Positions 1 to 64,000 of a stretch of 64,000 nt of DNA are shown here, piece after piece. Numbering within the stretch: the first letter of the stretch is position 1; every line of letters begins with the position of its first letter. A program made the position numbers and the translations under genes. Source of the stretch: Styela clava (Eukaryota); the NCBI RefSeq assembly GCF_964204865.1, contig NC_135260.1:9610001-9674000 (forward strand), read 5' to 3'. The notes under the pieces were generated by a model. That model searched no databases and was not told the DNA's origin. It saw only the letters and a program-made list of their open reading frames with translations.

Positions 1-41
1 GACATACTTGCATGCAACTGTTTATAATTTTAATTAATTTT

Positions 42-253
42 GGTACTCCCCGAGTATGTGAACCAGGTTGGGGTTAGTTCGTAATTTTATTCAGATTTTC
101 CTTATTTTAGTTCTATTGTGAGTTCGGGACCGTTCGTGTTACCCAAGTGAATATCCCTCTGTTCCTAGGTTTCAGTCCTTATACACAAATTGGTGTAAAA
201 TAGTCAAACAAAATTAGTTACCTCCATAATGGTACGCATACTACTTTCAACGC
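42..253 (+). mobile_element. ~210-bp interspersed repeat family A (degenerate copy)
   Basis: Aligns by eye to 778-991 and 50793-51008. Confidence 0.8.
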
Positions 254-285
254 AGAAAAATAATAAATATTATTTTATTTTCCAG

Positions 286-478
286 ACATTGGTTCGACTA
301 TGCAAACATATATCACCAGCTGAAGAATTATCTCACCGAGATGATCTTGGTTTATTATTTTCTGCCGTTACGTCTTGGTGTCCCCCACACAACTCAGTAT
401 GGAGACAAGCAGCATCTGAAGTTCTCAATGTAATCTCAAGACATGGACTCAGTCACAATGTAGTGCAGTATATAAGAA
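286..478 (+). CDS. WDFY3: WDFY3 exon (window exon 1)
   Basis: tttccag|ACA..AGA A|gtaagt; TLVRLCKHISPAEEL...YIR. Confidence 0.9.
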
Positions 479-3400
479 GTAAGTATATGAAATAATTAAT
501 CGTTATTTGAGCAATCCGGACATGAGACATCAGGAAGAGTAAAGGGGGTGGAAGGATGCAAGTCATTGAATTCATTTCTTGTTAGTATTACTCAAACAAG
601 TTATGACTGTTGGCTGACAAATAAAAGTTCCAACTAGTTGAAAGCTTAATTTCTGAGGCCATTGCCGAAAGTGTTTTGATCCTGATTAGGCTATACGTTG
701 TTCGTTTATGAATGCTTGTCTTTTGTATGAATATAATGTTCCATTTAGGGAACCATTTCTGGAGCCAGTACAATTTCGGTACTCCCGTAGTATGTGTATC
801 AGGTTAGGGTTAGGCCATAATTTTATTCCGATTTTCCTTATTTTAGTTCTATTACGAGTCCGGGAACTGTCTGTGTTAGCCAACTGAATGTACCCCTGCT
901 CATAGGTTTCAGTCCCTTTACACAACTTGATGTTAAGTAGGCGAACAAAATTAGTTACCTCCATGTTGGTACACATACTTCTTGAGCGCCCGGCTTTTAC
1001 ATTCAATAAATCAGATTTAATATATTGCCAAATCGTCCATACTTCAATGTAAAAACGACATACTTTATGAAGAATGACATGAAATCATATTGGTTCAGGT
1101 CACAAACTTTTGTATTGAATAATGATAGATATATTGAAGCTTAAAATAACTTTCAACACGTCATTTAAGCGATGTATGACTAAGTCTTGATGACTTTCTA
1201 TATTTCTTTATTGAAGACAATAGTATGGAATGCGACTGACGAATTTTGTCATATTTCCTGAAAGTTTCTTATTAGGCAACAAGTGAACCTATGAATTTGC
1301 GTTGAATTTTTGTTGTTATAAGTATTCCTTTTCTTGTTGTTGCGAAAAACTTGCTTTTCTGCTGCACTGATTTCTTTGAAATGCCACATTCTATTTATCA
1401 TTATTTCACTAACAAGTTGTTGTGTTACTTGATCCATCAATCCTAATTTTAACAAGTTATATATTGTGATCATGAATGGCCAAATCTGAATAATTTACTA
1501 TATTGAATACATATGAGATAATAAATTCTGATAACAAATTTCAATATTTATAAATTGGTCATATTTAGCAAAGAAATTGGAGAAAATCAATTTGGTAAAT
1601 GCAGAATAGATAAATATTAATTTTTAATTCATCAAATAGATTTGAAGTCTATGTTTTTCTTACCATATTATGCCAAATACTCAAAATCATGAACATTTGA
1701 ATCAAGCTGTTCTAATTTATTGTAAATCAAGAATTTATAATATCAAATGTGGCTAATATTCGAATATTCAATTCATTTTGGGCATTCTGGACCTGACTAG
1801 GGGGCGCTCCAGGAGTATGTGTATCAATATGGAGGTAACTGATTTTTTTCGCCTACTTCACATCAAGTCGTGTAAACGGACTGAAATATTCACTTGGCTA
1901 ACACAGACAGTCCCCGAACTCGTAATAAAACTAAAATAAGGAAAATCGGAATGAAAGTATTGCCTAACCCTAACCTGGTACATATACTACAGGAGTACAG
2001 ACTGAGGTATGTGTGTTGCCACCTTTCATATTACACAACACCATAAGCTTCCTATTTCAATTTTGTATTGCAGGTAAACATTGCATATCAACATGCATCG
2101 ACAACCTACGACGTTCCATGCACAGTTCGATGAAAAGTGCTACGAGTGATGCACAAGAGATATCACTCAGCACAGAGGGTGAAATTTCAGATCTAGATCT
2201 GGTCGATGCTCTCGTAAGCATAATGAGATTCGTCAGAGACACAGCCGACGTCACACAAATGATTTTAGAGGATTTTCGACAATGCAATGGCTACGGTTTC
2301 TTGACTGAATTTTTACTGAGGTTGGTGATTTATTAAATCAGTGAACTATTCTAAAGTGTTGATATATTTTGATTTTAGCATCCATAAATCAAGCATAGCA
2401 TAACATAGCATAACTGGATTTTCCTTTCATTTTTTTGATTAGCTACTATCTTTGGAAATTTCGAACTTGTTCCATTTTCGTTAATGGCAACCCGATTTGT
2501 AGAAGCATAAGTGATGTGGTGATAGTGATGTAGGGTTGATTTCGATTGATTGTCATGTTCAAGATTGGTTTTGATGGTGTTTGGATGAACGAAGCCTGAT
2601 CTATGGCCTAGAGAGGTCTATTTGATTTACTAGTGAGGAATCTAGCTTGATAAATATGCAGTATGGAAAAATTTACAACTTTCACAAGACATGGCAGATT
2701 CCTCAGTATCGTTTACTGCTTGACTGGGTCTTGGCTCAGGATGATGATTTCGCAAAAATCTTTTTATCTGTTCGTATTACCTTGTTGTGAAATATACTAG
2801 AAAGTAGAAATATGTTGAGATAACATAATACAAGAATAGTCTTCTCTTCCTTCATTTTATTGCAAAATATGAGACAAGGTGGGGCAAAAGTAGGCTAATA
2901 TCCTTTATTGGTTTGTTTCCCAACCTTTTATGGCTCGTGGCCCTCTTCGGAGGCTTTCAGCACTCATGGCCACCTGTTTGTCATTACAGTAGTATTTATA
3001 GTGTTGTTTTTATTGTTGGATTCCGAATCCCATCAGGTTTACCAAAATTGTGTGTGAAAAAACTTTGTCAAGCAATGAAACTGGGAAGAATGGGAGGTTT
3101 TCTTGTAAAGAGAAAAATAAAATAAGTTTCGCGCCTAGCATTGTGGCCCCCCTTCAACTGTTCTGTGGCCTCCGTGGGTTAAAGGAACTATCTACCAGCA
3201 TTGTATATTTGGCCCAGATACTTACGATTTTTGCATCTGCATCATTGTTTACATATTGTATGATTGTTTCATGACGATGTTGATGCAATTATGCAACTAA
3301 TGCATAGATGATTTCAGTTGGAATTTGTTAATTAAATATGACTCATTTGCATTCATTACATAGATATTAGTAATAATTGGTCACAAAAATATGTCATAAC

Positions 3401-6400
3401 CATTTTTCGCAAAGTGTTTGCTAGGCTACTAAGAGTAAGATAAAATAATCAGCAGAAAATACAATGCAATCTACAAGTATAGGCAAAGGATTTTCATGTT
3501 TAACCTGGGATTGAGCAGTGTCGATTAGGCATTTATATATTGAACCATGACCTCTCTCCCGTTTATGTGTCCATGCCTGGTATGGGAATAGCTAACCAGT
3601 TACTTGTTTCAGATACATGAATATATTGTTAAAGTAAGCCATAACCGACCACCAATTAATTATATGTAACAATATCGGTTCTTTGTGGTGCTCCCTTCTC
3701 CCGGCCTGCGAATATCCTTCCGCTTCTTATTTCTACCTTGGGTCAAAAAACTTGCCACTGCTCTAGCATATAATTATCCCTCACAGGATTCGAACCTGAG
3801 GGGATATAATTTTTCTCATTTCTCAAACTCAGTGATTCTAATTGCCAGTCTTTGTAATCTGTATGCATTTGCAGATTGGAACTTTTAGCCGAAGGAAGTG
3901 AAAATCACAGAGAAGGCGTTCGAAGTATTGTCAGTAATTTAGAAATTTTAACGACATCTGGTTTCGTGGAGTTAAATCCAGGCCCTGCTGTTCAAGCTTC
4001 TCCTTTTCAAGCTCATTTTGAAGTCCCTGAACCTGTTGGAAAAGGTTTGTTGTTGCTTTTTTATATGTATGGAGTGGCAATTTATGCTGTTTTTCCTTTT
4101 ATTCGTAGTATTTTATAACACCGTTTCTTAGTCATTTATTTTCAGTCTGGAGTTGTGGCTTCACTACTTCAATTAATTATATTTATCGTTTCCATGTTAG
4201 CATTTGTTATAAACATACATAGAATTTAACATAGAACATAACATAGAACAAACATAGAATTTAATAAGCTTTATTATTCTTTATACTACTTGAAATCTTG
4301 ATTTAAATATCGAATCAATATACTGATTTTCTCTTTTTTAGGGGCGAGTGTTCGCAATCTTCAAGCTTTCCAAGTTTTAGAACAGGCTTTCATTCGTGGT
4401 AGAACGAGCCTATTATGTCTTGGTGTTTTAGACGGAATTTTGAATGTTTATAGAAGAGATCCCGCTAACTATTTTATTCTGGCTGGGCAACACACACTGT
4501 CAACTTTTGCGGAACCATTGTTGGAAAAGAGATTTGATGTTTTATCCAAGTATGTTGTTATTATTGGGTGAATGATTGTTGTATTTAGCTGTACAACATT
4601 GTATGAAATTATAAAATCTTTTGCTGTCTTGCTAAATTTTACTCACACGTTATATAAGGTGTAGGGTCTGGAACGATGAAATTTTCTGTTCTACCCGAGT
4701 ACCCATTGTCATACCGGACTATACAATAGTCTATGTATTGTTGTATGCTTGGTACATATGTTACATCTAATCATCAAATCATCAAAGTTGCATATCTCAT
4801 AAGACTTGCCAAGTGAACAAATTAGGCTTTTCATAATATTCTAGTTTTAACCTCGAAGAACAACCGGACAAAACGCTTTACAACCATAGCATAACAAGTG
4901 TAATTTCTCTTTACCGTACGTAAATTGTGGTGAACTGTTCAATGTTAATATGTATTTCCTAACAGCAACGGTACCCCAGTCAATTTTGGTCTGGTTAATA
5001 ATACCCGAAGTGTTTTGACCGTACCTACTATCCCAATACCCGGTAAAATTGGGTCTCCCTTTGCACAGATGGATAGATGAAGTTCCATATTGTTCGATTT
5101 ACCTTATGTTACTTTTTTATTGCTTCAAGATTGATTTTATTTTATTAGTTAACCTAGTTTCCATACTCATCAATTATGCTTTTTATTGATCTGTTGTATT
5201 GTAGAAAGCTACCATTATTATACTCAATTTACATTATCCTGCTTTCTCAAATTTAGGAAATTTGTCATAATTTGGATGTTACTTTATGTCTTTGAATATA
5301 TGGAACAAATTGATTAAAGTATGCTTAGTAACCATATTGAACAAATTTTATCAGCATTATTGATTAGAATAAATAATACATATTCAGGTTCAAAAATAAA
5401 TGCATAAAGCAAATATTCGAACCGATTTGAAATCAGTTATATTCGATATTTTCAATTCTTGATCTAAGGATTAATATAGAATATTATCATTTAAATAATT
5501 ACAAAAGATCAATGCTTAAATATATGGATATGAAGGCCATACCCTGGAGCTGTAGTATCAAATTTTTTACAGTACCTGTGTAGTGAATAGACTTTGTTGA
5601 GCCAATATGTGATTGCTTGTTGACTTCTACTTTTGTATTGATTTTCCAGGTATTTTTCTCTACTTGAATTTGTTGCACTTGAATTGTCGTTCGTTCCATG
5701 CAAAGAACTAGTCAGTCTCACTCTTATACTGAAGGATGACAGGTAAAACTTTAGTAGTGGAAGTTTTTATGTCATAGTCTGTAAACATTATCAGATCAGA
5801 ATTCAGGGGTTCCCAAACTAAATTCTTAATAGATTTGAAATTAGTTATATTCATTTGAAAAATTTTCTGATTTCCAGGAATAATTTTAGGTAGCTTTTTT
5901 GAAAATTGTCATTTTGACCAATTTAAAACCAGGAAAAGGTCATTACCGATTAACTAAAAAACTATTCGAATATTTACTTATTTAATTAACAATATCTCTG
6001 TTTCCAAATATTTTCTGTGTTAAATACGGCAAACTATTCAAAAATATGTGAATGCTTTATAATTTTCTTCAAATAGGTCGCTACAATGCAGTATTGCTTG
6101 TGTTGAAAGTCTTCGCAAGATTATTGCTTCTAATTCCAAGTTATACAGAGAAGTCTACCGAGAAGTTGGAGTTTTAGAAGTACTCGTGACATGCCTACAT
6201 AAGTAAGTCATTATTACAGATGGTCAGGGGGGGGGGGGGGGGGGTTAAAATTTCTAATTGCTAAGTTAAACTGTTTCAGCTAGCGGGTCTTATGTATGAT
6301 ACAGAATACATGGAGCCCGACCCTCATATCCCACCCTCCTGGCTACGCCCTCGTTGATAATTAATAATGTTGTTACTCCTACTTTCATGATCAGAGAACC

Positions 6401-9400
6401 CCTTCCTAAAATTCTTCCCTCCTTTACTATAAAAATACCTAGTTCTGTTTTTGAAGGATTTCCTTCTTCACCAAGGATACAAAGTATAAAATAAGAATAC
6501 TCTTTATTACAGTAATTCAATGATTTCTTTTCTTTCTAGAATTTTCTGTTATTTATTTTTGGTGTTCAATTTTGTTCAGGTACGCAGCAGTTTTAAAAAG
6601 TTCAGACGAATTAGAGGAAAGTCGAACAAGACTCGGACAATTGAGCATGGAACTTCTTGCCGAGTTGCTGAAAAACTGTCCTGCAAATGCTGGTGTGTAA
6701 AAAATTGAATCCGTTTTTGTTCATGTTTTAAATGGCTTATTTGGTTTAAACTATGAAATATGAATTCTTTTTGTATTATATTTTTTTCTCAAATCATGTG
6801 GAAAATTTTTAACTTTGGAAGTAACAAAATCAAAACTTTGGCCGTTTTCAATCTCTCTTTTTGTTCCAGTCATCCTTTTCCAATTGACTGTCGAGAACAC
6901 TTGACGCTTTCTGCAATGTCATCATAGTTAATTCTCATTTTTAATCAATCACTTTTACTTTTACAGGTGTTTTTCGGGAAACTGGAGGTGCGCGGTGTGC
7001 CCACAATCTCGTACCCTTCTCTGAAAGTAGATCTCGTGCTTTAAATATTGTGGAAACACTGATTCTTCAACCACCTGGTTCATCCAGTGATGATGATGAC
7101 ATGGGAACTTTACTTGGGTTATTAAGCACAGTTCCACCTAAAGATCTCATTCTGAAAACTGATATTTTGAAGTCACTTCTCAAGGTGATTAGAAAATATT
7201 ATAAAGGGTATTTTTTGAGTGAGACTCGTATCTGACTCGGTGAAAGCCCTCGCACCTCGCTTGCAACAAAACTTTCTCCATTTGAGACCAATATTACTGT
7301 CAGGTTTCACATATGTGGATGCAGGAAAAGGTTGAAACAGGCCTTCGAAAACTCAGTTTTCGGTCTCGGAGGGGAGGGGACACGATGCAGTCCCTTGGGG
7401 TGATTAGCAAAGACCATCCACCAGATACTTTTTTCTTAAAACTTGGCTTACGACTTGGTGGGGCCACGGTGTGGTCCTCTGTGGGCCATGAGTAGCATTC
7501 ACGTTGACTACATTCATTTAAAATAAATTAGGATTTGATGAAATTTTCGTTAACTAAGCATTTCAGCAATTATTCAAACAAAACAACTAGTGGAAACGCG
7601 TTTAAAGGCAAGCGAGGTATATTTAGCAAAAAAGAAAACTAATACTATTGAATGACAAGAGGAACAAGGATCATAAAAGTTTGAGAACCACACAATTGCA
7701 CAGCTTCATGTTCAATAGTAGTATTTTTCGTCAAATTGTAATTGTGTTTTCAAATGCAGGTCATTACTGAAAGTCGTGACGCAAGAATAGTATTTCGTAA
7801 AGTTGGAGGATTCATCAATGTCATTTCAGTATTGGTATCTGTGGAAGGTAATGTTCTTTATTTCTCTTCATTCATACATCGCAAACAAATTACCTCCGTC
7901 CTTTGTGTTTCCTGTATCCATTCATTTTTTTTACCTTACAAGATAAACTATCCTATTATATGTTGGCTTCTAATTAGTACTTCAATCTAGACCTCTAACA
8001 CAAAATGAGAGTGAAGTAACCTAATGTTCCCAATTAATCTTCATTTTCCAATATTCATAATCTGAAGTAGGAATAACAATAACTTTTCGAATATTCAAAA
8101 ATAGTTAAGATAATTGCACATGTACGTCATTGCATTGGGTTTCCGTTAGATTAATAAAAAAGCTAGAATGCATATAGCAATGTTCGCTTATTGTTTCAGC
8201 CCAATAGTTGTCAATTGAAGAAAATTTGCATTCGCAATGTTTTTTGTACTAGGGATTAGGAAATGTAGGGATGCCCAAACGACTCAAATATTCGAACACA
8301 TTCGGAATTTATTATATTTGATATAAAAAGTTTTTGATTTAGGAATAATTTAGAATATTTGTATTTGAAAATTATGCATTTTGGGCCGCCGGACAAGCGG
8401 TCGAACATACAATATCTCAACTGGTAACATACAACACAGAGAAAATATATTTATGTCGATTTAGATGTTACTAGTTGAGCTGAAGGTTCATGTAATTTCC
8501 AACGCAAATTTGTCGCCAGTTTAGAATGTATAGAAAATATTTTCTCTGAATATATTCGGAATATTGAAATATTCCGTTTTGGTCATCCCAAGATACTAGT
8601 ATATATTTTGAGATTGTCGTTAAATACTTAATTTAATCTAATTTTATACAAGGTTGCTTGGAAGATCCTCCCGTTGGTTTATGGGCAGCATTACAACTAC
8701 ACGATATATTGAAATTACTTGAAGTTACATTCCAAACACTGTGCGTCGCTCTCAGATTGCCTTCAAATAAAAGATTTTTTCATGCAGAGGTATTATAAAT
8801 TTTTTTACATGTCAGATTTTGGTATATTTTGTAAGTTTTCCAGAAATGGAAAATTCAGAATATTCAAACCAGAAGATTCGACTGAAAGAACATACATGCT
8901 TGCTCTGCTTAGTGGTGTCTTGAAGCAGACCATTATTAAGCAGAGCATTGTTCACAGTGAAAGGGATATAAATACATTTTTATCAAATAAAAATACCTGC
9001 ATCTAAAATATGAACACTAATAATAACTGCTGATTCAAAAGTATTCCCAATTTTTTGTCCATTACCTTTTGCTATCAAAGTGTCAGTATTTAATGATTAC
9101 GTAAATTTTTACAATTCAAGTTGAATGTAATATTGTCAAATGTCTGAATCTTTATCAATAAGCGAGATGCCACTATGGTATTATATAAAACTTAATGCTC
9201 AGGACGTGGGGTGCGCGATGACATCATGAGCACCTTGTGGCATTTCAGCATTCGTGTTCGTGGTTAGGCGAAGTCGCAAAGACTGCGGTACCGGTAGTCT
9301 ACTGTGACGGATTGCATACTCGTATTACTTCGTTTGGCCTTGGTGTCCATAAATTTGAGCATTGCTTTCTCGTTCCTTCTGTTTTTACCTAGAACCTAAA

Positions 9401-12400
9401 ATATTTACAACTATTTTCAGGTTCAATTTGAAAGCTTACGTAGTGCTGTAAGATATCTTGGTTGTTTTACTGATGACTGTGAAGTGGAAAAACTGATTGC
9501 AAAGGGAGAAAAGGAAACTGACAACGCTACCAATACAAATGAGAAACTATCAGATCTCAAACCATCAGATTTGCCACTAATCACTTCATCTCTAGGGTCT
9601 CTGGACCCGATTAGCTTGCTGTCTTCTTCTCTTCCGAGCAGTGAGAAAAGTCATCAAATATGGACCAATAACTGTGTCAGTGTGCTTTCAGTATTTCGCT
9701 TCCTCTACCTTCTTGCGACGGATTCGTTTAAAGATGAAGTGTTATGTAAGATTTTACAATTGGAGGATCAAAAGTCATCTTCAACAACGTAAGTCATTGA
9801 GAATATGATTTTTAGAATTAAGCTTGTCTCTAGTTACTTGTTCAATGTCCAAAATATGATTACCGAACCGAATGTAAAAGTTCATGGTTCTCCCAAAATT
9901 TGTAGCTTCCACATATCGTTACATATCAGTTGATTCCTATACAGAGCCTTTTTTGGGAGCAAAAGACGTGAATAAGCAGCATATAACTCAGTGGTCTTCA
10001 AACTTTTTGAGACACGACCCCATCTACAATATTATTACGTATGATAAGCACTCGCGACCCCAAGTTATATATATATATATATATGTTCACCTACAGACTA
10101 GAAAAAAATATTTATCAAATTCGGAAATTTATTGAAAGAACCCAACAACAACCATATTTAATCAGTGTGAAGAATGCTTCCTTCCAACGAGATCTTGCAT
10201 TCGTGGCTTAATGTTGTTTAAGCTCAAACGCAAATCGTGTTCTACGTTTAATCGATTTCGGTGCTTTGATTTAGGCCAGTGGTTCTCAACCTTTTTTCAT
10301 TCGTGGCCCACTTTTTGTTGCACAAAAGTTCTGTGTCCCACTAAGTTTTTTATGCTAGAAAAGTGTTTTCCGAATGAATTTTTATTCAACTGACTGTTAG
10401 TGGGTTATCTGCTGCTGAACATTATCAACTAACACATTAATTTTTGGTGGGTTCCAAGCTTTTGTTTTGATTTGTTTCGATATGGAAAACCCTGCTTTCA
10501 GATAAAGTTTAAGTTTTCATGGTCTTAATGAATGATGTCCAAGAACTTTGTAGCATGAAACACACTGTTCTTTTACTTCAGTTTTCAGGAAAAGATGTGA
10601 ATCATACTGAATGTAACTTTTGTTTTCAACTGATGTCTAATTCTCATATGTTTCAATATACGATACTATTGAAATTCCTTTCCCCTTTCTACAGTCATGC
10701 CGTAGAATGTGTTTGTTGAGTCACAATGCGTTTTAACGGCGAAGCATGTTTTGCAAATAGATATCTTGTTTTTACAAAACGTGTGAAGCTGATTTTGTAA
10801 ATGAATCAATTTTTTCAATCAACAATACTTGCGATTTAAAAATTGGTCTGTGGCCCACTCCAAAAACGCTCCATGGCTCACTAGTGGGCCATGGCCCACC
10901 GGTTGAGAACCAGTGATTTAGGCAGACTCATAGCAATAAAAGTCAAGCTTTCAAAAAGACTGATCATACGATATTTTTTTCTTTTATGTTTATCAGCCAT
11001 TTAATAAATTGTAATTATCAATATGACGGTAGCCTGGAAAATGAGGCTTTGCAGTAAAAGCACTTTAAAATATTAAAAGCACTTTTAAATATAAATTACT
11101 GTAGTTAAGCAATAGCCTTATTAAAAAAGAAGTCACACCAATTCGAAATATCGAAACTTGCTAGCCTATGTAGCGTTATTCAATTTAACAGTGCAGACGA
11201 CTACACGCTGTTGTGTATTTGTGTCATAGAACACTGTTTTTCACTCGGACTAAATTTGTGATTATGAGGTCATAATTGATTTATCGTAATTGCTCTTGAT
11301 ATTACCTGTCTGCGTGCTTGTTATTCATTCTTTTGTTTGAAGTATCTAGCGTTAAGCCGAGAAGTCACACACATAATAAAAATAATAAAAGAAAAGACAA
11401 CGATGGGCATTCGGCGACCCCAGAAATATTTAAGGCGACCCCACTTGGGGTTGCGACCCACACTTTGGTGATCACTGATATAACTGACAAAAATTTCATT
11501 AAGCCTATCTTATTTTTTTATTGTTTCACAGAACATCACCAGATTCTATCAGCAGTAAATCATCACCTTCCCACGATTATCATCATAAAAATATTCCGCA
11601 TTGTCATCATTCGTTAGTTATTGATATTATGATGTTACTCGTTCCTGTTATTCCTGCTCGACCATCAAGACAAGTGAGTTGATTGATTGAGTGAGTTAGT
11701 AGAGTGAGTGATTATTTGTCTCATTTGACAAAAATTGGAATCTTGCTGCAAATGATCAAATTTGAATTCGAATCCTTTCAAAAATGGATTATGTCCCTTA
11801 CTTTTAAATTATGGATTTAAAGAATAATTTACAATGTTTTTTTTTTTCAAAAAATAATCATTTTGAAAAATTTTAAATTCATGATATGATCATAAATTCT
11901 TTTATTTTATTTCTGGAAACAGAAAACTAGTGAACCAATCAAATCATCGATAATCTTTCATGCATATCCAGCTTTAAACTTTGTTGAACCATACATAAGC
12001 TCTAAATAATAATAATTAGTCAATATTTTTAAAATAGCATTTTGAAAGGTATTTGGATTAGTAGATCATTTGTACATTTCTAATCATTTCTCCTTTCACT
12101 TTTACTAAATCTTTATAATTTGAATTTTTATGTGTGCGCTTTCGACCCTAATTCTAGTAATATAAGAAAGCAATGCTCAGATTTATAGACTTGAGATATC
12201 TAGTGCCTCGCCGCAGTTGTGGGATCGGCTTGCCTAGAAATAGTCATCTGATCATTTAAAATCCATCATGATAGCAATTCACATCGGTACCAGTAAGGCC
12301 TTAAAATTCTGCTTGGTGATGCCACTCAAGAACTTAACAAAACAATCCATATATATGTGTCCAATGAAACCTTCATTTTTTAACATTTTTGCTCAATTTT

Positions 12401-15400
12401 TTGTTTTTGTTCAGATGCAGATTGATTTGCAGTATTACATTTTGGAACAAATCAATTCGCTTTTAAATTTGGAGAGGAACGAGCAGATACTGTGCAAGAG
12501 TGGTTTGCTCTCAACTCTTCTCAGAAACTACTCAGATATTTTATGTGATGATTCTCATCCACTTAATTCAGCTATACAAAGAATAATGGAACGACTTGCT
12601 ACTCAGACTGTTTCTCCAAGAGAGTTAAGGTTTGTGATCTTTTAGTACAGAAGGGCCATATACAAATGACTGGGTGAACTGCGGGTGGCTCTTCATTTAT
12701 TATTTTCTTTGATGGCTGCATTTGGCCTGCGGGCCGCAAGTTGCACACCCCTGTTTGAGTATTTTTCCAAAAGAAGTGAAACTAACTCATTACTGAGTGC
12801 ATAATGGGAATTCAGCTCATTTGTAGCGGAATTCAACCATAAAAATTTGTGTAACAGTGTTATCAAGCAAAACGGATAGTGATGACGGTGGTTCTCAAAC
12901 TTTCATGATGGGCTGTGGGCTCCCTTCTAAAGAAACTCAACCCTTTTGTACGCTTGGTAATACCTACCAATCATTGCTGATCCAGAATCTGTCTAGAATA
13001 GATCTGCGGTTCAAATAAAGTTATCTTGGGTCTTGGTCCATAATCATGATTTTTATATGGTTTTATTGATCTGTATAAAGTTATCAAATATAACTTAAAA
13101 CAGTTGCTTTGTCAGTTTAGTGAAATTCAGAAATTTCTTTGAACTCAACTTTTCGTAGCGGTTGATGCATCGAGCTTAGCTAAGGAGTAAGGTGTTAGGA
13201 TAATGTTCGACATAACTCTGATTTGCCTGCATGGGTTTGCAGGTTCAAATCTTCGCCTGAATGGGTTTGCAGGTTCAAATCTTCTGGAGATAATTAGTCG
13301 CGAAAGGATTGCTAGACTCCTCGTAGACGTAGGGACACTTGTTGATTACGGCTTCCTCCATCATCAAGTCCATGTATCTGAACCTAATGACTGGTTAAAT
13401 ATTTCCATACCTAACATGGACTAGAAACCTGGCAAGTGCCATTATTCACCATATGATTAAGCCACCTTATTGCCTCTACTGTCAGCCGGGATAAAATTAA
13501 ATTACTATGCCATCCAAATATTTTCTATTTGACTAACAGGCAGTAAACCTTTGTATTATTAAATACAGGGATTTCCTTAGAATTGGCGATCCATTACATT
13601 GCAAAGATGAATTCATAAGCAATGGTACAATCAGTCTATCAAGAGTGAAAAATCTGGTATCGATGTCAACACCACGAAACATGGGGTTTCAAGAAGATGG
13701 AGCTGTCAATTATTTCAATCTGCCTGGATTTATCGAGTTTGATATGAATAGACAGGTGAGATATGTTGTCCTCGTTATTTCTAGTTCATCAATTTTGAGA
13801 TATCTATATCTGAGCTTAGTTAAATGAAATATTGGATTTTCTTTATAAGAGAAAACTGACAGCCACTAATTGTGCTACATTTTTATTTCAGTTAAATTGC
13901 ATGTGCCTTTACATAGGTTTGTGTTCAGCCTTCCGAAAGTACAGTATACCCAACTTGAGCGTTTTACACTCACTCGATTGGCTTATGAGATCAATGGTCA
14001 TGAACACTTTCTATAGCTATTGCATTACTGGGTTCATATCCTATGGAAATGAGCCAACAATATTACTGAACTCTTCTGTGGTCTATGTCACATTTCATGT
14101 ACTTATGTATGGGTTCTTTCAAACCATCCAAGTTCATAAATCTGTACTGTTAAATTGAAGTAGTTAGTCCTCTTAACCCAACTTGACTAGAAACCATCTT
14201 GTCCATATGATTAAGTTATTGAACATGATCGTCCTATCTGACCTGACCTATGGATCTTTTTGTTATTATGTTTTTGTTGTGAAAAAATGGATTTTCTCTT
14301 GAACTACTGGACCAATTATTTTGAAATATCCAGTGGTTAAATCTTGTTATTGTCTCTGAAGGCTATCACTTTTATTTTTTGTGGGCTCCTATGGGATTTG
14401 TTTTTCACTTTCAAAAACTTTGTGTGATGACCTCATCAAAATTAAAAATTGCGTGCCATGGTTTCATGATCAAATCTCGGTTATGTGGTGGTCAGACTAT
14501 CAGTAATGTAAAAGATTTGATACAACCTTGCCCATGTAAGGCCAACCATCGCCTTGCTTTATCAACTTTTCTTCTCTGTCAATGTGAATTATCATACAAT
14601 TGTCTATTACAACTTTATTTGCAGTTTTCGATTGCCTAAATTTATCTTGAATTGTGTTTTTACAACAGGGTTGTAGCTATCTCTTTATTCCAAGTCTGTT
14701 CCCTCAAGCTGCTTACACCAGTTCAGTTGTCGGACAGACAGACGCAAGCATCATTTCTGGAATTGGAATAGGTGAGTACAACATATCAGCAATGGTTTCA
14801 CAATTCAAATATTGCTACATGAGGATGAAAGTTAGCAGTGACTATATTTGGACACAAAATGTACATGGATGGTTTTGTTATTATTTTGTTGTTGGTATTT
14901 TTCTTCTTATTGTTATGAAAAATCACCTTTTTCATTAATTACTGGATCAATTTCTTTGGAATTTTCAGTGGTTGAAGATTGTATTTTTCACTAGGAGGCT
15001 GTTACTCTTATTTATTTCAAAAATTTCAATGGGTTTTATAGGATTTGTTTTTTGTGTGCGATGACGCCATCGAAAATTGCGCACCTTGTGGCGGTACCGG
15101 TAGTCTACTGTGACAGATTGCATACCAGTACTACTTCGTGTCCATATACCCGCATTTGAGCATCGCTCTCTGGTTCAAATTGTTATCTGCTTAGAATAGA
15201 CTTCTAGAACCATCATTGGCCATTGTTATGTTTTTCCATTTGACGAAGATTGGACACTCTGATAGCAGAGTATGATGAGGCAGGGGTTTGCCATGTGATT
15301 AAGCCATCTTATTAGTTTTTCTCTCCTATGTTAAAAATACGAAAAATCCTATCCTAGGATTAGATTTATGCCAAGGATGCTGTTGTCAGTTGGCAGATGC

Positions 15401-18400
15401 ACTAAAATATAACTTTAAAGAGTTTGTGTTTGATACCATAAAAGAATGATATATTTTATACAGTTAAAATCATTTTGTTTAAAGGCAAACTTTCTCACAT
15501 GGTCATATCAAATTGTGAATATTATACATATTTCACACAAAGTAAATATGAACGATATACCCTTCTTCTCTCTGGATTAAAATATGTAAAGTTGTTTTGG
15601 AGTTTTTCAAACAAATTATCAGAAATACACTGATGCCAAATACAACCATTTCAACTTATTATAGTATGACGTTATCACTTATCACCATTGAAAACTAATG
15701 TGTCACACATTGTTGTTCTCAAATATTCAATCAACCATAAAACAGTTTTTACGTTAGTTACCACTCATGCTATATGTAATATTGGTTTAGAGTGTGTGAC
15801 TAATAGACATAACAATAATATCATAATGGGATACAAGTTGGCAAATATCTTCAATATTCTCTTCTTTTTCTTACACTTTGAAAGTACATGTCAATTAACA
15901 TTACCGGTTCTAGGAAAATTCGCCGCAGGAAATCTTGCTGTAGGAAATTTCGCCACATAGGAAAAATCGCTACATGAAAAATCGCCTTATTTATAAAAGA
16001 TTTGTTATTTAATAAGAGGTTACAAATACTTGTTTCACAGAAAAATGCTCTTTTTTTTTTTCTATGCGACGAATTTTCCGGACACGAACATTACCCATCC
16101 ATTTTATATTGATTTCAAATTCCAGTTGCTATAGCAATCCCATTAACAATCGAGGATAACAATTTGAGGTATTTTTCAAATTAGATTTAGTAAAGCGTGG
16201 AAAACAAATGAAAAAGTGCATACAATTTTAGTATGAGAACAAAAACCTTGTTGTCTACCATTATCACATATTACTAGTATTTTATAAAAATCACACATTT
16301 TATTTGTTTCTATAATTTTTCGACAACAATATTTTCATACTAAATAATTCTTATGCAATACCATAAACAACTTAAAATATTTACGTTCCTATGACATTAC
16401 AGAATTTAAAAATAAAAAATTCAGTCTCCCCCATCTTCTGAGAATTTACTTTTCATGTGTGTTTCATGTTTCTGAGCATTCGTTTCATTTTATTATCAAA
16501 CATAATTCTCAAAACTCAATGGTATTTATTGCATTAAATTAGCTTCATTGCGCAAATACCAATTTGTTTGCAAATATTAAATGTAGGCCATCACTATAAA
16601 AAATGAACACTTTATATTCGTCCTGAATTATCCATCTTTTGACTTAGCTTATTCCTTATGACGCAAACACTGAGATTTGTACCTATAATGTAAGAAGCAT
16701 TAGCGAGTATGGACTGAAGACGCACTTAGTTGAACCTCTTGAAGTTACTTAATAGGGGTCAGCTATTATATTATCAGTCAAACGAAAGAAGAATTAAATT
16801 GTTAGGATAAGTCATTCAGGTCCGCACTTTACTTGTAAATAACTTACCTCATATCAGAGTTTTACCATATGAAGTCACCAATGGAAAATTCTGATTCTGA
16901 ATTTTTGAAATTATGGAATAGTACAGGAAATGTACTTCTGTGCTATGTACTGTAAACAACCTGATTACAAAGTTATTTTTAATTCTGACAGTTCTGACAG
17001 CGAGTTTCGAATCTGAGGGATCATATTGTTGAGGTGTGTTGTACATGTGATCGTTGTGTGATAATTTGTATGAAATTGACGTATTTTTTCAAATTCAATC
17101 TGACCATGCAGCGTTGTATCACGAAATCAACAAGGATTACATTTAATATAAAATGTTAATCAGTTGTCTTGCGTAAGCCGGTAACGCTCTCAGTCTCCGT
17201 TGGCTTTTATTCAATCGTACCGCACCGACACTCGAAACATGATATCGGTGATAATTGGGGTATTAAGAAAAGACAAGAATAACAAAATGTCGGAGGTCAT
17301 AAGGAGTTTGTTTTGACACATGTTTCAGATGTCGTCAGTTGTAAATTTTTTTGTAAATGAAACAAGGAAACAGGTGCTCTGTTTGATGCAATACACATTT
17401 CTTTGAAGCTTTTTAATGGAAATTACCAACTGACTTTCCAATTCAGTTTCAACTCGGTCTAATATTTTATTATACCTCCCAAATTTAATTCTTTTTTCCA
17501 AGTATTAATTTCTACTTGATTGCTGTAATAAATAAACTTACACATTTTGTATAGCTAATTTTTCTATTTAAACACTTGAAACATAGCCTTTTTACATTTG
17601 TTCTGTTTAGATCTTACACAAATTTTTTTGTTGTATATAAAAATATCAAAGTTCTTATTCCTCTAATATGCGAGGTAATATTTTGCTCTTGACCCGGTGT
17701 TATGAGTTAAAATGTTAATTGGTGTTGTTCATCCCATTGACGTCAGAAAAAATTAATCTTAATTTAGATTGGATATATATCAATTACTTGTGTTGAGATT
17801 TTTCTGATTATTTTGGCTATTTCTGCTCAAAATTGTTTATATACATACACACTGGTGTTTACTTTTCATTTCATCATCAACGAATCTAAATTGGGAATGT
17901 TTTAAAATATTCAATCAGCTCTTAAACACATGCTACGTGTGAAGTAATCCATATGTTTCAATTAGAAAATATCTCCTGTCAAAACATGGTTTTTAAATGA
18001 TGAGGGTCGGATTGTATCTTTGTTTCTGAAACATCTGGTTAAGCATGTTTTTCATTGAAAAGTTTCAAACGTCATTCGGCTAATTCTGTGGTAAAAGATG
18101 ATCTCTGACGCAATCATCGAATCTCTTTGTGTTTGTAGCGAAATGACGTTTGCTTCACCCACTCTGAGGTTTTTATGCTTCGGTAATTCAATATCTTAAT
18201 CTCTAGTGATGGATTATATAAGTCACCTCCTTGAACAAACCGTAAACAACCCAAAAAGTATATAAGTAAGAAGAGAGTGTGTATGCTTTATAACACTTCA
18301 ATGTACCGAGCAAACGTGTATCATTTTTGATACTGTCGCTACATTTCTAATCCTGACCGTTTAACCATTTTTGGTTGCCTTATAACGAAGCCAAAATTGG

Positions 18401-21400
18401 CTGAATTATAACAAAGTATCTATGAAGAAAAAACGTAGCCTATTTCGAACAACAATGAGCTTGCTGCAGGATTTTGTCTACTCTTGCATTTAATTGCTAC
18501 AAGGTAACAATTTTTCTTCTTTCAAATTTTGTTTTTGTTAAAACTTTTTTCAAAACTAATTATTCTTATTAATTATTTCAGAATCCTGATGTTGGACTCA
18601 AAATATAAGACATGACAAGAAGGTATTGGCTATTCCAGCTGTGTTAACTCAGCAGAGGCCGTGAAAAGATCTGCAAGATTTGTTCATACAAACATCGAGC
18701 ACTTTTCTCCTACGAAAGCCATAAAAATGGCCGATATAGCAATGAACTTGACAATGTCACCTCTGATGACTGGATGACTATTCTGTTAATTCTTTTTAAT
18801 GAAAAACAAATGAAAAAATTTTTCAGGCTTTCGAAATTGAAGGTGTATGTAAATAAAATTACAATGTATATTGACAAGTGATCACTTTTGATAAATGATC
18901 TAGTATAATAATAGGATATCGTTAATTTTGTTCTATAGTTTGACAATTGTGTTGTACCCATTTTACAACAAGCTATATTTACATATTTGTAAATATATAT
19001 GGAAGCCAGCAAGTATAATACTAATAGAATACATATACCGGTAATTATGACTAGATTAGAAATGCGCCTTTAGTAGTTCAGTAGCAAAATTCATTCAAAA
19101 AAGACAATGTGTGGTGAAATAAATAATCATTGCTCTATAATGTATATCAACGTAAGAATTACTTTTAGGTGTTTGAGTGGCTTCCTTTTTTTATTTTTCA
19201 AAAATTTACCCCACAATGTGATAGATTTTTTTTGTATGCCTCCAACTTATTTAACATATTTTCCTGTCAACGTATCTTGTGGCACTTCAGTGACATTGTA
19301 CACACAAATACAGTATACTGCTGTTGTTTAATACTATATCATGTTTTACTTACTTTTGATATTATGACCAAATTCAGTGTTACTGAAATTTTAAATTTTT
19401 AGATTGCATGTATTCCTCATTATAATCGAAGTTTTCATTGTTAATCCTTATTTTCGAGACGCTACTGCATTAAAGTAATGCTTCCATAAACTGCTATGTT
19501 CTTGTTTTAATAACTATCTTCATGTACATGGTATTGCAATTAACACATGCTTGCTGACGTATCAAGATATTCTTGTTGCTGAAAGAAGTATGAGAAATAT
19601 AAAAACTTGAAATTGAAATGCATATCGGGGTCTGGGGTGTGTTGTGTTTTCGGTTGGGGCAGTTTTGTCAAGAAATTTGAAGACAATCTTTCAGGCCATT
19701 TGTTATAGCTCAATATATTTTAAAAAATAAATATATATCACACTTACAGATAGTCAAAGGAAACTCCATGAATTGCTCATCTTACATACAGTATCACTTA
19801 AATCAGATATTAAATGAAACAAATCGGAAATACATTTTTATGTCTACAAACACATTAAGAACAAAGCTTAAGTTATATTTTAGGGCTCAAACCAGATCAG
19901 AAAATGTAACATAGAATGTCGGTTTGTTTATAAAATAATAGTACCGGACCGGTACTTGTTACTAGTGTAGTCAATAAGGCACTACCTGATCCATACAATA
20001 AGCATACCAGCTTAAAAGGCACACAATTGATTTTTGAGAAAAAAAGTGATCTAAACTGCGCTTTATGATCCATAAAAAACGATGAAACAAAAATCAAAGA
20101 ATTTATCAATATGATGCAGGACATAATTCAAGCTAAGATTCTTTCAAAAAATAGCATATATCTTTATCTCTACAAATAGGTATCAGAATGTTAAAAAAAG
20201 ACAGAAAATGAGAAATTTATATTAGTTTTTATACAATAATTTTAAATTTATTATATTAAATTTATACAATCAATAACTGAATAACGCAATTTTTTTCAAC
20301 ATCTAAAATTTAATCATCACAAGAAATAGTTTGGGCATAATATCTAATGGCCTTAAGTTGGCAAGAATCATAACTGTTTATTGGTCTGGATTTTGCAATA
20401 CAACGAATTAATAAGAAGGATCATTTAGTGAAATAATTGAAATACATAGGCGGTGTGGCGCTCAGTACTAAGCATCAGGAATTTGCCTGCCACCGTACCT
20501 CTGATTATCAAGCGATCGATAATCATGTACGAGAGGAAATTTTAAAACTTTTGAAAACTCATTAAATCATTAAACCCAACCTTTTTTTGAAGTGACCCAA
20601 ATTTTTTAAAAATCAATTTTTTTTTGCGTTTCAAGAATATGATGAAAAATGGCATGTTGTGCTTTTATGGCCGCAAAATTACAAAAATTAAACCATTCAT
20701 TTTCACATAACGTTTATTTCTCCAGCTGAGCTTGTTTGCCATCAGCGAGTTTTAATATCATGGTGTTGCTCCTAGCAAAATATATACTCCCAATCCTTTA
20801 ATAAGTTGTGATACTTCCCACTTGAACAACTACTATTGAGTAACACTTTTAATGCCAAATATAAAACAAACATCAAAATTTACTAAATAGGTTGGGGAAA
20901 CACTGATCTAAACTGCAAGTCTGTTACATCATGATATCTATGCATCTAGAATTTTAAACTTCGGCCAATCCCATGCCTGCCTTGAACTAACTACAAAAAG
21001 GACAGGAGGACATGCTTCAACATATGATTGATTAAGCATTTTTGATGGTTTACCTCAAATAGATATGAAATGCTTTTTGTGTAAACTAATTTTGTTTGTT
21101 TTAGGTGAACGTCCTTTTCCACCACCCGCAGGACTTGCAGTATCAGCATGGGTTTATATTGAAAAATTCTGTCCTCATCAACTTCACCCAATCAGACTTC
21201 TTACTGTGACAAGAGAGGTGTTGGAAATTATTTTGTATTAATATCAATCTTGGTCAGAAGTTTAACTTTACTCAATATTCATCACTCTTATTCAACACAT
21301 TCCCCTTGAATTCTAAAGACACGCTTTCGGGAAGTTTAATTTTTCAGTCTTAGAAATCATAGCTCATAACTGTTTTCTGAGCATGTTTACTCGGCTTCTT

Positions 21401-24400
21401 GAAGTCTTACGGTAAAATCGGCATTTTTTGGTTCATAATGCACCACCATTTATTCTATATAGTTTGAGTACCTCTCGGCGCTTGGGTTGTTTCTGTGAAT
21501 TTACTCAAAGCCGAGTCCCCTCTACTCCTGTGTGAGTGGAAATGATCTTGTTTTTAGCAAATTCTGTTACTAATATATGTATTCCGATAATTTTACTTCC
21601 TTTTTTGAGAATTTATTATTTTGTAGAACAGTAATTTTTTGGGAAATTTTTCATTCAAAATATCTTGATTAATTGGATTGAATTACTTGACAATAATTAT
21701 ACTCTGTTTTTACTTCATATATATTGCAATTTAAATTTGAATTTTTTGTTTTTAAGGTTAATATTAATAATTCGCAAGTGCAATATACATGTCTGTCAAT
21801 TCACATAACTGCTAAAGATAAGAATATAATCATTTCAACACAAGAAGAAAACTTTGAACATATGGGTATAATAAACAATTTTTATCTTTGGATTATCAGT
21901 TGTTCAAAAGTAAATTTTAATTGTTTTTCATGGTTAGACCAGACGTGAAAACGCTAAAATCTCACTCTTGCTTATACTGATGACTCGAGGTTGACAAAAA
22001 TTTTGACTCTTTGCTTTCATGCCGAGAAAAAAAATTTGAACCAAAAAGAGAAAAAATTTCAGACCTGGGGTGTTTGAAAATACAACTCCGACTCTAGTAC
22101 CAATAAAAAAAAGGCCAAACGCCGACTTCGGCTTCACAACCGCGGGCTCAGATCGGCCAGCCTATTGATTTTGCATATTACAAACTTAAGCAGCTTTCTG
22201 CATTCCTGCTTGTACAGTGACTTAGTCAGGGCAATGATCAAAAAATATAATGGATGCCTTTAGACAGCAACTTATATGGAAGTTAACGTGATCACTGTCT
22301 GTTGCAGTTTTTTAGGTTTAAAACTTTTTTTGTATAAGCTAATAAATCAATGCAATTAGAATTATGCTTCTTAACCTCAACACACCCTATTTTAGGGGTA
22401 AATATGTAAATATTTATGTTTGCACTATTTCACAAGGTAATGATTTTAAATTTTATCCCACAGGTCCAGGTGATATAGAAATTGGGAACGAATTGATTTC
22501 AGCATCTGCAGTCTTTCCAACAAAAAAATCAATTCATGAGTCACAATGGTATCATATTGTTGTTGTCATCAACAAAGCAACTGTCTTAAAACACAGTACT
22601 GCTGCAGCATATTTAAATGGAAGATTGCTTGGGACATCAAAGGTAAAGAAAATCTATTTTTCATACAGGCTAATTAATAAAGGCAAGGTTTTGAGCTGTT
22701 AATCAGTGTTGAGGATGCTCGAGTCTTTTGCTCTACTCGAGTTCAGCTTGAGTCTCCAGTTATCAAAAACTCAATATTGACTCGAGTAATCTAAATGGAA
22801 GGACTTGGATTCGTCAGCAACGAATCGCCAGTAACCTGACTCGATACTCTGATTTCCAGTGACTTGACTTTTCCACGGATTGAGGTTCTATTTCGGTGAT
22901 GATGGTTTCATTGAACCTCTGCAGTATATTGATTAGAAATAGAGGCCTTGTGCATAATTTTAGGATTTGCGGAGTTGATAACCAGTAACATTAAATAATG
23001 AATAAATATTTGGAGTCATGATTGATGACCAAACACACTTATCTTTAGAAAAGCATCCCGCACAGCGTTTAATATTGCCGTTTCCTTGCCACACAATCAG
23101 TCCCACATGTTGTAAACGAACAAAAGTAAACACCGAAATGCGAATTTTCACTACCTCACACAAATAACTATGAGGGATGTATTGTTTTCATTCATTCCCC
23201 TATTTTTTTCCTTCCTAGTTGAGATACATTCACACAAATCCAGGCGGAAATTCAGCTAATTCTGCAATCCAAGTTCGTGCATATGTGGGTACACCACCAA
23301 GACTCAGTGCTCGATCTCCTCTACTTTGGCGCCTTGCATCCTTCCACATCGCAGACGATTCGTCATTTGTAACAGCTTCAAGTGTAGCAACTCAATATCA
23401 ACTTGGACCATCCTACATTGGAAATTTTCAAGCTGTACCTCTGTCTGGTCAGTGTAAAAATATAACACTATTGGCTTTTTCCATCATACACATATCTGAA
23501 TAATTCAATATAGTTGCGTGATGCAAGATTCTGTTGGACAATTTTCTGAACACACGTTCGAAAAATTCTTACCTTGTCATTCAGTTTTGTTTTTCGTCAC
23601 ATTAAAAAATATTTATTGCAATGGTCTTAATGAAAATAGGCTTCAATTGTTCGAAAAGTACATAGCTACAGCCATATGGAATACAGTATCAATTTTCTTA
23701 ATAATTCCCGGGAATTTTACAATTTTTAAAATAGTTTTTTCACATTGTTCGTCGTCTGTAATGAGTTCTATTCTTGGAAACCTTTGACAATATCTAGTCT
23801 TATAGCAGGGGTAGTGAACCACTGACCCACGTGACCCCCGATTCATTCTGTGACCCACCAAGTTACGAATTGATACAAATAAACATACTAGAATTTCGTT
23901 GCTAAAAATTTTCAGATGGAGGTTTTGGACCAGTTTTATCAGAAGAACATCTATGTTTCTCATTACATCCACATGCATGTGAAACATCATCTGGCGCTAG
24001 AATTCGAAGACAATGCATGAAGTTTGACAGCAAATCTATTGCAAACGAGGTAGACTTTTGTAACTAATTACTTTCAAGTGTGAAATTACGATGTACTGGA
24101 TTTTGTCAAATTAAAAAATTGGACAGGCTAGGTAGTCCACAAGTCTAAAAAATTAATATTGTGTATTTCGATTCTAATATCTATATCAAATGATCCCAGA
24201 ATTTAACGTTTTTCTTAATTGTTTTTTCATTATTAGCATTATATAGTATATCTCATGGTTTCTTGGGCTGGGCCCTTGGTGCCTCCACAAGGCCACAAGC
24301 AAAGACCTTTATGGATACCACAAAGTTTTTTTTTTGATGATTTCATCAATTTAATGTAGATAAATTGTGATTTGTTAAATCTTTGGACTGTAGTGCATTT

Positions 24401-27400
24401 ATTCTTTTTCTTTCATTTTTGTTACTGGACTTTTTGTTGATAAACATGGCTTATAAATAACTGGGATGAAAGCGAAACTCTGTATTTTTATACAAGACCG
24501 GTGGCAACACGTGCATAGAGACTCTGCCAGGGGCCATGGGTCATTTAGGTGTACCTAATAACATTTTATGAAATATTTCATCTTATATTATTGAAGGAAT
24601 GCTGAAACTAAGAGTAAAACTAGAGAAGGCTGGGTAACATTCATTAAAATAAAAATGACTTGACTTGCTTGTATCTAATCGTTAGCTTTCTAATCATGCC
24701 TTAGTATGACTATGTTTTCTTCCTCGTGGAATTACCTGGATTCATGTAGTGGACCAGATTAAAAATCGCCTATACCTGTGGTTCTCAAACTGATGATGAT
24801 CTTTGACCTCTTTCGAATACTCTCAAATATTTGTAGCCCCCTTACTCTTCTATAAATATACCTATTTTTACTTTTGTCATGTTTCCATCAGTTATTTTAT
24901 TCACCATGTTTAATAATAAAAAGCCAGCAAATGAAAGCAAAAGAATAAATGCATTACAATCAAAAAATTAAACGAATCACAGTCTTGACAAAATGAAGTT
25001 GAATGTTTATACAATACTTGTAGCATTGTTCTGTCACCTCTCATCAATTCAAAAATAATATTATTATATTTATAAACACCTGCAGCTGAAGTTGGGATTG
25101 AATGATGGTCTTACTCCAATTATTCTGGTCCGTAATTCTTGTTCCCATATGCCTGGCCTTGCAAGATCTGTTGGTGCTGTAGCAGTGTATGATCAAGCAT
25201 CTGCAGCTGTCAGAAATTTTATGCCAGGACAAGTAGCTAGAGTTCTACAGGTAATGTTTTGACTGTATTTATTTATTGTATGTATATATCAGGACAGGAT
25301 CAGAGCCTGGTCAAATTCATACAGACAGCAAATTTCGTAAAAAAAGAAGACTGGCTGGACGAAAATTTTAACTCAAAACTCCAGACTGAACACTCTGGCT
25401 TGACACAAATATTTACTCTGACTTGACAAAAATTTTGACTTCAGCTCCAGACTGAATACTCTGGCTTGACAAAATTTTTACTCTGGCTTGACGCAAATTT
25501 TTACTCTGGCTTGACAAAAACTTTGACTCCATCTGCAGACTGAAAATTCTGGTTTGACAAAAATTTTGACTTCAGCTCCAGACTGAATACTCTGGCTCGA
25601 CAAAATTTTTACTCTGGCTTGTCAAAAATTTGGACTTCAGCTCCAGACTGAATACTCTGGCTTGACAAAATTTTTACTCTGGCTTGACACAAATTTTTAC
25701 TCTGGCTTGACAAAAACTTTGACTCCACCTGCAGACTGAAAATTCTGGTTTGACAAAAATTTTGACTTCAGCTCCAGACTGAATACTCTGGCTCGACAAA
25801 ATTTTTACTCTGGCTTGACACAAATTTTTACTTTGGCGTGACAAAAACTTTGACCCCGGCCACAGACTGAAAACTCTGGCTTGACAAAAATTTTGACTTT
25901 GGTTCCAGACTGAAGACTCTGGCTTGACAAAAATTTTGACTTTGGTTCCAGACTGAAGACTCAGGCTTGACAAAAATTTTGACTTTGGTTCCAGACTGAA
26001 GACTCTGGCTTGACAAAAATTTTGACTTCGGCTCCCGACTGAAGACTCAGGCTTATCAAGTATTGTGACTTCGGCTCCCTACTAAAGACTCTGGCTTGAA
26101 AAAAAATTTGACTTTGAAATTCTGACTCTGAATCGTGGAAAAGGGGATTTTTCAAATATCACATTATGAATTTATCTTGTAAATATTATTCTTATTTTGT
26201 TACCAAATTGATTAATTTGCATGTTTGTTGAAAAAGACTATACAAGATAGGTGATTCTGCATGGTTACCCTAATTTTTATCAATATTTTTCTGAATTACA
26301 GAATGTTGGTGGCAGTGCAGTAATATTAAGTCTAGTTTCTATGGCAACTGATGTTGAAGGTCTATATGCTGCAGTCAAATCATTGGTTTGTATTGTTAAA
26401 AACAATCAGGCGGCTGCAAACGAAATGGACAGAAAAAGGGGATATCAGGTAGATATTGAGACTATCATTAAAGTTAGTTGTTTGCAGTGTTGACTCTACT
26501 CGAGTTACAATTGTCGAAGACTAGAAGTGGCTTGAGTCATCCAAATTGAATAACTTGGACTCGACTCTACTCTTGACTCAAGACTCGGATGGCCTGCGAC
26601 CTGACTTGACTTGCTACTTCGACTTTATCTATTTACTCTGAGTCTAGTTACCCTGTATTCTCGTTTCCCAGCACTGTTTCTACTGTACTTCACTCAATGT
26701 TTTCGGTTTGACCCATTTTATTACAACATGGGTGATGGGTACGAGATTCGAACTCAAGATGTGCATGTATACCCTGCAATGCCAGCAAAGCCAAAGCTAA
26801 CCATTTTAGGATGGGTTTATATATTTATCCTAGGGAAATGAAAGCCAATAACACGACTAAATCATATGGTGCACCACAGCCTTTTGTCCGGCCCCCAGTC
26901 CATATCAGATATAGGATTAGTTAGTCAATTATTTGTTTTCAATACACAGACTTTAATAACTATCCAGCTTTAAGGCTTTAACCATCGCGCATCTACAATG
27001 ATTGTCTTTATGAGGAACAATAAAAATTAACATTTCAAGATATATACTACAACATAGTATTTTAGTGGTTTTCAGATAATTCTGAAATTAACAAGACTCT
27101 AATTCTTTTTCAGGCTCTTGCAATGCATTTAAAAAGAAAGAAAGCTCTGTTAAATTCCCATGTTCTGCATTTAACTTATTCACTCGCTGGTACAGTAGAT
27201 GTTGGAAGAGAATCTGCAACCATTCCAAATATCACGGCTTTTGAAGATTTATTATGTGATTTGGAGGTTAGTCAAATTCTTTTACAAATCTATTTGTAAG
27301 CTGTGATTTTTCTTCATTATATTTGCAAACTGATTTTGATTTTAGGTTATTCGAGTTTGATATGATGGATATATTATATTTTGAATTATCTTTACAAAAT

Positions 27401-30400
27401 GTGTCCTAATTCTCAAATTGTGTATTTGTATTGATTTTGAATAGATAGTGGTATATCTCTCTGAGTAGATATGAAAAAAAATCCTACACTTTGTTTGATT
27501 TTTCGGATTTACCCAATTAAAGTAAAACTTTAGTAGGGATATGTCACTATTTACATATTCAGGTATGGCACAATGCTCCTGATGAACTACATCGATCACT
27601 GTTGGAACATATTTATGGACTTCTTACTGAATCAAGGTAATTAATATAAATACAGTATCATAAAGTGAACTACGGTAATTATATAAATAAACTCGAGATT
27701 CTAAACTACAGTTTATACCTCATAATTGAGTTTAAAATTTTAATCAAATAAAAATTTACTATTAAGCGCAAAATATTTGAAACCGCTATAATTTTTTTAT
27801 AGAAAAGCATCCTATTTTATCTAAAATTTTTGATGACTTTTTTGCGACAGATATTCTTTATGAAATAACTTTATTGTGTTGTGTGTTTCCATTGTTTCTT
27901 CTGTTTTAGTGACACAAATGAGAATTGCAAAATCATAAAAGAACGTGGAATGGTTAAACGTTGTCTTCATTTTGTGTTCGGAGATTCATCCCTCTCTTTA
28001 GGAACAATTCGTGCAATATTTCGAATCATTCAAGCATTGCTCAATACTTCCGGAAACCACTCAGATTTGCTTAGGTGGGTAACTTTTGTCGTCTAGTGTG
28101 GGCCAAGGTCTCCAAGTGGTTTTAAAACACTGATGCCATAAAATGACCCCATAACAATTTTTTTTATACTTGAAGCCATTAAGACATTTCACAATTTTTT
28201 ATTCTCGCTTTGAAAGTGTTGTTCACTCATATTATTATTTTGAAATATTCGAGCAGCTTCTATGGAAAAATTTTGAAAGTGTCCCAGCCTGACCCAGCTT
28301 TCTAACCAGGGGCCAAAAATTTTGCCCACCTATGCTGGCAGGCCGTCTGAGTGTCATGTAAAAAGTTACATTTTATGAACAACATTTACAGTGTTACAAA
28401 AGTAAAAGTGGAAAACAATAGGCCTCATGCCAAACCTATATTTAATTGCAATATCAACAAATTATTTTTTAGCTAAAACATCAAAATTTGGTTTTAGTTT
28501 GGTTGTGGCAGCATCAGGCGAGCCAGATTAATTCCCCTTCGGACAGAATTTGGCCCTCGGGTCGTGGTTTGCCCATGTTAGTTGTATAACCTTATCATCT
28601 TTACTAATTGCCCATTGCTATGGTTATAAATAAGGAGCGAAAATCTATTGTAATATTAAATAAGCTTTGTCCTTTGTAACATTTGTACAAAGCACATTTA
28701 TCATTAAATAGATTTGGTCAATTTCTTGTTTCAACTATTCCTCCTCTTGATGAGTATGAAACATCTATAGAGCTGAGTGAACCAGAGACTGATTTCAAGA
28801 AATGTACTCCAGTATCGACAAGTGCGGGTGAGTTAGTAATAAGCCTCTCAAAGCTATCATGAACCGTTTTTAGAGAGTGTCTCAAAATCGAGGCTGTGGA
28901 GTTGTAGTCGGGGTCGAGTCCTATTTTCAAACTACCAGGAGTCTGAGTCTTAAGTAGATATTTTAAATTCATAAAAATTTGAATTTTAGACATTTAATGT
29001 TGATAATTTGAAGTAAAAATATTTGAGTTGATTTAGTGAGACTTCTAAAAATGATAAAATATCGCGTACATGTATATTATATTGTTCATGTCAAAATGGC
29101 AATTTCTGTAGTTTTGCAGTTTTTCGTTATAAATGTTCTCTCGTAATATATGCTTGTTTCACTGTTGTGATAATTAGCGTCATTTTCATCAAACAAAATC
29201 AATTCTACAAGGATCAAACTTAAAAAAATAAATGACCTTTGTTAATTTCCAAGGTCATATCAAGAACAAACCATCTTATGCAGGCTTGCTTTCAAAATTC
29301 CGGCTCGCGGACACATTCCATGCGGCCCACAGAATAATTTTAGCATGCCCTGAATCATTGGCAATTGTTTGTATTTATTGGCAGAAAATTTTTGAATTAT
29401 TTTTAAACTATCCTTAAAAGTTATTGCGGCCCACCATCCTTGGACCACCCTGTCTTAATTCTTCACTTTACATTTGTAAATAAAATCTATACCATCCACT
29501 GGCAAAATTTGCAGAAATATTTTTACACGATAAATTATATAGTCAAATTTAATGAATATTTTCCTTAAAATGGATCTCGGAAAAATAATTCTTATACTTG
29601 CCATCGCAGAATTTTTGATGCTTTTTTCAAAAGTCTTTTCGTTAGTTGACACTTACAAACTGGTATTCATGTTTTATAACCATCATCTTGGTTCAAAATA
29701 TTAAACCTTGTGATGTTTTAAGTACTGCTAGCTAAGCTTAGCCTAGTCTAGCCAGCTTTATGGGGACTAATTTTTAATACTGCAACTGAGCTAATACTTC
29801 TTGGGGACAAAATGCCTATTGAATCAATGGCATAAAAACGACAAATGCATAGCTGTGACTAATATTTTATATTCACACTTAAAAATGTCCTTTTTGTGAT
29901 CGCTATATCTAAAATGGATTTATTTATTATGCCTGCCCTTTTGAAATAGCACTATACAGTCTCAACATTTCCCCCTCATCAGCACTGGTAAGTATCTCGA
30001 AAACGCATATTTTGCTGGCTTTACTTATTTATTTTATCAAATAGGATAATACTGAAATATTAACACATTTCACTGTGAACATTTTATTTAAATCGAATAT
30101 ACCCATTTTGGTTCTACATTCCTTTTGAGGAAGATTGCAGCTGTACTGTCTATAAATTTTGCCAACTTCACGTCAAGCATTGTTATTCCACCTTTATCAA
30201 ATGTGTAAAGACTCACTTCAACCTAAGAAAATAGGCAAGATATACAAAAGAAAACTTTTTTGGAAACCTTAATCATTACTTTTCTTTAGAATACAGAATT
30301 TCCTTCTTTAAATTTTTTTATTGGATATATAGTGTAATATTTGTTTCCTAAATTGAAGATAGAATCGTAAAAAAAACGCTTGTCAGAGTAAAATAATAGA

Positions 30401-33400
30401 TCCCTAATATTCCAAGATCACTAAATTTAGTTTATGTCAAGGATGTTTTGTCTTATTGAAATAGACATTGTTTTTCATAATTCAGCAAAACTGTTGTTCC
30501 ATACAAACCAAATTTAATGTCTGAGCAAATGTCACGATTTGAACTATATTTGTAAAATTGATGATTGCGTTTTTGTTAGAGATATCATCAATTTTCATGT
30601 TTTTAGCGTTAATTTTTTCAAACTAAAACAGGTTTGACGTACCGTCTTGTAGTTGTTCCTCCAGTCGGGATGGTGACAGACTGCCTCTGCTTTCAGTGCT
30701 ACTTTCGTCATGAAAGAAAATGCATCACCAAACTCTTCAAAAGTATATTTCTTGTGAAGCTTGGTTCCTTTTTTTATTGTTGCCCATCCTTCCTTTATCA
30801 GAGGTTCCAAAACTTCCTTCTTTTTTGTTGTCAGCTTTTCTGGCTGTTCAGATGGCAAACAATTGACGAGTGGGTCCATGGAATCCCTTTCAGAATATGA
30901 TACCCCAACACAAGTCATTATGACTAATGACAAAAGAGCAAGCCGTGCCATTGTCATTTCTTTGCAACTCAACTTCTTGATTAGAAATTCCACTTCAGCT
31001 TTCCTTATTTATAGCTAAATAGTGTGAATGTCGGGGAAATTTTTTTTGCTTCGCTTAGTGCCAAATTGTGTGCAAGTTGCATGAAAAAGAGATATTAGGC
31101 TTGAACTTTGAATAGTCTGCAAATGAAGCATTGTCTGACCTTTTTGTCCATGATTTTTGGGAAAATTAAGTAATACATCATAAAAAGACAGATTTGAGTC
31201 TGCTCATAACTAACTGTGAAATCAAATTTTAACATACCAGGGGTTGTGGTAGTGATGGAGATGACTTAATTTACGCCTATGCTATAATGCAGTGGTTCCC
31301 AAACTTTTTTCCGGGCGGCCCAAGGTCATGATAGAATACTAAACGGCATGTAGTACTTTTATGTCTGCTTAACATAGTGACTAATATAAAACAATCATTT
31401 TTACATGATATTTTTCGCCCGGAAATTACCTCAAAATGAAAAGGCGACGCTTGTTTGCCATCAGGGAGTTTTTGAAATGCTGGTGCGACTTTACTTTGCA
31501 AAATGAATGCTGCCAAGTTTTTACTCTGTGATACTTACGCATATACAATTACTATTGAGTAACACTTCAAAACCAGATATAAAATAAATAATAAAATGTA
31601 CTAGAAAATAAAATTAGTAACTTTTAGGTTTTTTGTTGAAAAACAAGCGACGCAAGAAAATTTGCAGACAACCCAGTTTTGGGTCGCGGCCCATAGCTTG
31701 GAAAACACTGCTATAATGAACCATGTTAACATGCCAAAATTTACTGCCCGATGCATGAACCATGTATCAGACAAAACAAAACCTGTCAACTGTTCTCAAG
31801 CCACACGAAACGTCAACGCAAGTTTCATACAATTTGTGTATATTTCTAGACTGATTATTATTGGTCTTCATTATCAAGGCAATAATCAATATACTATAAT
31901 TTGTTAATGTAATAATAAACAATGCAAACTTTTGATCGATTTTAAGATTGATGATCAAAGAGTAATATCACAAAATTTGTATAGTTCCTAACAAATATGT
32001 CTAACATTGATCACGATCTTATTTGGTACTTATTGATTAAAGTAAACTTCTATTACTGAATATTTTAATCGTCGATTGCAGAATCATGTTTTAAATCATC
32101 ACTGTGTTCGTTAATGATAGTTATATAACAAAAAAATTTAAGGTAAAATATTGGGCCGTACAAAACTTTAAATTTGAAATTCAAGAAAAAAATGTAAATC
32201 TGGGTCAACTTCTTTCATTTTTAATTTCTGAAAATTTGAAATCAATTGCTACATTAGTTGTGGAAAGAGTGTTTTTTACAAGCTAACAAAGCGATCCGTG
32301 AGTCCACTTCATGATCATTATATCTAAAAGGCTTATTTAAGACGGTTTATGCTGTCTTGCCTGTCCCTCTTAAAATAGCACTATTTAGTCTCAACAGTAC
32401 CCCCTCACCAGCACTGGTAAATATTTTCAAAATGAATATTCATTTGCTGGCATTATTCATTTATTTTGTCATGATGATACTGAAATATTAACATCAATAA
32501 AGCAGTTTGTGTACATGTTTAGGAATAATAAAAAAACTGTTTCTTTGTGTAATAAAATATCGAACTTATTAAAATTATGAAATATGACAACACATTTTCC
32601 TGTGAACATTTCATTTAAATCGAAGATATTCTCTTTGGCTCTACATTCCTTTTGAGAAAGATTACAGCTGCGTCGTCCATAAATTTTGCCAACTCCACGT
32701 CACTCATTGTTATTCCGCCTTTACCCCATGTGAAAAGAATCACTTCAACCTAGGAAAATAAGCAAGATATAAAAAAAATAAAACTTTTATAAAAATATTC
32801 ATCATTTTTTCCAATTAGCAATTATCCTATAAGTTCACTACTAAAATATATTACAGTCCCAGGACTCATGTATTTGTTGGTAAAATATGTTTTTTCTATA
32901 AAAATGATTAAATATTTTGATATTTTGAGTTACCTCATTAATTTATTTTTAGTACGGTAATCAAAGCAAATTACATAAACTCTGGGGAATTACTTTTCAA
33001 TAGGATACTGAATGAACTTGATTTTATTCTTTTTACTTGTGTGTAGTATTTTTAAATGAATAATTTGTAAAATTCACTCCTTAAATTTAAGAAAGATTAG
33101 TAAAAATGGTTATCGGAATAAAATTATAGATGTTTTCATGTTTTTGGGGTTAATTTTTCTAAAAAAAACAAGTTCAACATACCGTTTTGTAGGTATTCGT
33201 CCAGTTGGGATGGTGACAGACCGCTTCTGCTTTCAGTGCTACTTTCGTCATGAAAGAAAATGCATCAGCAAACTCTTCAAAAGTATATTTCTTGTGAAGC
33301 TTGGTTCCTTTTTCTATTGTTGCCCATCCTTCCTTTATCAGAGGTTCCAAAACTTCCTTCTTTTTTGTTGTCAGCTTTTCTGGCTGTTGAGATGGCAAAC

Positions 33401-36400
33401 AATTGACGAGTGGGTCCATGAAATCCCTTTCGGAATATGATACCCCAACACAAGTCACTATGACTAATGTAAAAAGAGCAAGCCGTGCCATTGTCATGAT
33501 TAGGAATTTCACTTCAGCTCCCCTTATTTATAGCTGAATATTGTGAAAATTTTATCTGCTTGGCATAGTGCCAAACTGTGTTCAAGTTACGTTGAAAAGT
33601 TATATATGGGGATTAAATTGTATGCAAATGAATCATTGACTGACCTTTTTGTCTATGATTTTTTTGCCAAAATAAGTAAAACATAAAAAGAATAATTTGA
33701 TTTATCAAGTACAATGATATTTGACATTTCATTATTAACAGACCGTTTGTCAAACAAGTAGGTGCTTTCTTTTTATTCCACTATTAATCAATTTAGCAAT
33801 GCTTTTATATATTGATTTTAGTAAACTTTTCCACTTTTTAACTTTAAACAAGATGACAATGCTTAAAAATATAAACGCAAAGATCAATTGACCTTTGGGA
33901 TGGATGGCAGCATTATTTTTTCCAAAATATGAAAAAATGGACGCTGTAGAAATTTGTGTACCAATATGGAGGTAACTAATTTTGTTGGCCTACTTTACAT
34001 CAAGTTGTGTAAAGGAACTGAAGCCTATGCGCAAGGGGGGTATATTGACTTGGCTAACACAGACAGTCCCCAAACTTGTAATAGAACTTGTAATAAGGAA
34101 AATCGGAATGAAATTATGGCCTAACTGTCAACAGGTTTTAACTCTCGACATTCTATCAACAGGTTTTATCTTATTTAAAACTCATTCAAGAAAACGTCTG
34201 ATTTCGTCTTATAAGCTTGGAAAACAATATCTTCCTACATTTCATTAGATTTCTTTGAATGTTTGTACTAGTTGCACAGGCCTTGTTTGTAGCCAAGGGC
34301 GAGAACTACAGCGTTGTTCTTATGCTTGTAGAAGAGTTGTTCTTCTCATACCTAGGGAGTCCCTAATACTGACCCTACGTACAAACAGTCATCATAGGTG
34401 AATTTATTGCAAGGTCCTCTTAACACATTTTACATTCATGTCATGAAATTTAACTTTAATAAATTATTTTCATTATTTATATTACATTACAAATAAATAA
34501 AAAAATGACCCAATAAAACGCTAGAGTTTGCTAGGCTTGCAAAAGTTGGATAAGTCTCATTATCTGTTTCTTTAAGGAAGAAACAATGCTGCTGCAACAT
34601 CAATAAACTTTGCCAACGCTACATCATTCATTGTTATTCCATCTTTGCTCCATGTGTAGAGTGTCACACTAACCTAAACAAAATTCATATTATGAAGAAG
34701 ATCTTTTTATGTCTGGGGGCCATGTGCAAAAACTTTCATCTGGTACCAATTCACAATTACTTCTTCAATTTAAAGAGGATTGACTGTGATTTATTCAATG
34801 TTCTATTTATTGTTTTGCTTTCATTTGTTGACTATTCAGAATTAAATGTGGTACATAAAATAACTGATGGAAAAATGGTATAAGCCAAAACTAGATATTT
34901 GTTTAGACGAATTTATGTAATCATTGTACATCGCACCTGATGAAGGTTTTTGTAACGGCCTCAGTGAGCTTATCTGTGGCTGCTTTGTGGGTTTCGAGGG
35001 CCCACTTTGAGAAACCTTGAACTAAAACAATGAAAAAACAACAATATACCCTTTTGTATAAGTTTTCTAACAAAGGATAGTGGCAGACTGAATTGACTTT
35101 TAATCCAACTTTGGTCATGAAGGCTGCAGCATCACCAAATTCTTTGAAATCAAGGTTTTTCCGTATTGCATTTCCATCGTTAACAAGAGTCCAACCGCTT
35201 TGTATCAGAGGTTTCAAAACCTTTCTTTCTTCTTTCGTCAACTTTTCTGGCCACACAAGTCCGTGGCAGTTTATTAACGGATCATGGGCATCTATTACAG
35301 AATAAGATGTACCAATGCATGACATGGTGACGCACAACAGTAACACGATTTTGACCATAGCCATTTTTTCTCCTCTGTTACCATTGGCTTACAAATTTTA
35401 ACGAACATTATTGTCTTTATATATAGTATCTTCATTCCGAATATAAAAAAATGAGATTTTTTTTCTGATTTAATGCATAAATTATTACCATGCACCATCA
35501 ATTATCCATACACTGCGTGACTAAATATTCTGGAAGTTCTCGTTTTTTAATTAAATATTCAGATTCGAGATATTTTTAGTTGGTAATATGACAGTAACTG
35601 AAACTTCTTCAGTAGTTTATTACCATACTTGTCAGAGTAGCATATATTCAACTTATTTTATCTTTGAACTTCCTGTTAAAGTGATTGGAATAAGTAATAA
35701 CGACGACGTCAACATGATCTATAACGATTTATAGCTAATGACCCTTTGTGTCAAAACACAATTATTCGACTAATGTTGATTACAAATTAGCATACGCTGT
35801 GTAGGCTTTTTCCAAGCTTTGATAATAACATGCAGCTTCTACTTTTTTGATGCAACTTTTATGTCACATCACCTCACAAGGAACTCCTACATGATAGCCG
35901 TCTAGTATAATTTACAAATGGTTTTCTTAATTGATATGGCAACGTATATAAAGAGCATCTTTTGTCATATTCTCTTTTCTCTTATTTTTCTCTGTTGTTC
36001 GGAATGATTTTTTTAGTTGCAGAATCCCTGTTTATACAGAGAATGTATTTGGCTTTACTCTGATTTAATGTTAAGGTGGTACTTTGTGCAAGTTTAAAAA
36101 TAATCATAATTCATTAAGTAAAATTTAATAGACAAAATATATTTTAGGACAATCAACTTGAATTTAAGGGAAATTATTGTATTTAATCAAATATTGAAAT
36201 AAAATGGAAAATAAGAATGGAAAATATAAGTGACGATACTTAATGTTTAATGAACCTTTAATAAATTAGTTTGACATGTCGAAATTGGGCGCTGCAGAAG
36301 TGTGTGTACCAAAATGGAGGTAACTAATTTTGTTCGCTACTTTGCATCAAGTTGTGTAAAGGGACGAAAGCTTATGGTCAGCGGGTATATTCAGTTGGTC

Positions 36401-39400
36401 TCCGAACTCATAATAGAACTGAAATAAGGAAAATCGGAGTAAAATTAGTGCCTAACCCTAACCTGGTACACATACTACGTTAGTACCAAATAGTTTACCA
36501 TGTCGAAATGGTATTTAATGAAAAAAAAACATTTTCATCATCGCAGGCAAGCAAATCATGTGTTAATTTGTTTAAATATCTTTTCAACGATACAAACAAA
36601 TTAACACAATAATTGCTTTCCGTTGCCAGTGAATTAGTATTTTTTTATCAAATTCAATTTCGAAGAAATGATGTATCTGCAAAACTATGAGTTCAATTTC
36701 TTTACATTTGTCTCGTTTCATTGGTTATTCAACAACCAAACTTTGACATAAATTACCATGATTATTTTTTTTACTAAAAATTTTCTGAGAAAATACCAAC
36801 ATGACTTTGAATTGATTCCAGATTCTTGCAGTCGAAATTTGCAGTTTTTGTAGATTTAATGAAATTTTGATTGTTTTGCAGACTATTTTCAAATCAATTA
36901 CCGGTGGCTCATTATTCATATTTGTTCTAATCATGTTTTGTAATAACATTTTTTTTTACAAAATTCATTTTATTATCTAAAATATTGATCTTTGCAAAGT
37001 TTGTTGCTTTTATATTCTACATCTATATCATTTTCAGGCCAAACGAGTATTTACATTTATTTGGTCTGCATCTATTTGACTGCCACCATTGATTTTTACC
37101 AATATAGTTCTTTCATCGAGTATTATATTGGATTTTTAACTTTTTTCCACATCTCCTTGGCATCTTGATACATTCTGTCCCCATCGCATTGTATCTATAT
37201 GGTGTTTTCCTGAATTCGGTTCTCAACTGTGTAACTTTGCGATTTTCAAAATACATGGTGACTATTTGCCATTTTGGAAATGAGTTTTACTGTGCTCTTT
37301 TTTTTTCTGGTATGGGAAATTATATTAATGAATTCTGTATCTGCCACTGGTTGGTATTAACAATGAATAAAATTGACTTGTTTAGGTATTAAATCAAGAA
37401 TAGTGAACCATTCACTTATGTTTTATTTTTTATTCCGTTTCCAATATTTCCAATTTGAATTCCAGATCCAACAAGAATGAACAACAATGTATGTGAAAGA
37501 ACAATACATATGAGAAACATGGGAATCAAGTTGTTGAGAGAATGTTTGTATGAAGATGCGTCTGGCAAACCAAATATAACGTAGGTTCTACTGGTATTTC
37601 TATATATCTAAAAATCTGTTCGTGTTCTTACTATTTTTGTTATCCTGAAGGTTTTTCCTATTTTAATTCAAATTGAATGTCTACATCTCGTTACTAATCT
37701 TCAAATCATTTGCATGCACATCAATGCAGAATAATTATTTTTTAGAAAAGCACACCATCTTTCATGTAACCTTGTATTTCTAAAATAAATCTATCCATTA
37801 TTTTATAAGATAATTGTACGGGAAAACTGTACCATCTAGTTCAGGGGTCGGGAACCTTTTTGGTCAAGAGAGCCATAAAATATACATATTTTCAATTGCA
37901 TTTCCGTGCGAGCCATATAACATTTCTTCACTTAATCAGGCCTGAAATGTTTATTCAAAAGTCAACACATACAATGTCAATATACATTTAATGTGATTTC
38001 TGATGCTGCATGTAGTCGCTGCGGGCCTTGAACGGTTGGTTGCTCACATGCAGCCCAAGTTAAAATCTACGATACTCATCACCCTTTTTTCTTAGGCATC
38101 TCCGTAGTGTTTTTAAAACTCACAATGTCACAATATATGTGATGTCACAATATATGTTCCAAAATCCCCTTGTTTGTCACAATGCCTGTCTGGTAATTAT
38201 CTTACATAACATAGCCATGTGCTGGAGGCGCGTTCTCAAACGCATTGGGAATTTCCTGCCAAATTTGGCTATAAAAGAGTTTGAAATTTTGTAACAATAG
38301 TAAGCTTAGTCTTGGGATATTAGATTTTTCTGGGAGCCATATGCCGTCACCAAAAGAGCCATATATGGCTCGCGAGCCATGGGTTCCCGACACCTGATCT
38401 AGTTCATGCTTATCCCAGAAAAAAAAACAGTTGCCATGAAATAAATTTAATGCGAATCATCAGATTTTCTAGGCAAAATAGGAAATTTATATTTGGCATG
38501 TCAAAGATATGTTTTTTTGTATTAGGCTGTTTGCTTAAAACATGGCTCTGTGCAAGGAAGCATTTATTGTCTGAGGAAATACAAATTCTGCATGAGCCAG
38601 CTTCTCTATTTAGCTATCGGCTTTATTAGCTTTATCATTAATATTTTATTTTATAGGTTCTGTGAGGATATTCAACGAACGTTAGGATGGGATTGGATGC
38701 TGCTATTCATGCAGGAGAATATTCATTCTTCTACTGTGGTTGAAATCACACTTCTGCTATTGGAAACACTAAGGTATTACTAATAGTGTCAGATACTTCA
38801 ATTTCATTTATCATGTTTTATGAACCACTGGAAAATTTGAGAATGTTGAATAAATTGACCAGAAAAATCTGCGTAAATCTTCACAAAATCATAGCAATTG
38901 AATTTAGTGCTACAAAGATATGAACTGTTTTATTAATTTTCTCTTTATATGTAGAGTTAAATTGATGTTATTTTTGGTTTATCTGTCAAATTTTGAAATG
39001 AATATAATTTTAAACTATATTTTAAATCAAGAATTTGCTGCATTGAATGCAACCAATTTCGAATGTGTTCATATTCTCACAATTCCTAATTTACTACACA
39101 TTTTATATAGCCCACACTGAAACGATCAGTGTATGTCCAAAAGAATTCAAATTGATTCAAAATTAATTATATTGGATATTTCAAATTCTTGATTTCGGGA
39201 ATATCTCAAATAAAGCTTAGAATATACATAGACTACTTTGTTGAACATAAACATATCCGATATTCCATATTGATAATATTATTTTAGAAAGTTTTCGAAA
39301 TAGAAAATTACATCGCCATCTCTGGCAATTGAAAAACATTGTTTATAATGTATTTTCCCCGGCTATAGAGTCGCTTTTCTGTACCTATTTTTATGGCCTG

Positions 39401-42400
39401 GTTTTGGTGGGGCCTTATTAGGCGGTTACCAGCTATGCTCATTTTATTTTTTCTGGTGTCGACTTTTTTGCATGGGTCTTTTCAAACCTGATTTGTGTTA
39501 ACTTTATGTCTGGGTTAATATATTTTATAATGTATTCGAGGCCAAAGTAGCCATACGATGAAGCACTCCTTATTTATGCCCGATATTAGTACCCTTCAAA
39601 AAGAAAACGGTTACCACGAGATATAGAGATTGATTTATGAAACTTTGGTTTTGCCATTTCAGGTAAAAACGGCACTATACTGGAAAACACAGATATTGAA
39701 ACACAGCTAATCCTATGAAATTATGAGGGCATATTAGTTATATTTATCGTATTATATTCATTTCAGATGTGGTTCCACTGGATTCAAGTATTCCCATCAT
39801 TCCTCGTCAGTTTCAAGCTCATCATTGTCATCTGCTGCTTTATCCACTTCTTCCTCTCTAGTCGGAGCAGCTGGTGTTGCAGTAACTGGTATCAGTTCAA
39901 ATTCAACATCTTATAACACGGCTTATGAAAGATTTAAATACGGTGAACTTTGTGGAGGATGGCTGGATGGCACTGAAGCTATTCTGGAGAGCAGTGCAGA
40001 CTCATTACTTGGTAGGTTTTAATGAAAAGGGTAATTGTAGTTGAAGACTATATTTTGAAATGAAAAAGATAAAGTATGGATAACCAACCATCCACAGACA
40101 TAAAAGCTTAAGCAACTTGAAAATTCCAGATATTGTGTTTCGAAACTTGTCGTATTAATTATTGCACTGCGTCAAATATTGCACTTTGTCCGGAAAATGT
40201 TTCGAGGACTTTACAACGAAAGACCAGATATTGAAATTTGCAAAAAAAATATTTGAAACTGTTCAAAAAGTGCACTTTAAGCCGGTTAAGTTTAAATCGA
40301 AAATATGTGTTTTTCTCATCTTTTCAAAAAAGATTTTTCAAATTTTACTTTTTCGACTGAAGTAATCAAATTTTGTACTAAAAAAGGGCTTATTCTAAAT
40401 AAAGTAGGTAATAATAAACTTCTGAGTTGGTACTATTTTTAATGCCTCTAGGATTAGCTGCTCGTTCGAGTCTCTATTTGGAGCTGAAGTTTAAAAAATA
40501 TCACCCTTTGATTAACAAAATAATATTGTTACCTGTTATTTTACATCTTTTCATAAATTAATTTCTAGGTTTCAATGTTGGTTCTGCTTCAGACAAACCA
40601 TATCATCGACAAGTTTGTAGAGAATCTTGTTCTATTGCTGGATTTTCTGCTCTCGCTACATATCTTCTACGGCACATGAATTCACCAAGATTGTATATTG
40701 CTTTGTTACAATTCGCTGTCTCTGATAAACTCAGTGACCCACCTGACTTGAAACAGGTAATAATAAATGATTTTGTTGGAATTATTAAAGTGGTAAGTCG
40801 AGAAGACCGTTACAACCTATGAATCATATACTCTTGCCAGTTAGTCTCCAGTATGGTATTGGTCAGTCAATTCAATTTGTTCTAAACTAAAGTCTAGATA
40901 ATTATTTATCTAGGCAAACTTCATTTGGTTTGTCATTTTTTGAGGAAATAAAATTATCTCCCTTTTTCTATATTTGAAATTTCATTGATAGTAGTAATTT
41001 AGTACTTTATTTTGCTTCGTGAATGATAACTTATACTTTATTAAATGATTAATTAAAACCTATTGTTTTTACATAACATTCATTTCTCCGATATTACCTT
41101 GTTTGCCATCAGCGAGTTTTTGAAATCATCGAGTGGCTTTAAGCGAAATAGATGCGTCCAATTTTTTGATCTTTGGTACATCCTATTTACTACTGAGCAA
41201 CTCTTCAATACTACATATAACATAAACAATAAACTCTACTAGAAAGGTTTTTGTTGAAAAAACAAGCGACCCAAGAAAAGTTTCATCCTAGTTTTGGGTC
41301 ACGTTTTATAGGTTGGGAAATTCTGCCTTTGAGTGGGCAAGTTTGAGAAACTATGTTATAAGTCTGTTCCCTGAACCCAAACTTGACTTGATATTCGCTA
41401 AAATAATTGTTTCCAGATTGATTTGGACACCATGTATGAATATATATTTGGTTTGAATGCAAATGCTGGAGGACCTGCAAGTCCTCGATCTAAATTGAAG
41501 CCAAGTTCTAGTTTTACTGGAATTTCCCAATCAAATCAAGCATCGGTGGCAATGAGTCTCGAAATCTTTCAAGTTATCTTGTCCATGGTCAGATCCATGA
41601 TAAATCAGGTATTTATCCTTATGCATATTTTTTCTGTATTTTTTTTTAAAACGACGCTTATTCACGCCATTCACTCTGAACAAAGCCTCGTAAAAGCAGC
41701 AACTGGTAGCTAATGTTGTTTTCCTTCGAAATACAGAGTGACCCAGAATGAATAGAACCCAGGTCATTTGGAACATATTCTAGAGCAGGGGTGTGCAAAA
41801 TGTTTCGTTGGTAGGCCATAAAACCACCTTACCTGCTGAGTCACACAAAAAATTTAGTGAGAATGCGACTATTGCCTAACCATACAGTAATAAATGCATC
41901 GGGCAATGTGGCGAAAGATATAACGTAAAGACAAGAGCAAAAAAATCATTTATTTTTATACATGCGAGTGCCTCTTCAAACATAAATTGTCGAGTTAGGA
42001 TTTTATACTAGAGTTGGAGTATTGACGAGGGCCAGTCATTAGCAGCTTAGATTTCTGAAACGTTTGGGTACAAACAAAAATAGGAATCGGAAGACGTCAG
42101 ATGTGAAATGAATTATTGATTACATTCAATTATAATATATATATTAAATTCCTAATTTTTGAACTACTATAATTCTAAATTTAAAATAGCTTCATTTTGA
42201 AATCTGTCATTTTGATTCTTTAGCATTGAATATCTGAAGGTTAAATTAAAACTCAAGATTTCACTTATTATCTGATGTTTGATTAATAGAACATTTATCT
42301 CAACTTTTCTAACTAACCGAATTCATTTTTGAATGCTTAAAAGTTTTTGTCATCAAAAATTGCCTATCATGGAGTTCAGAGCTGGATTCGAAATTTTTCT

Positions 42401-45400
42401 TATTCGGGAGTCAAAGGTCAATTTTCTATGACCTCCACAGCCCGAAACAATAAATCAGCAAGGTTATGGCAGAAAGGAATGTGAATGTTTTGGTCTGATT
42501 ACTTTACCAGACCCTTGTAATCATTGTGATATTACTTGTTGTTACTTAGTAAATATTACTTGTTCACATGTTTGTGTAAGAGTGCTAGTTTGGTGATAGT
42601 GCATTATAGTTTGTAACTGGCCTGGATAAATAATCTATATATGTTTATCTTCCTTGAGGGCAAACAAACTTTTCAGGAGTGATTATTTTAAATGATTGTA
42701 CTTTTTTTTTTCAGAAATGGCAGAATGAACCATCAACCTCATGGCTACAGACTTATCCAATTGTTATGCTTCAAACATTGATATTTATTTATCAATTCAA
42801 TTACAATTCTTTGGCATCAGTATTTGTATCTCATGATTTCATATCTTATCTTTGTGCAACTATCTTTCCAACCGAAGATAACACTTTTTATGTAAGTTTT
42901 ATTATTCAATGTATCTTTGTTCGTAAATTAAATAAAGCGAATATTTTTATTGAACATTTTTCATGATAAAATTACAACATGTGAGCCACTCATTGAAAGT
43001 GCTTTGTCTTCCCTGTGTTAAGATAAGTATCAGCTTTTAAGTCTTCTCAAAGTTTTATGATCCGTTACCTCATTGCTTTTAACATTTTTTCTTCAGTTAT
43101 ATCATGTGTCATATGTAATATAAAGAAGCAAATGAACAAAACTAAAAAATAAATGCATTATGTCAAAAAGAATCAAACAAATCACAGTCGATTCACTTTA
43201 AATTATTGTAGTCATTGTGAATTGAACCTAGTGGCCCAAACCCCTCTCCCTCACTTATGGCCTTCTAGGACGAAGTTTCATAAACCCTGTTTTCATGTTC
43301 TAGATTATTTTCAAATTCCTGTTTAATTCATTTCACAGATGGTTCCATATTTTTCTATCTCTGGAACAAACAGCAAAACTGCTACATCCAGCGTTCCGAC
43401 TACTCCGAACGAAGAAAACCCCAACAATATCCCTGCATCATTCACTTCTGATACTCTTAACAAGGAAAGTCTACTTTCTACCCATCCATGCAAAAAGTTT
43501 ATCTTCAGTCTCATTCAGCATATTATATTTGATTCGTTATCACTGCCATCAACATCGTCAAATTCAGGGAAGCATGCACAAGTTATTGATATCATACTAG
43601 AGGTGGGTTGTAATTTTATCATACTCAAATTATGAATATGTGGACTCATGTTGAGACAATACTTTTTTCTAAACTTATGTTTCTAACTACGAAAAAATGC
43701 GATGTATAATACAGAAAAATGCTTTTTTTTACATTTTAAAATCGGGTCTTCCAACCTGCTAAACCACCCCCCCTGGGTACGCACTGGACTTCACTAATTC
43801 AACGCTGTTTCAAGTCTTGCGTCACTTTGCGTTTGTTGCCGCTTAACGCACTCACTATCTGTGTTTATCCATAAGTTTGCTCAGAATAAGTCTTTCTTGC
43901 GTTAGATTTGTTTCATTGGGATGAAAGAAATACAAGTGTTTTCTTGTTATTTAAACTAATTTGAACTAATGTTTTATTCATTTAATGCTAAATAAACTCT
44001 TCTATCTATTCCTATTTATCAACATTTCCCTTTTTTGTACAATAATTAGAAATTAACAATGTCAAACAAAAATTTTAACATATTGTAGTAGTCAAAATTC
44101 CAATAAAAGTTACCTGATTTAATACGAAGATAAGTGGCATCGAGCTAACTGAATAAACTGACTTTATATTTCTGTCTTCAGATACATTATTAAATCAAAT
44201 ATATTCAATCCTAATGTTTCTCACATACACAAAAATTTTATTTCAAAATAGCCAGGCAGATTTTTTATACAATGCTTCAAAATTTTTTGCTCCAAACAAG
44301 ACCATGTGCATGCAGCTACTGATATCTACCAATATTTAATCCAACCTTTCGTATATCTCAGCACACTATTGAGCTCTTTAAATATTTGCGGCTCACCTAT
44401 CACAAAACATGAACATTTTCTACTCATGAAGCCATTTTGCTATAAAATAACAAAAAACAAATGAGATCTAATAATCTTTGTCTATATTTAAACACATGTT
44501 GTTTCTGCCTTACAAAATTATCATTTCCAAAAAGTGCGATAGTTGATCCCGAATTTTTTTTTTGTAGTTACCGATATTATAACTGTTTTCTTACAATAAT
44601 GTACATGAGAGCGCCTTCGTTTTGATGGCCCTTCCCCGTTCCACAAAGCGCCCTTATTATTATCAAAGGTATTCTCATTTTGGTGGTTTAATTTATCATT
44701 GATATAATTTGTCACTCAGAAATGAATTGTTTTCAAACGATAAACCGTCTAATAATGAATCACTATCAATTTAAAACAACTTTGCTCATCAATTTATATC
44801 CAATTTTTTTCAGTTTTCACCAGAACGATGCACAACATCGCAACTAAAGGAGTTTCAAACAGACATCATAAACCATCTTTTTTCCAATCTTATTGCTGCT
44901 GAACCGTTCTTGGGAGAAACCGGTGTTCTTTTGACCCATGGAAACCTCTCGCATACCGGGAATGCAAATACTAAAAAAGGAAATTCAAATGTAGGAGCAG
45001 CATATGATAATATTCAACAAAATGTCGCTTACTTTGCTTCAAGAGTTGTGGACAGAGTATGGTTAGGTGAGTAAGATAACATAATAATTCAATTATAATG
45101 ACTGTAATGCTTTTGTAATATTATAACCCAATATTGCTGAGGTCGTCAAGCAGAGATGTCCAAAATCTCTTTTCGGAAAACATTCTTGGTTATTGTTCTG
45201 AATATACTGTAATATTGGTCATATTTAGCGATTAAATTTGCAGAAATTTTTGTATATTTTCATAAATAAAAATTGCTAATGCAGTTTAGTTTTAGATCAG
45301 TGGATCTCAAATCTTCATGATCCATGGCCCCCTTTTAAAGATTCAACACCTAGTTTCAACGAATTTCAATCAGTTATTTTATGTCTCGCGTTTAATATCA

Positions 45401-48400
45401 AAAAGGCCAACCAACAAGCAAAGAATAAATGCAGTACCGTAGAGGAATAAATCACAAAACAATTTAATTCAAATTATTATAGCCATTGTGAATTCTACCT
45501 AGTGATGGTCTTTGCCTGTTGCCCTCACAGAACTGCTCCATGTCTCCCTTGAGAGCGGGGATTTTGATTGATTTTGTAGTTTGTACTGTGTCAGTATTTA
45601 ATTGAAGTCTATTTTTTTGTATGAACATTAGATGTCAAATGCATTTAATGACATTTTCGAGTAAAAATATTCTATATTCCTCTTAAAATTGTATGTGTAA
45701 TATATCTAATATCACCATTTTGACTGTATTAAGGTATTCGGTTCATTTAGGGCATCTGTGCCAAAATTGAACTAAATATGAGATTAAATAATTCTGCTCT
45801 TAACTCGTTATTTTAATATTACATTTTCCTTATTTCAGACATGTATAACCAAGACACAAAAACTATTTTTGAATTCATTCGAAAGCTTGTTGTTCAAGGC
45901 AGACATAAAGGTAATTTAACTCGTTAACTACCAAATTTTTGTCACAGTTTATATTATAGTGGGCATATGATAGGATTTACATATTTCCCGGGGAAGAGGA
46001 AAGCCGATAAGGCGGCTTAATCATATGGCAAACCACGGCCTCTCATCCGGTTACCAGTCCATGTCGGGTGTAGGATTAGTTAGCCAGTTATTTATTTTCA
46101 GAAGCATGTTCTTGATGGTAGAGGCAATCGTAATCGTCCAACGGTTAGGGTTAACCACCCTACGACAGCGAAGAGTTCACCAATCTCCTCGCACATTATT
46201 ATCCCCACGGAATTCGAATTGCAGGGTAATCAGGTGCGGTACCGAGCCTATTTTTGACGCTTAGCACAATCCGCCATAGAGGGCAACAGCGTGCTTATGC
46301 TATTCACTCGTATGTAACACGCACTTTGAATTTGTGATTAAAAATCAGTACAGACTTTTGCATGTTTATACTCGGAGAAATAAAGTATGTTTTTTAATTT
46401 GATTTACTCTGCTTTACAGCTAGCAAATGCTCCTCATCACTACTTGATAGTTTGTACCGAAGTCTATATCGAGTCATCTTGTATCAACTAAGTCGAAGAC
46501 ATCAAAGCGTATCCGAGCAGATGACAGTACTCGATGCATTACACAGTCTTACGTCAAACCAAGAACTTATTTTTGATGCCAAAAGAAATGATCACTTATT
46601 TGTTTCTGGATTGTGCCATTGTCTTTTTATGCTATCTGGTGACAGGTGAATATTTTCTTTTTTTAAGAAATATATTTCCCATAAGACGGAACTTAATTTT
46701 AGGTGTCAATAAAATATATGATGATGCATGGTTTATTTATGGTTTAGTGGGAAAATATTACTTAACGCTGCAAACACCTTTCTTTTGAATTATGAAATAG
46801 TCCTTCTTGTAGTATGAGACTATCACTTATACTCATTATTCTACCGTTATTGTTATGAAATTTTCTAATAGACAAGTCATGCAGTCATTTAGACTCGCAA
46901 CCTATTTGTGTTGAAAGAAGGAACTTTTCAATTTGTTATATTCTGTAGTGAAATAATGAACTGGACTGGCCTCAATATTCATTGTTCGCGATGCCAACAT
47001 AATTGATCTATTGAGTTGTCCATTTATTAATCAAGATGCTGCTTCTGAGATTACCAAATTAATCAGTTTTAGTTTATCGAATGAACGGTAAACAGACTGC
47101 TTTCTTTTGACCTGTGTCCAGAATGCAGATGACAGATAATTTCAAGTTATAACTTCTATTCGTGGTATTAAGATTAAAAAAAAATTAATCTATTTCTGAA
47201 ATTTCTTTTTATGACCAATGTTATGTTACGCTATATAATTCATACATATTTTCGAATATTTGATCATTTATCTTCAAATCGGCTTTATAAATTATTATTG
47301 CAGGCATTTCTTAAGAATGTGGTTAGAAATTGATTTCACTGTAGGGTTGTTTATTTATTAGGTATATCACTATAGCATAGTAAGTAATAACGTCTAAATT
47401 GTTGTCCATATTTCAGTGCTGGTGTTGGATTTGGGGTTGAAGAAATACAAAGACAAACAACCTGGCATATTGTAAATCATGATAACACTGTCTCAGAAAT
47501 TGAAACAGGTGAGTCAAATCCTAAAATCTTTGCCACAAATAATACAAGTGATTCTCAACTTTTTTATTTTGAGGGTGAACTAAAATTGTAAAAAGTCTCA
47601 AAGATCGGGTTTTGTATGAGTACTGTGATTGTTATTTCGTCAGGGCTGTTCTATTATTTGAATTTATTTGCTGAATGCATATTTATATACGCCTCATATA
47701 ATCATATACTATTTAACTCAATAGGGCGTAAATGTACCTACAAAAATTTTGTTTACTGTCTCATGGAAAGCCCTTATATAATTTACCTTTACTAAGAATA
47801 CTTATGTAGCCATACAACTACTATTACAACTCAATCGTAAGTTCGGCTACTTTTTTCAATCCACAAATTTTTTCGCTTAACTAATCTTTCGTGCTGTACT
47901 AGTGTACTTAATAGTAACACTGCGTTAATATAGTAGCAAATTTAAAACATTGGGTCAAATCAGCATTGGGTAAAAATCCATAAACTCCAAGTTGCAGGTC
48001 ATGGATCATCCGAGTCTCGAGTCTGGTCCATCAGTAACTAGGTTAAGTATCATAGGCGGTTAGTTTACGACGAATCAAAATCATTTCATTCCATTTTGAT
48101 GACTCTAGCTAATCATTTTGAGTCTTCCCTGAATAGTGACTCGAGTTGAGTCAATAACTTTCCTCAACACTGCTGTCAATGTACCGACATAGGAGTGTCA
48201 TTCATCTAAAACTAAATTCATATTTGTCATTAAATTATTTATGTCCTCTAGCTGAAGAAGCAGAAAACCCATCAGGTCCCGGACAGCCAGCAACTCCACA
48301 AGAAAAAGGCAAAATCTTATTGTCTAAATCAGCAGCGAGAGTATGGGGAGAACTCATGTCATCAAAGAAAAATTCAGTGGAAGATATATTCAAGGTATCT

Positions 48401-51400
48401 ATCTCAGACAGCAAATAGCATTTTGATCCTTATACAGAGATTTTCCTGGAACTTAATAATGGCCTGATGGCCCATGTATTGAACTGGATTTGAAAAGGAT
48501 AATGATTGATCATACTTAGCTATTAGCTATTGTGAGGTTTTATGAGAATACGATATTGCGGGGCCTAGTCTAGATACACGTCATGATGATATTAACTAGA
48601 AAAGCAATCAATTTTTAAATAAGTGCAATCTTGATTCGAATTTTGGTGTTTTTATGAGCAGTGGAGCAAAGTCTATCTATCTCTGTGAATTGTCCGCCTC
48701 AAGTAATTTTCAAACATGAAAAGCATCTTTTATCAGATGTTACATGGGGGCGCCTATTGATGTGTGTGGCCTACCTACTGCGAACCTCGAGTTCTAGAAT
48801 GTTCACACTTGCAGTAAATCTCTGTTAGTCTCACTATTGAATATATAAAAAATGCTGATTGAAATTTGCAATTCTTTATGTAATATTTTTGTTAACTGGG
48901 CTGTAATATAGCAAATTCATTTTTGACTTCCCACGCCATCATAGGAACGTTTCTCATTATAGCATATCCGCTACTGCTTCCTCCATCATATAAGCTTACC
49001 TGGTACAAGAAGCCTGTAAAGTAACAACTTCTATATCTGATAGTGTTCGTTGTTGGTCATAGGATTAAACGGTCTTTTAGGCTTTGCTTTCCCTGTGAAT
49101 AAATATGTGAATTCTGTCTTGTTCCCAGGTATCCTTCCATGATCTTGGGTCCAGTCAATCCAATCTGGATTCAGCAAGATTACGAATCAAAGAGTCAGCT
49201 GCAAAATTATGGTCGAATTATCTCACTCTCGAGAAAAAGGGTCAAGCCGGAACAAAGGAAATTGTATACTTAAATGTAAGTGTTTTGATCTTGAGACTAA
49301 AATCTGTCAAATTGCGGTAACATGGGTTTGAATGGTGTGGTGGATTGGGGTGGCATAAGCAGCCACTGCAGGAAACTACTATACTTGAAACGTTGAAAGA
49401 ACAAAAATATTTCAGGTTCGAAATTGCTTTATCAATTTGCTACACCCTGATTTGTTTTTGATTGATTTGTCTGAGTTTTTTTTGCAATGCCATCATGGGA
49501 AAGTCTAACACTTCAACTTAAAGGCCGCCGCACCCACAACTCAGTAATTTCCTCAAACTAGGACTGATCTTCTAACTGCCTAAGAGACTTGACTTAAGAC
49601 CCGAAAAAAAATTGTGTCCAATCTTCGGGACTCTACTTACGATACGAAAGAGTGCGACTCGGGGTGCAGTGAATCAACTTGCGACTCAATTTTTGAACTT
49701 TTCTGGGACTCAAAGATGAATCGAATGATCCACAACTCGTTGACTAGGAACTTGAAGAGTTCAAGAGACTTGCACCAAACACCATTGTTAACATTTATTT
49801 AGTAAACAGTGGGAAATGGCAATGACCCTGATTGTTACCTTTATTTATTGTATCACGTATGGTGGCATATGTCAGTATTGATTTTCATTGACGTCTGTTT
49901 GTTCAGAAATTGGCAAAAAAAATGTCATCACTTGCAATGTTAGGATCTGGAAGAAAAACAAAGAAAGAGACTGGAAATAAATCACACAGGCATTTTACAT
50001 TGCAAGTAAGTTAAACTAGAATTTCATACCAGCTTCTGCAAGGATCACTACAATACATGAGTATAAAATATATTTAACTTGTCAGTACTGTATGTTGGTT
50101 TGTGCCCACAAAACTTCAGATTCCAAATATGGTATTTTAATTTGCAATTTGTGCTTTGAATTATGTATGTATGTTTATTCAATTTTAATAGGATATGACC
50201 AATGAGAAAATAAAATTTCAAGGCATATTGTATAAGACCATTTGTACCATGCATCTTGAATAAGTACGAATAGAAACAGATGATGTTTTTTGAACCAAGC
50301 CTTTCGAGTGCAAGGTTCCTATTGCCAGAAGACTCTTTTCAAAAAGCAGAAACAAAGTAATGGATGCTATTCTGGATCCTAGTAATTGGCATTTGAAAAG
50401 ATTTGATTACTTTTTTGTCTTTCATCTCTTAATTTATGTTGGTATGGTAATAATTCATAATCTTAGAATGGAATCTATATAAACGTTCGCCAGTAGACAA
50501 CTCTAGTGTAAGTTATTCAAACTATGTTTGTTTACAAATGTCTAAACACAAATTTATACAAATATACATAAATTTTACGGCGATAATGTATTTAGGTAAT
50601 TAAAGCAAAGTGCGAAAAGGTGTCATTGGCCATTATGTCGCTATTTAACTCGAAATGAATGAAGCAAATATATATGGTTTAGGAACATACCCTATAGGTT
50701 TATAGGTTTACGATCGTTTTGTTTATCACAAGAGTGTAGGACTTGCCACCATTTGGTAGGAAGATTTTTAGGCCGACATAGCATTAATTTTTGGGTACTC
50801 CTGTAGTATGTGTACCAGATTAGGGTTAGGCCATAATTATATTCCGATTTTCCTTATTTTAGTTCTATTACGAGTTGTGGAGGTGTCTGTGTTAGCCATG
50901 TGAATATACCCCCTGCACATAGTAATCAGTCCCTTTACACAACTTGATGTAAAGTAGGCAACCCAAATCAGTTACTTCCATATTGGTACACACACTTCTG
51001 GAGCGCCCTTTTTTGTTGTCGAGACTAGACTTAGAGAAATGTTAATTTTAGTATCACTGTCAAATAGTCAAACACATTTATATTATAAAATTAATAAAAG
51101 CAGGGTCAAAGACTAATCTGTATTGGTTAATACTGTGCTGTTGGTTATGTTAACTTCTCAACAACAGAGGGAATTAGTGTTTGTTATGTTAGTCGCCCTA
51201 TTGATGTAAATTCAAAGGCACAATATATTTGATTATTTTATTTATGTTTGTTCATATCAGTGACGCATTTCCAGTGGAAAATACCTACAATGGTCTTCTT
51301 CCCAAATAAGCTTGACGACGGTTGACGTTTTCATACAAAAAATTTTTGTTTTTGTTCTTGGAATGAGTAACGTTAGGATTTGATTTTCGTCTGTAAATAC

Positions 51401-54400
51401 GGAGTCTACAAACGTCACGTCAAAAAAAAAAAAACGCTAGACTTCAAAAATCAAACCAACCAACAATGTATAACCAACCACCTAACCAACTAATGTATGT
51501 ATTTTTGTAATTTTTATCCTACAATTTTGAATTTTCAACTGATTACTGATCTTTATCATTTGCAGTTTTATCTGAAGAAGTTGGACTATGATTTAATGAA
51601 ATCTCATAAATATACTTGATATTTCGTGGAAAGAGATTATGTTATTTTTATTTATCTTCAAAAATCGTTACCAATCGTTTTATCATTAAGAACCTATATA
51701 TTTACAATTCAAGAAAAACTAACTAAGCATTTTCATATGTATTACAATTCAGAAATTCTCATCTGCAATTCGACTCTAAAAAATATTCGAAACTCACATA
51801 CCTATTTTAAGCTTTGATTCTGTTCCTCGGCTTGGTTCGAGAACAAAACAAATTAACAGCGCGTAGATTACCGTTGTAAATAGTCATCGATGAAGCCTAA
51901 TGAAGTTGGTACAAAAGTATATGTCTCGTAATGACATCAGTTAAAAAGAAAGCAACCTTACTAACGACTCCCGACTCGCCTTCTGGGCGTGATTTATGGG
52001 AGAATTCACCGGAGAAACGTTTTTTTATTTCCGATCTATCGCTGTTTACAAGACCGTAAAGTGAACAGTACAGATTACAGATTATCGGGTCAGCTCGAAT
52101 TTCGAGGTTGTTAGCACGCGTTTGTGTATTAAAGCTTGGAGTTTTTGAATTTAGGACATGGTGAGATTTTAATATTTATCCCGGGGGAGAATAAAGCCGA
52201 TAAGACGGATAAACTATATAGAGAACAACGCCCTCGCCCGTTTATCAGTTGAAGTTTCCCAGTCCTGGAGTCGATTGTAAATTTTCCACTGTTCCACAGC
52301 CAAGAGCGTAGCCAGTCCAAAAAAAAATATTTATTGCGGGATGGGGCAATTATTTTTGTATAATGACGTGATACGTCGCTCACTGGTGACTTTTGCTCCT
52401 GACAAAGCCAGATAAAAGTAGACACTATTATCTTTGAGAATCGCTCTACAGACGTATTCCGGTGTCGAAGTTATCCAACGCATATAAGCGCGCTTTTTCA
52501 TCTATTTCACTCGGTTTATTTGGTGAAAGGATTATTTATTGATAGCAATTCAGAAAACGTCCGGTTTTCAGTAAATCGTCCAAAAATAAAGCAAAACATT
52601 TTTGGAAAAGGCTCATTGTTGTTGGAAAATGTCTTACTTCAAATGCCGTAAAATTGCATTTAAAAAAATGTTGATTTTTTTTGGGGGGGGGGGGGGGACA
52701 CGGCCCCTCAGCCCATCCCCTGGCTACGCGTATTTTCCACAGTCCTGCTTCAAATACCTCTATATCAACAATGTGCGGATAACCGGCTATTACTTCCAGT
52801 ACTGTATATAATCAAGGGTTTATCGCGGGTACACGGCATTGAGATATAGTTTATAGTGAGTGAGAACGGGATGCATGTAGGGTATTATCGGCCGTATAGT
52901 AGTATATGTAGTGTTACGATTCGATTTTGTTCTATAGTTTTTATAATACTGAGAAGATTATATTAATAGAAAGTGTTTCAACTTTGGGATTGAAGAAATC
53001 AATACTATGTCGCATTATACCTCAATTCATCCGATTTCGTAGTATTAATCTTTAAATTGTCGTTCGAATTTACTAAATTCCCACCAGTTGTATATCGGTA
53101 TTACGGTTATGCGTGATGCGTAATACAACGTACAAATTTAATTTCGTTACAAAAAGCGTGGCCATGGTTGGCACAATGATACATGTATGGAAATCAATTA
53201 AGCGGTATGACGGGGCTTCCTATGAAACTGGCTCAGGCCATCTTGTTTGGAATTTTCTGCATAGAAGCGATTATCGGTGTTGTTTTAATCGTTTTTTAAG
53301 TCGTTGCAACCATTTTCCCAGCTAATGTTTACCTTAGTATGTACTGTAGTAGGCAGAAATATGTTACATTTCCTCGGTTCGTATTATGAAATAACCGCGC
53401 CAGAAATCGATGATATTAAACAATGGAGGTTTCGGTGTATCTACTTTGTATTCGGTTTGAATGTCTATAATAGTGACTTTGAATATCTACGGTCGTTTTG
53501 TTGTTTAATGTGGCACTCAATAGAAAAGCGTTAAAGCAAAGCAAAAGGCTAGCAAAGATCGTTAAAGTCTGAGAACGTCTGGCCTAGGTTAATTGCAGAA
53601 TTTGTTGCTAGGTTGAGGCCGTTTTTTTCTGAAATACCACAAACATGTATTTGTTTCAATATTTAAAAAATTTCGTATACCAAACTTGAGCTTTTTATAT
53701 TGATTATCGCTTATCACATAGAGTCAAATCGGCTACAAATGATATCAAAATATTGGTTAACTGTACTATTTTTCTAAACAAAACGCACACGCTTTATGTG
53801 TACATTTCATACAACCCAAATTTGCAATACGCACAATATTGTTGACGATGACGCACAAGGTCACGATGATATCATCGTGTGAATGTAGTGACGTCATTCG
53901 ACAAGATATTCTCTTTAAATTCAAAGATCATTTTAGTATCAAGCTTTGCTGGACCATGAAACCCAAATCTTATCAATGGCCCATACTTGGCTAATGAATA
54001 TAATTCTTTAATAATGATGGACCTATTTCGTAGAATTTATAGACAAGAGTAGGAATATGAGAAATATCGAAATTAAATATTTACGACGGTAGTATTATTT
54101 GCTAACGATGTTATTTCCCATTTCATTGTTGAATATTTCTTCGGTTCATTTGTATGTCATTTGGAATCGCTAATAAACGTAGTCGATCAACAAACAGTAT
54201 TCATTCACTGATAGCGTTATTACGAGGTAGGATGTTCTATTGTCTTGCATAAATATGTGGCGTTATTCTGACCCATCTCCCCAGAGTAAGATTGTGTAGG
54301 GTATGTTCAGCCCCCGTTTGGCTGGTGGCTTGTCTAAGCCCCAATCAGGAGAGAATATCGTGAATATTATTTTTTTCCTCAGAATTTGCGACGAATCGCA

Positions 54401-57400
54401 AGTATGATTATATTTTATAGAATATGTTTTGGTTCATGGGTTAGAAGCAATTCCCAATGCTTCTGAAAATTTTGTCGTTGTCGAAGGGCACTTACAGAAA
54501 GATGCTTTTTTTTACATTTCAAAAAAGGGGAAATTATTTCCGAAATTATGGTAGTAATTTGACCTCCGTGTCCATATATTTGAACGTTGCTCTTTTGTTG
54601 TACTTATCCTAACCTAACTAAAATTAGTCTCTCGGGCTCTCGGCGATAACAGAAGGTACTATATAACCTTTTTCGACAAGTTTAATTCATTGATTAATTA
54701 AATCATTTATAATAAGAAAATGGAGTTATCTAATTTATGAGTACAAAAGTTTTAGGTCATAATTTATTTATACTTCGAAATCCAATTCTACTACCGACAA
54801 ATCGCCGCCGAACATCTCAGGTTACACTCTGACTAATTTTGTATTTATAGGTTTTAACTGCTTTATCGTAAATTTTAAGACTACGCTAAAAGTTCGTCGT
54901 TACCTTACAAGGCAAATTATTTTACGCGCGATTAGACTATGACGTCATTTGTCGTCTGCTGGCGAAAAAATACGTGGCATATCGTAAACAATGAGATTTT
55001 ATTTTTAATAATTGAGATTGGTCAAGTGTGACCCAGAGTATGAGTGAAATATTTAATTTGAGTTGGCAATGAAATTATATTCGACTTCAGAAAAGTTAAG
55101 TTGTGAGTTGTAGAAATAATTCTACCCGAACCAACCAATTTTTTGATCTATACTTTTTTGATTTTGTTTATTCTAGGTTAGGATAATTTAGAGAAGGCGA
55201 AAAAACAGCCCACTTATACTAACCTAATACCTAAAATTAACGGAATAAAAAAAAATATAATTGCGGGCAATTGCAGGATACATCAGCACCATTACCTCCG
55301 CCTAACTGCTTAGCACGGTGAATTTAAGTCTTGTATATTCCTAATAAACCTACAGATGGCGTATTCGCCGATGAATTACCGAGTTTTTATTAAGTCTTAT
55401 ATGACTTTGTGATCGTTGTATATCAGTTGTATCATGGACTCGATTCCAACTTTATCATTATTTATAAATACAACCCCATTAAAATTGAAAACAGCCATAA
55501 CCCAGACATCTGCCCGTCTGTCGTATTGTCTGTCTGTTTTTTCGAAAAACATTCACACGCCCTATCTGATTAAGGTGTTCAATTATGCATGTTAATGCTT
55601 CTTAACATATGTCTTATTTTGTTGTATATTGTTTTCAATAACCGTGTTATATTTTGATCAAGCTTGTTCCAATGACACGTACGCTCGATTATGTATAACT
55701 CATGTTTGCACCTTTAATAATGATAATTTGCATATAGTATCACGCAAAGCGAAAATTTGCCGAAATATGTCAACATTTCTTGTGAATTCCTGCTCTCGAA
55801 GAACTAAGTGTATTTTGAGCTTAATTTCGTTTCTCGTTTCTGTCCAAAACACGTTGCTAACGGGTTGTGCTAATTTTAAAATCAGTTTGGAGAAATATAC
55901 GAAGCGATGCATACGCTATTTTTAGTTATGAGTTAGGCGTAATGTGGGATAGTCATGGGTAAGGCATACAATGGACATTTAACGTGAACAGAAAAGGGAT
56001 ATAAAAATGTAAACAAATTTCCATAATTCTATACTTAGGGGTGTTATTTCATACAATACCACTCTTCGGCGACCAGGGTTGCAGTTTTCCGTAGTGTTGC
56101 GACAATTGAAGTCAGCTGAATGATAATGGAAAGCACTAAAGCCTCTCCAAAGCCACAAAATGTCATTTTCATAAAATCGGGTCTGGTGTCTTCAGACATT
56201 TCAGCTAAGCTTTTTAATTGAAGATCATAATGTGCGTTTCATATTGACCAAAATCGTAGTTGTAACGTTAGCAAAATGATAAAAAGTTACGACATAAAAC
56301 GTCTTCTTCGAAGTTTTAACGAAGCGTCTTCTTCCAGTGATGTCATTCATTTTCTTGTCGGGTTACTTTAGGTCAACTTAGGCGAGATAAGATTATTCGA
56401 AATAGAAGAAGCGCTCAAAGTCCACTTTTTCGCAATTTAGAGCGTCTTTCAAAATTCAAAACCAACCAAGTAGGTCAAACGTGTTCGGTTTTGGTTTACC
56501 TGAACGAAATCGCGTAGCGTGAATAACAGACGCTATGTAGCGTTATGATTTGTTATGCACTTTGAGTCGCGGTAGGTCGGCGTGAATTTGTTATGTATGC
56601 ATTTCATAGCCGTGGTAAAGTTAGCGTCCCGACAGTGTTGAGTTCGGTAGAGCATAGTTTACACGCACAGAGGTAGTGCTGATTTTGCCGAAAATAAATT
56701 GTATTTTAGGATAGGTTTATATGTTTCCAATACGAAGTATCGCCTTGTCTTAATTATGACTGTGATTTGAATTTAATCGCTTGCTATGGACAACGGATGT
56801 GCGACAATCTGTTTAATGTGACAAGCTCGCAGTTAGTGATATTTATCTCGATTCAACAAAGACTTCAAAACAGCGCCAAGTGAATTTCACAGACCTTGCG
56901 CGGTTGGCGACTTTTGAAATGAAACGACGTTGCCGGAAACCTCATTCTTATCTTTACCTGACTCAGTCCGACGATTATTGATTTTGTTTTAAATTTTTCT
57001 TTGTCGTCATTCACCCGAAAATGAGTGCTTTCTCATTCAACCTGATGGAGTATTTATTGGCGACGATTGTCAGGTTGTCGAATTTTGAAATCGCCTTTTG
57101 CGGTCCTTGATGATGACAATTGACTAGATCTCTAATGAAAGAGTACAGTAGTTCTTGAAAAGATTACCGACGGTTGGAGCATAATTTATAGCAGGCACTA
57201 TGTATAGACTTATAATGAGTCATGTACTTCAACAAAAATAATCATATTGTGATTTCAATGGAAAGGTGAACCCTCATTTTTTGTGGCGCAATAGATGAAG
57301 TTGAATAGCTCTGAAGAGGGTTAGAATGTAGTCAGCACTATATAATTACTGGGTTTGGTTTACCTTGATACATTTGTTTCTCAGGAATAATGTATTCTAA

Positions 57401-60400
57401 TCAGAGAGTGCCAATGCTGCCAGCCGAGCATTTTAACGTTTCAAGTATAACAAAATGTACTTCATTGGAATAATTTTATTTGGGTAGAAATTGCAAATTC
57501 CACAAGCTCAGTTTTAGAAATCAGCAAGAAAACCAAGTTAGACTTCTTAGCCAAAATCAAAGTTTTTTTTCCCAATTTTTTTGCACATAAATATAATCTG
57601 GAGTAATTCTTTAAAATCCAGAGGTAATGTGGATTATCATTAAAAATATTAACTAAGTTAGATATAAATGTCCTAAGACTAGTGATATAATTTACAATGA
57701 ACTATGCGAATAACAAAAAAATTGTGTATAATTATCAAGTAATCTTAAAATTACTTTAGCATATTTCTGAATGATATAGGCCTATACTTGCCTGTAGGTC
57801 AAGTATGACTAGTGCTGTAACTAGAAATTTGTTAACTGCTTTCAAAAAGTGAAAGTGTATTGAACCATTGTTTAGTGGAGAACTAATCAAGTGAATCACT
57901 ATTGCTTTATTGTTATGCTCAATTTTATTCATATATAATATATGGTTATAGCTAATAGCACTAAAAGAAAAAATATTAAATTTGGATTTATATACAAAGA
58001 ATACTTGTGGATATATGAGTAACGTATTACTGGTAAATGCTAATATGTTGAAATGGTCAACTGGAATTTATCACTGAAAGACGCGATGTTCGACAAACTT
58101 TCATTTAAGCCGCTGATTTTCAGCGCTTCAGCCCCATCGAGTGCAAATTCGAGCCCAATCGAACCTTTTACGATTCCGCAACAAAAGACTCCGTCACCCT
58201 TACGATGGATGACTCGCCGCAGGTCGGCAACTCCAACCAATTTAGGGGAATCTCCTGCGTTGGGTAGGAAAAATAGTCCTGTGGACTCTGTGGTTAATTT
58301 TCTTGGAGATTTTAAAAAAGATTTGGAAACTACTCTGAGATTAAGAGATGTTTATATATTGGACACAGAAGATCAGTTTTTAATGCTTCAGGTCTGTAAA
58401 GAAAAGGTTTCAATATTTAAAGATTTTTTTAGGATTATCGGTGGGATTACAGCGCGGTAACCCGTAATGAGTGGTAGTTTGTATATGAATAAATGATTTT
58501 TGCATTCAACTCAATGAAAGCTCAACTAGTAGCTGATAATTTGGCTTTAGATCAACTTCAAATTTTTTTCCATCATGGCCCACTTGGCATGGCCAATTTT
58601 CTGCGGCCCTCTAGAACTGAAGATAAAAATAAAACAGAATTTATTATTAAAGAAAATATTAAAAAATATATAACAAAAATGACAATACCTTTAATGATGT
58701 CGTTGTGCTTGCATATTCTCACACAAAAAATTGATTGGTGATGGTGGGTCTTAGAATCTAATCAATATTTTGTTTTATCATAAGTTAGTCTTGTTAATAT
58801 TTTACCGCAACCCCAATTAAGCCTGTTCGCAACCCATCGGACGATCCGGACCCCCCCCCCCCCCAATTTGAAGAGCCCTGCCTTAGATCATTGGTTATCA
58901 ACTTTTTTCAATACATTCCACCTTTTCTTATTTTGAAACTCTCCATTTCCCTTGATATGCATAAACTGTGTTTTCGTTTGTTGGTCAATATTTAAAGAAT
59001 CATTATCCTGGGATACATGCAACTCGCACTCTGGCTGTTGAACAGTTTGAATATTTTATATTCACATGAATATGTATTATGATAATACTAAATAAAACTA
59101 TTGGTAATACTACACGCAAAGATAAAGGGCTACCCTTAAACAATTAAAATTCTCTACGACTAGGAAGTCCTGATTTAGATGTTTTGGACTAATATTAATT
59201 GAAACAAGATTTCAGTCTCAGTCTTGCCGTAATTTTTTTCAAAAATATTTTGACTCTAATTTATTGGAATCATATTACTGGTACTAACCAAATTTGTGGT
59301 CTGCGTTATTTTACTTTGTGAATGTATTAGATATCGGTTTCAGATAAAAACCATAAAAAACCATAAATCCTTTGTTGTATTACTATAAATACGTTTTCTC
59401 ACCATGAATTGATTGTTATCAGCATTGTATGGCTTATGGTTTAGCTTCACCGTAACCTGATGTAATTCACAGCAACATGTGCCATTTTTTACAAAATCAG
59501 CCAAAATTTGGATATAGCTTTGTTTTTGGGCAAGTCTTTTGTTAGCCTTTAAAAAATAATACCCTAAGGCAATAAATTATGTGATGATATGCAATTTTTT
59601 GAGTTATATTAGTTTGATCATACATGGCTGTATATGTAACACGCCAACAAGTTTAGCATCTTAAATTTTAATCAATGAATCAAAGCTGTTGTTTTTCAAG
59701 TTTAAATTTGAACACATAACTCAAGTGGACGCTAATGTCCTCATGTCTCGACATCGTTGCCGCAAATTCCTTATTTGGTCTTATCTCAGGATTATTGGTC
59801 ATATTTATTATGATTTGAATCAAGTGCTACTTGAATATGTTTATTATTAAATATTAAAACGATGATGATTGCTATTCAAAATAATTTGACTATTTAAGTA
59901 TGTATACCAGTAACTGGGACCCTCTTTATCAGTATCATATGCAGATTGTAATTACATTATATCAGTAAAATGTTATATTATCTACCTATTTTTTTTCATA
60001 CCATAATCCATTCTGTTACATCGTCCCCATGTATCATCTCATTAAAAAACTGGGAAATGACTCAAAACAACAATGCAGGAAGAATGGTCATATGTGTTTG
60101 CATAACACAGGCAGTAATCGCCTTTGCATTGCAGTTTGCTGCATAAAAATTTCCATATCATGATTTAAATTCATAATGAAGCTTAAGAGTACCTGTTTAT
60201 AGAATAGTGTTATGTGAATACAGGTTGATAGTCATTATGGTTTATTCATGTTTAACAACTCAGAAGGTCTTGACAATACAGTTATAAGAAAATACATTTT
60301 CCATTCATAGTTTACATGAAGTCTATTCCCATTATAGAATAAATTTCAGTTGGGTTCAAGTACTTTTACTTTTTCGTATTGTAATTCTTGATATCAAGCA

Positions 60401-63147
60401 TTTTCTTGCATATGTTCTATGTTTATTATTAACCCATCTATCCATATCCACATGGTTCGGTATTGTTGAATTTTTCCTTATTAAATTTAATTTTAATTTG
60501 ATTTTTCATTCCAATTCTTGTTTTTACAGGACAGTACAGTCTGGGCATTGAATCACATGACTGTGGTACAAGATCTGGTGAATTTTCAACATAATAGTTT
60601 CAGACAGGTAACTATCATCGATTGATATAATAATATACCTATAAATCATTATGACTAAAGATGTCCGAGATATTGTGGTGTTATTTAATTATTATAAAAC
60701 AATTTCAAGTCTCAATGAGGGTTTTACCCACTATTGACTCCAGGAAAATTATTCCTTTACTTTTACGATTGCAAAATTTGTATTACTTATTTTGAGAATG
60801 TTTTCGAGAGCTGGCGCTCAAAGACTGCTTCAGTTGTTTCATAAAATTTTCGATTTGAAATATTTAAACCCCCTCATATTTAAAAGTATCGATATCTTAT
60901 TTCAGTCGAGTAAGTAAGGATTAATAGGCTACTTTCTTAATTACAGCAACTAAACTCCTTGGTAGAAATATCGAGTCGATACCCGATGCCTAAATTTTGA
61001 AAATCAAAATGGCAGAAAGCTAACAAAACGAAAATGAGCTGATGTTAATAACCATGCTTGCAAATCTGTTTTTGTGAAATAAGTGTCTGTGTGGCCACTA
61101 AAATTTTATTTATTATTGTCAAGGAAGTCCAATGCTCTGAGAAAAATCATTAACTCCAGATAATTAGATCTACTAATAAAATTCAATATTCTATTTATGA
61201 CATTTCTTTGTAAACAATATCTTAACTATATTACTGTACTTACTTTTAGGATCAAGATCACTTGGTAAGATATGCTGATGAAGAATGGACCGAAATTGAA
61301 AAAGAATTAGTTCGAGAAAGGGGAGTATGGGGGCCAGAGAAACCAACTTCTCTTCATAAATGGATGTTAGACTCTACGGAAGGCCCGTGTCGCATGAGAA
61401 AAAAGATGACAAGAAACGATAATTTTTATGAACACTATCCTCATCGGACGAAAGAAGAAATCGTTTTATTGGTATGATTTTCTTTGGCTTCGAATATGTT
61501 TTCTAAATGTCTGTACGGATGGGATGAGTACTGTGTTAGGCGGATTCTGTAAATCCCGGTAATAGCTAATCTTTACAGAATTCACATATTCAACCCGGGG
61601 GAGAGTGAGGACGATAATGCAGCTTAATCATATAGCGAACCACGGCCTCTTGTCCGGTTACTAGTTCATGTCGGGTATAAGGTTAGTTAGCCAATTATCT
61701 CTTCCAGATACATGGACTTTCAAGTTCGTTATGTCATGATTGAAATGTGGAAAAAAAGCTGTCAACTGTGCCCCATCAGCGTATTTCATAATTATCTGAT
61801 TATCTGTAATGTTATCACGGGAGCTGAATTCATATTTTCAGTGTTTGAGTCAAAATTTTGAATACTCGGATTCAGAGTTCATACTTTCAAAAGTCATAAT
61901 AGAAAGTTAGAAATCATAATTTTCACAGACACTCAATAAGTATTTAGTTTACCAAGCATTCTTAAGAGTCTATTAAAGGAAACTTGAATACAGCAATGTT
62001 TTATTGTCAAAATTTTTTCAGAGTTCTCTTTTAGTTGTGCTGTTATCATCATGTAACAATAAGAAAATCACGTTTAGCATATTTATGTTACTGAAGACTT
62101 TTAAACAAATAATTTTTGCAACAGAAAATGAAACATCGAAAGCCGATCAGCAAGGATAGTATTAAACAGTACATGCACATTCATGGTCTTCCACCAGAAT
62201 ATGAAGACGATGTTGAAGAATCAATAATTGCTTCAAATCGAATTCCAAAACCTGTTCCTAAACAAGACTCGACCGATTCTTTATCGGAAAACGAAGTTGA
62301 CAATGAAGTCAACAAGAGTGAAATTTCTAGCGAAATCAACGAGAAGATTGTTTCGAATTCGGATGATATCGGAGATCAGGATACAGTTGTTGAAAACGGA
62401 AGTATTCTTGATGAAACACTGACGGAAAAACAAGACAAAAAACTGTTTGATAATGAGAGCGATTCAACCAGCAGTACAGATGAAAGTCACACGGAAGCTG
62501 AAGCAACATTCACAGAAGACGCGGAAAATAATGCTGAGGATGTCAAGAAAACTGAGGTATGGTTTATGAGGCTTTATATCAGATATTATTTATTAACAGG
62601 CCTATGTAATTGAGTTTAGCGTTTTTTTATTGGATTCTAAGCCGCAGTTGTATTTTCAAACTCCCTGGGTTGACATTCTGAATTTCTGGAGTCAAAGCTG
62701 AATTGCAACAGTTCAATAATGATAAAAAAAAGTCAAAATGTTCTCCAAAAACTCAAAACTTCAAGTTTACTAAATTTTTCTAAAAGTCTATAAAATAAGA
62801 CTGGCACACATCAAAATTCGATTTCATCATGAAATTTTTGACAACCCAGACTTAGAATTGAGTGTAAATATTTCACAATTCCCAATTTCCCTTGCTATGA
62901 ACGGACATCCGAAATCATAGCCACTCTTGTCAATTTTTCAGGTCGCTGAATCGGATGGAATTTCTGAAACTGATGAATTACCTGATTTGGTGGAAGTAGG
63001 ACAGAATTCAAACAAAGATGATAAAGCGAATCAAGATTCAACAAAAGAATTTCCAACTTCTGAGTCTCAAGCAAGCCTGGTTGAACAAGAAAATAAACCT
63101 GACAATCAGACTGTTTTGAGACTACTAGAGGATGGAGAGAAAATAAG
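286..63147 (+). CDS. WDFY3: WD repeat and FYVE domain-containing protein 3 (ALFY/blue cheese) ortholog, internal portion, 44 coding exons; 5' and 3' ends outside window
   Basis: Spliced translation gives WDFY3-like motifs: PAEELSHRDDLGLLFSAVTSWCPPHNSVWR, VFRETGGARCAHNLV, GERPFPPPAGLAVSAW, MATDVEGLYAAVKSLVCIVKNN, LGWDWMLLF, LYRSLYRVILYQLSR, LVRERGVWGP...KWMLDSTEGPCRMRKKM, DNQTVLRLLEDGEKI. All introns are GT-AG and the reading frame is kept across every junction. Confidence 0.95.
778..991 (+). mobile_element. ~210-bp interspersed repeat family A
   Basis: GGTACTCC..AGTATGTGTA..GGTTAGGGTTAGG..GGTACACATACTTCT..GAGCGCCC; six copies in the window. Confidence 0.85.
1802..1998 (-). mobile_element. 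Repeat family A, inverted copy
   Basis: Reverse complement of 778-991 with an internal deletion. Confidence 0.82.
2074..2320 (+). CDS. WDFY3: WDFY3 exon 2
   Basis: tgcag|GT..AG|gttggt; KHCISTCIDNL...DFRQCNGYGFLTEFLLR. Confidence 0.9.
3875..4044 (+). CDS. WDFY3: WDFY3 exon 3
   Basis: tgcag|A..G|gtttgt; LELLAEGSE...VPEPVGK. Confidence 0.88.
4342..4549 (+). CDS. WDFY3: WDFY3 exon 4
   Basis: tttag|GG..AA|gtatgt; GASVRNLQAFQVLEQAF...DPANYFIL. Confidence 0.9.
5650..5742 (+). CDS. WDFY3: WDFY3 exon 5
   Basis: ttccag|G..AG|gtaaaa; YFSLLEFVALELSFVPCKELVSL. Confidence 0.88.
6077..6202 (+). CDS. WDFY3: WDFY3 exon 6
   Basis: aatag|G..AA|gtaagt; EVYREVGVLEVLVTCLHK. Confidence 0.88.
6580..6692 (+). 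CDS. WDFY3: WDFY3 exon 7
   Basis: ttcag|G..G|gtgtgt; YAAVLKSSDE...LLKNCPANA. Confidence 0.85.
6967..7184 (+). CDS. WDFY3: WDFY3 exon 8
   Basis: tacag|GT..AAG|gtgatt; GVFRETGGARCAHNLV...DDMGTLLGLL..LKTDILKSLLK. Confidence 0.92.
7760..7847 (+). CDS. WDFY3: WDFY3 exon 9
   Basis: tgcag|GTC..G|gtaatg; VFRKVGGFINVISVLVSVE. Confidence 0.9.
8268..8589. mobile_element. TIR MITE family B (GGGATG.CCAAA termini, ATTCGAAT-rich)
   Basis: GGGATGCCCAAAC...GTTTTGGTCATCCC; related copies at 63217-63476 and 1474-1787. Confidence 0.6.
8653..8789 (+). CDS. WDFY3: WDFY3 exon 10
   Basis: acaag|GT..GAG|gtatta; GCLEDPPVGLW...PSNKRFFHAE. Confidence 0.85.
9204..9385 (+). repeat. Interspersed repeat family C
   Basis: GCGGTACCGGTAGTCTACTGTGAC(G/A)GATTGCATAC shared with about 15052-15180. 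Confidence 0.65.
9421..9788 (+). CDS. WDFY3: WDFY3 exon 11
   Basis: ttcag|GTT..AC|gtaagt; VQFESLRSAVRYLGCF...FLYLLATDSF. Confidence 0.88.
9989..11477. mobile_element. hAT-type non-autonomous DNA transposon (outer element)
   Basis: Termini CAGTGGTCTTCAAA / TTTGGTGATCACTG; 8-bp TSD ATATAACT at 9981-9988 and 11478-11485. Confidence 0.85.
10277..10915. mobile_element. hAT-type MITE nested in the previous element
   Basis: TIR CAGTGGTTCTCAACC / GGTTGAGAACCAGTG; 8-bp TSD ATTTAGGC at 10269-10276 and 10916-10923. Confidence 0.9.
11532..11673 (+). CDS. WDFY3: WDFY3 exon 12
   Basis: cacag|A..CAA|gtgagt; open frame bridging the phases of exons 11 and 13. Confidence 0.8.
12415..12629 (+). CDS. WDFY3: WDFY3 exon 13
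   Basis: ttcag|ATG..AG|gtttgt; ERNEQILCKSGL...HPLNSAIQRIMERLATQ. Confidence 0.9.
13171..13497 (+). mobile_element. SINE-like element of the same family, with an internal 30-bp tandem duplication of the B-box region
   Basis: GCCTG(C/A)ATGGGTTTGCAGGTTCAAATCTTC x2 at about 13224-13284; tail CATATGATTAAGCC..CTTAT..CCGGGATAAA matches the reverse complement of 45985-46030. Confidence 0.62.
13569..13755 (+). CDS. WDFY3: WDFY3 exon 14
   Basis: tacag|G..CAG|gtgaga; DFLRIGDPLHC...RVKNLVSMSTP..FIEFDM. Confidence 0.9.
14669..14771 (+). CDS. WDFY3: WDFY3 exon 15
   Basis: aacag|GGT..G|gtgagt; GCSYLFIPSLFPQ...SGIG. Confidence 0.88.
15905..16085. repeat. Small foldback-like element with ~16-bp subterminal tandem repeats
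   Basis: GGAAAATTCGCCGCA / GGAAATTTCGCCAC repeats on the left; TGCGACGAATTTTCCGG inverted on the right. Confidence 0.5.
21105..21217 (+). CDS. WDFY3: WDFY3 exon 16
   Basis: tttag|GT..GAG|gtgttg; GERPFPPPAGLAVSAWVYIEKF...HPIRLLTV. Confidence 0.9.
21757..21865 (+). CDS. WDFY3: WDFY3 exon 17
   Basis: ttaag|GTT..G|gtataa; CLSIHITAKDKNIIISTQE. Confidence 0.82.
22464..22642 (+). CDS. WDFY3: WDFY3 exon 18 (laminin-G/ConA-like region)
   Basis: cacag|GT..AAG|gtaaag; QWYHIVVVINKATVLKHSTAAAYLNG; an in-phase alternative acceptor giving a start at 22437 is also possible. Confidence 0.82.
22704..22870 (+). repeat. Interspersed GACTCGAGT-rich repeat family D
   Basis: CAGTGTTGA..CTCGAGT..GACTTGACT; related copies at 26485-26650 and, inverted, 48050-48172. 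Confidence 0.55.
23219..23447 (+). CDS. WDFY3: WDFY3 exon 19
   Basis: cctag|TTG..G|gtcagt; LRYIHTNPGG...YVGTPP..LLWRLAS..YQLGPSYIGNFQA. Confidence 0.9.
23916..24049 (+). CDS. WDFY3: WDFY3 exon 20
   Basis: ttcag|AT..GAG|gtagac; LSEEHLCFSL...DSKSIANE. Confidence 0.86.
25086..25250 (+). CDS. WDFY3: WDFY3 exon 21
   Basis: tgcag|CTG..CAG|gtaatg; TPIILVRNSCSHMPGLARSVG...VARVLQ. Confidence 0.88.
25350..26130. repeat. Compound minisatellite of ~21-22 bp and ~43 bp units
   Basis: CTCTGGCTTGACAAAAATTTT(G)A subunit alternating with CTTCAGCTCCAGACTGAATA; source of the spurious repetitive ORFs at 25674-26155. Confidence 0.9.
26302..26448 (+). CDS. WDFY3: WDFY3 exon 22
   Basis: tacag|AAT..CAG|gtagat; VGGSAVILSLVSMATDVEGLYAAVK...EMDRKRGYQ. 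Confidence 0.92.
27114..27266 (+). CDS. WDFY3: WDFY3 exon 23
   Basis: ttcag|GCT..GAG|gttagt; LKRKKALLNSHVLHL...IPNITAFEDLLCDLE. Confidence 0.92.
27563..27636 (+). CDS. WDFY3: WDFY3 exon 24
   Basis: ttcag|GTA..AG|gtaatt; VWHNAPDELHRSLLEH. Confidence 0.9.
27910..28074 (+). CDS. WDFY3: WDFY3 exon 25
   Basis: tttag|T..AG|gtgggt; ends SDLLR. Confidence 0.86.
28712..28827 (+). CDS. WDFY3: WDFY3 exon 26
   Basis: aatag|A..G|gtgagt; FGQFLVSTIP. Confidence 0.88.
30088..30957 (-). CDS. Nested signal-peptide-bearing pterin-4-alpha-carbinolamine dehydratase (PCBD/DCoH)-like protein, copy 1; exons 30957-30643 and 30222-30088, 149 aa
   Basis: [108 protein letters not shown]. Matches PCBD consensus F.F..F..AF.FM..VA..AE..DHHP.W.N.Y..V...L.TH...G....D..LA.FI. 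Phase-0 GT-AG intron; AATAAA overlaps the stop. Confidence 0.9.
31006..31013 (-). promoter_or_regulatory. TATA box of PCBD-like copy 1
   Basis: TATAAATA on the minus strand about 50 bp upstream of the ATG; conserved in copy 2. Confidence 0.65.
31290..31710. mobile_element. hAT-type MITE between PCBD-like copies 1 and 2
   Basis: TIR CAGTGGTTCCCAA / TTGGAAAACACTG; 8-bp TSD CTATAATG at 31282-31289 and 31711-31718. Confidence 0.88.
32615..33497 (-). CDS. Nested signal-peptide-bearing PCBD-like protein, copy 2; exons 33497-33183 and 32749-32615, 149 aa
   Basis: [25 protein letters not shown]...[60 protein letters not shown]; same intron position as copy 1. Confidence 0.9.
33525..33532 (-). promoter_or_regulatory. 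TATA box of PCBD-like copy 2
   Basis: TATAAATA in the same context (GCTATAAATAAGG) as copy 1. Confidence 0.65.
33939..34126 (-). mobile_element. Repeat family A, inverted truncated copy
   Basis: Reverse-complement match; lies between PCBD-like copies 2 and 3. Confidence 0.8.
34572..35364 (-). CDS. Nested signal-peptide-bearing PCBD-like protein, copy 3 (divergent); exons 35364-35050 and 34673-34572, 138 aa
   Basis: MAMVKIVLLLCVTMSCIGTSYS-VID..GW..AIRKNLDFKEFGDAAAFMTKVGLKVNSVCHYPLLENLYKR|VSVTLYTWSKDGITMNDVALAKFIDVAAALFLP*; same phase-0 intron. Confidence 0.87.
35416..35425 (-). promoter_or_regulatory. TATA box of PCBD-like copy 3
   Basis: TATATATAAA about 50 bp upstream of the ATG. Confidence 0.55.
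36287..36487 (-). mobile_element. Repeat family A, inverted copy
   Basis: GGGCGCTGCAGAAGTGTGTGTACC...CCTAACCCTAACCTGGTACACATACTAC. Confidence 0.82.
37466..37580 (+). CDS. WDFY3: WDFY3 exon 27
   Basis: tccag|AT..AC|gtaggt; IHMRNMGIKLL; phase matches exons 26 and 28. Confidence 0.82.
37842..38396. mobile_element. hAT-type MITE
   Basis: TIR CAGGGGTCGGGAACC / GGTTCCCGACACCTG; 8-bp TSD ATCTAGTT at 37834-37841 and 38397-38404. Confidence 0.9.
38657..38773 (+). CDS. WDFY3: WDFY3 exon 28
   Basis: tatag|G..AG|gtatta; FCEDIQRTLGWDWMLLFMQENIHSSTV. Confidence 0.9.
39767..40011 (+). CDS. WDFY3: WDFY3 exon 29 (contains Ser-rich low-complexity segment)
   Basis: ttcag|A..G|gtaggt; RFKYGELCGGWLDGTE. Confidence 0.85.
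40569..40756 (+). CDS. WDFY3: WDFY3 exon 30
   Basis: tctag|GT..CAG|gtaata; GFNVGS...IAGFSAL. Confidence 0.87.
41417..41608 (+). CDS. WDFY3: WDFY3 exon 31
   Basis: tccag|ATT..CAG|gtattt; IDLDTMYEYIFG...ILSMVRSMINQ. Confidence 0.87.
42715..42891 (+). CDS. WDFY3: WDFY3 exon 32
   Basis: ttcag|AAA..TAT|gtaagt; WQNEPSTSWLQTYPIVMLQ...LCATIFP. Confidence 0.88.
43339..43602 (+). CDS. WDFY3: WDFY3 exon 33
   Basis: cacag|ATG..GAG|gtgggt; LSTHPCKKFIF...VIDIILE. Confidence 0.87.
44814..45066 (+). CDS. WDFY3: WDFY3 exon 34
   Basis: ttcag|TTT..G|gtgagt; PERCTTSQLKEFQT...NVAYFASRVVDRVW. Confidence 0.9.
45839..45910 (+). CDS. WDFY3: WDFY3 exon 35
   Basis: ttcag|AC..G|gtaatt; MYNQDTKLFFEFIRKLVVQ. Confidence 0.82.
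45983..46283 (-). mobile_element. tRNA-derived SINE-like element, near full length
   Basis: Minus strand begins with A-box-like TGGCGGATTGTGCTAAGCG and B-box-like AATTCGAATTCC. Homologous copies or fragments at about 13171-13497(+), 26740-26930, 61590-61720, 3540-3810 and 20447-20530. Confidence 0.65.
46420..46645 (+). CDS. WDFY3: WDFY3 exon 36
   Basis: tacag|CT..AG|gtgaat; LYRSLYRVILYQLSR...LCHCLFML. Confidence 0.9.
47417..47508 (+). CDS. WDFY3: WDFY3 exon 37
   Basis: ttcag|T..G|gtgagt; GFGVEEIQRQTTWHI. Confidence 0.87.
48252..48394 (+). CDS. WDFY3: WDFY3 exon 38
   Basis: tctag|CT..AAG|gtatct; AARVWGELMSSKKNSVEDIFK. Confidence 0.88.
49129..49275 (+). CDS. WDFY3: WDFY3 exon 39
   Basis: cccag|GTA..AAT|gtaagt; AAKLWSNYLTLEKK. 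Confidence 0.85.
49907..50005 (+). CDS. WDFY3: WDFY3 exon 40
   Basis: ttcag|AAA..CAA|gtaagt; LGSGRKTKKE. Confidence 0.82.
50793..51008 (+). mobile_element. Repeat family A, full-length copy in a T-run
   Basis: Flanked by TTTTT on both sides. Confidence 0.85.
58053..58391 (+). CDS. Candidate alternative (first or cassette) coding exon of WDFY3
   Basis: 113 open codons of S/P/R-rich protein-like sequence ending CAG|gtctgt in phase 0, compatible with the phase-0 acceptor at 60530. Confidence 0.55.
60530..60607 (+). CDS. WDFY3: WDFY3 exon 41
   Basis: tacag|GAC..CAG|gtaact; WALNHMTVVQDLV. Confidence 0.86.
61250..61471 (+). CDS. WDFY3: WDFY3 exon 42 (DUF1088-like motif region)
   Basis: tttag|GAT..TTG|gtatga; EWTEIEKELVRERGVWG...WMLDSTEGPCRMRKKM. 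Confidence 0.93.
62125..62556 (+). CDS. WDFY3: WDFY3 exon 43 (acidic linker)
   Basis: aacag|AAA..GAG|gtatgg; KHRKPISKDSIKQY then D/E/S-rich. Confidence 0.85.
62942..63147 (+). CDS. WDFY3: WDFY3 exon 44 (start of BEACH-type PH domain)
   Basis: ttcag|GTC..AG|gtttgc; KPDNQTVLRLLEDGEKI. Confidence 0.9.
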
Positions 63148-63216
63148 GTTTGCAGTATAATCGGTATAATATGTTATAACTTTTTTATCCGTAACAGCGC
63201 TCGAAAGAGTAGTCAA

Positions 63217-63476
63217 GGATGGCCAACCAAAACTGAATAATTCAGTATTCCAAATACATTCGAAATTAATCTTTTGTTTTAATTAGTATTCTCTATATTA
63301 TTCTGTCAGGACTTAAATAATTTTTTGTCTATCATAAGATAATATAGGATAATAAATGCTTAAAAAGACATCTTCAAATGAAAATATTCTAAATTCTTCC
63401 TAAAATCAAGAATTTACAAAATCGAATATAAACAATTTCCAATGTATTCAAATATTTGATTCGTTTTGGACATCCC
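63217..63476. mobile_element. TIR MITE family B copy
   Basis: GGATGGCCAA...TTGGACATCCC, opposite orientation to 8268-8589. Confidence 0.55.
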
Positions 63477-64000
63477 GAATAGTAGCTATGATACATAAAA
63501 AGCCACTAAATTTTGAAAGATCAGAATCTTTTTCTTAGGATGTGGTATGAGATTTTCTTACTGGCAAGATGAGACTGTTCATAATAAACATAATAAAGTG
63601 GATCACAATTCACAGTCTCTAATCTATTTACCAATCTAAGTCTGGTGTGTACTTATCTATCCAGCAAATCATTCTACATTCTCGAATTTGGAAGGGGGTC
63701 TTACTTGGATGGGGGTTACATGAAACTCTCTGTCATAACGACTCATCCAGCACTGCACACTAAGATTCGAGCCTATGATAAGATTAAGACCCTTTGTGGT
63801 TGCTTATTTTTACTCTCCAAGTGGCGACCTTGCATGGCTTCTCTACTTTATTGTTCTGATTGTGAATAAATATTGGATGACTCTTAGACTGAATTGCTCC
63901 ACTCAACTGAATTTTGCAATTCAAGATGATGGTATGAACATTGTTTCAACAAAACCATATTTTTATCAAGTAACCTCATTTTGGAATTTGTGGTTGGATA

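Follow-up and report, generated by a model that had tools for sequence, protein, structure and literature searches.

PCD/DCoH is a textbook moonlighting protein, which acts as a cytosolic or mitochondrial enzyme of tetrahydrobiopterin (BH4) recycling and as a nuclear cofactor of HNF1. Three active-site histidines, the HHP pair and the His of a T-H-D motif, serve PCD catalysis. Two members of the wider fold group, RAF2 and acRAF, are Rubisco assembly factors (PMC5972614). The plant type-2 PCD-like protein RAF2/SDIRIP1 and the carboxysomal acRAF (PDB 4LOW) have a PCD fold without dehydratase activity and were re-targeted by an N-terminal extension, which makes them a parallel to the genes described here. 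However, they depend on a plastid transit peptide or a bacterial microcompartment, whereas the genes described here have a predicted ER-type signal; moreover, the lineages are unrelated, the residues lost are different, and a tunicate has no Rubisco. Among animals, a report published in 2025 describes a PCBD-like salivary effector candidate of Diaphorina citri, which altered the flg22-triggered ROS burst in planta, is 80% similar to a whitefly PCBD, and was picked from RNA-seq and not from the saliva proteome (PMC12695838). Like the proteins studied here, it is an animal PCD-family protein whose secreted status was assigned from signal-peptide prediction, but it is an insect protein, and no kinship with the Styela clade is evident. 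Normally cytosolic biopterin-pathway enzymes with an acquired signal peptide are also represented by AaaH1/2 of Toxoplasma gondii, which differ in belonging to another protein family and in retaining catalysis; the PCD of T. gondii is not described as signal-bearing (PMC2653193).

The window analysed here is a stretch of 64,000 nucleotides from the ascidian Styela clava. As shown in Table 1, it contains three intact two-exon genes on the minus strand, named A, B and C. An earlier note on this DNA had claimed such a cluster, with a TATA box for each gene and a common phase-0 intron, and all of this held, including every coordinate. Since exon 1 was 315 nt long in all three genes, the intron is in phase 0 in each, and the junction fell at the same position of the PF01329 (Pterin_4a) profile. 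The introns measured 420 (A), 433 (B) and 376 nt (C), with GT..AG sites and polypyrimidine tracts. The spliced products were represented by the RefSeq proteins P0001, P0002 and P0007, and the exons of the window were searched singly. The spliced product of gene B equals XP_077973817.1, while that of gene C differs from its RefSeq protein at 2 residues over the whole length. RefSeq labels the three products "putative pterin-4-alpha-carbinolamine dehydratase."

Table 1. Features of the PCD/DCoH-fold cluster and its host intron (positions within the window).
Feature	Position	Strand	Details
Host intron of BEACH-family gene, encloses the cluster	28828..37465	+	GTGAGT donor at 28828; CAG acceptor ending at 37465
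Gene A duplication unit (promoter, exons, 3' flank)	29930..31197	-	82-84% identical to 32358-33700 by self-BLAST, with no alignment across the middle of the introns
Gene A exon 2	30088..30222	-	44 codons + stop; T-F-D for catalytic T-H-D; PF01329 profile 65-90; AG acceptor; agrees with RefSeq P0002
Gene A exon 1	30643..30957	-	105 codons: predicted signal peptide, 17-aa extension, first 2/3 of PCD domain; PF01329 52.8 bits, profile 6-63; GT donor at 30642
Gene A predicted signal-peptide codons 1-22	30892..30957	-	Rule-based analysis
Gene A TATAAATA box	31006..31013	-	56 nt upstream of ATG1; read from sequence
Gene B duplication unit	32358..33700	-	Self-BLAST against gene A unit
Gene B exon 2	32615..32749	-	T-W-G for T-H-D; Trp113 aligns to His of DCoH2 T-S-H-D
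Gene B exon 1	33183..33497	-	PF01329 53.9 bits; identical to residues 1-105 of RefSeq XP_077973817.1 (P0001)
Gene B predicted signal-peptide codons 1-22	33432..33497	-	Rule-based analysis
Gene B TATAAATA box	33525..33532	-	35 nt upstream of ATG1; read from sequence
Gene C exon 2	34572..34673	-	33 codons + stop; T-W-S for T-H-D; PF01329 profile 65-89
Gene C exon 1	35050..35364	-	HHP to HYP; PF01329 36.6 bits; RefSeq XP_039273102.1 (P0007)
Gene C predicted signal-peptide codons 1-22	35299..35364	-	Rule-based analysis
Gene C TATA-like box	35416..35425	-	About 57-61 nt upstream of first ATG; read from sequence

The trio consists of genuine PCD/DCoH-fold genes (PF01329, COG2154 family), as the earlier note had proposed. 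Exon 1 alone passed the PF01329 cut-off of 26 bits in each gene and covered the profile from position 2 or 6 to 63 or 64. Exon 2 also matched and resumed the profile at 65, ending at 89 or 90, so the splice model is exact. The AlphaFold2 model had a mean pLDDT of 83, with more than 90 in the core and only about 54-71 in the N-terminal extension. Foldseek comparison with DCoH, DCoH2 and PCBD2 gave TM scores of 0.89-0.94 and rmsd values of 1.0-1.6 Å, with 1F93, 1RU0, 3HXA and 1DCH as the top matches, and 4LOW was a weak match. The trio is thus alike in domain and fold to PCBD1/DCoH and PCBD2/DCoH2 (PDB 1DCH, 1F93, 1RU0, 4C45), at 35-40% sequence identity to the solved structures. Unlike PCBD1 and PCBD2, the three proteins have a 22-residue signal-like N-terminus followed by a 17-residue Cys-bearing extension, as well as altered active-site residues, two conserved Cys, a basic pI and a tandem triplication.

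The cluster lies within an intron of a plus-strand gene, which the earlier note had named WDFY3. The nesting was confirmed by the donor and acceptor sites, and the host is assigned to the BEACH family because plus-strand BEACH-domain exons lie downstream, at C14:9676619-9679799 (2.6-5.8 kb past the window). A search for a FYVE domain near the cluster, which would have backed the name WDFY3, found none. When nine plus-strand ORFs were compared with Pfam, two families matched one ORF, both below cut-off, the better being Laminin_G_3 at 27.0 bits (cut-off 27.6). The ConA-like lectin match just below cut-off lies at 22364-22699, and PDB sequence searches with the host-gene sequence gave no matches.

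We consider it about 60% probable that the trio encodes exported DCoH-fold binders or pseudo-enzymes, forming a tandem family of S. clava derived from the canonical two-exon PCBD. The canonical gene gave rise to tandem copies by duplication at the DNA level, and the copies gained a 39-residue N-terminal addition inside exon 1, composed of a predicted signal peptide (residues 1-22) and the 17-residue extension. The signal peptide would direct entry into the ER and is predicted to be cleaved after Ser-Tyr-Ser, leaving soluble DCoH-fold proteins of 13-14.6 kDa. The mature chains contain exactly two Cys, at positions 33 and 94, which are conserved across the copies and probably form one disulfide; Cys94 adjoins the active-site HHP loop. 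In the mature chains of A, B and C, the hydropathy maximum in a 19-residue window was 0.93-1.39, indicating no membrane anchor, and the C-termini were neither KDEL-like nor hydrophobic, so ER-retention and GPI signals are absent. The pI was 7.9-8.8, compared with 5.8-6.8 in three canonical forms. Such proteins may bind an aromatic small molecule or a partner protein by way of the former pterin pocket or the DCoH protein-binding face, either extracellularly or within secretory vesicles. Contact with HNF1 would be prevented by a signal peptide.

The active site bears on whether these proteins are still enzymes. The third catalytic His is replaced by Trp in B and C and by Phe in A, and gene C has also lost the second His and the Glu. 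None of the copies has the three histidines of a competent EC 4.2.1.96 enzyme. This His was kept in 267 of the 284 close homologues with a readable motif, and Trp at this position occurred exclusively in S. clava proteins. Because the third His is replaced, with further pocket changes in C, the three proteins most likely have little or no 4a-carbinolamine dehydratase activity, and a binding role fits the altered site better than an enzymatic one. Since A and B retain HHP, the Glu that precedes it by four residues and the conserved Asp downstream, residual activity may persist in these two. It is therefore conceivable, albeit unlikely, that the trio still acts as dehydratases, either extracellularly or along the secretory pathway, recycling tetrahydrobiopterin for local hydroxylation such as DOPA/TOPA-type modification of ascidian blood-cell peptides. 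DOPA/TOPA-type residues do occur in these peptides, and a published PCD signature reportedly tolerates Trp at the third-His position. However, BH4 recycling needs dihydropteridine reductase and NADH, neither of which is expected outside the cytosol. Signal-bearing aromatic amino-acid hydroxylases do exist in Toxoplasma (PMC2653193), but a secreted partner hydroxylase was rejected for S. clava, whose genome has three PF00351 loci, the ordinary complement, and no extra copy.

For export, which the preferred reading assumes, the N-termini were assessed solely by the classical signal-peptide rules. In A, B and C, the first 22 residues contain a single basic residue (at position 5), a hydrophobic core of 12-14 residues with a mean Kyte-Doolittle value of 2.7-2.85, followed by Gly at -5 and the triplet Ser-Tyr-Ser from -3 to -1. 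All three genes thus have regular n, h and c regions and obey the -3/-1 rule. Positions 1-22 hold no acidic residue, in contrast to the acidic start of the mature chain. G-x-S-Y-S in the c-region is conserved, although B and C agree at only about 41% of the remaining positions of the 22. The new extension that follows carries a conserved D-P-L-[VI]-N-C motif. By these rules the N-termini resemble a signal peptide, as the earlier note had suggested, and are unlike a mitochondrial presequence.

Another unlikely explanation, of similar standing to continued catalysis, is that the trio is not secreted, its N-terminus being untranslated owing to a downstream transcript start or serving as an organelle presequence, and that its products are intracellular PCD-like pseudo-enzymes or DCoH-like cofactors. 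The current RefSeq model of gene A (P0002) begins at Met14, within the hydrophobic core, and therefore the signal would be removed from its product, but the models of B, C and the older assembly begin at Met1. The 5'UTR of gene B would be very short because its TATA box lies so close to ATG1, and the predicted leader of gene C holds an out-of-frame upstream ATG; nevertheless, TATA boxes are placed upstream of ATG1. Mitochondrial-type extensions are common among animal PCBD homologues, whereas the trio has an uncharged core with one basic residue in place of an Arg-rich amphipathic pattern. Furthermore, the signal-peptide features and the reading frame were preserved across paralogues with saturated dS, and the Cys pair is missing from the canonical barnacle and bacterial forms checked (the Oikopleura form has two Cys).

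The genome contains, besides the three copies, one canonical PCBD gene at C14:7869541-7870769, on the chromosome of the trio at a distance of 1.77 Mb. Its phase-0 intron lies at the same codon boundary as in the trio. A and B also keep the HHP loop and conserved Asp of PCBD1 and PCBD2. Horizontal transfer was rejected because the intron position and phase match this gene on the same chromosome. Comparison of A or B with C gave dS >2 (saturated), dN of 0.40 and dN/dS of 0.15-0.2, and purifying selection thus acts between these old paralogues. Between A and B, dN/dS was 0.63 overall and 0.79 in exon 2. These A-B values, together with a copy content that differs between assemblies, might point to duplicates in decay or to artefacts of annotation, in either case with no function, but the strong selection between the old paralogues, the confident fold model and the intact ORFs, splice sites, TATA boxes and poly(A) signals of all three genes make this highly improbable. 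In the tree, which included the canonical S. clava PCBD by exon 1 only, the Styela clade stood beside the signal-bearing His-to-Phe proteins P0056 and P0096 with support of 94/91, a grouping that had raised the question of horizontal transfer but is probably due to long-branch or convergent attraction.

The family was limited to S. clava among the databases searched, in line with the lineage-specific origin claimed earlier; other tunicate genomes were outside this search. A word-indexed search with exon 1 matched S. clava only, and when 1.84 billion representatives were scanned in full with HMMER, the S. clava paralogues were the only close matches. No orthologue appeared when a profile was run against 5.8 billion proteins; below the S. 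clava entries, the score fell from 255 bits to 108. The metagenome scan likewise returned no orthologue, its one match being a generic PCD of 45% identity, and the ESM Atlas gave ordinary PCD clusters only, all below 0.9. The literature search found nothing on Styela clava with pterin or the RefSeq accessions of the trio, and nothing relevant on ascidian carbinolamine dehydratase.

The earlier note knew of no described secreted PCD family. This holds in part only, given the D. citri candidate (PMC12695838) and several unnamed PCD homologues with signal-like N-termini in public databases. Environmental data contained unnamed proteins with a signal peptide and 2-4 tandem PCD domains, and P0006 adds a C-terminal membrane anchor. 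P0073 had as its nearest named relatives canonical PCBDs of barnacles and nematodes, which carry mitochondrial-type extensions. P0010 (6954 residues, "18 PCD stretches") was rejected as a PCD protein, since it is Glu/Thr-rich and without HHP motifs, and represents a compositional match. Among the close homologues outside Styela, signal-like N-termini were present in 4 of 7 proteins that carry Phe or Tyr in place of the third His versus 8 of the 267 with His, counts that ignore kinship. We tentatively suggest, at rather long odds, that the trio may exemplify a recurrent undescribed class of signal-exported PCD/DCoH-fold domains that have exchanged the third catalytic His, most often for an aromatic residue (Phe, Tyr, Trp), and whose pterin-turnover pocket has become an extracellular ligand-binding module.

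In sum, S. clava has three tandem PCBD/DCoH copies in which a predicted secretion signal is combined with changes at the active site. The dehydratase naming of these products in RefSeq is not supported by the active site, and a database correction would follow. If the proposed export is true, the PCD/DCoH fold would have a third use, outside the cell or in vesicles, and the trio would be a clean natural case of new function arising through an N-terminal extension and the loss of a catalytic residue. S. clava is an invasive fouling species, in which these proteins could be relevant to the chemistry of blood cells, tunic or pigments.

The architecture of genes A, B and C, the three tandem PCBD/DCoH-fold genes in the host-gene intron, was analyzed by a minus-strand read of 29900-35600 together with the ORF listing. 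All three shared one organization, in which equally long first exons end in a phase-0 intron (420, 433, and 376 nt in A, B, and C) with a GT donor and a pyrimidine-rich AG acceptor. When each exon was searched singly against Pfam PF01329 (Pterin_4a, cut-off 26 bits), exon 1 scored 36.6-53.9 bits over profile positions 2/6 to 63/64, and exon 2 covered positions 65 to 89/90. The profile was gapless over the proposed junction, which therefore confirmed the splice model. TATA-type boxes were located 35-61 nt 5' of the first ATG. The read, ORFs, splice sites and Pfam matches thus bear out the three two-exon genes of the earlier note, as well as the TATA box and common phase-0 intron that it had assigned to each. 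The gene C product of the window and the canonical PCBD were analyzed exon by exon, while the spliced products were represented by database proteins.

Features of the trio and its chromosome (window positions unless marked C14, the chromosome)
Feature	Position	Strand	Remark
Gene A exon 1	30643-30957	minus	315 nt; PF01329 match
Gene A exon 2	30088-30222	minus	PF01329 match
Gene B exon 1	33183-33497	minus	315 nt; PF01329 match
Gene B exon 2	32615-32749	minus	PF01329 match
Gene C exon 1	35050-35364	minus	315 nt; PF01329 match
Gene C exon 2	34572-34673	minus	PF01329 match
BEACH-domain exons	C14:9676619-9679799	plus	beyond the window, following it
Canonical PCBD	C14:7869541-7870769		1.77 Mb from the trio, same chromosome

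The gene hosting the trio is a plus-strand BEACH-family gene, for which the WDFY3 label of the earlier note is putative, and no FYVE match was found near the BEACH exons among the matches listed. A dispersed repeat with 83% identity, probably a mobile-element remnant, lies upstream of gene C (36282-36398) and gene B (33934-34053), and an ORF fragment resembling it is found close to the window start (686-1006, minus strand). Another minus-strand ORF at 25674-25973 encodes an internally repeated peptide motif in units of about 20 residues, suggesting a tandem DNA repeat in another host-gene intron. In addition, gene C carries an out-of-frame ATG (35382-35384, minus strand) downstream of its TATA box and 20 nt upstream of its start. 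With A at -3 and G at +4 its context is strong, its reading frame overlaps the main start, and it may damp gene C translation, if transcribed.

The AlphaFold2 model, based on a 99-sequence alignment, had a mean pLDDT of 83, exceeding 90 over residues about 40-140 and ranging from 54 to 71 in the signal and extension. Foldseek comparison of the model with DCoH, DCoH2, and PCBD2 gave TM scores of 0.89-0.94 and rmsd of 1.0-1.6 Å. With PF01329 matches in all six exons, the trio belongs to this family by sequence and fold, as had been proposed. Catalysis in DCoH is carried by three histidines. By alignment of sequence to structure, Trp113 of gene B corresponds to the third one, the His of T-S-H-D in DCoH2, and this position is occupied by Phe in gene A and Trp in gene C. 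Gene C moreover has HYP instead of HHP, and Asn instead of the upstream Glu. Among 284 close homologues with a readable motif, 267 retained the third His, and Trp was found at this position only in S. clava proteins. Judged from these alignments, the predicted proteins fail to present the catalytic triad of a bona fide dehydratase.

Residues 1-22 of the three proteins follow one pattern: position 5 holds the single basic residue, 12-14 uncharged residues make up the hydrophobic core (Kyte-Doolittle mean of 2.7-2.85), and the c-region has Gly at -5 and Ser-Tyr-Ser at -3 to -1. They contain zero acidic residues, and the mature start is acidic. Such a layout corresponds to the n/h/c regions of a classical signal peptide and obeys the -3/-1 rule, so that the 22-residue signal peptide suspected earlier is predicted by rules in A, B, and C; it differs from the amphipathic presequences, rich in Arg, that many animal PCBD homologues carry. 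At the 22 positions B and C are only about 41% identical, yet the hydrophobic profile and G-x-S-Y-S c-region are retained; it seems that function, not recent copying, maintains the predicted signal peptide features of both. The ancestral start Met of the canonical PCBD aligns to about residue 40 of the trio proteins, and therefore everything ahead of it, the signal plus a 17-residue extension, is new in the trio. D-P-L-[VI]-N-C is conserved inside this extension. The predicted mature chains have masses of 13.0-14.6 kDa and a mildly basic pI of 7.9-8.8, and neither a membrane-length hydrophobic stretch nor a KDEL-like end was found in them. Each contains exactly two Cys at identical positions, one within the extension (Cys33) and one immediately ahead of the HHP loop (Cys94), for which one putative disulfide is the natural reading.

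Across the whole S. clava genome, just three trio copies and one canonical PCBD, without N-terminal extension, were found. The phase-0 intron falls at the identical codon boundary in both (canonical ...Y-N-K / V-Q-I-T-L-S-T-H-D, trio ...Y-K-T / V-E-V-...), indicating that the trio descends from an animal PCBD through duplication at the DNA level; this shared position and phase rule out retroposition and horizontal transfer. In the maximum-likelihood tree, the signal-bearing Styela proteins were monophyletic (97/90) on a long branch, apart from the canonical Styela PCBD, which, represented by exon 1, grouped among ordinary animal PCBDs. The A/B duplication unit spans about 1.3 kb (33700-32358 vs 31197-29930), with 82-84% identity in promoter, exons, and 3' flank and unalignable intron middles. 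Between A and B, dS was 0.08 in exon 1 and 0.23 in exon 2. Four signal-bearing models exist in the older S. clava assembly, and two of them, P0004 and P0005, join an A-type exon 1 to a B-type exon 2. The dS contrast and these chimeric models point to gene conversion or unequal exchange in the history of A and B. The Phe-bearing exon 2 of gene A is absent from the older-assembly models P0003, P0004, and P0005. The older models suggest copy-number or haplotype variation plus gene conversion. Comparison of A or B with C gave saturated dS (above 2), dN of 0.40, and dN/dS of 0.15-0.19, which indicates long-standing purifying selection, and hence that A, B, and C are real genes.

In the word-indexed search, the sole close match to exon 1 was XP_077973817.1 (P0001; S. 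clava RefSeq, 149 residues, "putative pterin-4-alpha-carbinolamine dehydratase"), which equals the two exons of gene B exactly. The RefSeq model of gene A (P0002, 136 residues) begins at Met14, and XP_039273102.1 (P0007) corresponds to gene C with two residues different. Since the RefSeq models are named dehydratase, the annotation pipeline already knows the trio as ordinary dehydratases. No trio orthologue was found in the word-indexed search or an exhaustive HMMER scan, a metagenome scan added nothing to the family, and profile scores dropped from 255 to 108 bits past S. clava. The trio is thus restricted to Styela clava within the sampled databases, other tunicate genomes lying outside the search. 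Since dS between C and A or B is saturated, orthologues would be expected in Styelidae at least. The first interpretation, a lineage-specific PCD family with predicted entry into the secretory pathway, is partly supported.

The nearest functional analogy is provided by the plant type-2 PCD-like RAF2 and carboxysomal acRAF (4LOW), in which a PCD fold without activity was re-targeted and serves as a Rubisco assembly factor (PMC5972614). Toxoplasma has biopterin-dependent hydroxylases bearing a signal (PMC2653193). The literature search found no mention of the trio genes. The view that no secreted PCD family had been described has to be narrowed, since in a 2025 study a PCBD-like protein of Diaphorina citri, for which a signal peptide is predicted, is treated as a candidate salivary effector (PMC12695838), and public sequence data include unnamed PCD homologues that bear a signal, in some of which the His is likewise exchanged for an aromatic residue. 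Among non-Styela close homologues, signal-like N-termini occurred in 4 of 7 with Phe/Tyr at the third-His position (P0056, P0073, P0074, and P0096) vs 8 of 267 His-bearing ones, a count that ignores kinship. The environmental or transcriptome proteins P0006, P0008, and P0009 combine a signal-peptide-like start with 2-4 tandem PCD domains; P0006 has a C-terminal membrane anchor and Asp at the third catalytic His in all four domains. A 190-residue mollusc homologue (P0132, Nucella lapillus KAL8573859.1) begins with a signal-like segment, followed by ~80 inserted residues and a canonical domain that keeps the His.

Three intact, selected genes therefore encode a DCoH fold whose pocket is remodelled and which is preceded by a leader resembling a signal peptide and by a new extension with a Cys. 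The proteins would enter the ER co-translationally, with predicted cleavage after residue 22 and formation of one disulfide in the mature chain, followed by export or storage in secretory vesicles. There, the old pocket may bind a pterin or other aromatic ligand, or the DCoH helical face may bind a partner protein. Alternatively, the trio could act as extracellular dehydratases, which is less likely, because the catalytic His is lost in every copy, the S. clava genome contains no aromatic amino-acid hydroxylase loci beyond the ordinary three, and BH4 recycling also requires a cytosolic reductase. For the same reasons, we favour a putative binding role for the trio.

What the first reader, a model, noticed from the sequence alone, without database searches (positions are those of the whole stretch)
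30190..35100. Catalytic histidine triad remodelled: probable pseudo-enzymes with an aromatic pocket residue
Established: PCD activity depends on the DHHP motif histidines and a third His in the L.TH motif (His62/63/80 in human PCBD1 numbering). Seen: the third His is Phe in copy 1 (YTFDK) and Trp in copies 2 and 3 (FTWGK, YTWSK). Copy 3 also changes HH to HY and loses the following W (CHYPLL). Fold residues are retained and the ORFs are intact. Inference: dehydratase activity is lost or altered and the cleft is repurposed for stacking on an aromatic ligand.
Basis: partly seen in the sequence, partly recalled or inferred. Interest (0 to 1): 0.75.

Follow-up and report, generated by a model that had tools for sequence, protein, structure and literature searches.

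The report
Secreted pterin-dehydratase-like gene trio
A sea-squirt genome carries three neighbouring, transcribed copies of a pterin-recycling enzyme gene that have gained an export signal and lost part of the catalytic site, so they probably do a new, still unknown job outside the cytoplasm.

Summary
Three tandem two-exon genes on the minus strand (30088-35364) encode PCD/DCoH-fold proteins (Pfam PF01329). The third catalytic His is Phe in copy 1 and Trp in copies 2 and 3, in gap-free alignments to solved PCDs. Copy 3 also has HH>HY, W>L and E>N. NCBI names for identical proteins place the window in Styela clava.

All three copies carry a signal-peptide-like leader and exactly two conserved cysteines. 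They share the intron position of the canonical, leaderless PCBD gene 1.77 Mb away. The old paralogue pairs show dN/dS of 0.15-0.19, and RNA-like contigs show spliced transcripts. They are therefore maintained, exported paralogues, not decaying genes.

Loss of dehydratase activity is likely for copy 3 and open for the Trp forms. The PCD signature as I recall it accepts His or Trp, and copy 2 fits it. The Phe exon was absent from four RNA-like runs and from an older annotation, so it may be one haplotype's allele.

Two wider patterns emerged. Leader-bearing PCD-fold proteins without the third His recur in other lineages. Bacterial Trp-type domains are mostly fused to TIR domains. Aromatic stacking was not tested because no model coordinates were available.

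Another first-stage note of this scan (s1-819796) covers this same stretch.

The parts
30643..30957 (-). Copy 1, exon 1 (CDS from the first ATG). Encodes the leader (30957-30892), an N-terminal arm with Cys33, and the PCD fold up to ...CHHPDWRNNYKT.
   Evidence: Sequence. Pfam PF01329 at 52.8 bits. RNA-like contig covers 30640-30957.
30223..30642 (-). Copy 1 intron (GT..AG, phase 0).
   Evidence: Same position as the intron of the canonical PCBD gene.
30088..30222 (-). Copy 1, exon 2 including the stop: VEVSLYTFDKGG... The Phe codon TTT at 30201-30199 replaces the third catalytic His.
   Evidence: NCBI model P0002. Depth 0 in 4 RNA-like runs. Single copy in the assembly.
33183..33497 (-). Copy 2, exon 1: leader (33497-33432), Cys33, ...CHHPNWTNTYKT.
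   Evidence: Pfam 53.9 bits. Contig covers 33204-33497. P0001 is 100% identical.
32750..33182 (-). Copy 2 intron (GT..AG, phase 0).
32615..32749 (-). Copy 2, exon 2 including the stop: VEVILFTWGKGG... The Trp codon TGG at 32728-32726 replaces the third His.
   Evidence: Contigs cover 32586-32748, and a spliced joint ends at 32747.
35050..35364 (-). Copy 3, exon 1: leader (35364-35299), Cys33, ...NSVCHYPLLENLYKR. Here E>N, the second His>Tyr, and Trp>Leu.
   Evidence: Pfam 36.6 bits. Contigs cover 35098-35369, 35029-35247 and 35000-35344.
34674..35049 (-). Copy 3 intron (GT..AG, phase 0).
   Evidence: Two contigs run 21-50 nt into it.
34572..34673 (-). Copy 3, exon 2 including the stop: VSVTLYTWSKDG... 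The Trp codon is TGG at 34652-34650.
   Evidence: P0007, a 138-aa near-identical protein, confirms the splice. Contig covers 34464-34620.
31006..31013 (-). TATAAATA upstream of copy 1. The same box lies at 33525-33532 upstream of copy 2.
   Evidence: Read directly. Promoter function not tested.

Best explanation
The three genes are lineage-restricted tandem duplicates of the animal PCBD/DCoH gene that have been redirected into the secretory pathway.

Each gained an N-terminal signal-peptide-like leader. Each also gained a short N-terminal arm with a cysteine, and a second cysteine placed directly before the HH motif. This is probably one disulfide.

The third catalytic His became aromatic, and copy 3 lost three more signature residues. 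The fold and the cleft are kept under purifying selection.

The most likely working model is an exported PCD-fold protein that no longer recycles tetrahydrobiopterin. It would use the remodelled cleft to bind a small ligand, or to turn over a different one slowly. The cleft is lined by His-His-Trp plus Phe/Trp in copies 1 and 2, and by His-Tyr-Leu plus Trp in copy 3.

Shown here: homology, fold, residue changes, leader, cysteine conservation, constraint and spliced transcripts. Inferred: export, the disulfide, loss of pterin recycling and ligand binding.
For: - Family and fold.
- Residue equivalence.
- Origin. The canonical leaderless PCBD (DHHPEW...LSTHD) lies on the same contig, 1.77 Mb away, with the intron at the same codon boundary. 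The six Styela proteins form one clade with SH-aLRT 98.
- Leader. The hydrophobic core scores 2.66-2.95 on Kyte-Doolittle over 10 residues, followed by S-Y-S. Mature proteins have exactly two Cys, at positions 33 and 94, in all copies.
- Constraint. dN/dS is 0.19 for copies 1-3 and 0.15 for copies 2-3, with saturated dS. It is 0.63 for the young pair 1-2. Exon 1 is about 95% identical between copies 1 and 2, while most of the intron does not align.
- Transcription. Contigs of 4 runs from 3 studies cover exons of all three copies. Contigs in 2 runs carry an exon 1-exon 2 joint at the predicted splice sites.
- No obvious partner. The genome has only three aromatic amino acid hydroxylase loci.
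- Curated thresholds. All three copies score below the cut-offs of all 5 NCBIfam PCD equivalogs.
- Precedents. Of 7 non-Styela rows without the third His, 4 have a hydrophobic leader and a fifth is borderline. Among His-type rows, 13 of 128 have one. The leaderless nearest kin of leader-bearing P0056 keep His in 116 of 119.
Against: - Copy 2 and the older-annotation proteins P0003-P0005 satisfy the recalled PCD signature, which allows Trp. Dehydratase activity may therefore persist.
- No signal-peptide predictor was available, so the leader call is heuristic.
- The Cys33-Cys94 distance could not be measured. Residues 31-40 have mean pLDDT of only 74-79.
- dN/dS of 0.63 between copies 1 and 2 rests on 11 synonymous and 26 non-synonymous differences. 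It fits relaxed as well as diversifying evolution.
- The RNA label of the runs is a guess. Low-depth contigs also cover intronic and intergenic DNA.
- No ligand is known.
- The leader-versus-His association rests on a crude score. The independent-pairs test had too few pairs to reach significance.
Confidence: 0.6

Rival explanations
1. The Trp-type proteins (copy 2 and the Trp alleles of copy 1) are still working pterin-4a-carbinolamine dehydratases. They have simply been relocated to the secretory pathway or the outside, perhaps to serve a pterin-dependent oxidation there.
For: - P0001, P0003, P0004 and P0005 match the recalled PCD signature in full.
- The first two His, Glu, Pro, Tyr and Asp are kept.
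- A secreted biopterin-dependent hydroxylase exists in Toxoplasma (PMC2653193, passage read).
Against: - The genome has only the three usual hydroxylase loci and no extra copy.
- Scores fall below all 5 NCBIfam equivalog cut-offs.
- In bacteria, 70 of 83 Trp-type proteins of 200 aa or more are TIR fusions. None of the 120 loci has a hydroxylase iron-site motif within 8 kb. Trp there does not mark the metabolic enzyme.
- Copy 1 (Phe) and copy 3 fail the signature.
Confidence: 0.2
2. The cleft is dead and filled by the aromatic side chain. The proteins would then act through their surfaces as binding partners of other proteins, as DCoH does with HNF1 and as the inactive PCD-like RAF2/acRAF do with Rubisco.
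For: - The PCD fold is a known protein-binding scaffold. Foldseek hits include the DCoH-HNF1 complex 1f93 and the Rubisco assembly factor 4low (E 2.6e-3, TM 0.78).
- Copy 3 has lost four cleft residues yet is conserved.
Against: - The first His, Pro, Asn, Tyr and Asp of the cleft are still kept in all three copies. That would be unexpected for a dead pocket.
- No partner is suggested by any data here.
Confidence: 0.15
3. The copies are decaying duplicates or annotation artefacts without function.
For: - dN/dS is 0.63 for the young pair.
- The Phe exon was unseen in RNA-like contigs.
- Two contigs of copy 3 run into its intron.
Against: - Reading frames and GT..AG sites are intact in all three copies.
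- dN/dS is 0.15-0.19 across a saturated synonymous distance.
- The Cys pair and the fold core are conserved.
- Spliced contigs occur in 2 runs, and the models are confident.
Confidence: 0.04

Closest known systems
Animal PCBD1/PCBD2 (PCD/DCoH), including the canonical Styela gene at G000:C14:7869541-7870769
   Same: - Pfam family, fold and length of the core.
- Intron position.
- 35-38% identity to solved DCoH chains and up to about 50% to library PCDs.
- The first His, Pro, Asn, Tyr and Asp of the cleft are retained.
   Different: - A signal-peptide-like leader and an 18-residue arm are added.
- Two new conserved Cys.
- The third His is replaced. Copy 3 also loses the second His, the Trp and the Glu.
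- Arranged as a tandem triplet.
Inactive PCD-like proteins of plastids and carboxysomes (plant type 2 PCD/RAF2, acRAF; PDB 4low)
   Same: A PCD fold that has lost catalytic residues and been reused for another role. PMC5972614 (passage read) states that type 2 lacks PCD activity.
   Different: - Only a distant structural match (TM 0.78, 23% identity).
- Organellar rather than secretory, and of different origin.
- The Styela copies keep most of the cleft.
Psyllid salivary PCBD-like candidate effector (Diaphorina citri; PMC12695838, passages read)
   Same: An animal PCBD-like protein treated as secreted. It was cloned 'without signal peptide' for expression in planta.
   Different: - An insect protein with no shown kinship to the Styela cluster.
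- Its catalytic residues are unknown to me. The sequence is in supplements, which I could not see.
Bacterial Trp-type PCD domains fused to TIR domains (loci L006-L125)
   Same: They have HHP.W.N...TW(D/E), with Trp aligned to the third His.
   Different: - Cytoplasmic C-terminal modules of TIR proteins, about 290 aa long (70 of 83).
- 37-40% identity to P0001.
- The Styela Trp arose separately, inside the animal lineage.

Membership tests
PCD/DCoH fold family (Pfam PF01329, COG2154) | Profile match above Pfam's gathering score | tested here: met
   Exon 1 translations score 52.8, 53.9 and 36.6 bits against a cut-off of 26. Exon 2 continues the profile at positions 65-89/90.
PCD/DCoH fold family (Pfam PF01329, COG2154) | Alpha/beta fold superposable on solved DCoH/PCD | tested here: met
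   P0001 model against 1f93, 3hxa and 1dch: TM 0.89-0.94 normalised to the target, rmsd 1.2-1.7 A. The copy 3 model has the same secondary-structure elements and pLDDT 86.3. It was not fold-searched.
   The third His is F, W and W. Copy 3 also has Tyr for the second His.
Catalytically competent PCD (EC 4.2.1.96) | Published activity signature [EDKH]-x3-H-[HN]-[PCS]-x(5,6)-[YWF]-x9-[HW]-x(8,15)-D. Recalled from Naponelli et al. 2008; the paper is not held. | tested here: inconclusive
   Copy 2 (P0001) and P0003-5 match. Copy 1 (P0002, Phe) and copy 3 (P0007) do not. The signature itself could not be checked against its source.
Catalytically competent PCD (EC 4.2.1.96) | Score above the curated equivalog cut-off (NCBIfam NF002016-NF002020) | tested here: not met
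   Best scores are 99.5, 102.6 and 75.8 bits against a cut-off of 108 for NF002018. All five models are missed. These are bacterial models, so the result carries little weight.
Catalytically competent PCD (EC 4.2.1.96) | Dehydratase activity on 4a-hydroxytetrahydropterin | not testable with these tools
   Needs an enzyme assay or phhA/phhB complementation.
DCoH, nuclear cofactor of HNF1 | Cytoplasmic or nuclear location and an HNF1-binding helical face | not tested
   The leader argues against a nuclear role. Interface residues were not compared.
Secreted protein | N-terminal signal peptide (positive n-region, hydrophobic core, small residues at -3 and -1) | tested here: met
   Heuristic only. 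The leaders are MTMAR/LALFTLVIVTCVGV/SYS and MAMVK/I(V/A)LLLCVTMSCIGT/SYS. The Kyte-Doolittle 10-residue maximum is 2.66-2.95. No SignalP was available.
Secreted protein | Even number of conserved cysteines in the mature chain | tested here: met
   Exactly two Cys, at positions 33 and 94, in P0001, P0005 and P0007. Their geometry was not measurable.

The most novel reading that the evidence does not exclude
Exported PCD-fold proteins may form a recurrent class that I found described nowhere. Whenever this small pterin-binding fold gains an export leader, the third catalytic His is replaced. This is seen in the tunicate cluster and in at least three other lineages:
- the P0056/P0096/P0074 group, with F/F/Y;
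- P0073, with F;
- P0034, with N.
The four-domain P0006 (Asp at that position), which was not scored, may add a further case.

That would point to a shared extracytoplasmic job. One possibility is binding or scavenging oxidised pterins, purines or catechol-type aromatics. In Styela it would be backed by a disulfide that ties an N-terminal arm to the rim of the cleft.
Probability: 0.25. Interest if true: 0.7.

Novelty: new variant of a known kind. Interest (0 to 1): 0.5.

Why it matters
PCD/DCoH is a textbook moonlighting protein: an enzyme that is also a transcription cofactor. Plants and carboxysomes supply one well-known catalytically dead offshoot.

An expressed, constrained and apparently secreted triplet in a chordate relative would be a third kind of reuse of this fold. 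The parallel cases seen in unnamed sequences suggest the change is repeatable rather than a one-off.

It also warns against the automatic label 'putative pterin-4-alpha-carbinolamine dehydratase' now attached to these proteins. The question is directly testable with small, easily expressed proteins.

Tried and rejected
- Literature on the catalytic residues and the signature. Naponelli 2008 (PMC2287330 and its DOI), Wheatley 2014 (PMC3953307) and Wang 2006 (PMC2719813) are not held. Full-text searches for the signature and for His61/His79 mutagenesis gave nothing usable. These points therefore rest on recall.
- Prior description. The search for 'Styela clava' with 'carbinolamine dehydratase' found 0 papers. 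In the search for ascidian or tunicate terms with PCBD1 or DCoH, none of the 10 listed papers (of 76 found) held PCBD1 or DCoH. The search for 'carbinolamine dehydratase' with 'signal peptide' and 'secreted' found 13 papers. I read passages in two of them, the psyllid and Toxoplasma papers. Supplements were closed or not seen, so the psyllid sequence could not be checked.
- P0010, a 6954-aa protein with '18 stretches', looked like a giant PCD repeat protein. A profile built from A1 gives it a score of 2.7, so it is a compositional false hit.
- Cys33-Cys94 distance and pocket geometry. Structure prediction returns no coordinates, and none appear in /data. Not tested.
- Expansion of, or a leader on, the aromatic amino acid hydroxylases. 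Only three loci were found, and their N-termini were not examined.
- Leader versus His loss on a tree. Non-His needs 6 changes on the 141-row tree. Only 1 independent pair lies on supported branches, so no valid sign test is possible. The tree has 94 columns and is poorly resolved.
- Named kin of the leader-bearing look-alikes. The named relatives of P0034 that I read (four aphid proteins) are ordinary His-type with presequences. The named relatives of P0056 are leaderless alphaproteobacterial PCDs. The look-alikes themselves carry no names.
- The high-depth element at 33948-34125 is neither an Rfam family nor a tRNA.
- The protein atlas gave only generic PCD clusters, with scores of 0.85-0.87.
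- Host gene. One + strand ORF (22364-22702) gives a sub-threshold Laminin_G_3 hit. Seven other ORFs give nothing. The 'WDFY3 intron' reading of earlier notes was not verified.


Full report
WHAT IS THERE. The window is AT-rich eukaryotic DNA with sparse ORFs. Between 30088 and 35364 the minus strand carries three tandem genes of two exons each. The exons are joined by GT..AG introns of 420, 433 and 376 nt in phase 0. Exon 1 translations hit Pfam PF01329 (Pterin_4a) at 52.8, 53.9 and 36.6 bits against a cut-off of 26, and end at profile position 63/64. Exon 2 translations start at profile position 65. The two exons therefore abut exactly in the family profile.

A 149-aa protein in the public collection, P0001, is 100% identical to copy 2 exon 1 and equals my two-exon model. 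NCBI names it 'putative pterin-4-alpha-carbinolamine dehydratase [Styela clava]'. P0002 is the same for copy 1, with a later start codon. P0007 is a near-identical copy 3. I searched the spliced models exon by exon and did not join them myself. Whole-protein work used these database proteins.

In gap-free phmmer alignments to solved structures, the Phe of copy 1 lies over the third His of DCoH2 (1ru0/4wil, E 0.003-0.004). The Trp of copy 2 lies over the third His of Toxoplasma PCD (2v6u, E 0.015). Copy 3 reads CHYPLL, as reported, and also has Asn at the Glu/Asp position.

In alignment A1 (141 rows, 135 of them not from Styela), the third position is His in 128 of 135. The second His is His in 135 of 135. 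The Trp after Pro is Trp in 134 of 135. The acidic position is E/D in 134 of 135. Fold-core columns are kept, except A87G and A90V in copy 3. AlphaFold2 models of P0001 and P0007 have mean pLDDT 83.4 and 86.3, with the core above 90. The P0001 model superposes on DCoH and PCD structures at TM 0.89-0.94 and rmsd 1.2-1.7 A.

All three proteins start with a signal-peptide-like leader. It has a short positive n-region and a 14-residue uncharged hydrophobic core, followed by S-Y-S. The Kyte-Doolittle maximum is 2.66-2.95. Behind it lies an arm of about 18 residues that canonical PCDs lack.

The mature chains hold exactly two cysteines, at the same two positions in all copies. One is in the arm (position 33). 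The other sits directly before the HH motif (position 94), where other family members mostly have Asp or Asn. Conservation is confirmed here, but the disulfide is inferred, because no coordinates were available.

ORIGIN. The same genome has one further PF01329 gene, 1.77 Mb away on the same contig. It has DHHPEW...LSTHD, no leader, and an intron at the same codon boundary. The six Styela leader-bearing proteins form one clade with SH-aLRT 98. An exhaustive phmmer search of 1.84 billion representatives gave 3475 hits at E<=1e-3 but only 4 at E<=1e-30. Two of those four are the Styela clusters P0001 and P0007. The other two, P0006 and P0008, are unrelated multi-domain proteins. I therefore found no orthologue outside this species, although only the best 150 hits could be inspected.

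CONSTRAINT AND EXPRESSION. Nei-Gojobori counts were taken per exon and summed.
- Copies 1-3: dN/dS is 0.19.
- Copies 2-3: dN/dS is 0.15, and synonymous sites are saturated in both of these old pairs.
- Copies 1-2: dN/dS is 0.63, from 11 synonymous and 26 non-synonymous differences.
Between copies 1 and 2, exon 1 is about 95% identical, while the middle of the intron does not align. Exon 2 has three times the synonymous distance of exon 1 (0.25 against 0.077).

Four runs from three studies, guessed to be RNA and kept as contigs, hold 7-20% of the region's words. When laid on the region, their contigs cover exon 1 of all three copies. They also cover exon 2 of copy 2 and the 3' part of copy 3's exon 2. 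Contigs in two runs carry a joint between 30641 and 32747, with 3 ambiguous letters. That is copy-1-type exon 1 spliced at the predicted sites to a Trp-type exon 2.

This order is not collinear with the window. The contig differs from the window by 9 and 12 letters on the two sides of the joint. Two of its differences, at 30881 and 32695, recreate residues of the older-annotation protein P0005 (my reading). So the contig is an allele or paralogue of another individual, not a back-splice.

Against my reading, the following also hold. The RNA label is a guess. Low-depth contigs also cover intronic and intergenic DNA. Two copy 3 contigs run 21-50 nt into its intron. No copy 3 joint was among the rows shown.

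THE PHE FORM IS THE WEAKEST PART. The Phe exon (30088-30222) had depth 0 in all four runs. It is absent from the three older-annotation proteins, which all have Trp. It is single-copy in this assembly, with the copy 2 exon as its only relative at 85% identity. It may be one haplotype's allele or a poorly expressed exon. Contigs show presence, not absence.

IS THE ENZYME DEAD? This cannot be settled by computation.

For loss of activity:
- The catalytic triad is incomplete in all copies.
- Copy 3 lacks four cleft residues and fails the PCD signature.
- All three copies fall below the cut-offs of the five NCBIfam PCD equivalogs.
- The leader removes the proteins from the cytosol, where the three ordinary aromatic amino acid hydroxylases presumably work. 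Only three such loci exist.

Against loss:
- The signature proposed by Naponelli et al. 2008, as I recall it, allows His or Trp at this position. Copy 2 and P0003-P0005 match it completely. I saw that paper only as a citation. It is not held.

To test what Trp means elsewhere, I scanned one genome per bacterial and archaeal species for HHP.W.N.[YWF]-x9-W-[DE].
All 120 are in-frame PCD motifs.
- Of the 83 ORFs of 200 aa or more, 83 hit Pterin_4a, 70 also hit TIR_2, 4 hit EAD11 and 1 hit CHAT.
- None of the 120 loci holds the hydroxylase iron-site motif within its 8 kb.
In that sample, Trp marks a domain of signalling or conflict-type fusion proteins, not the metabolic enzyme. This weakens the 'still an enzyme' reading without excluding it. 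The other 37 ORFs are shorter, and some may be stand-alone.

A WIDER PATTERN. Among the 141 rows of A1, the third His is missing in 13, six of them from Styela.
- Of the seven non-Styela rows, P0034 (Asn), P0056, P0073 and P0096 (Phe) carry a hydrophobic leader. P0074 (Tyr) is borderline at 1.92.
- P0042 and P0114 (Phe) have no leader.
- Among His-type rows, 13 of 128 pass the same crude leader test.
The nearest retrievable kin of P0056 are leaderless proteins of about 97 aa, and the named ones are alphaproteobacterial. These kin keep His in 116 of 119. The tree needs 6 changes of the His state, but it is too poorly resolved for a valid paired test. P0006 is a leader-bearing, membrane-anchored protein with four PCD domains, all with Asp at this position. 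One paper treats a psyllid PCBD-like protein as a secreted candidate effector (PMC12695838, passages read). I could not see its sequence.

VERDICT. The sequence facts are right. The best reading is a lineage-restricted triplet of exported, constrained PCBD paralogues with a remodelled cleft. Copy 3 is almost certainly not a dehydratase. The Trp forms are undecided. Aromatic stacking is untested. The proteins are annotated in NCBI only by family name, and I found no paper on them. I rate this a new variant of a known kind, of moderate interest.

Noticed in passing
L006-L125 (bacterial genome records): Trp-type PCD domains (HHP.W.N...TWD) are mostly C-terminal modules of TIR-domain proteins of about 290 aa. 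Of 83 ORFs of 200 aa or more, 70 hit TIR_2, 4 hit EAD11 and 1 hits CHAT. No hydroxylase motif lies within 8 kb in 0 of 120 loci. I do not know of a description of this fusion, and I did not search the literature for it.
   Followed up: partly
window 33948-34125; also 73-235, 809-982, 1818-1968, 36282-36456, 50825-51014: An interspersed repeat of about 180 nt, with copies 80-90% identical. Its summed contig depth is about 50,000-100,000 in all four RNA-like runs. It is not an Rfam family or a tRNA. It looks like a SINE/MITE-type element.
   Followed up: partly
window 30641 joined to 32747: Contigs in two runs join copy-1-type exon 1 to a Trp-type exon 2. This is not collinear with the assembly but matches older-annotation proteins P0004 and P0005. 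It suggests allelic or copy-number differences between individuals in this cluster.
   Followed up: partly
window 35000-35049: Two contigs covering copy 3 exon 1 continue 21-50 nt into the intron. The unspliced frame stays open to 34921, giving a 147-aa ORF. This could be intron retention, pre-mRNA or DNA in the runs.
   Followed up: no
G000:C14:7869541-7870769 (L001, L005): The canonical leaderless PCBD gene (DHHPEW...LSTHD) lies on the same contig, 1.77 Mb away. Its intron is at the same codon boundary as in the cluster.
   Followed up: yes
window 33206-33198 (copy 2, residues 98-100): Copy 2 alone has an N-glycosylation sequon, N-W-T, directly after HHP at the rim of the cleft. P0007 has N-V-T at residue 107, where the window's copy 3 reads S-V-T.
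   Followed up: no
P0006, P0008, P0009 (unnamed library proteins): Leader-bearing proteins with two to four tandem PCD domains. P0006 and P0009 also end in a C-terminal hydrophobic segment. P0006 has Asp at the third-His position in all four domains.
   Followed up: no
window 2013-2336, 9484-9792, 12268-12645, 22364-22702, 41423-41713, 43339-43635, 58053-58460, 62116-62613 (+ strand): Long + strand ORFs lie on both sides of the cluster. This fits a large host gene whose intron holds the cluster in antisense, as earlier notes say (WDFY3-like). Only one ORF gave a hit, and it is sub-threshold (Laminin_G_3, 27.0 bits against 27.6).
   Followed up: partly
P0011 second domain; P0154: A bacterial fusion protein has a domain reading HYP...TW, the same HH>HY plus Trp combination as Styela copy 3. 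The two-domain protein P0154 pairs a 'FTH' domain with a 'YTF' domain.
   Followed up: no
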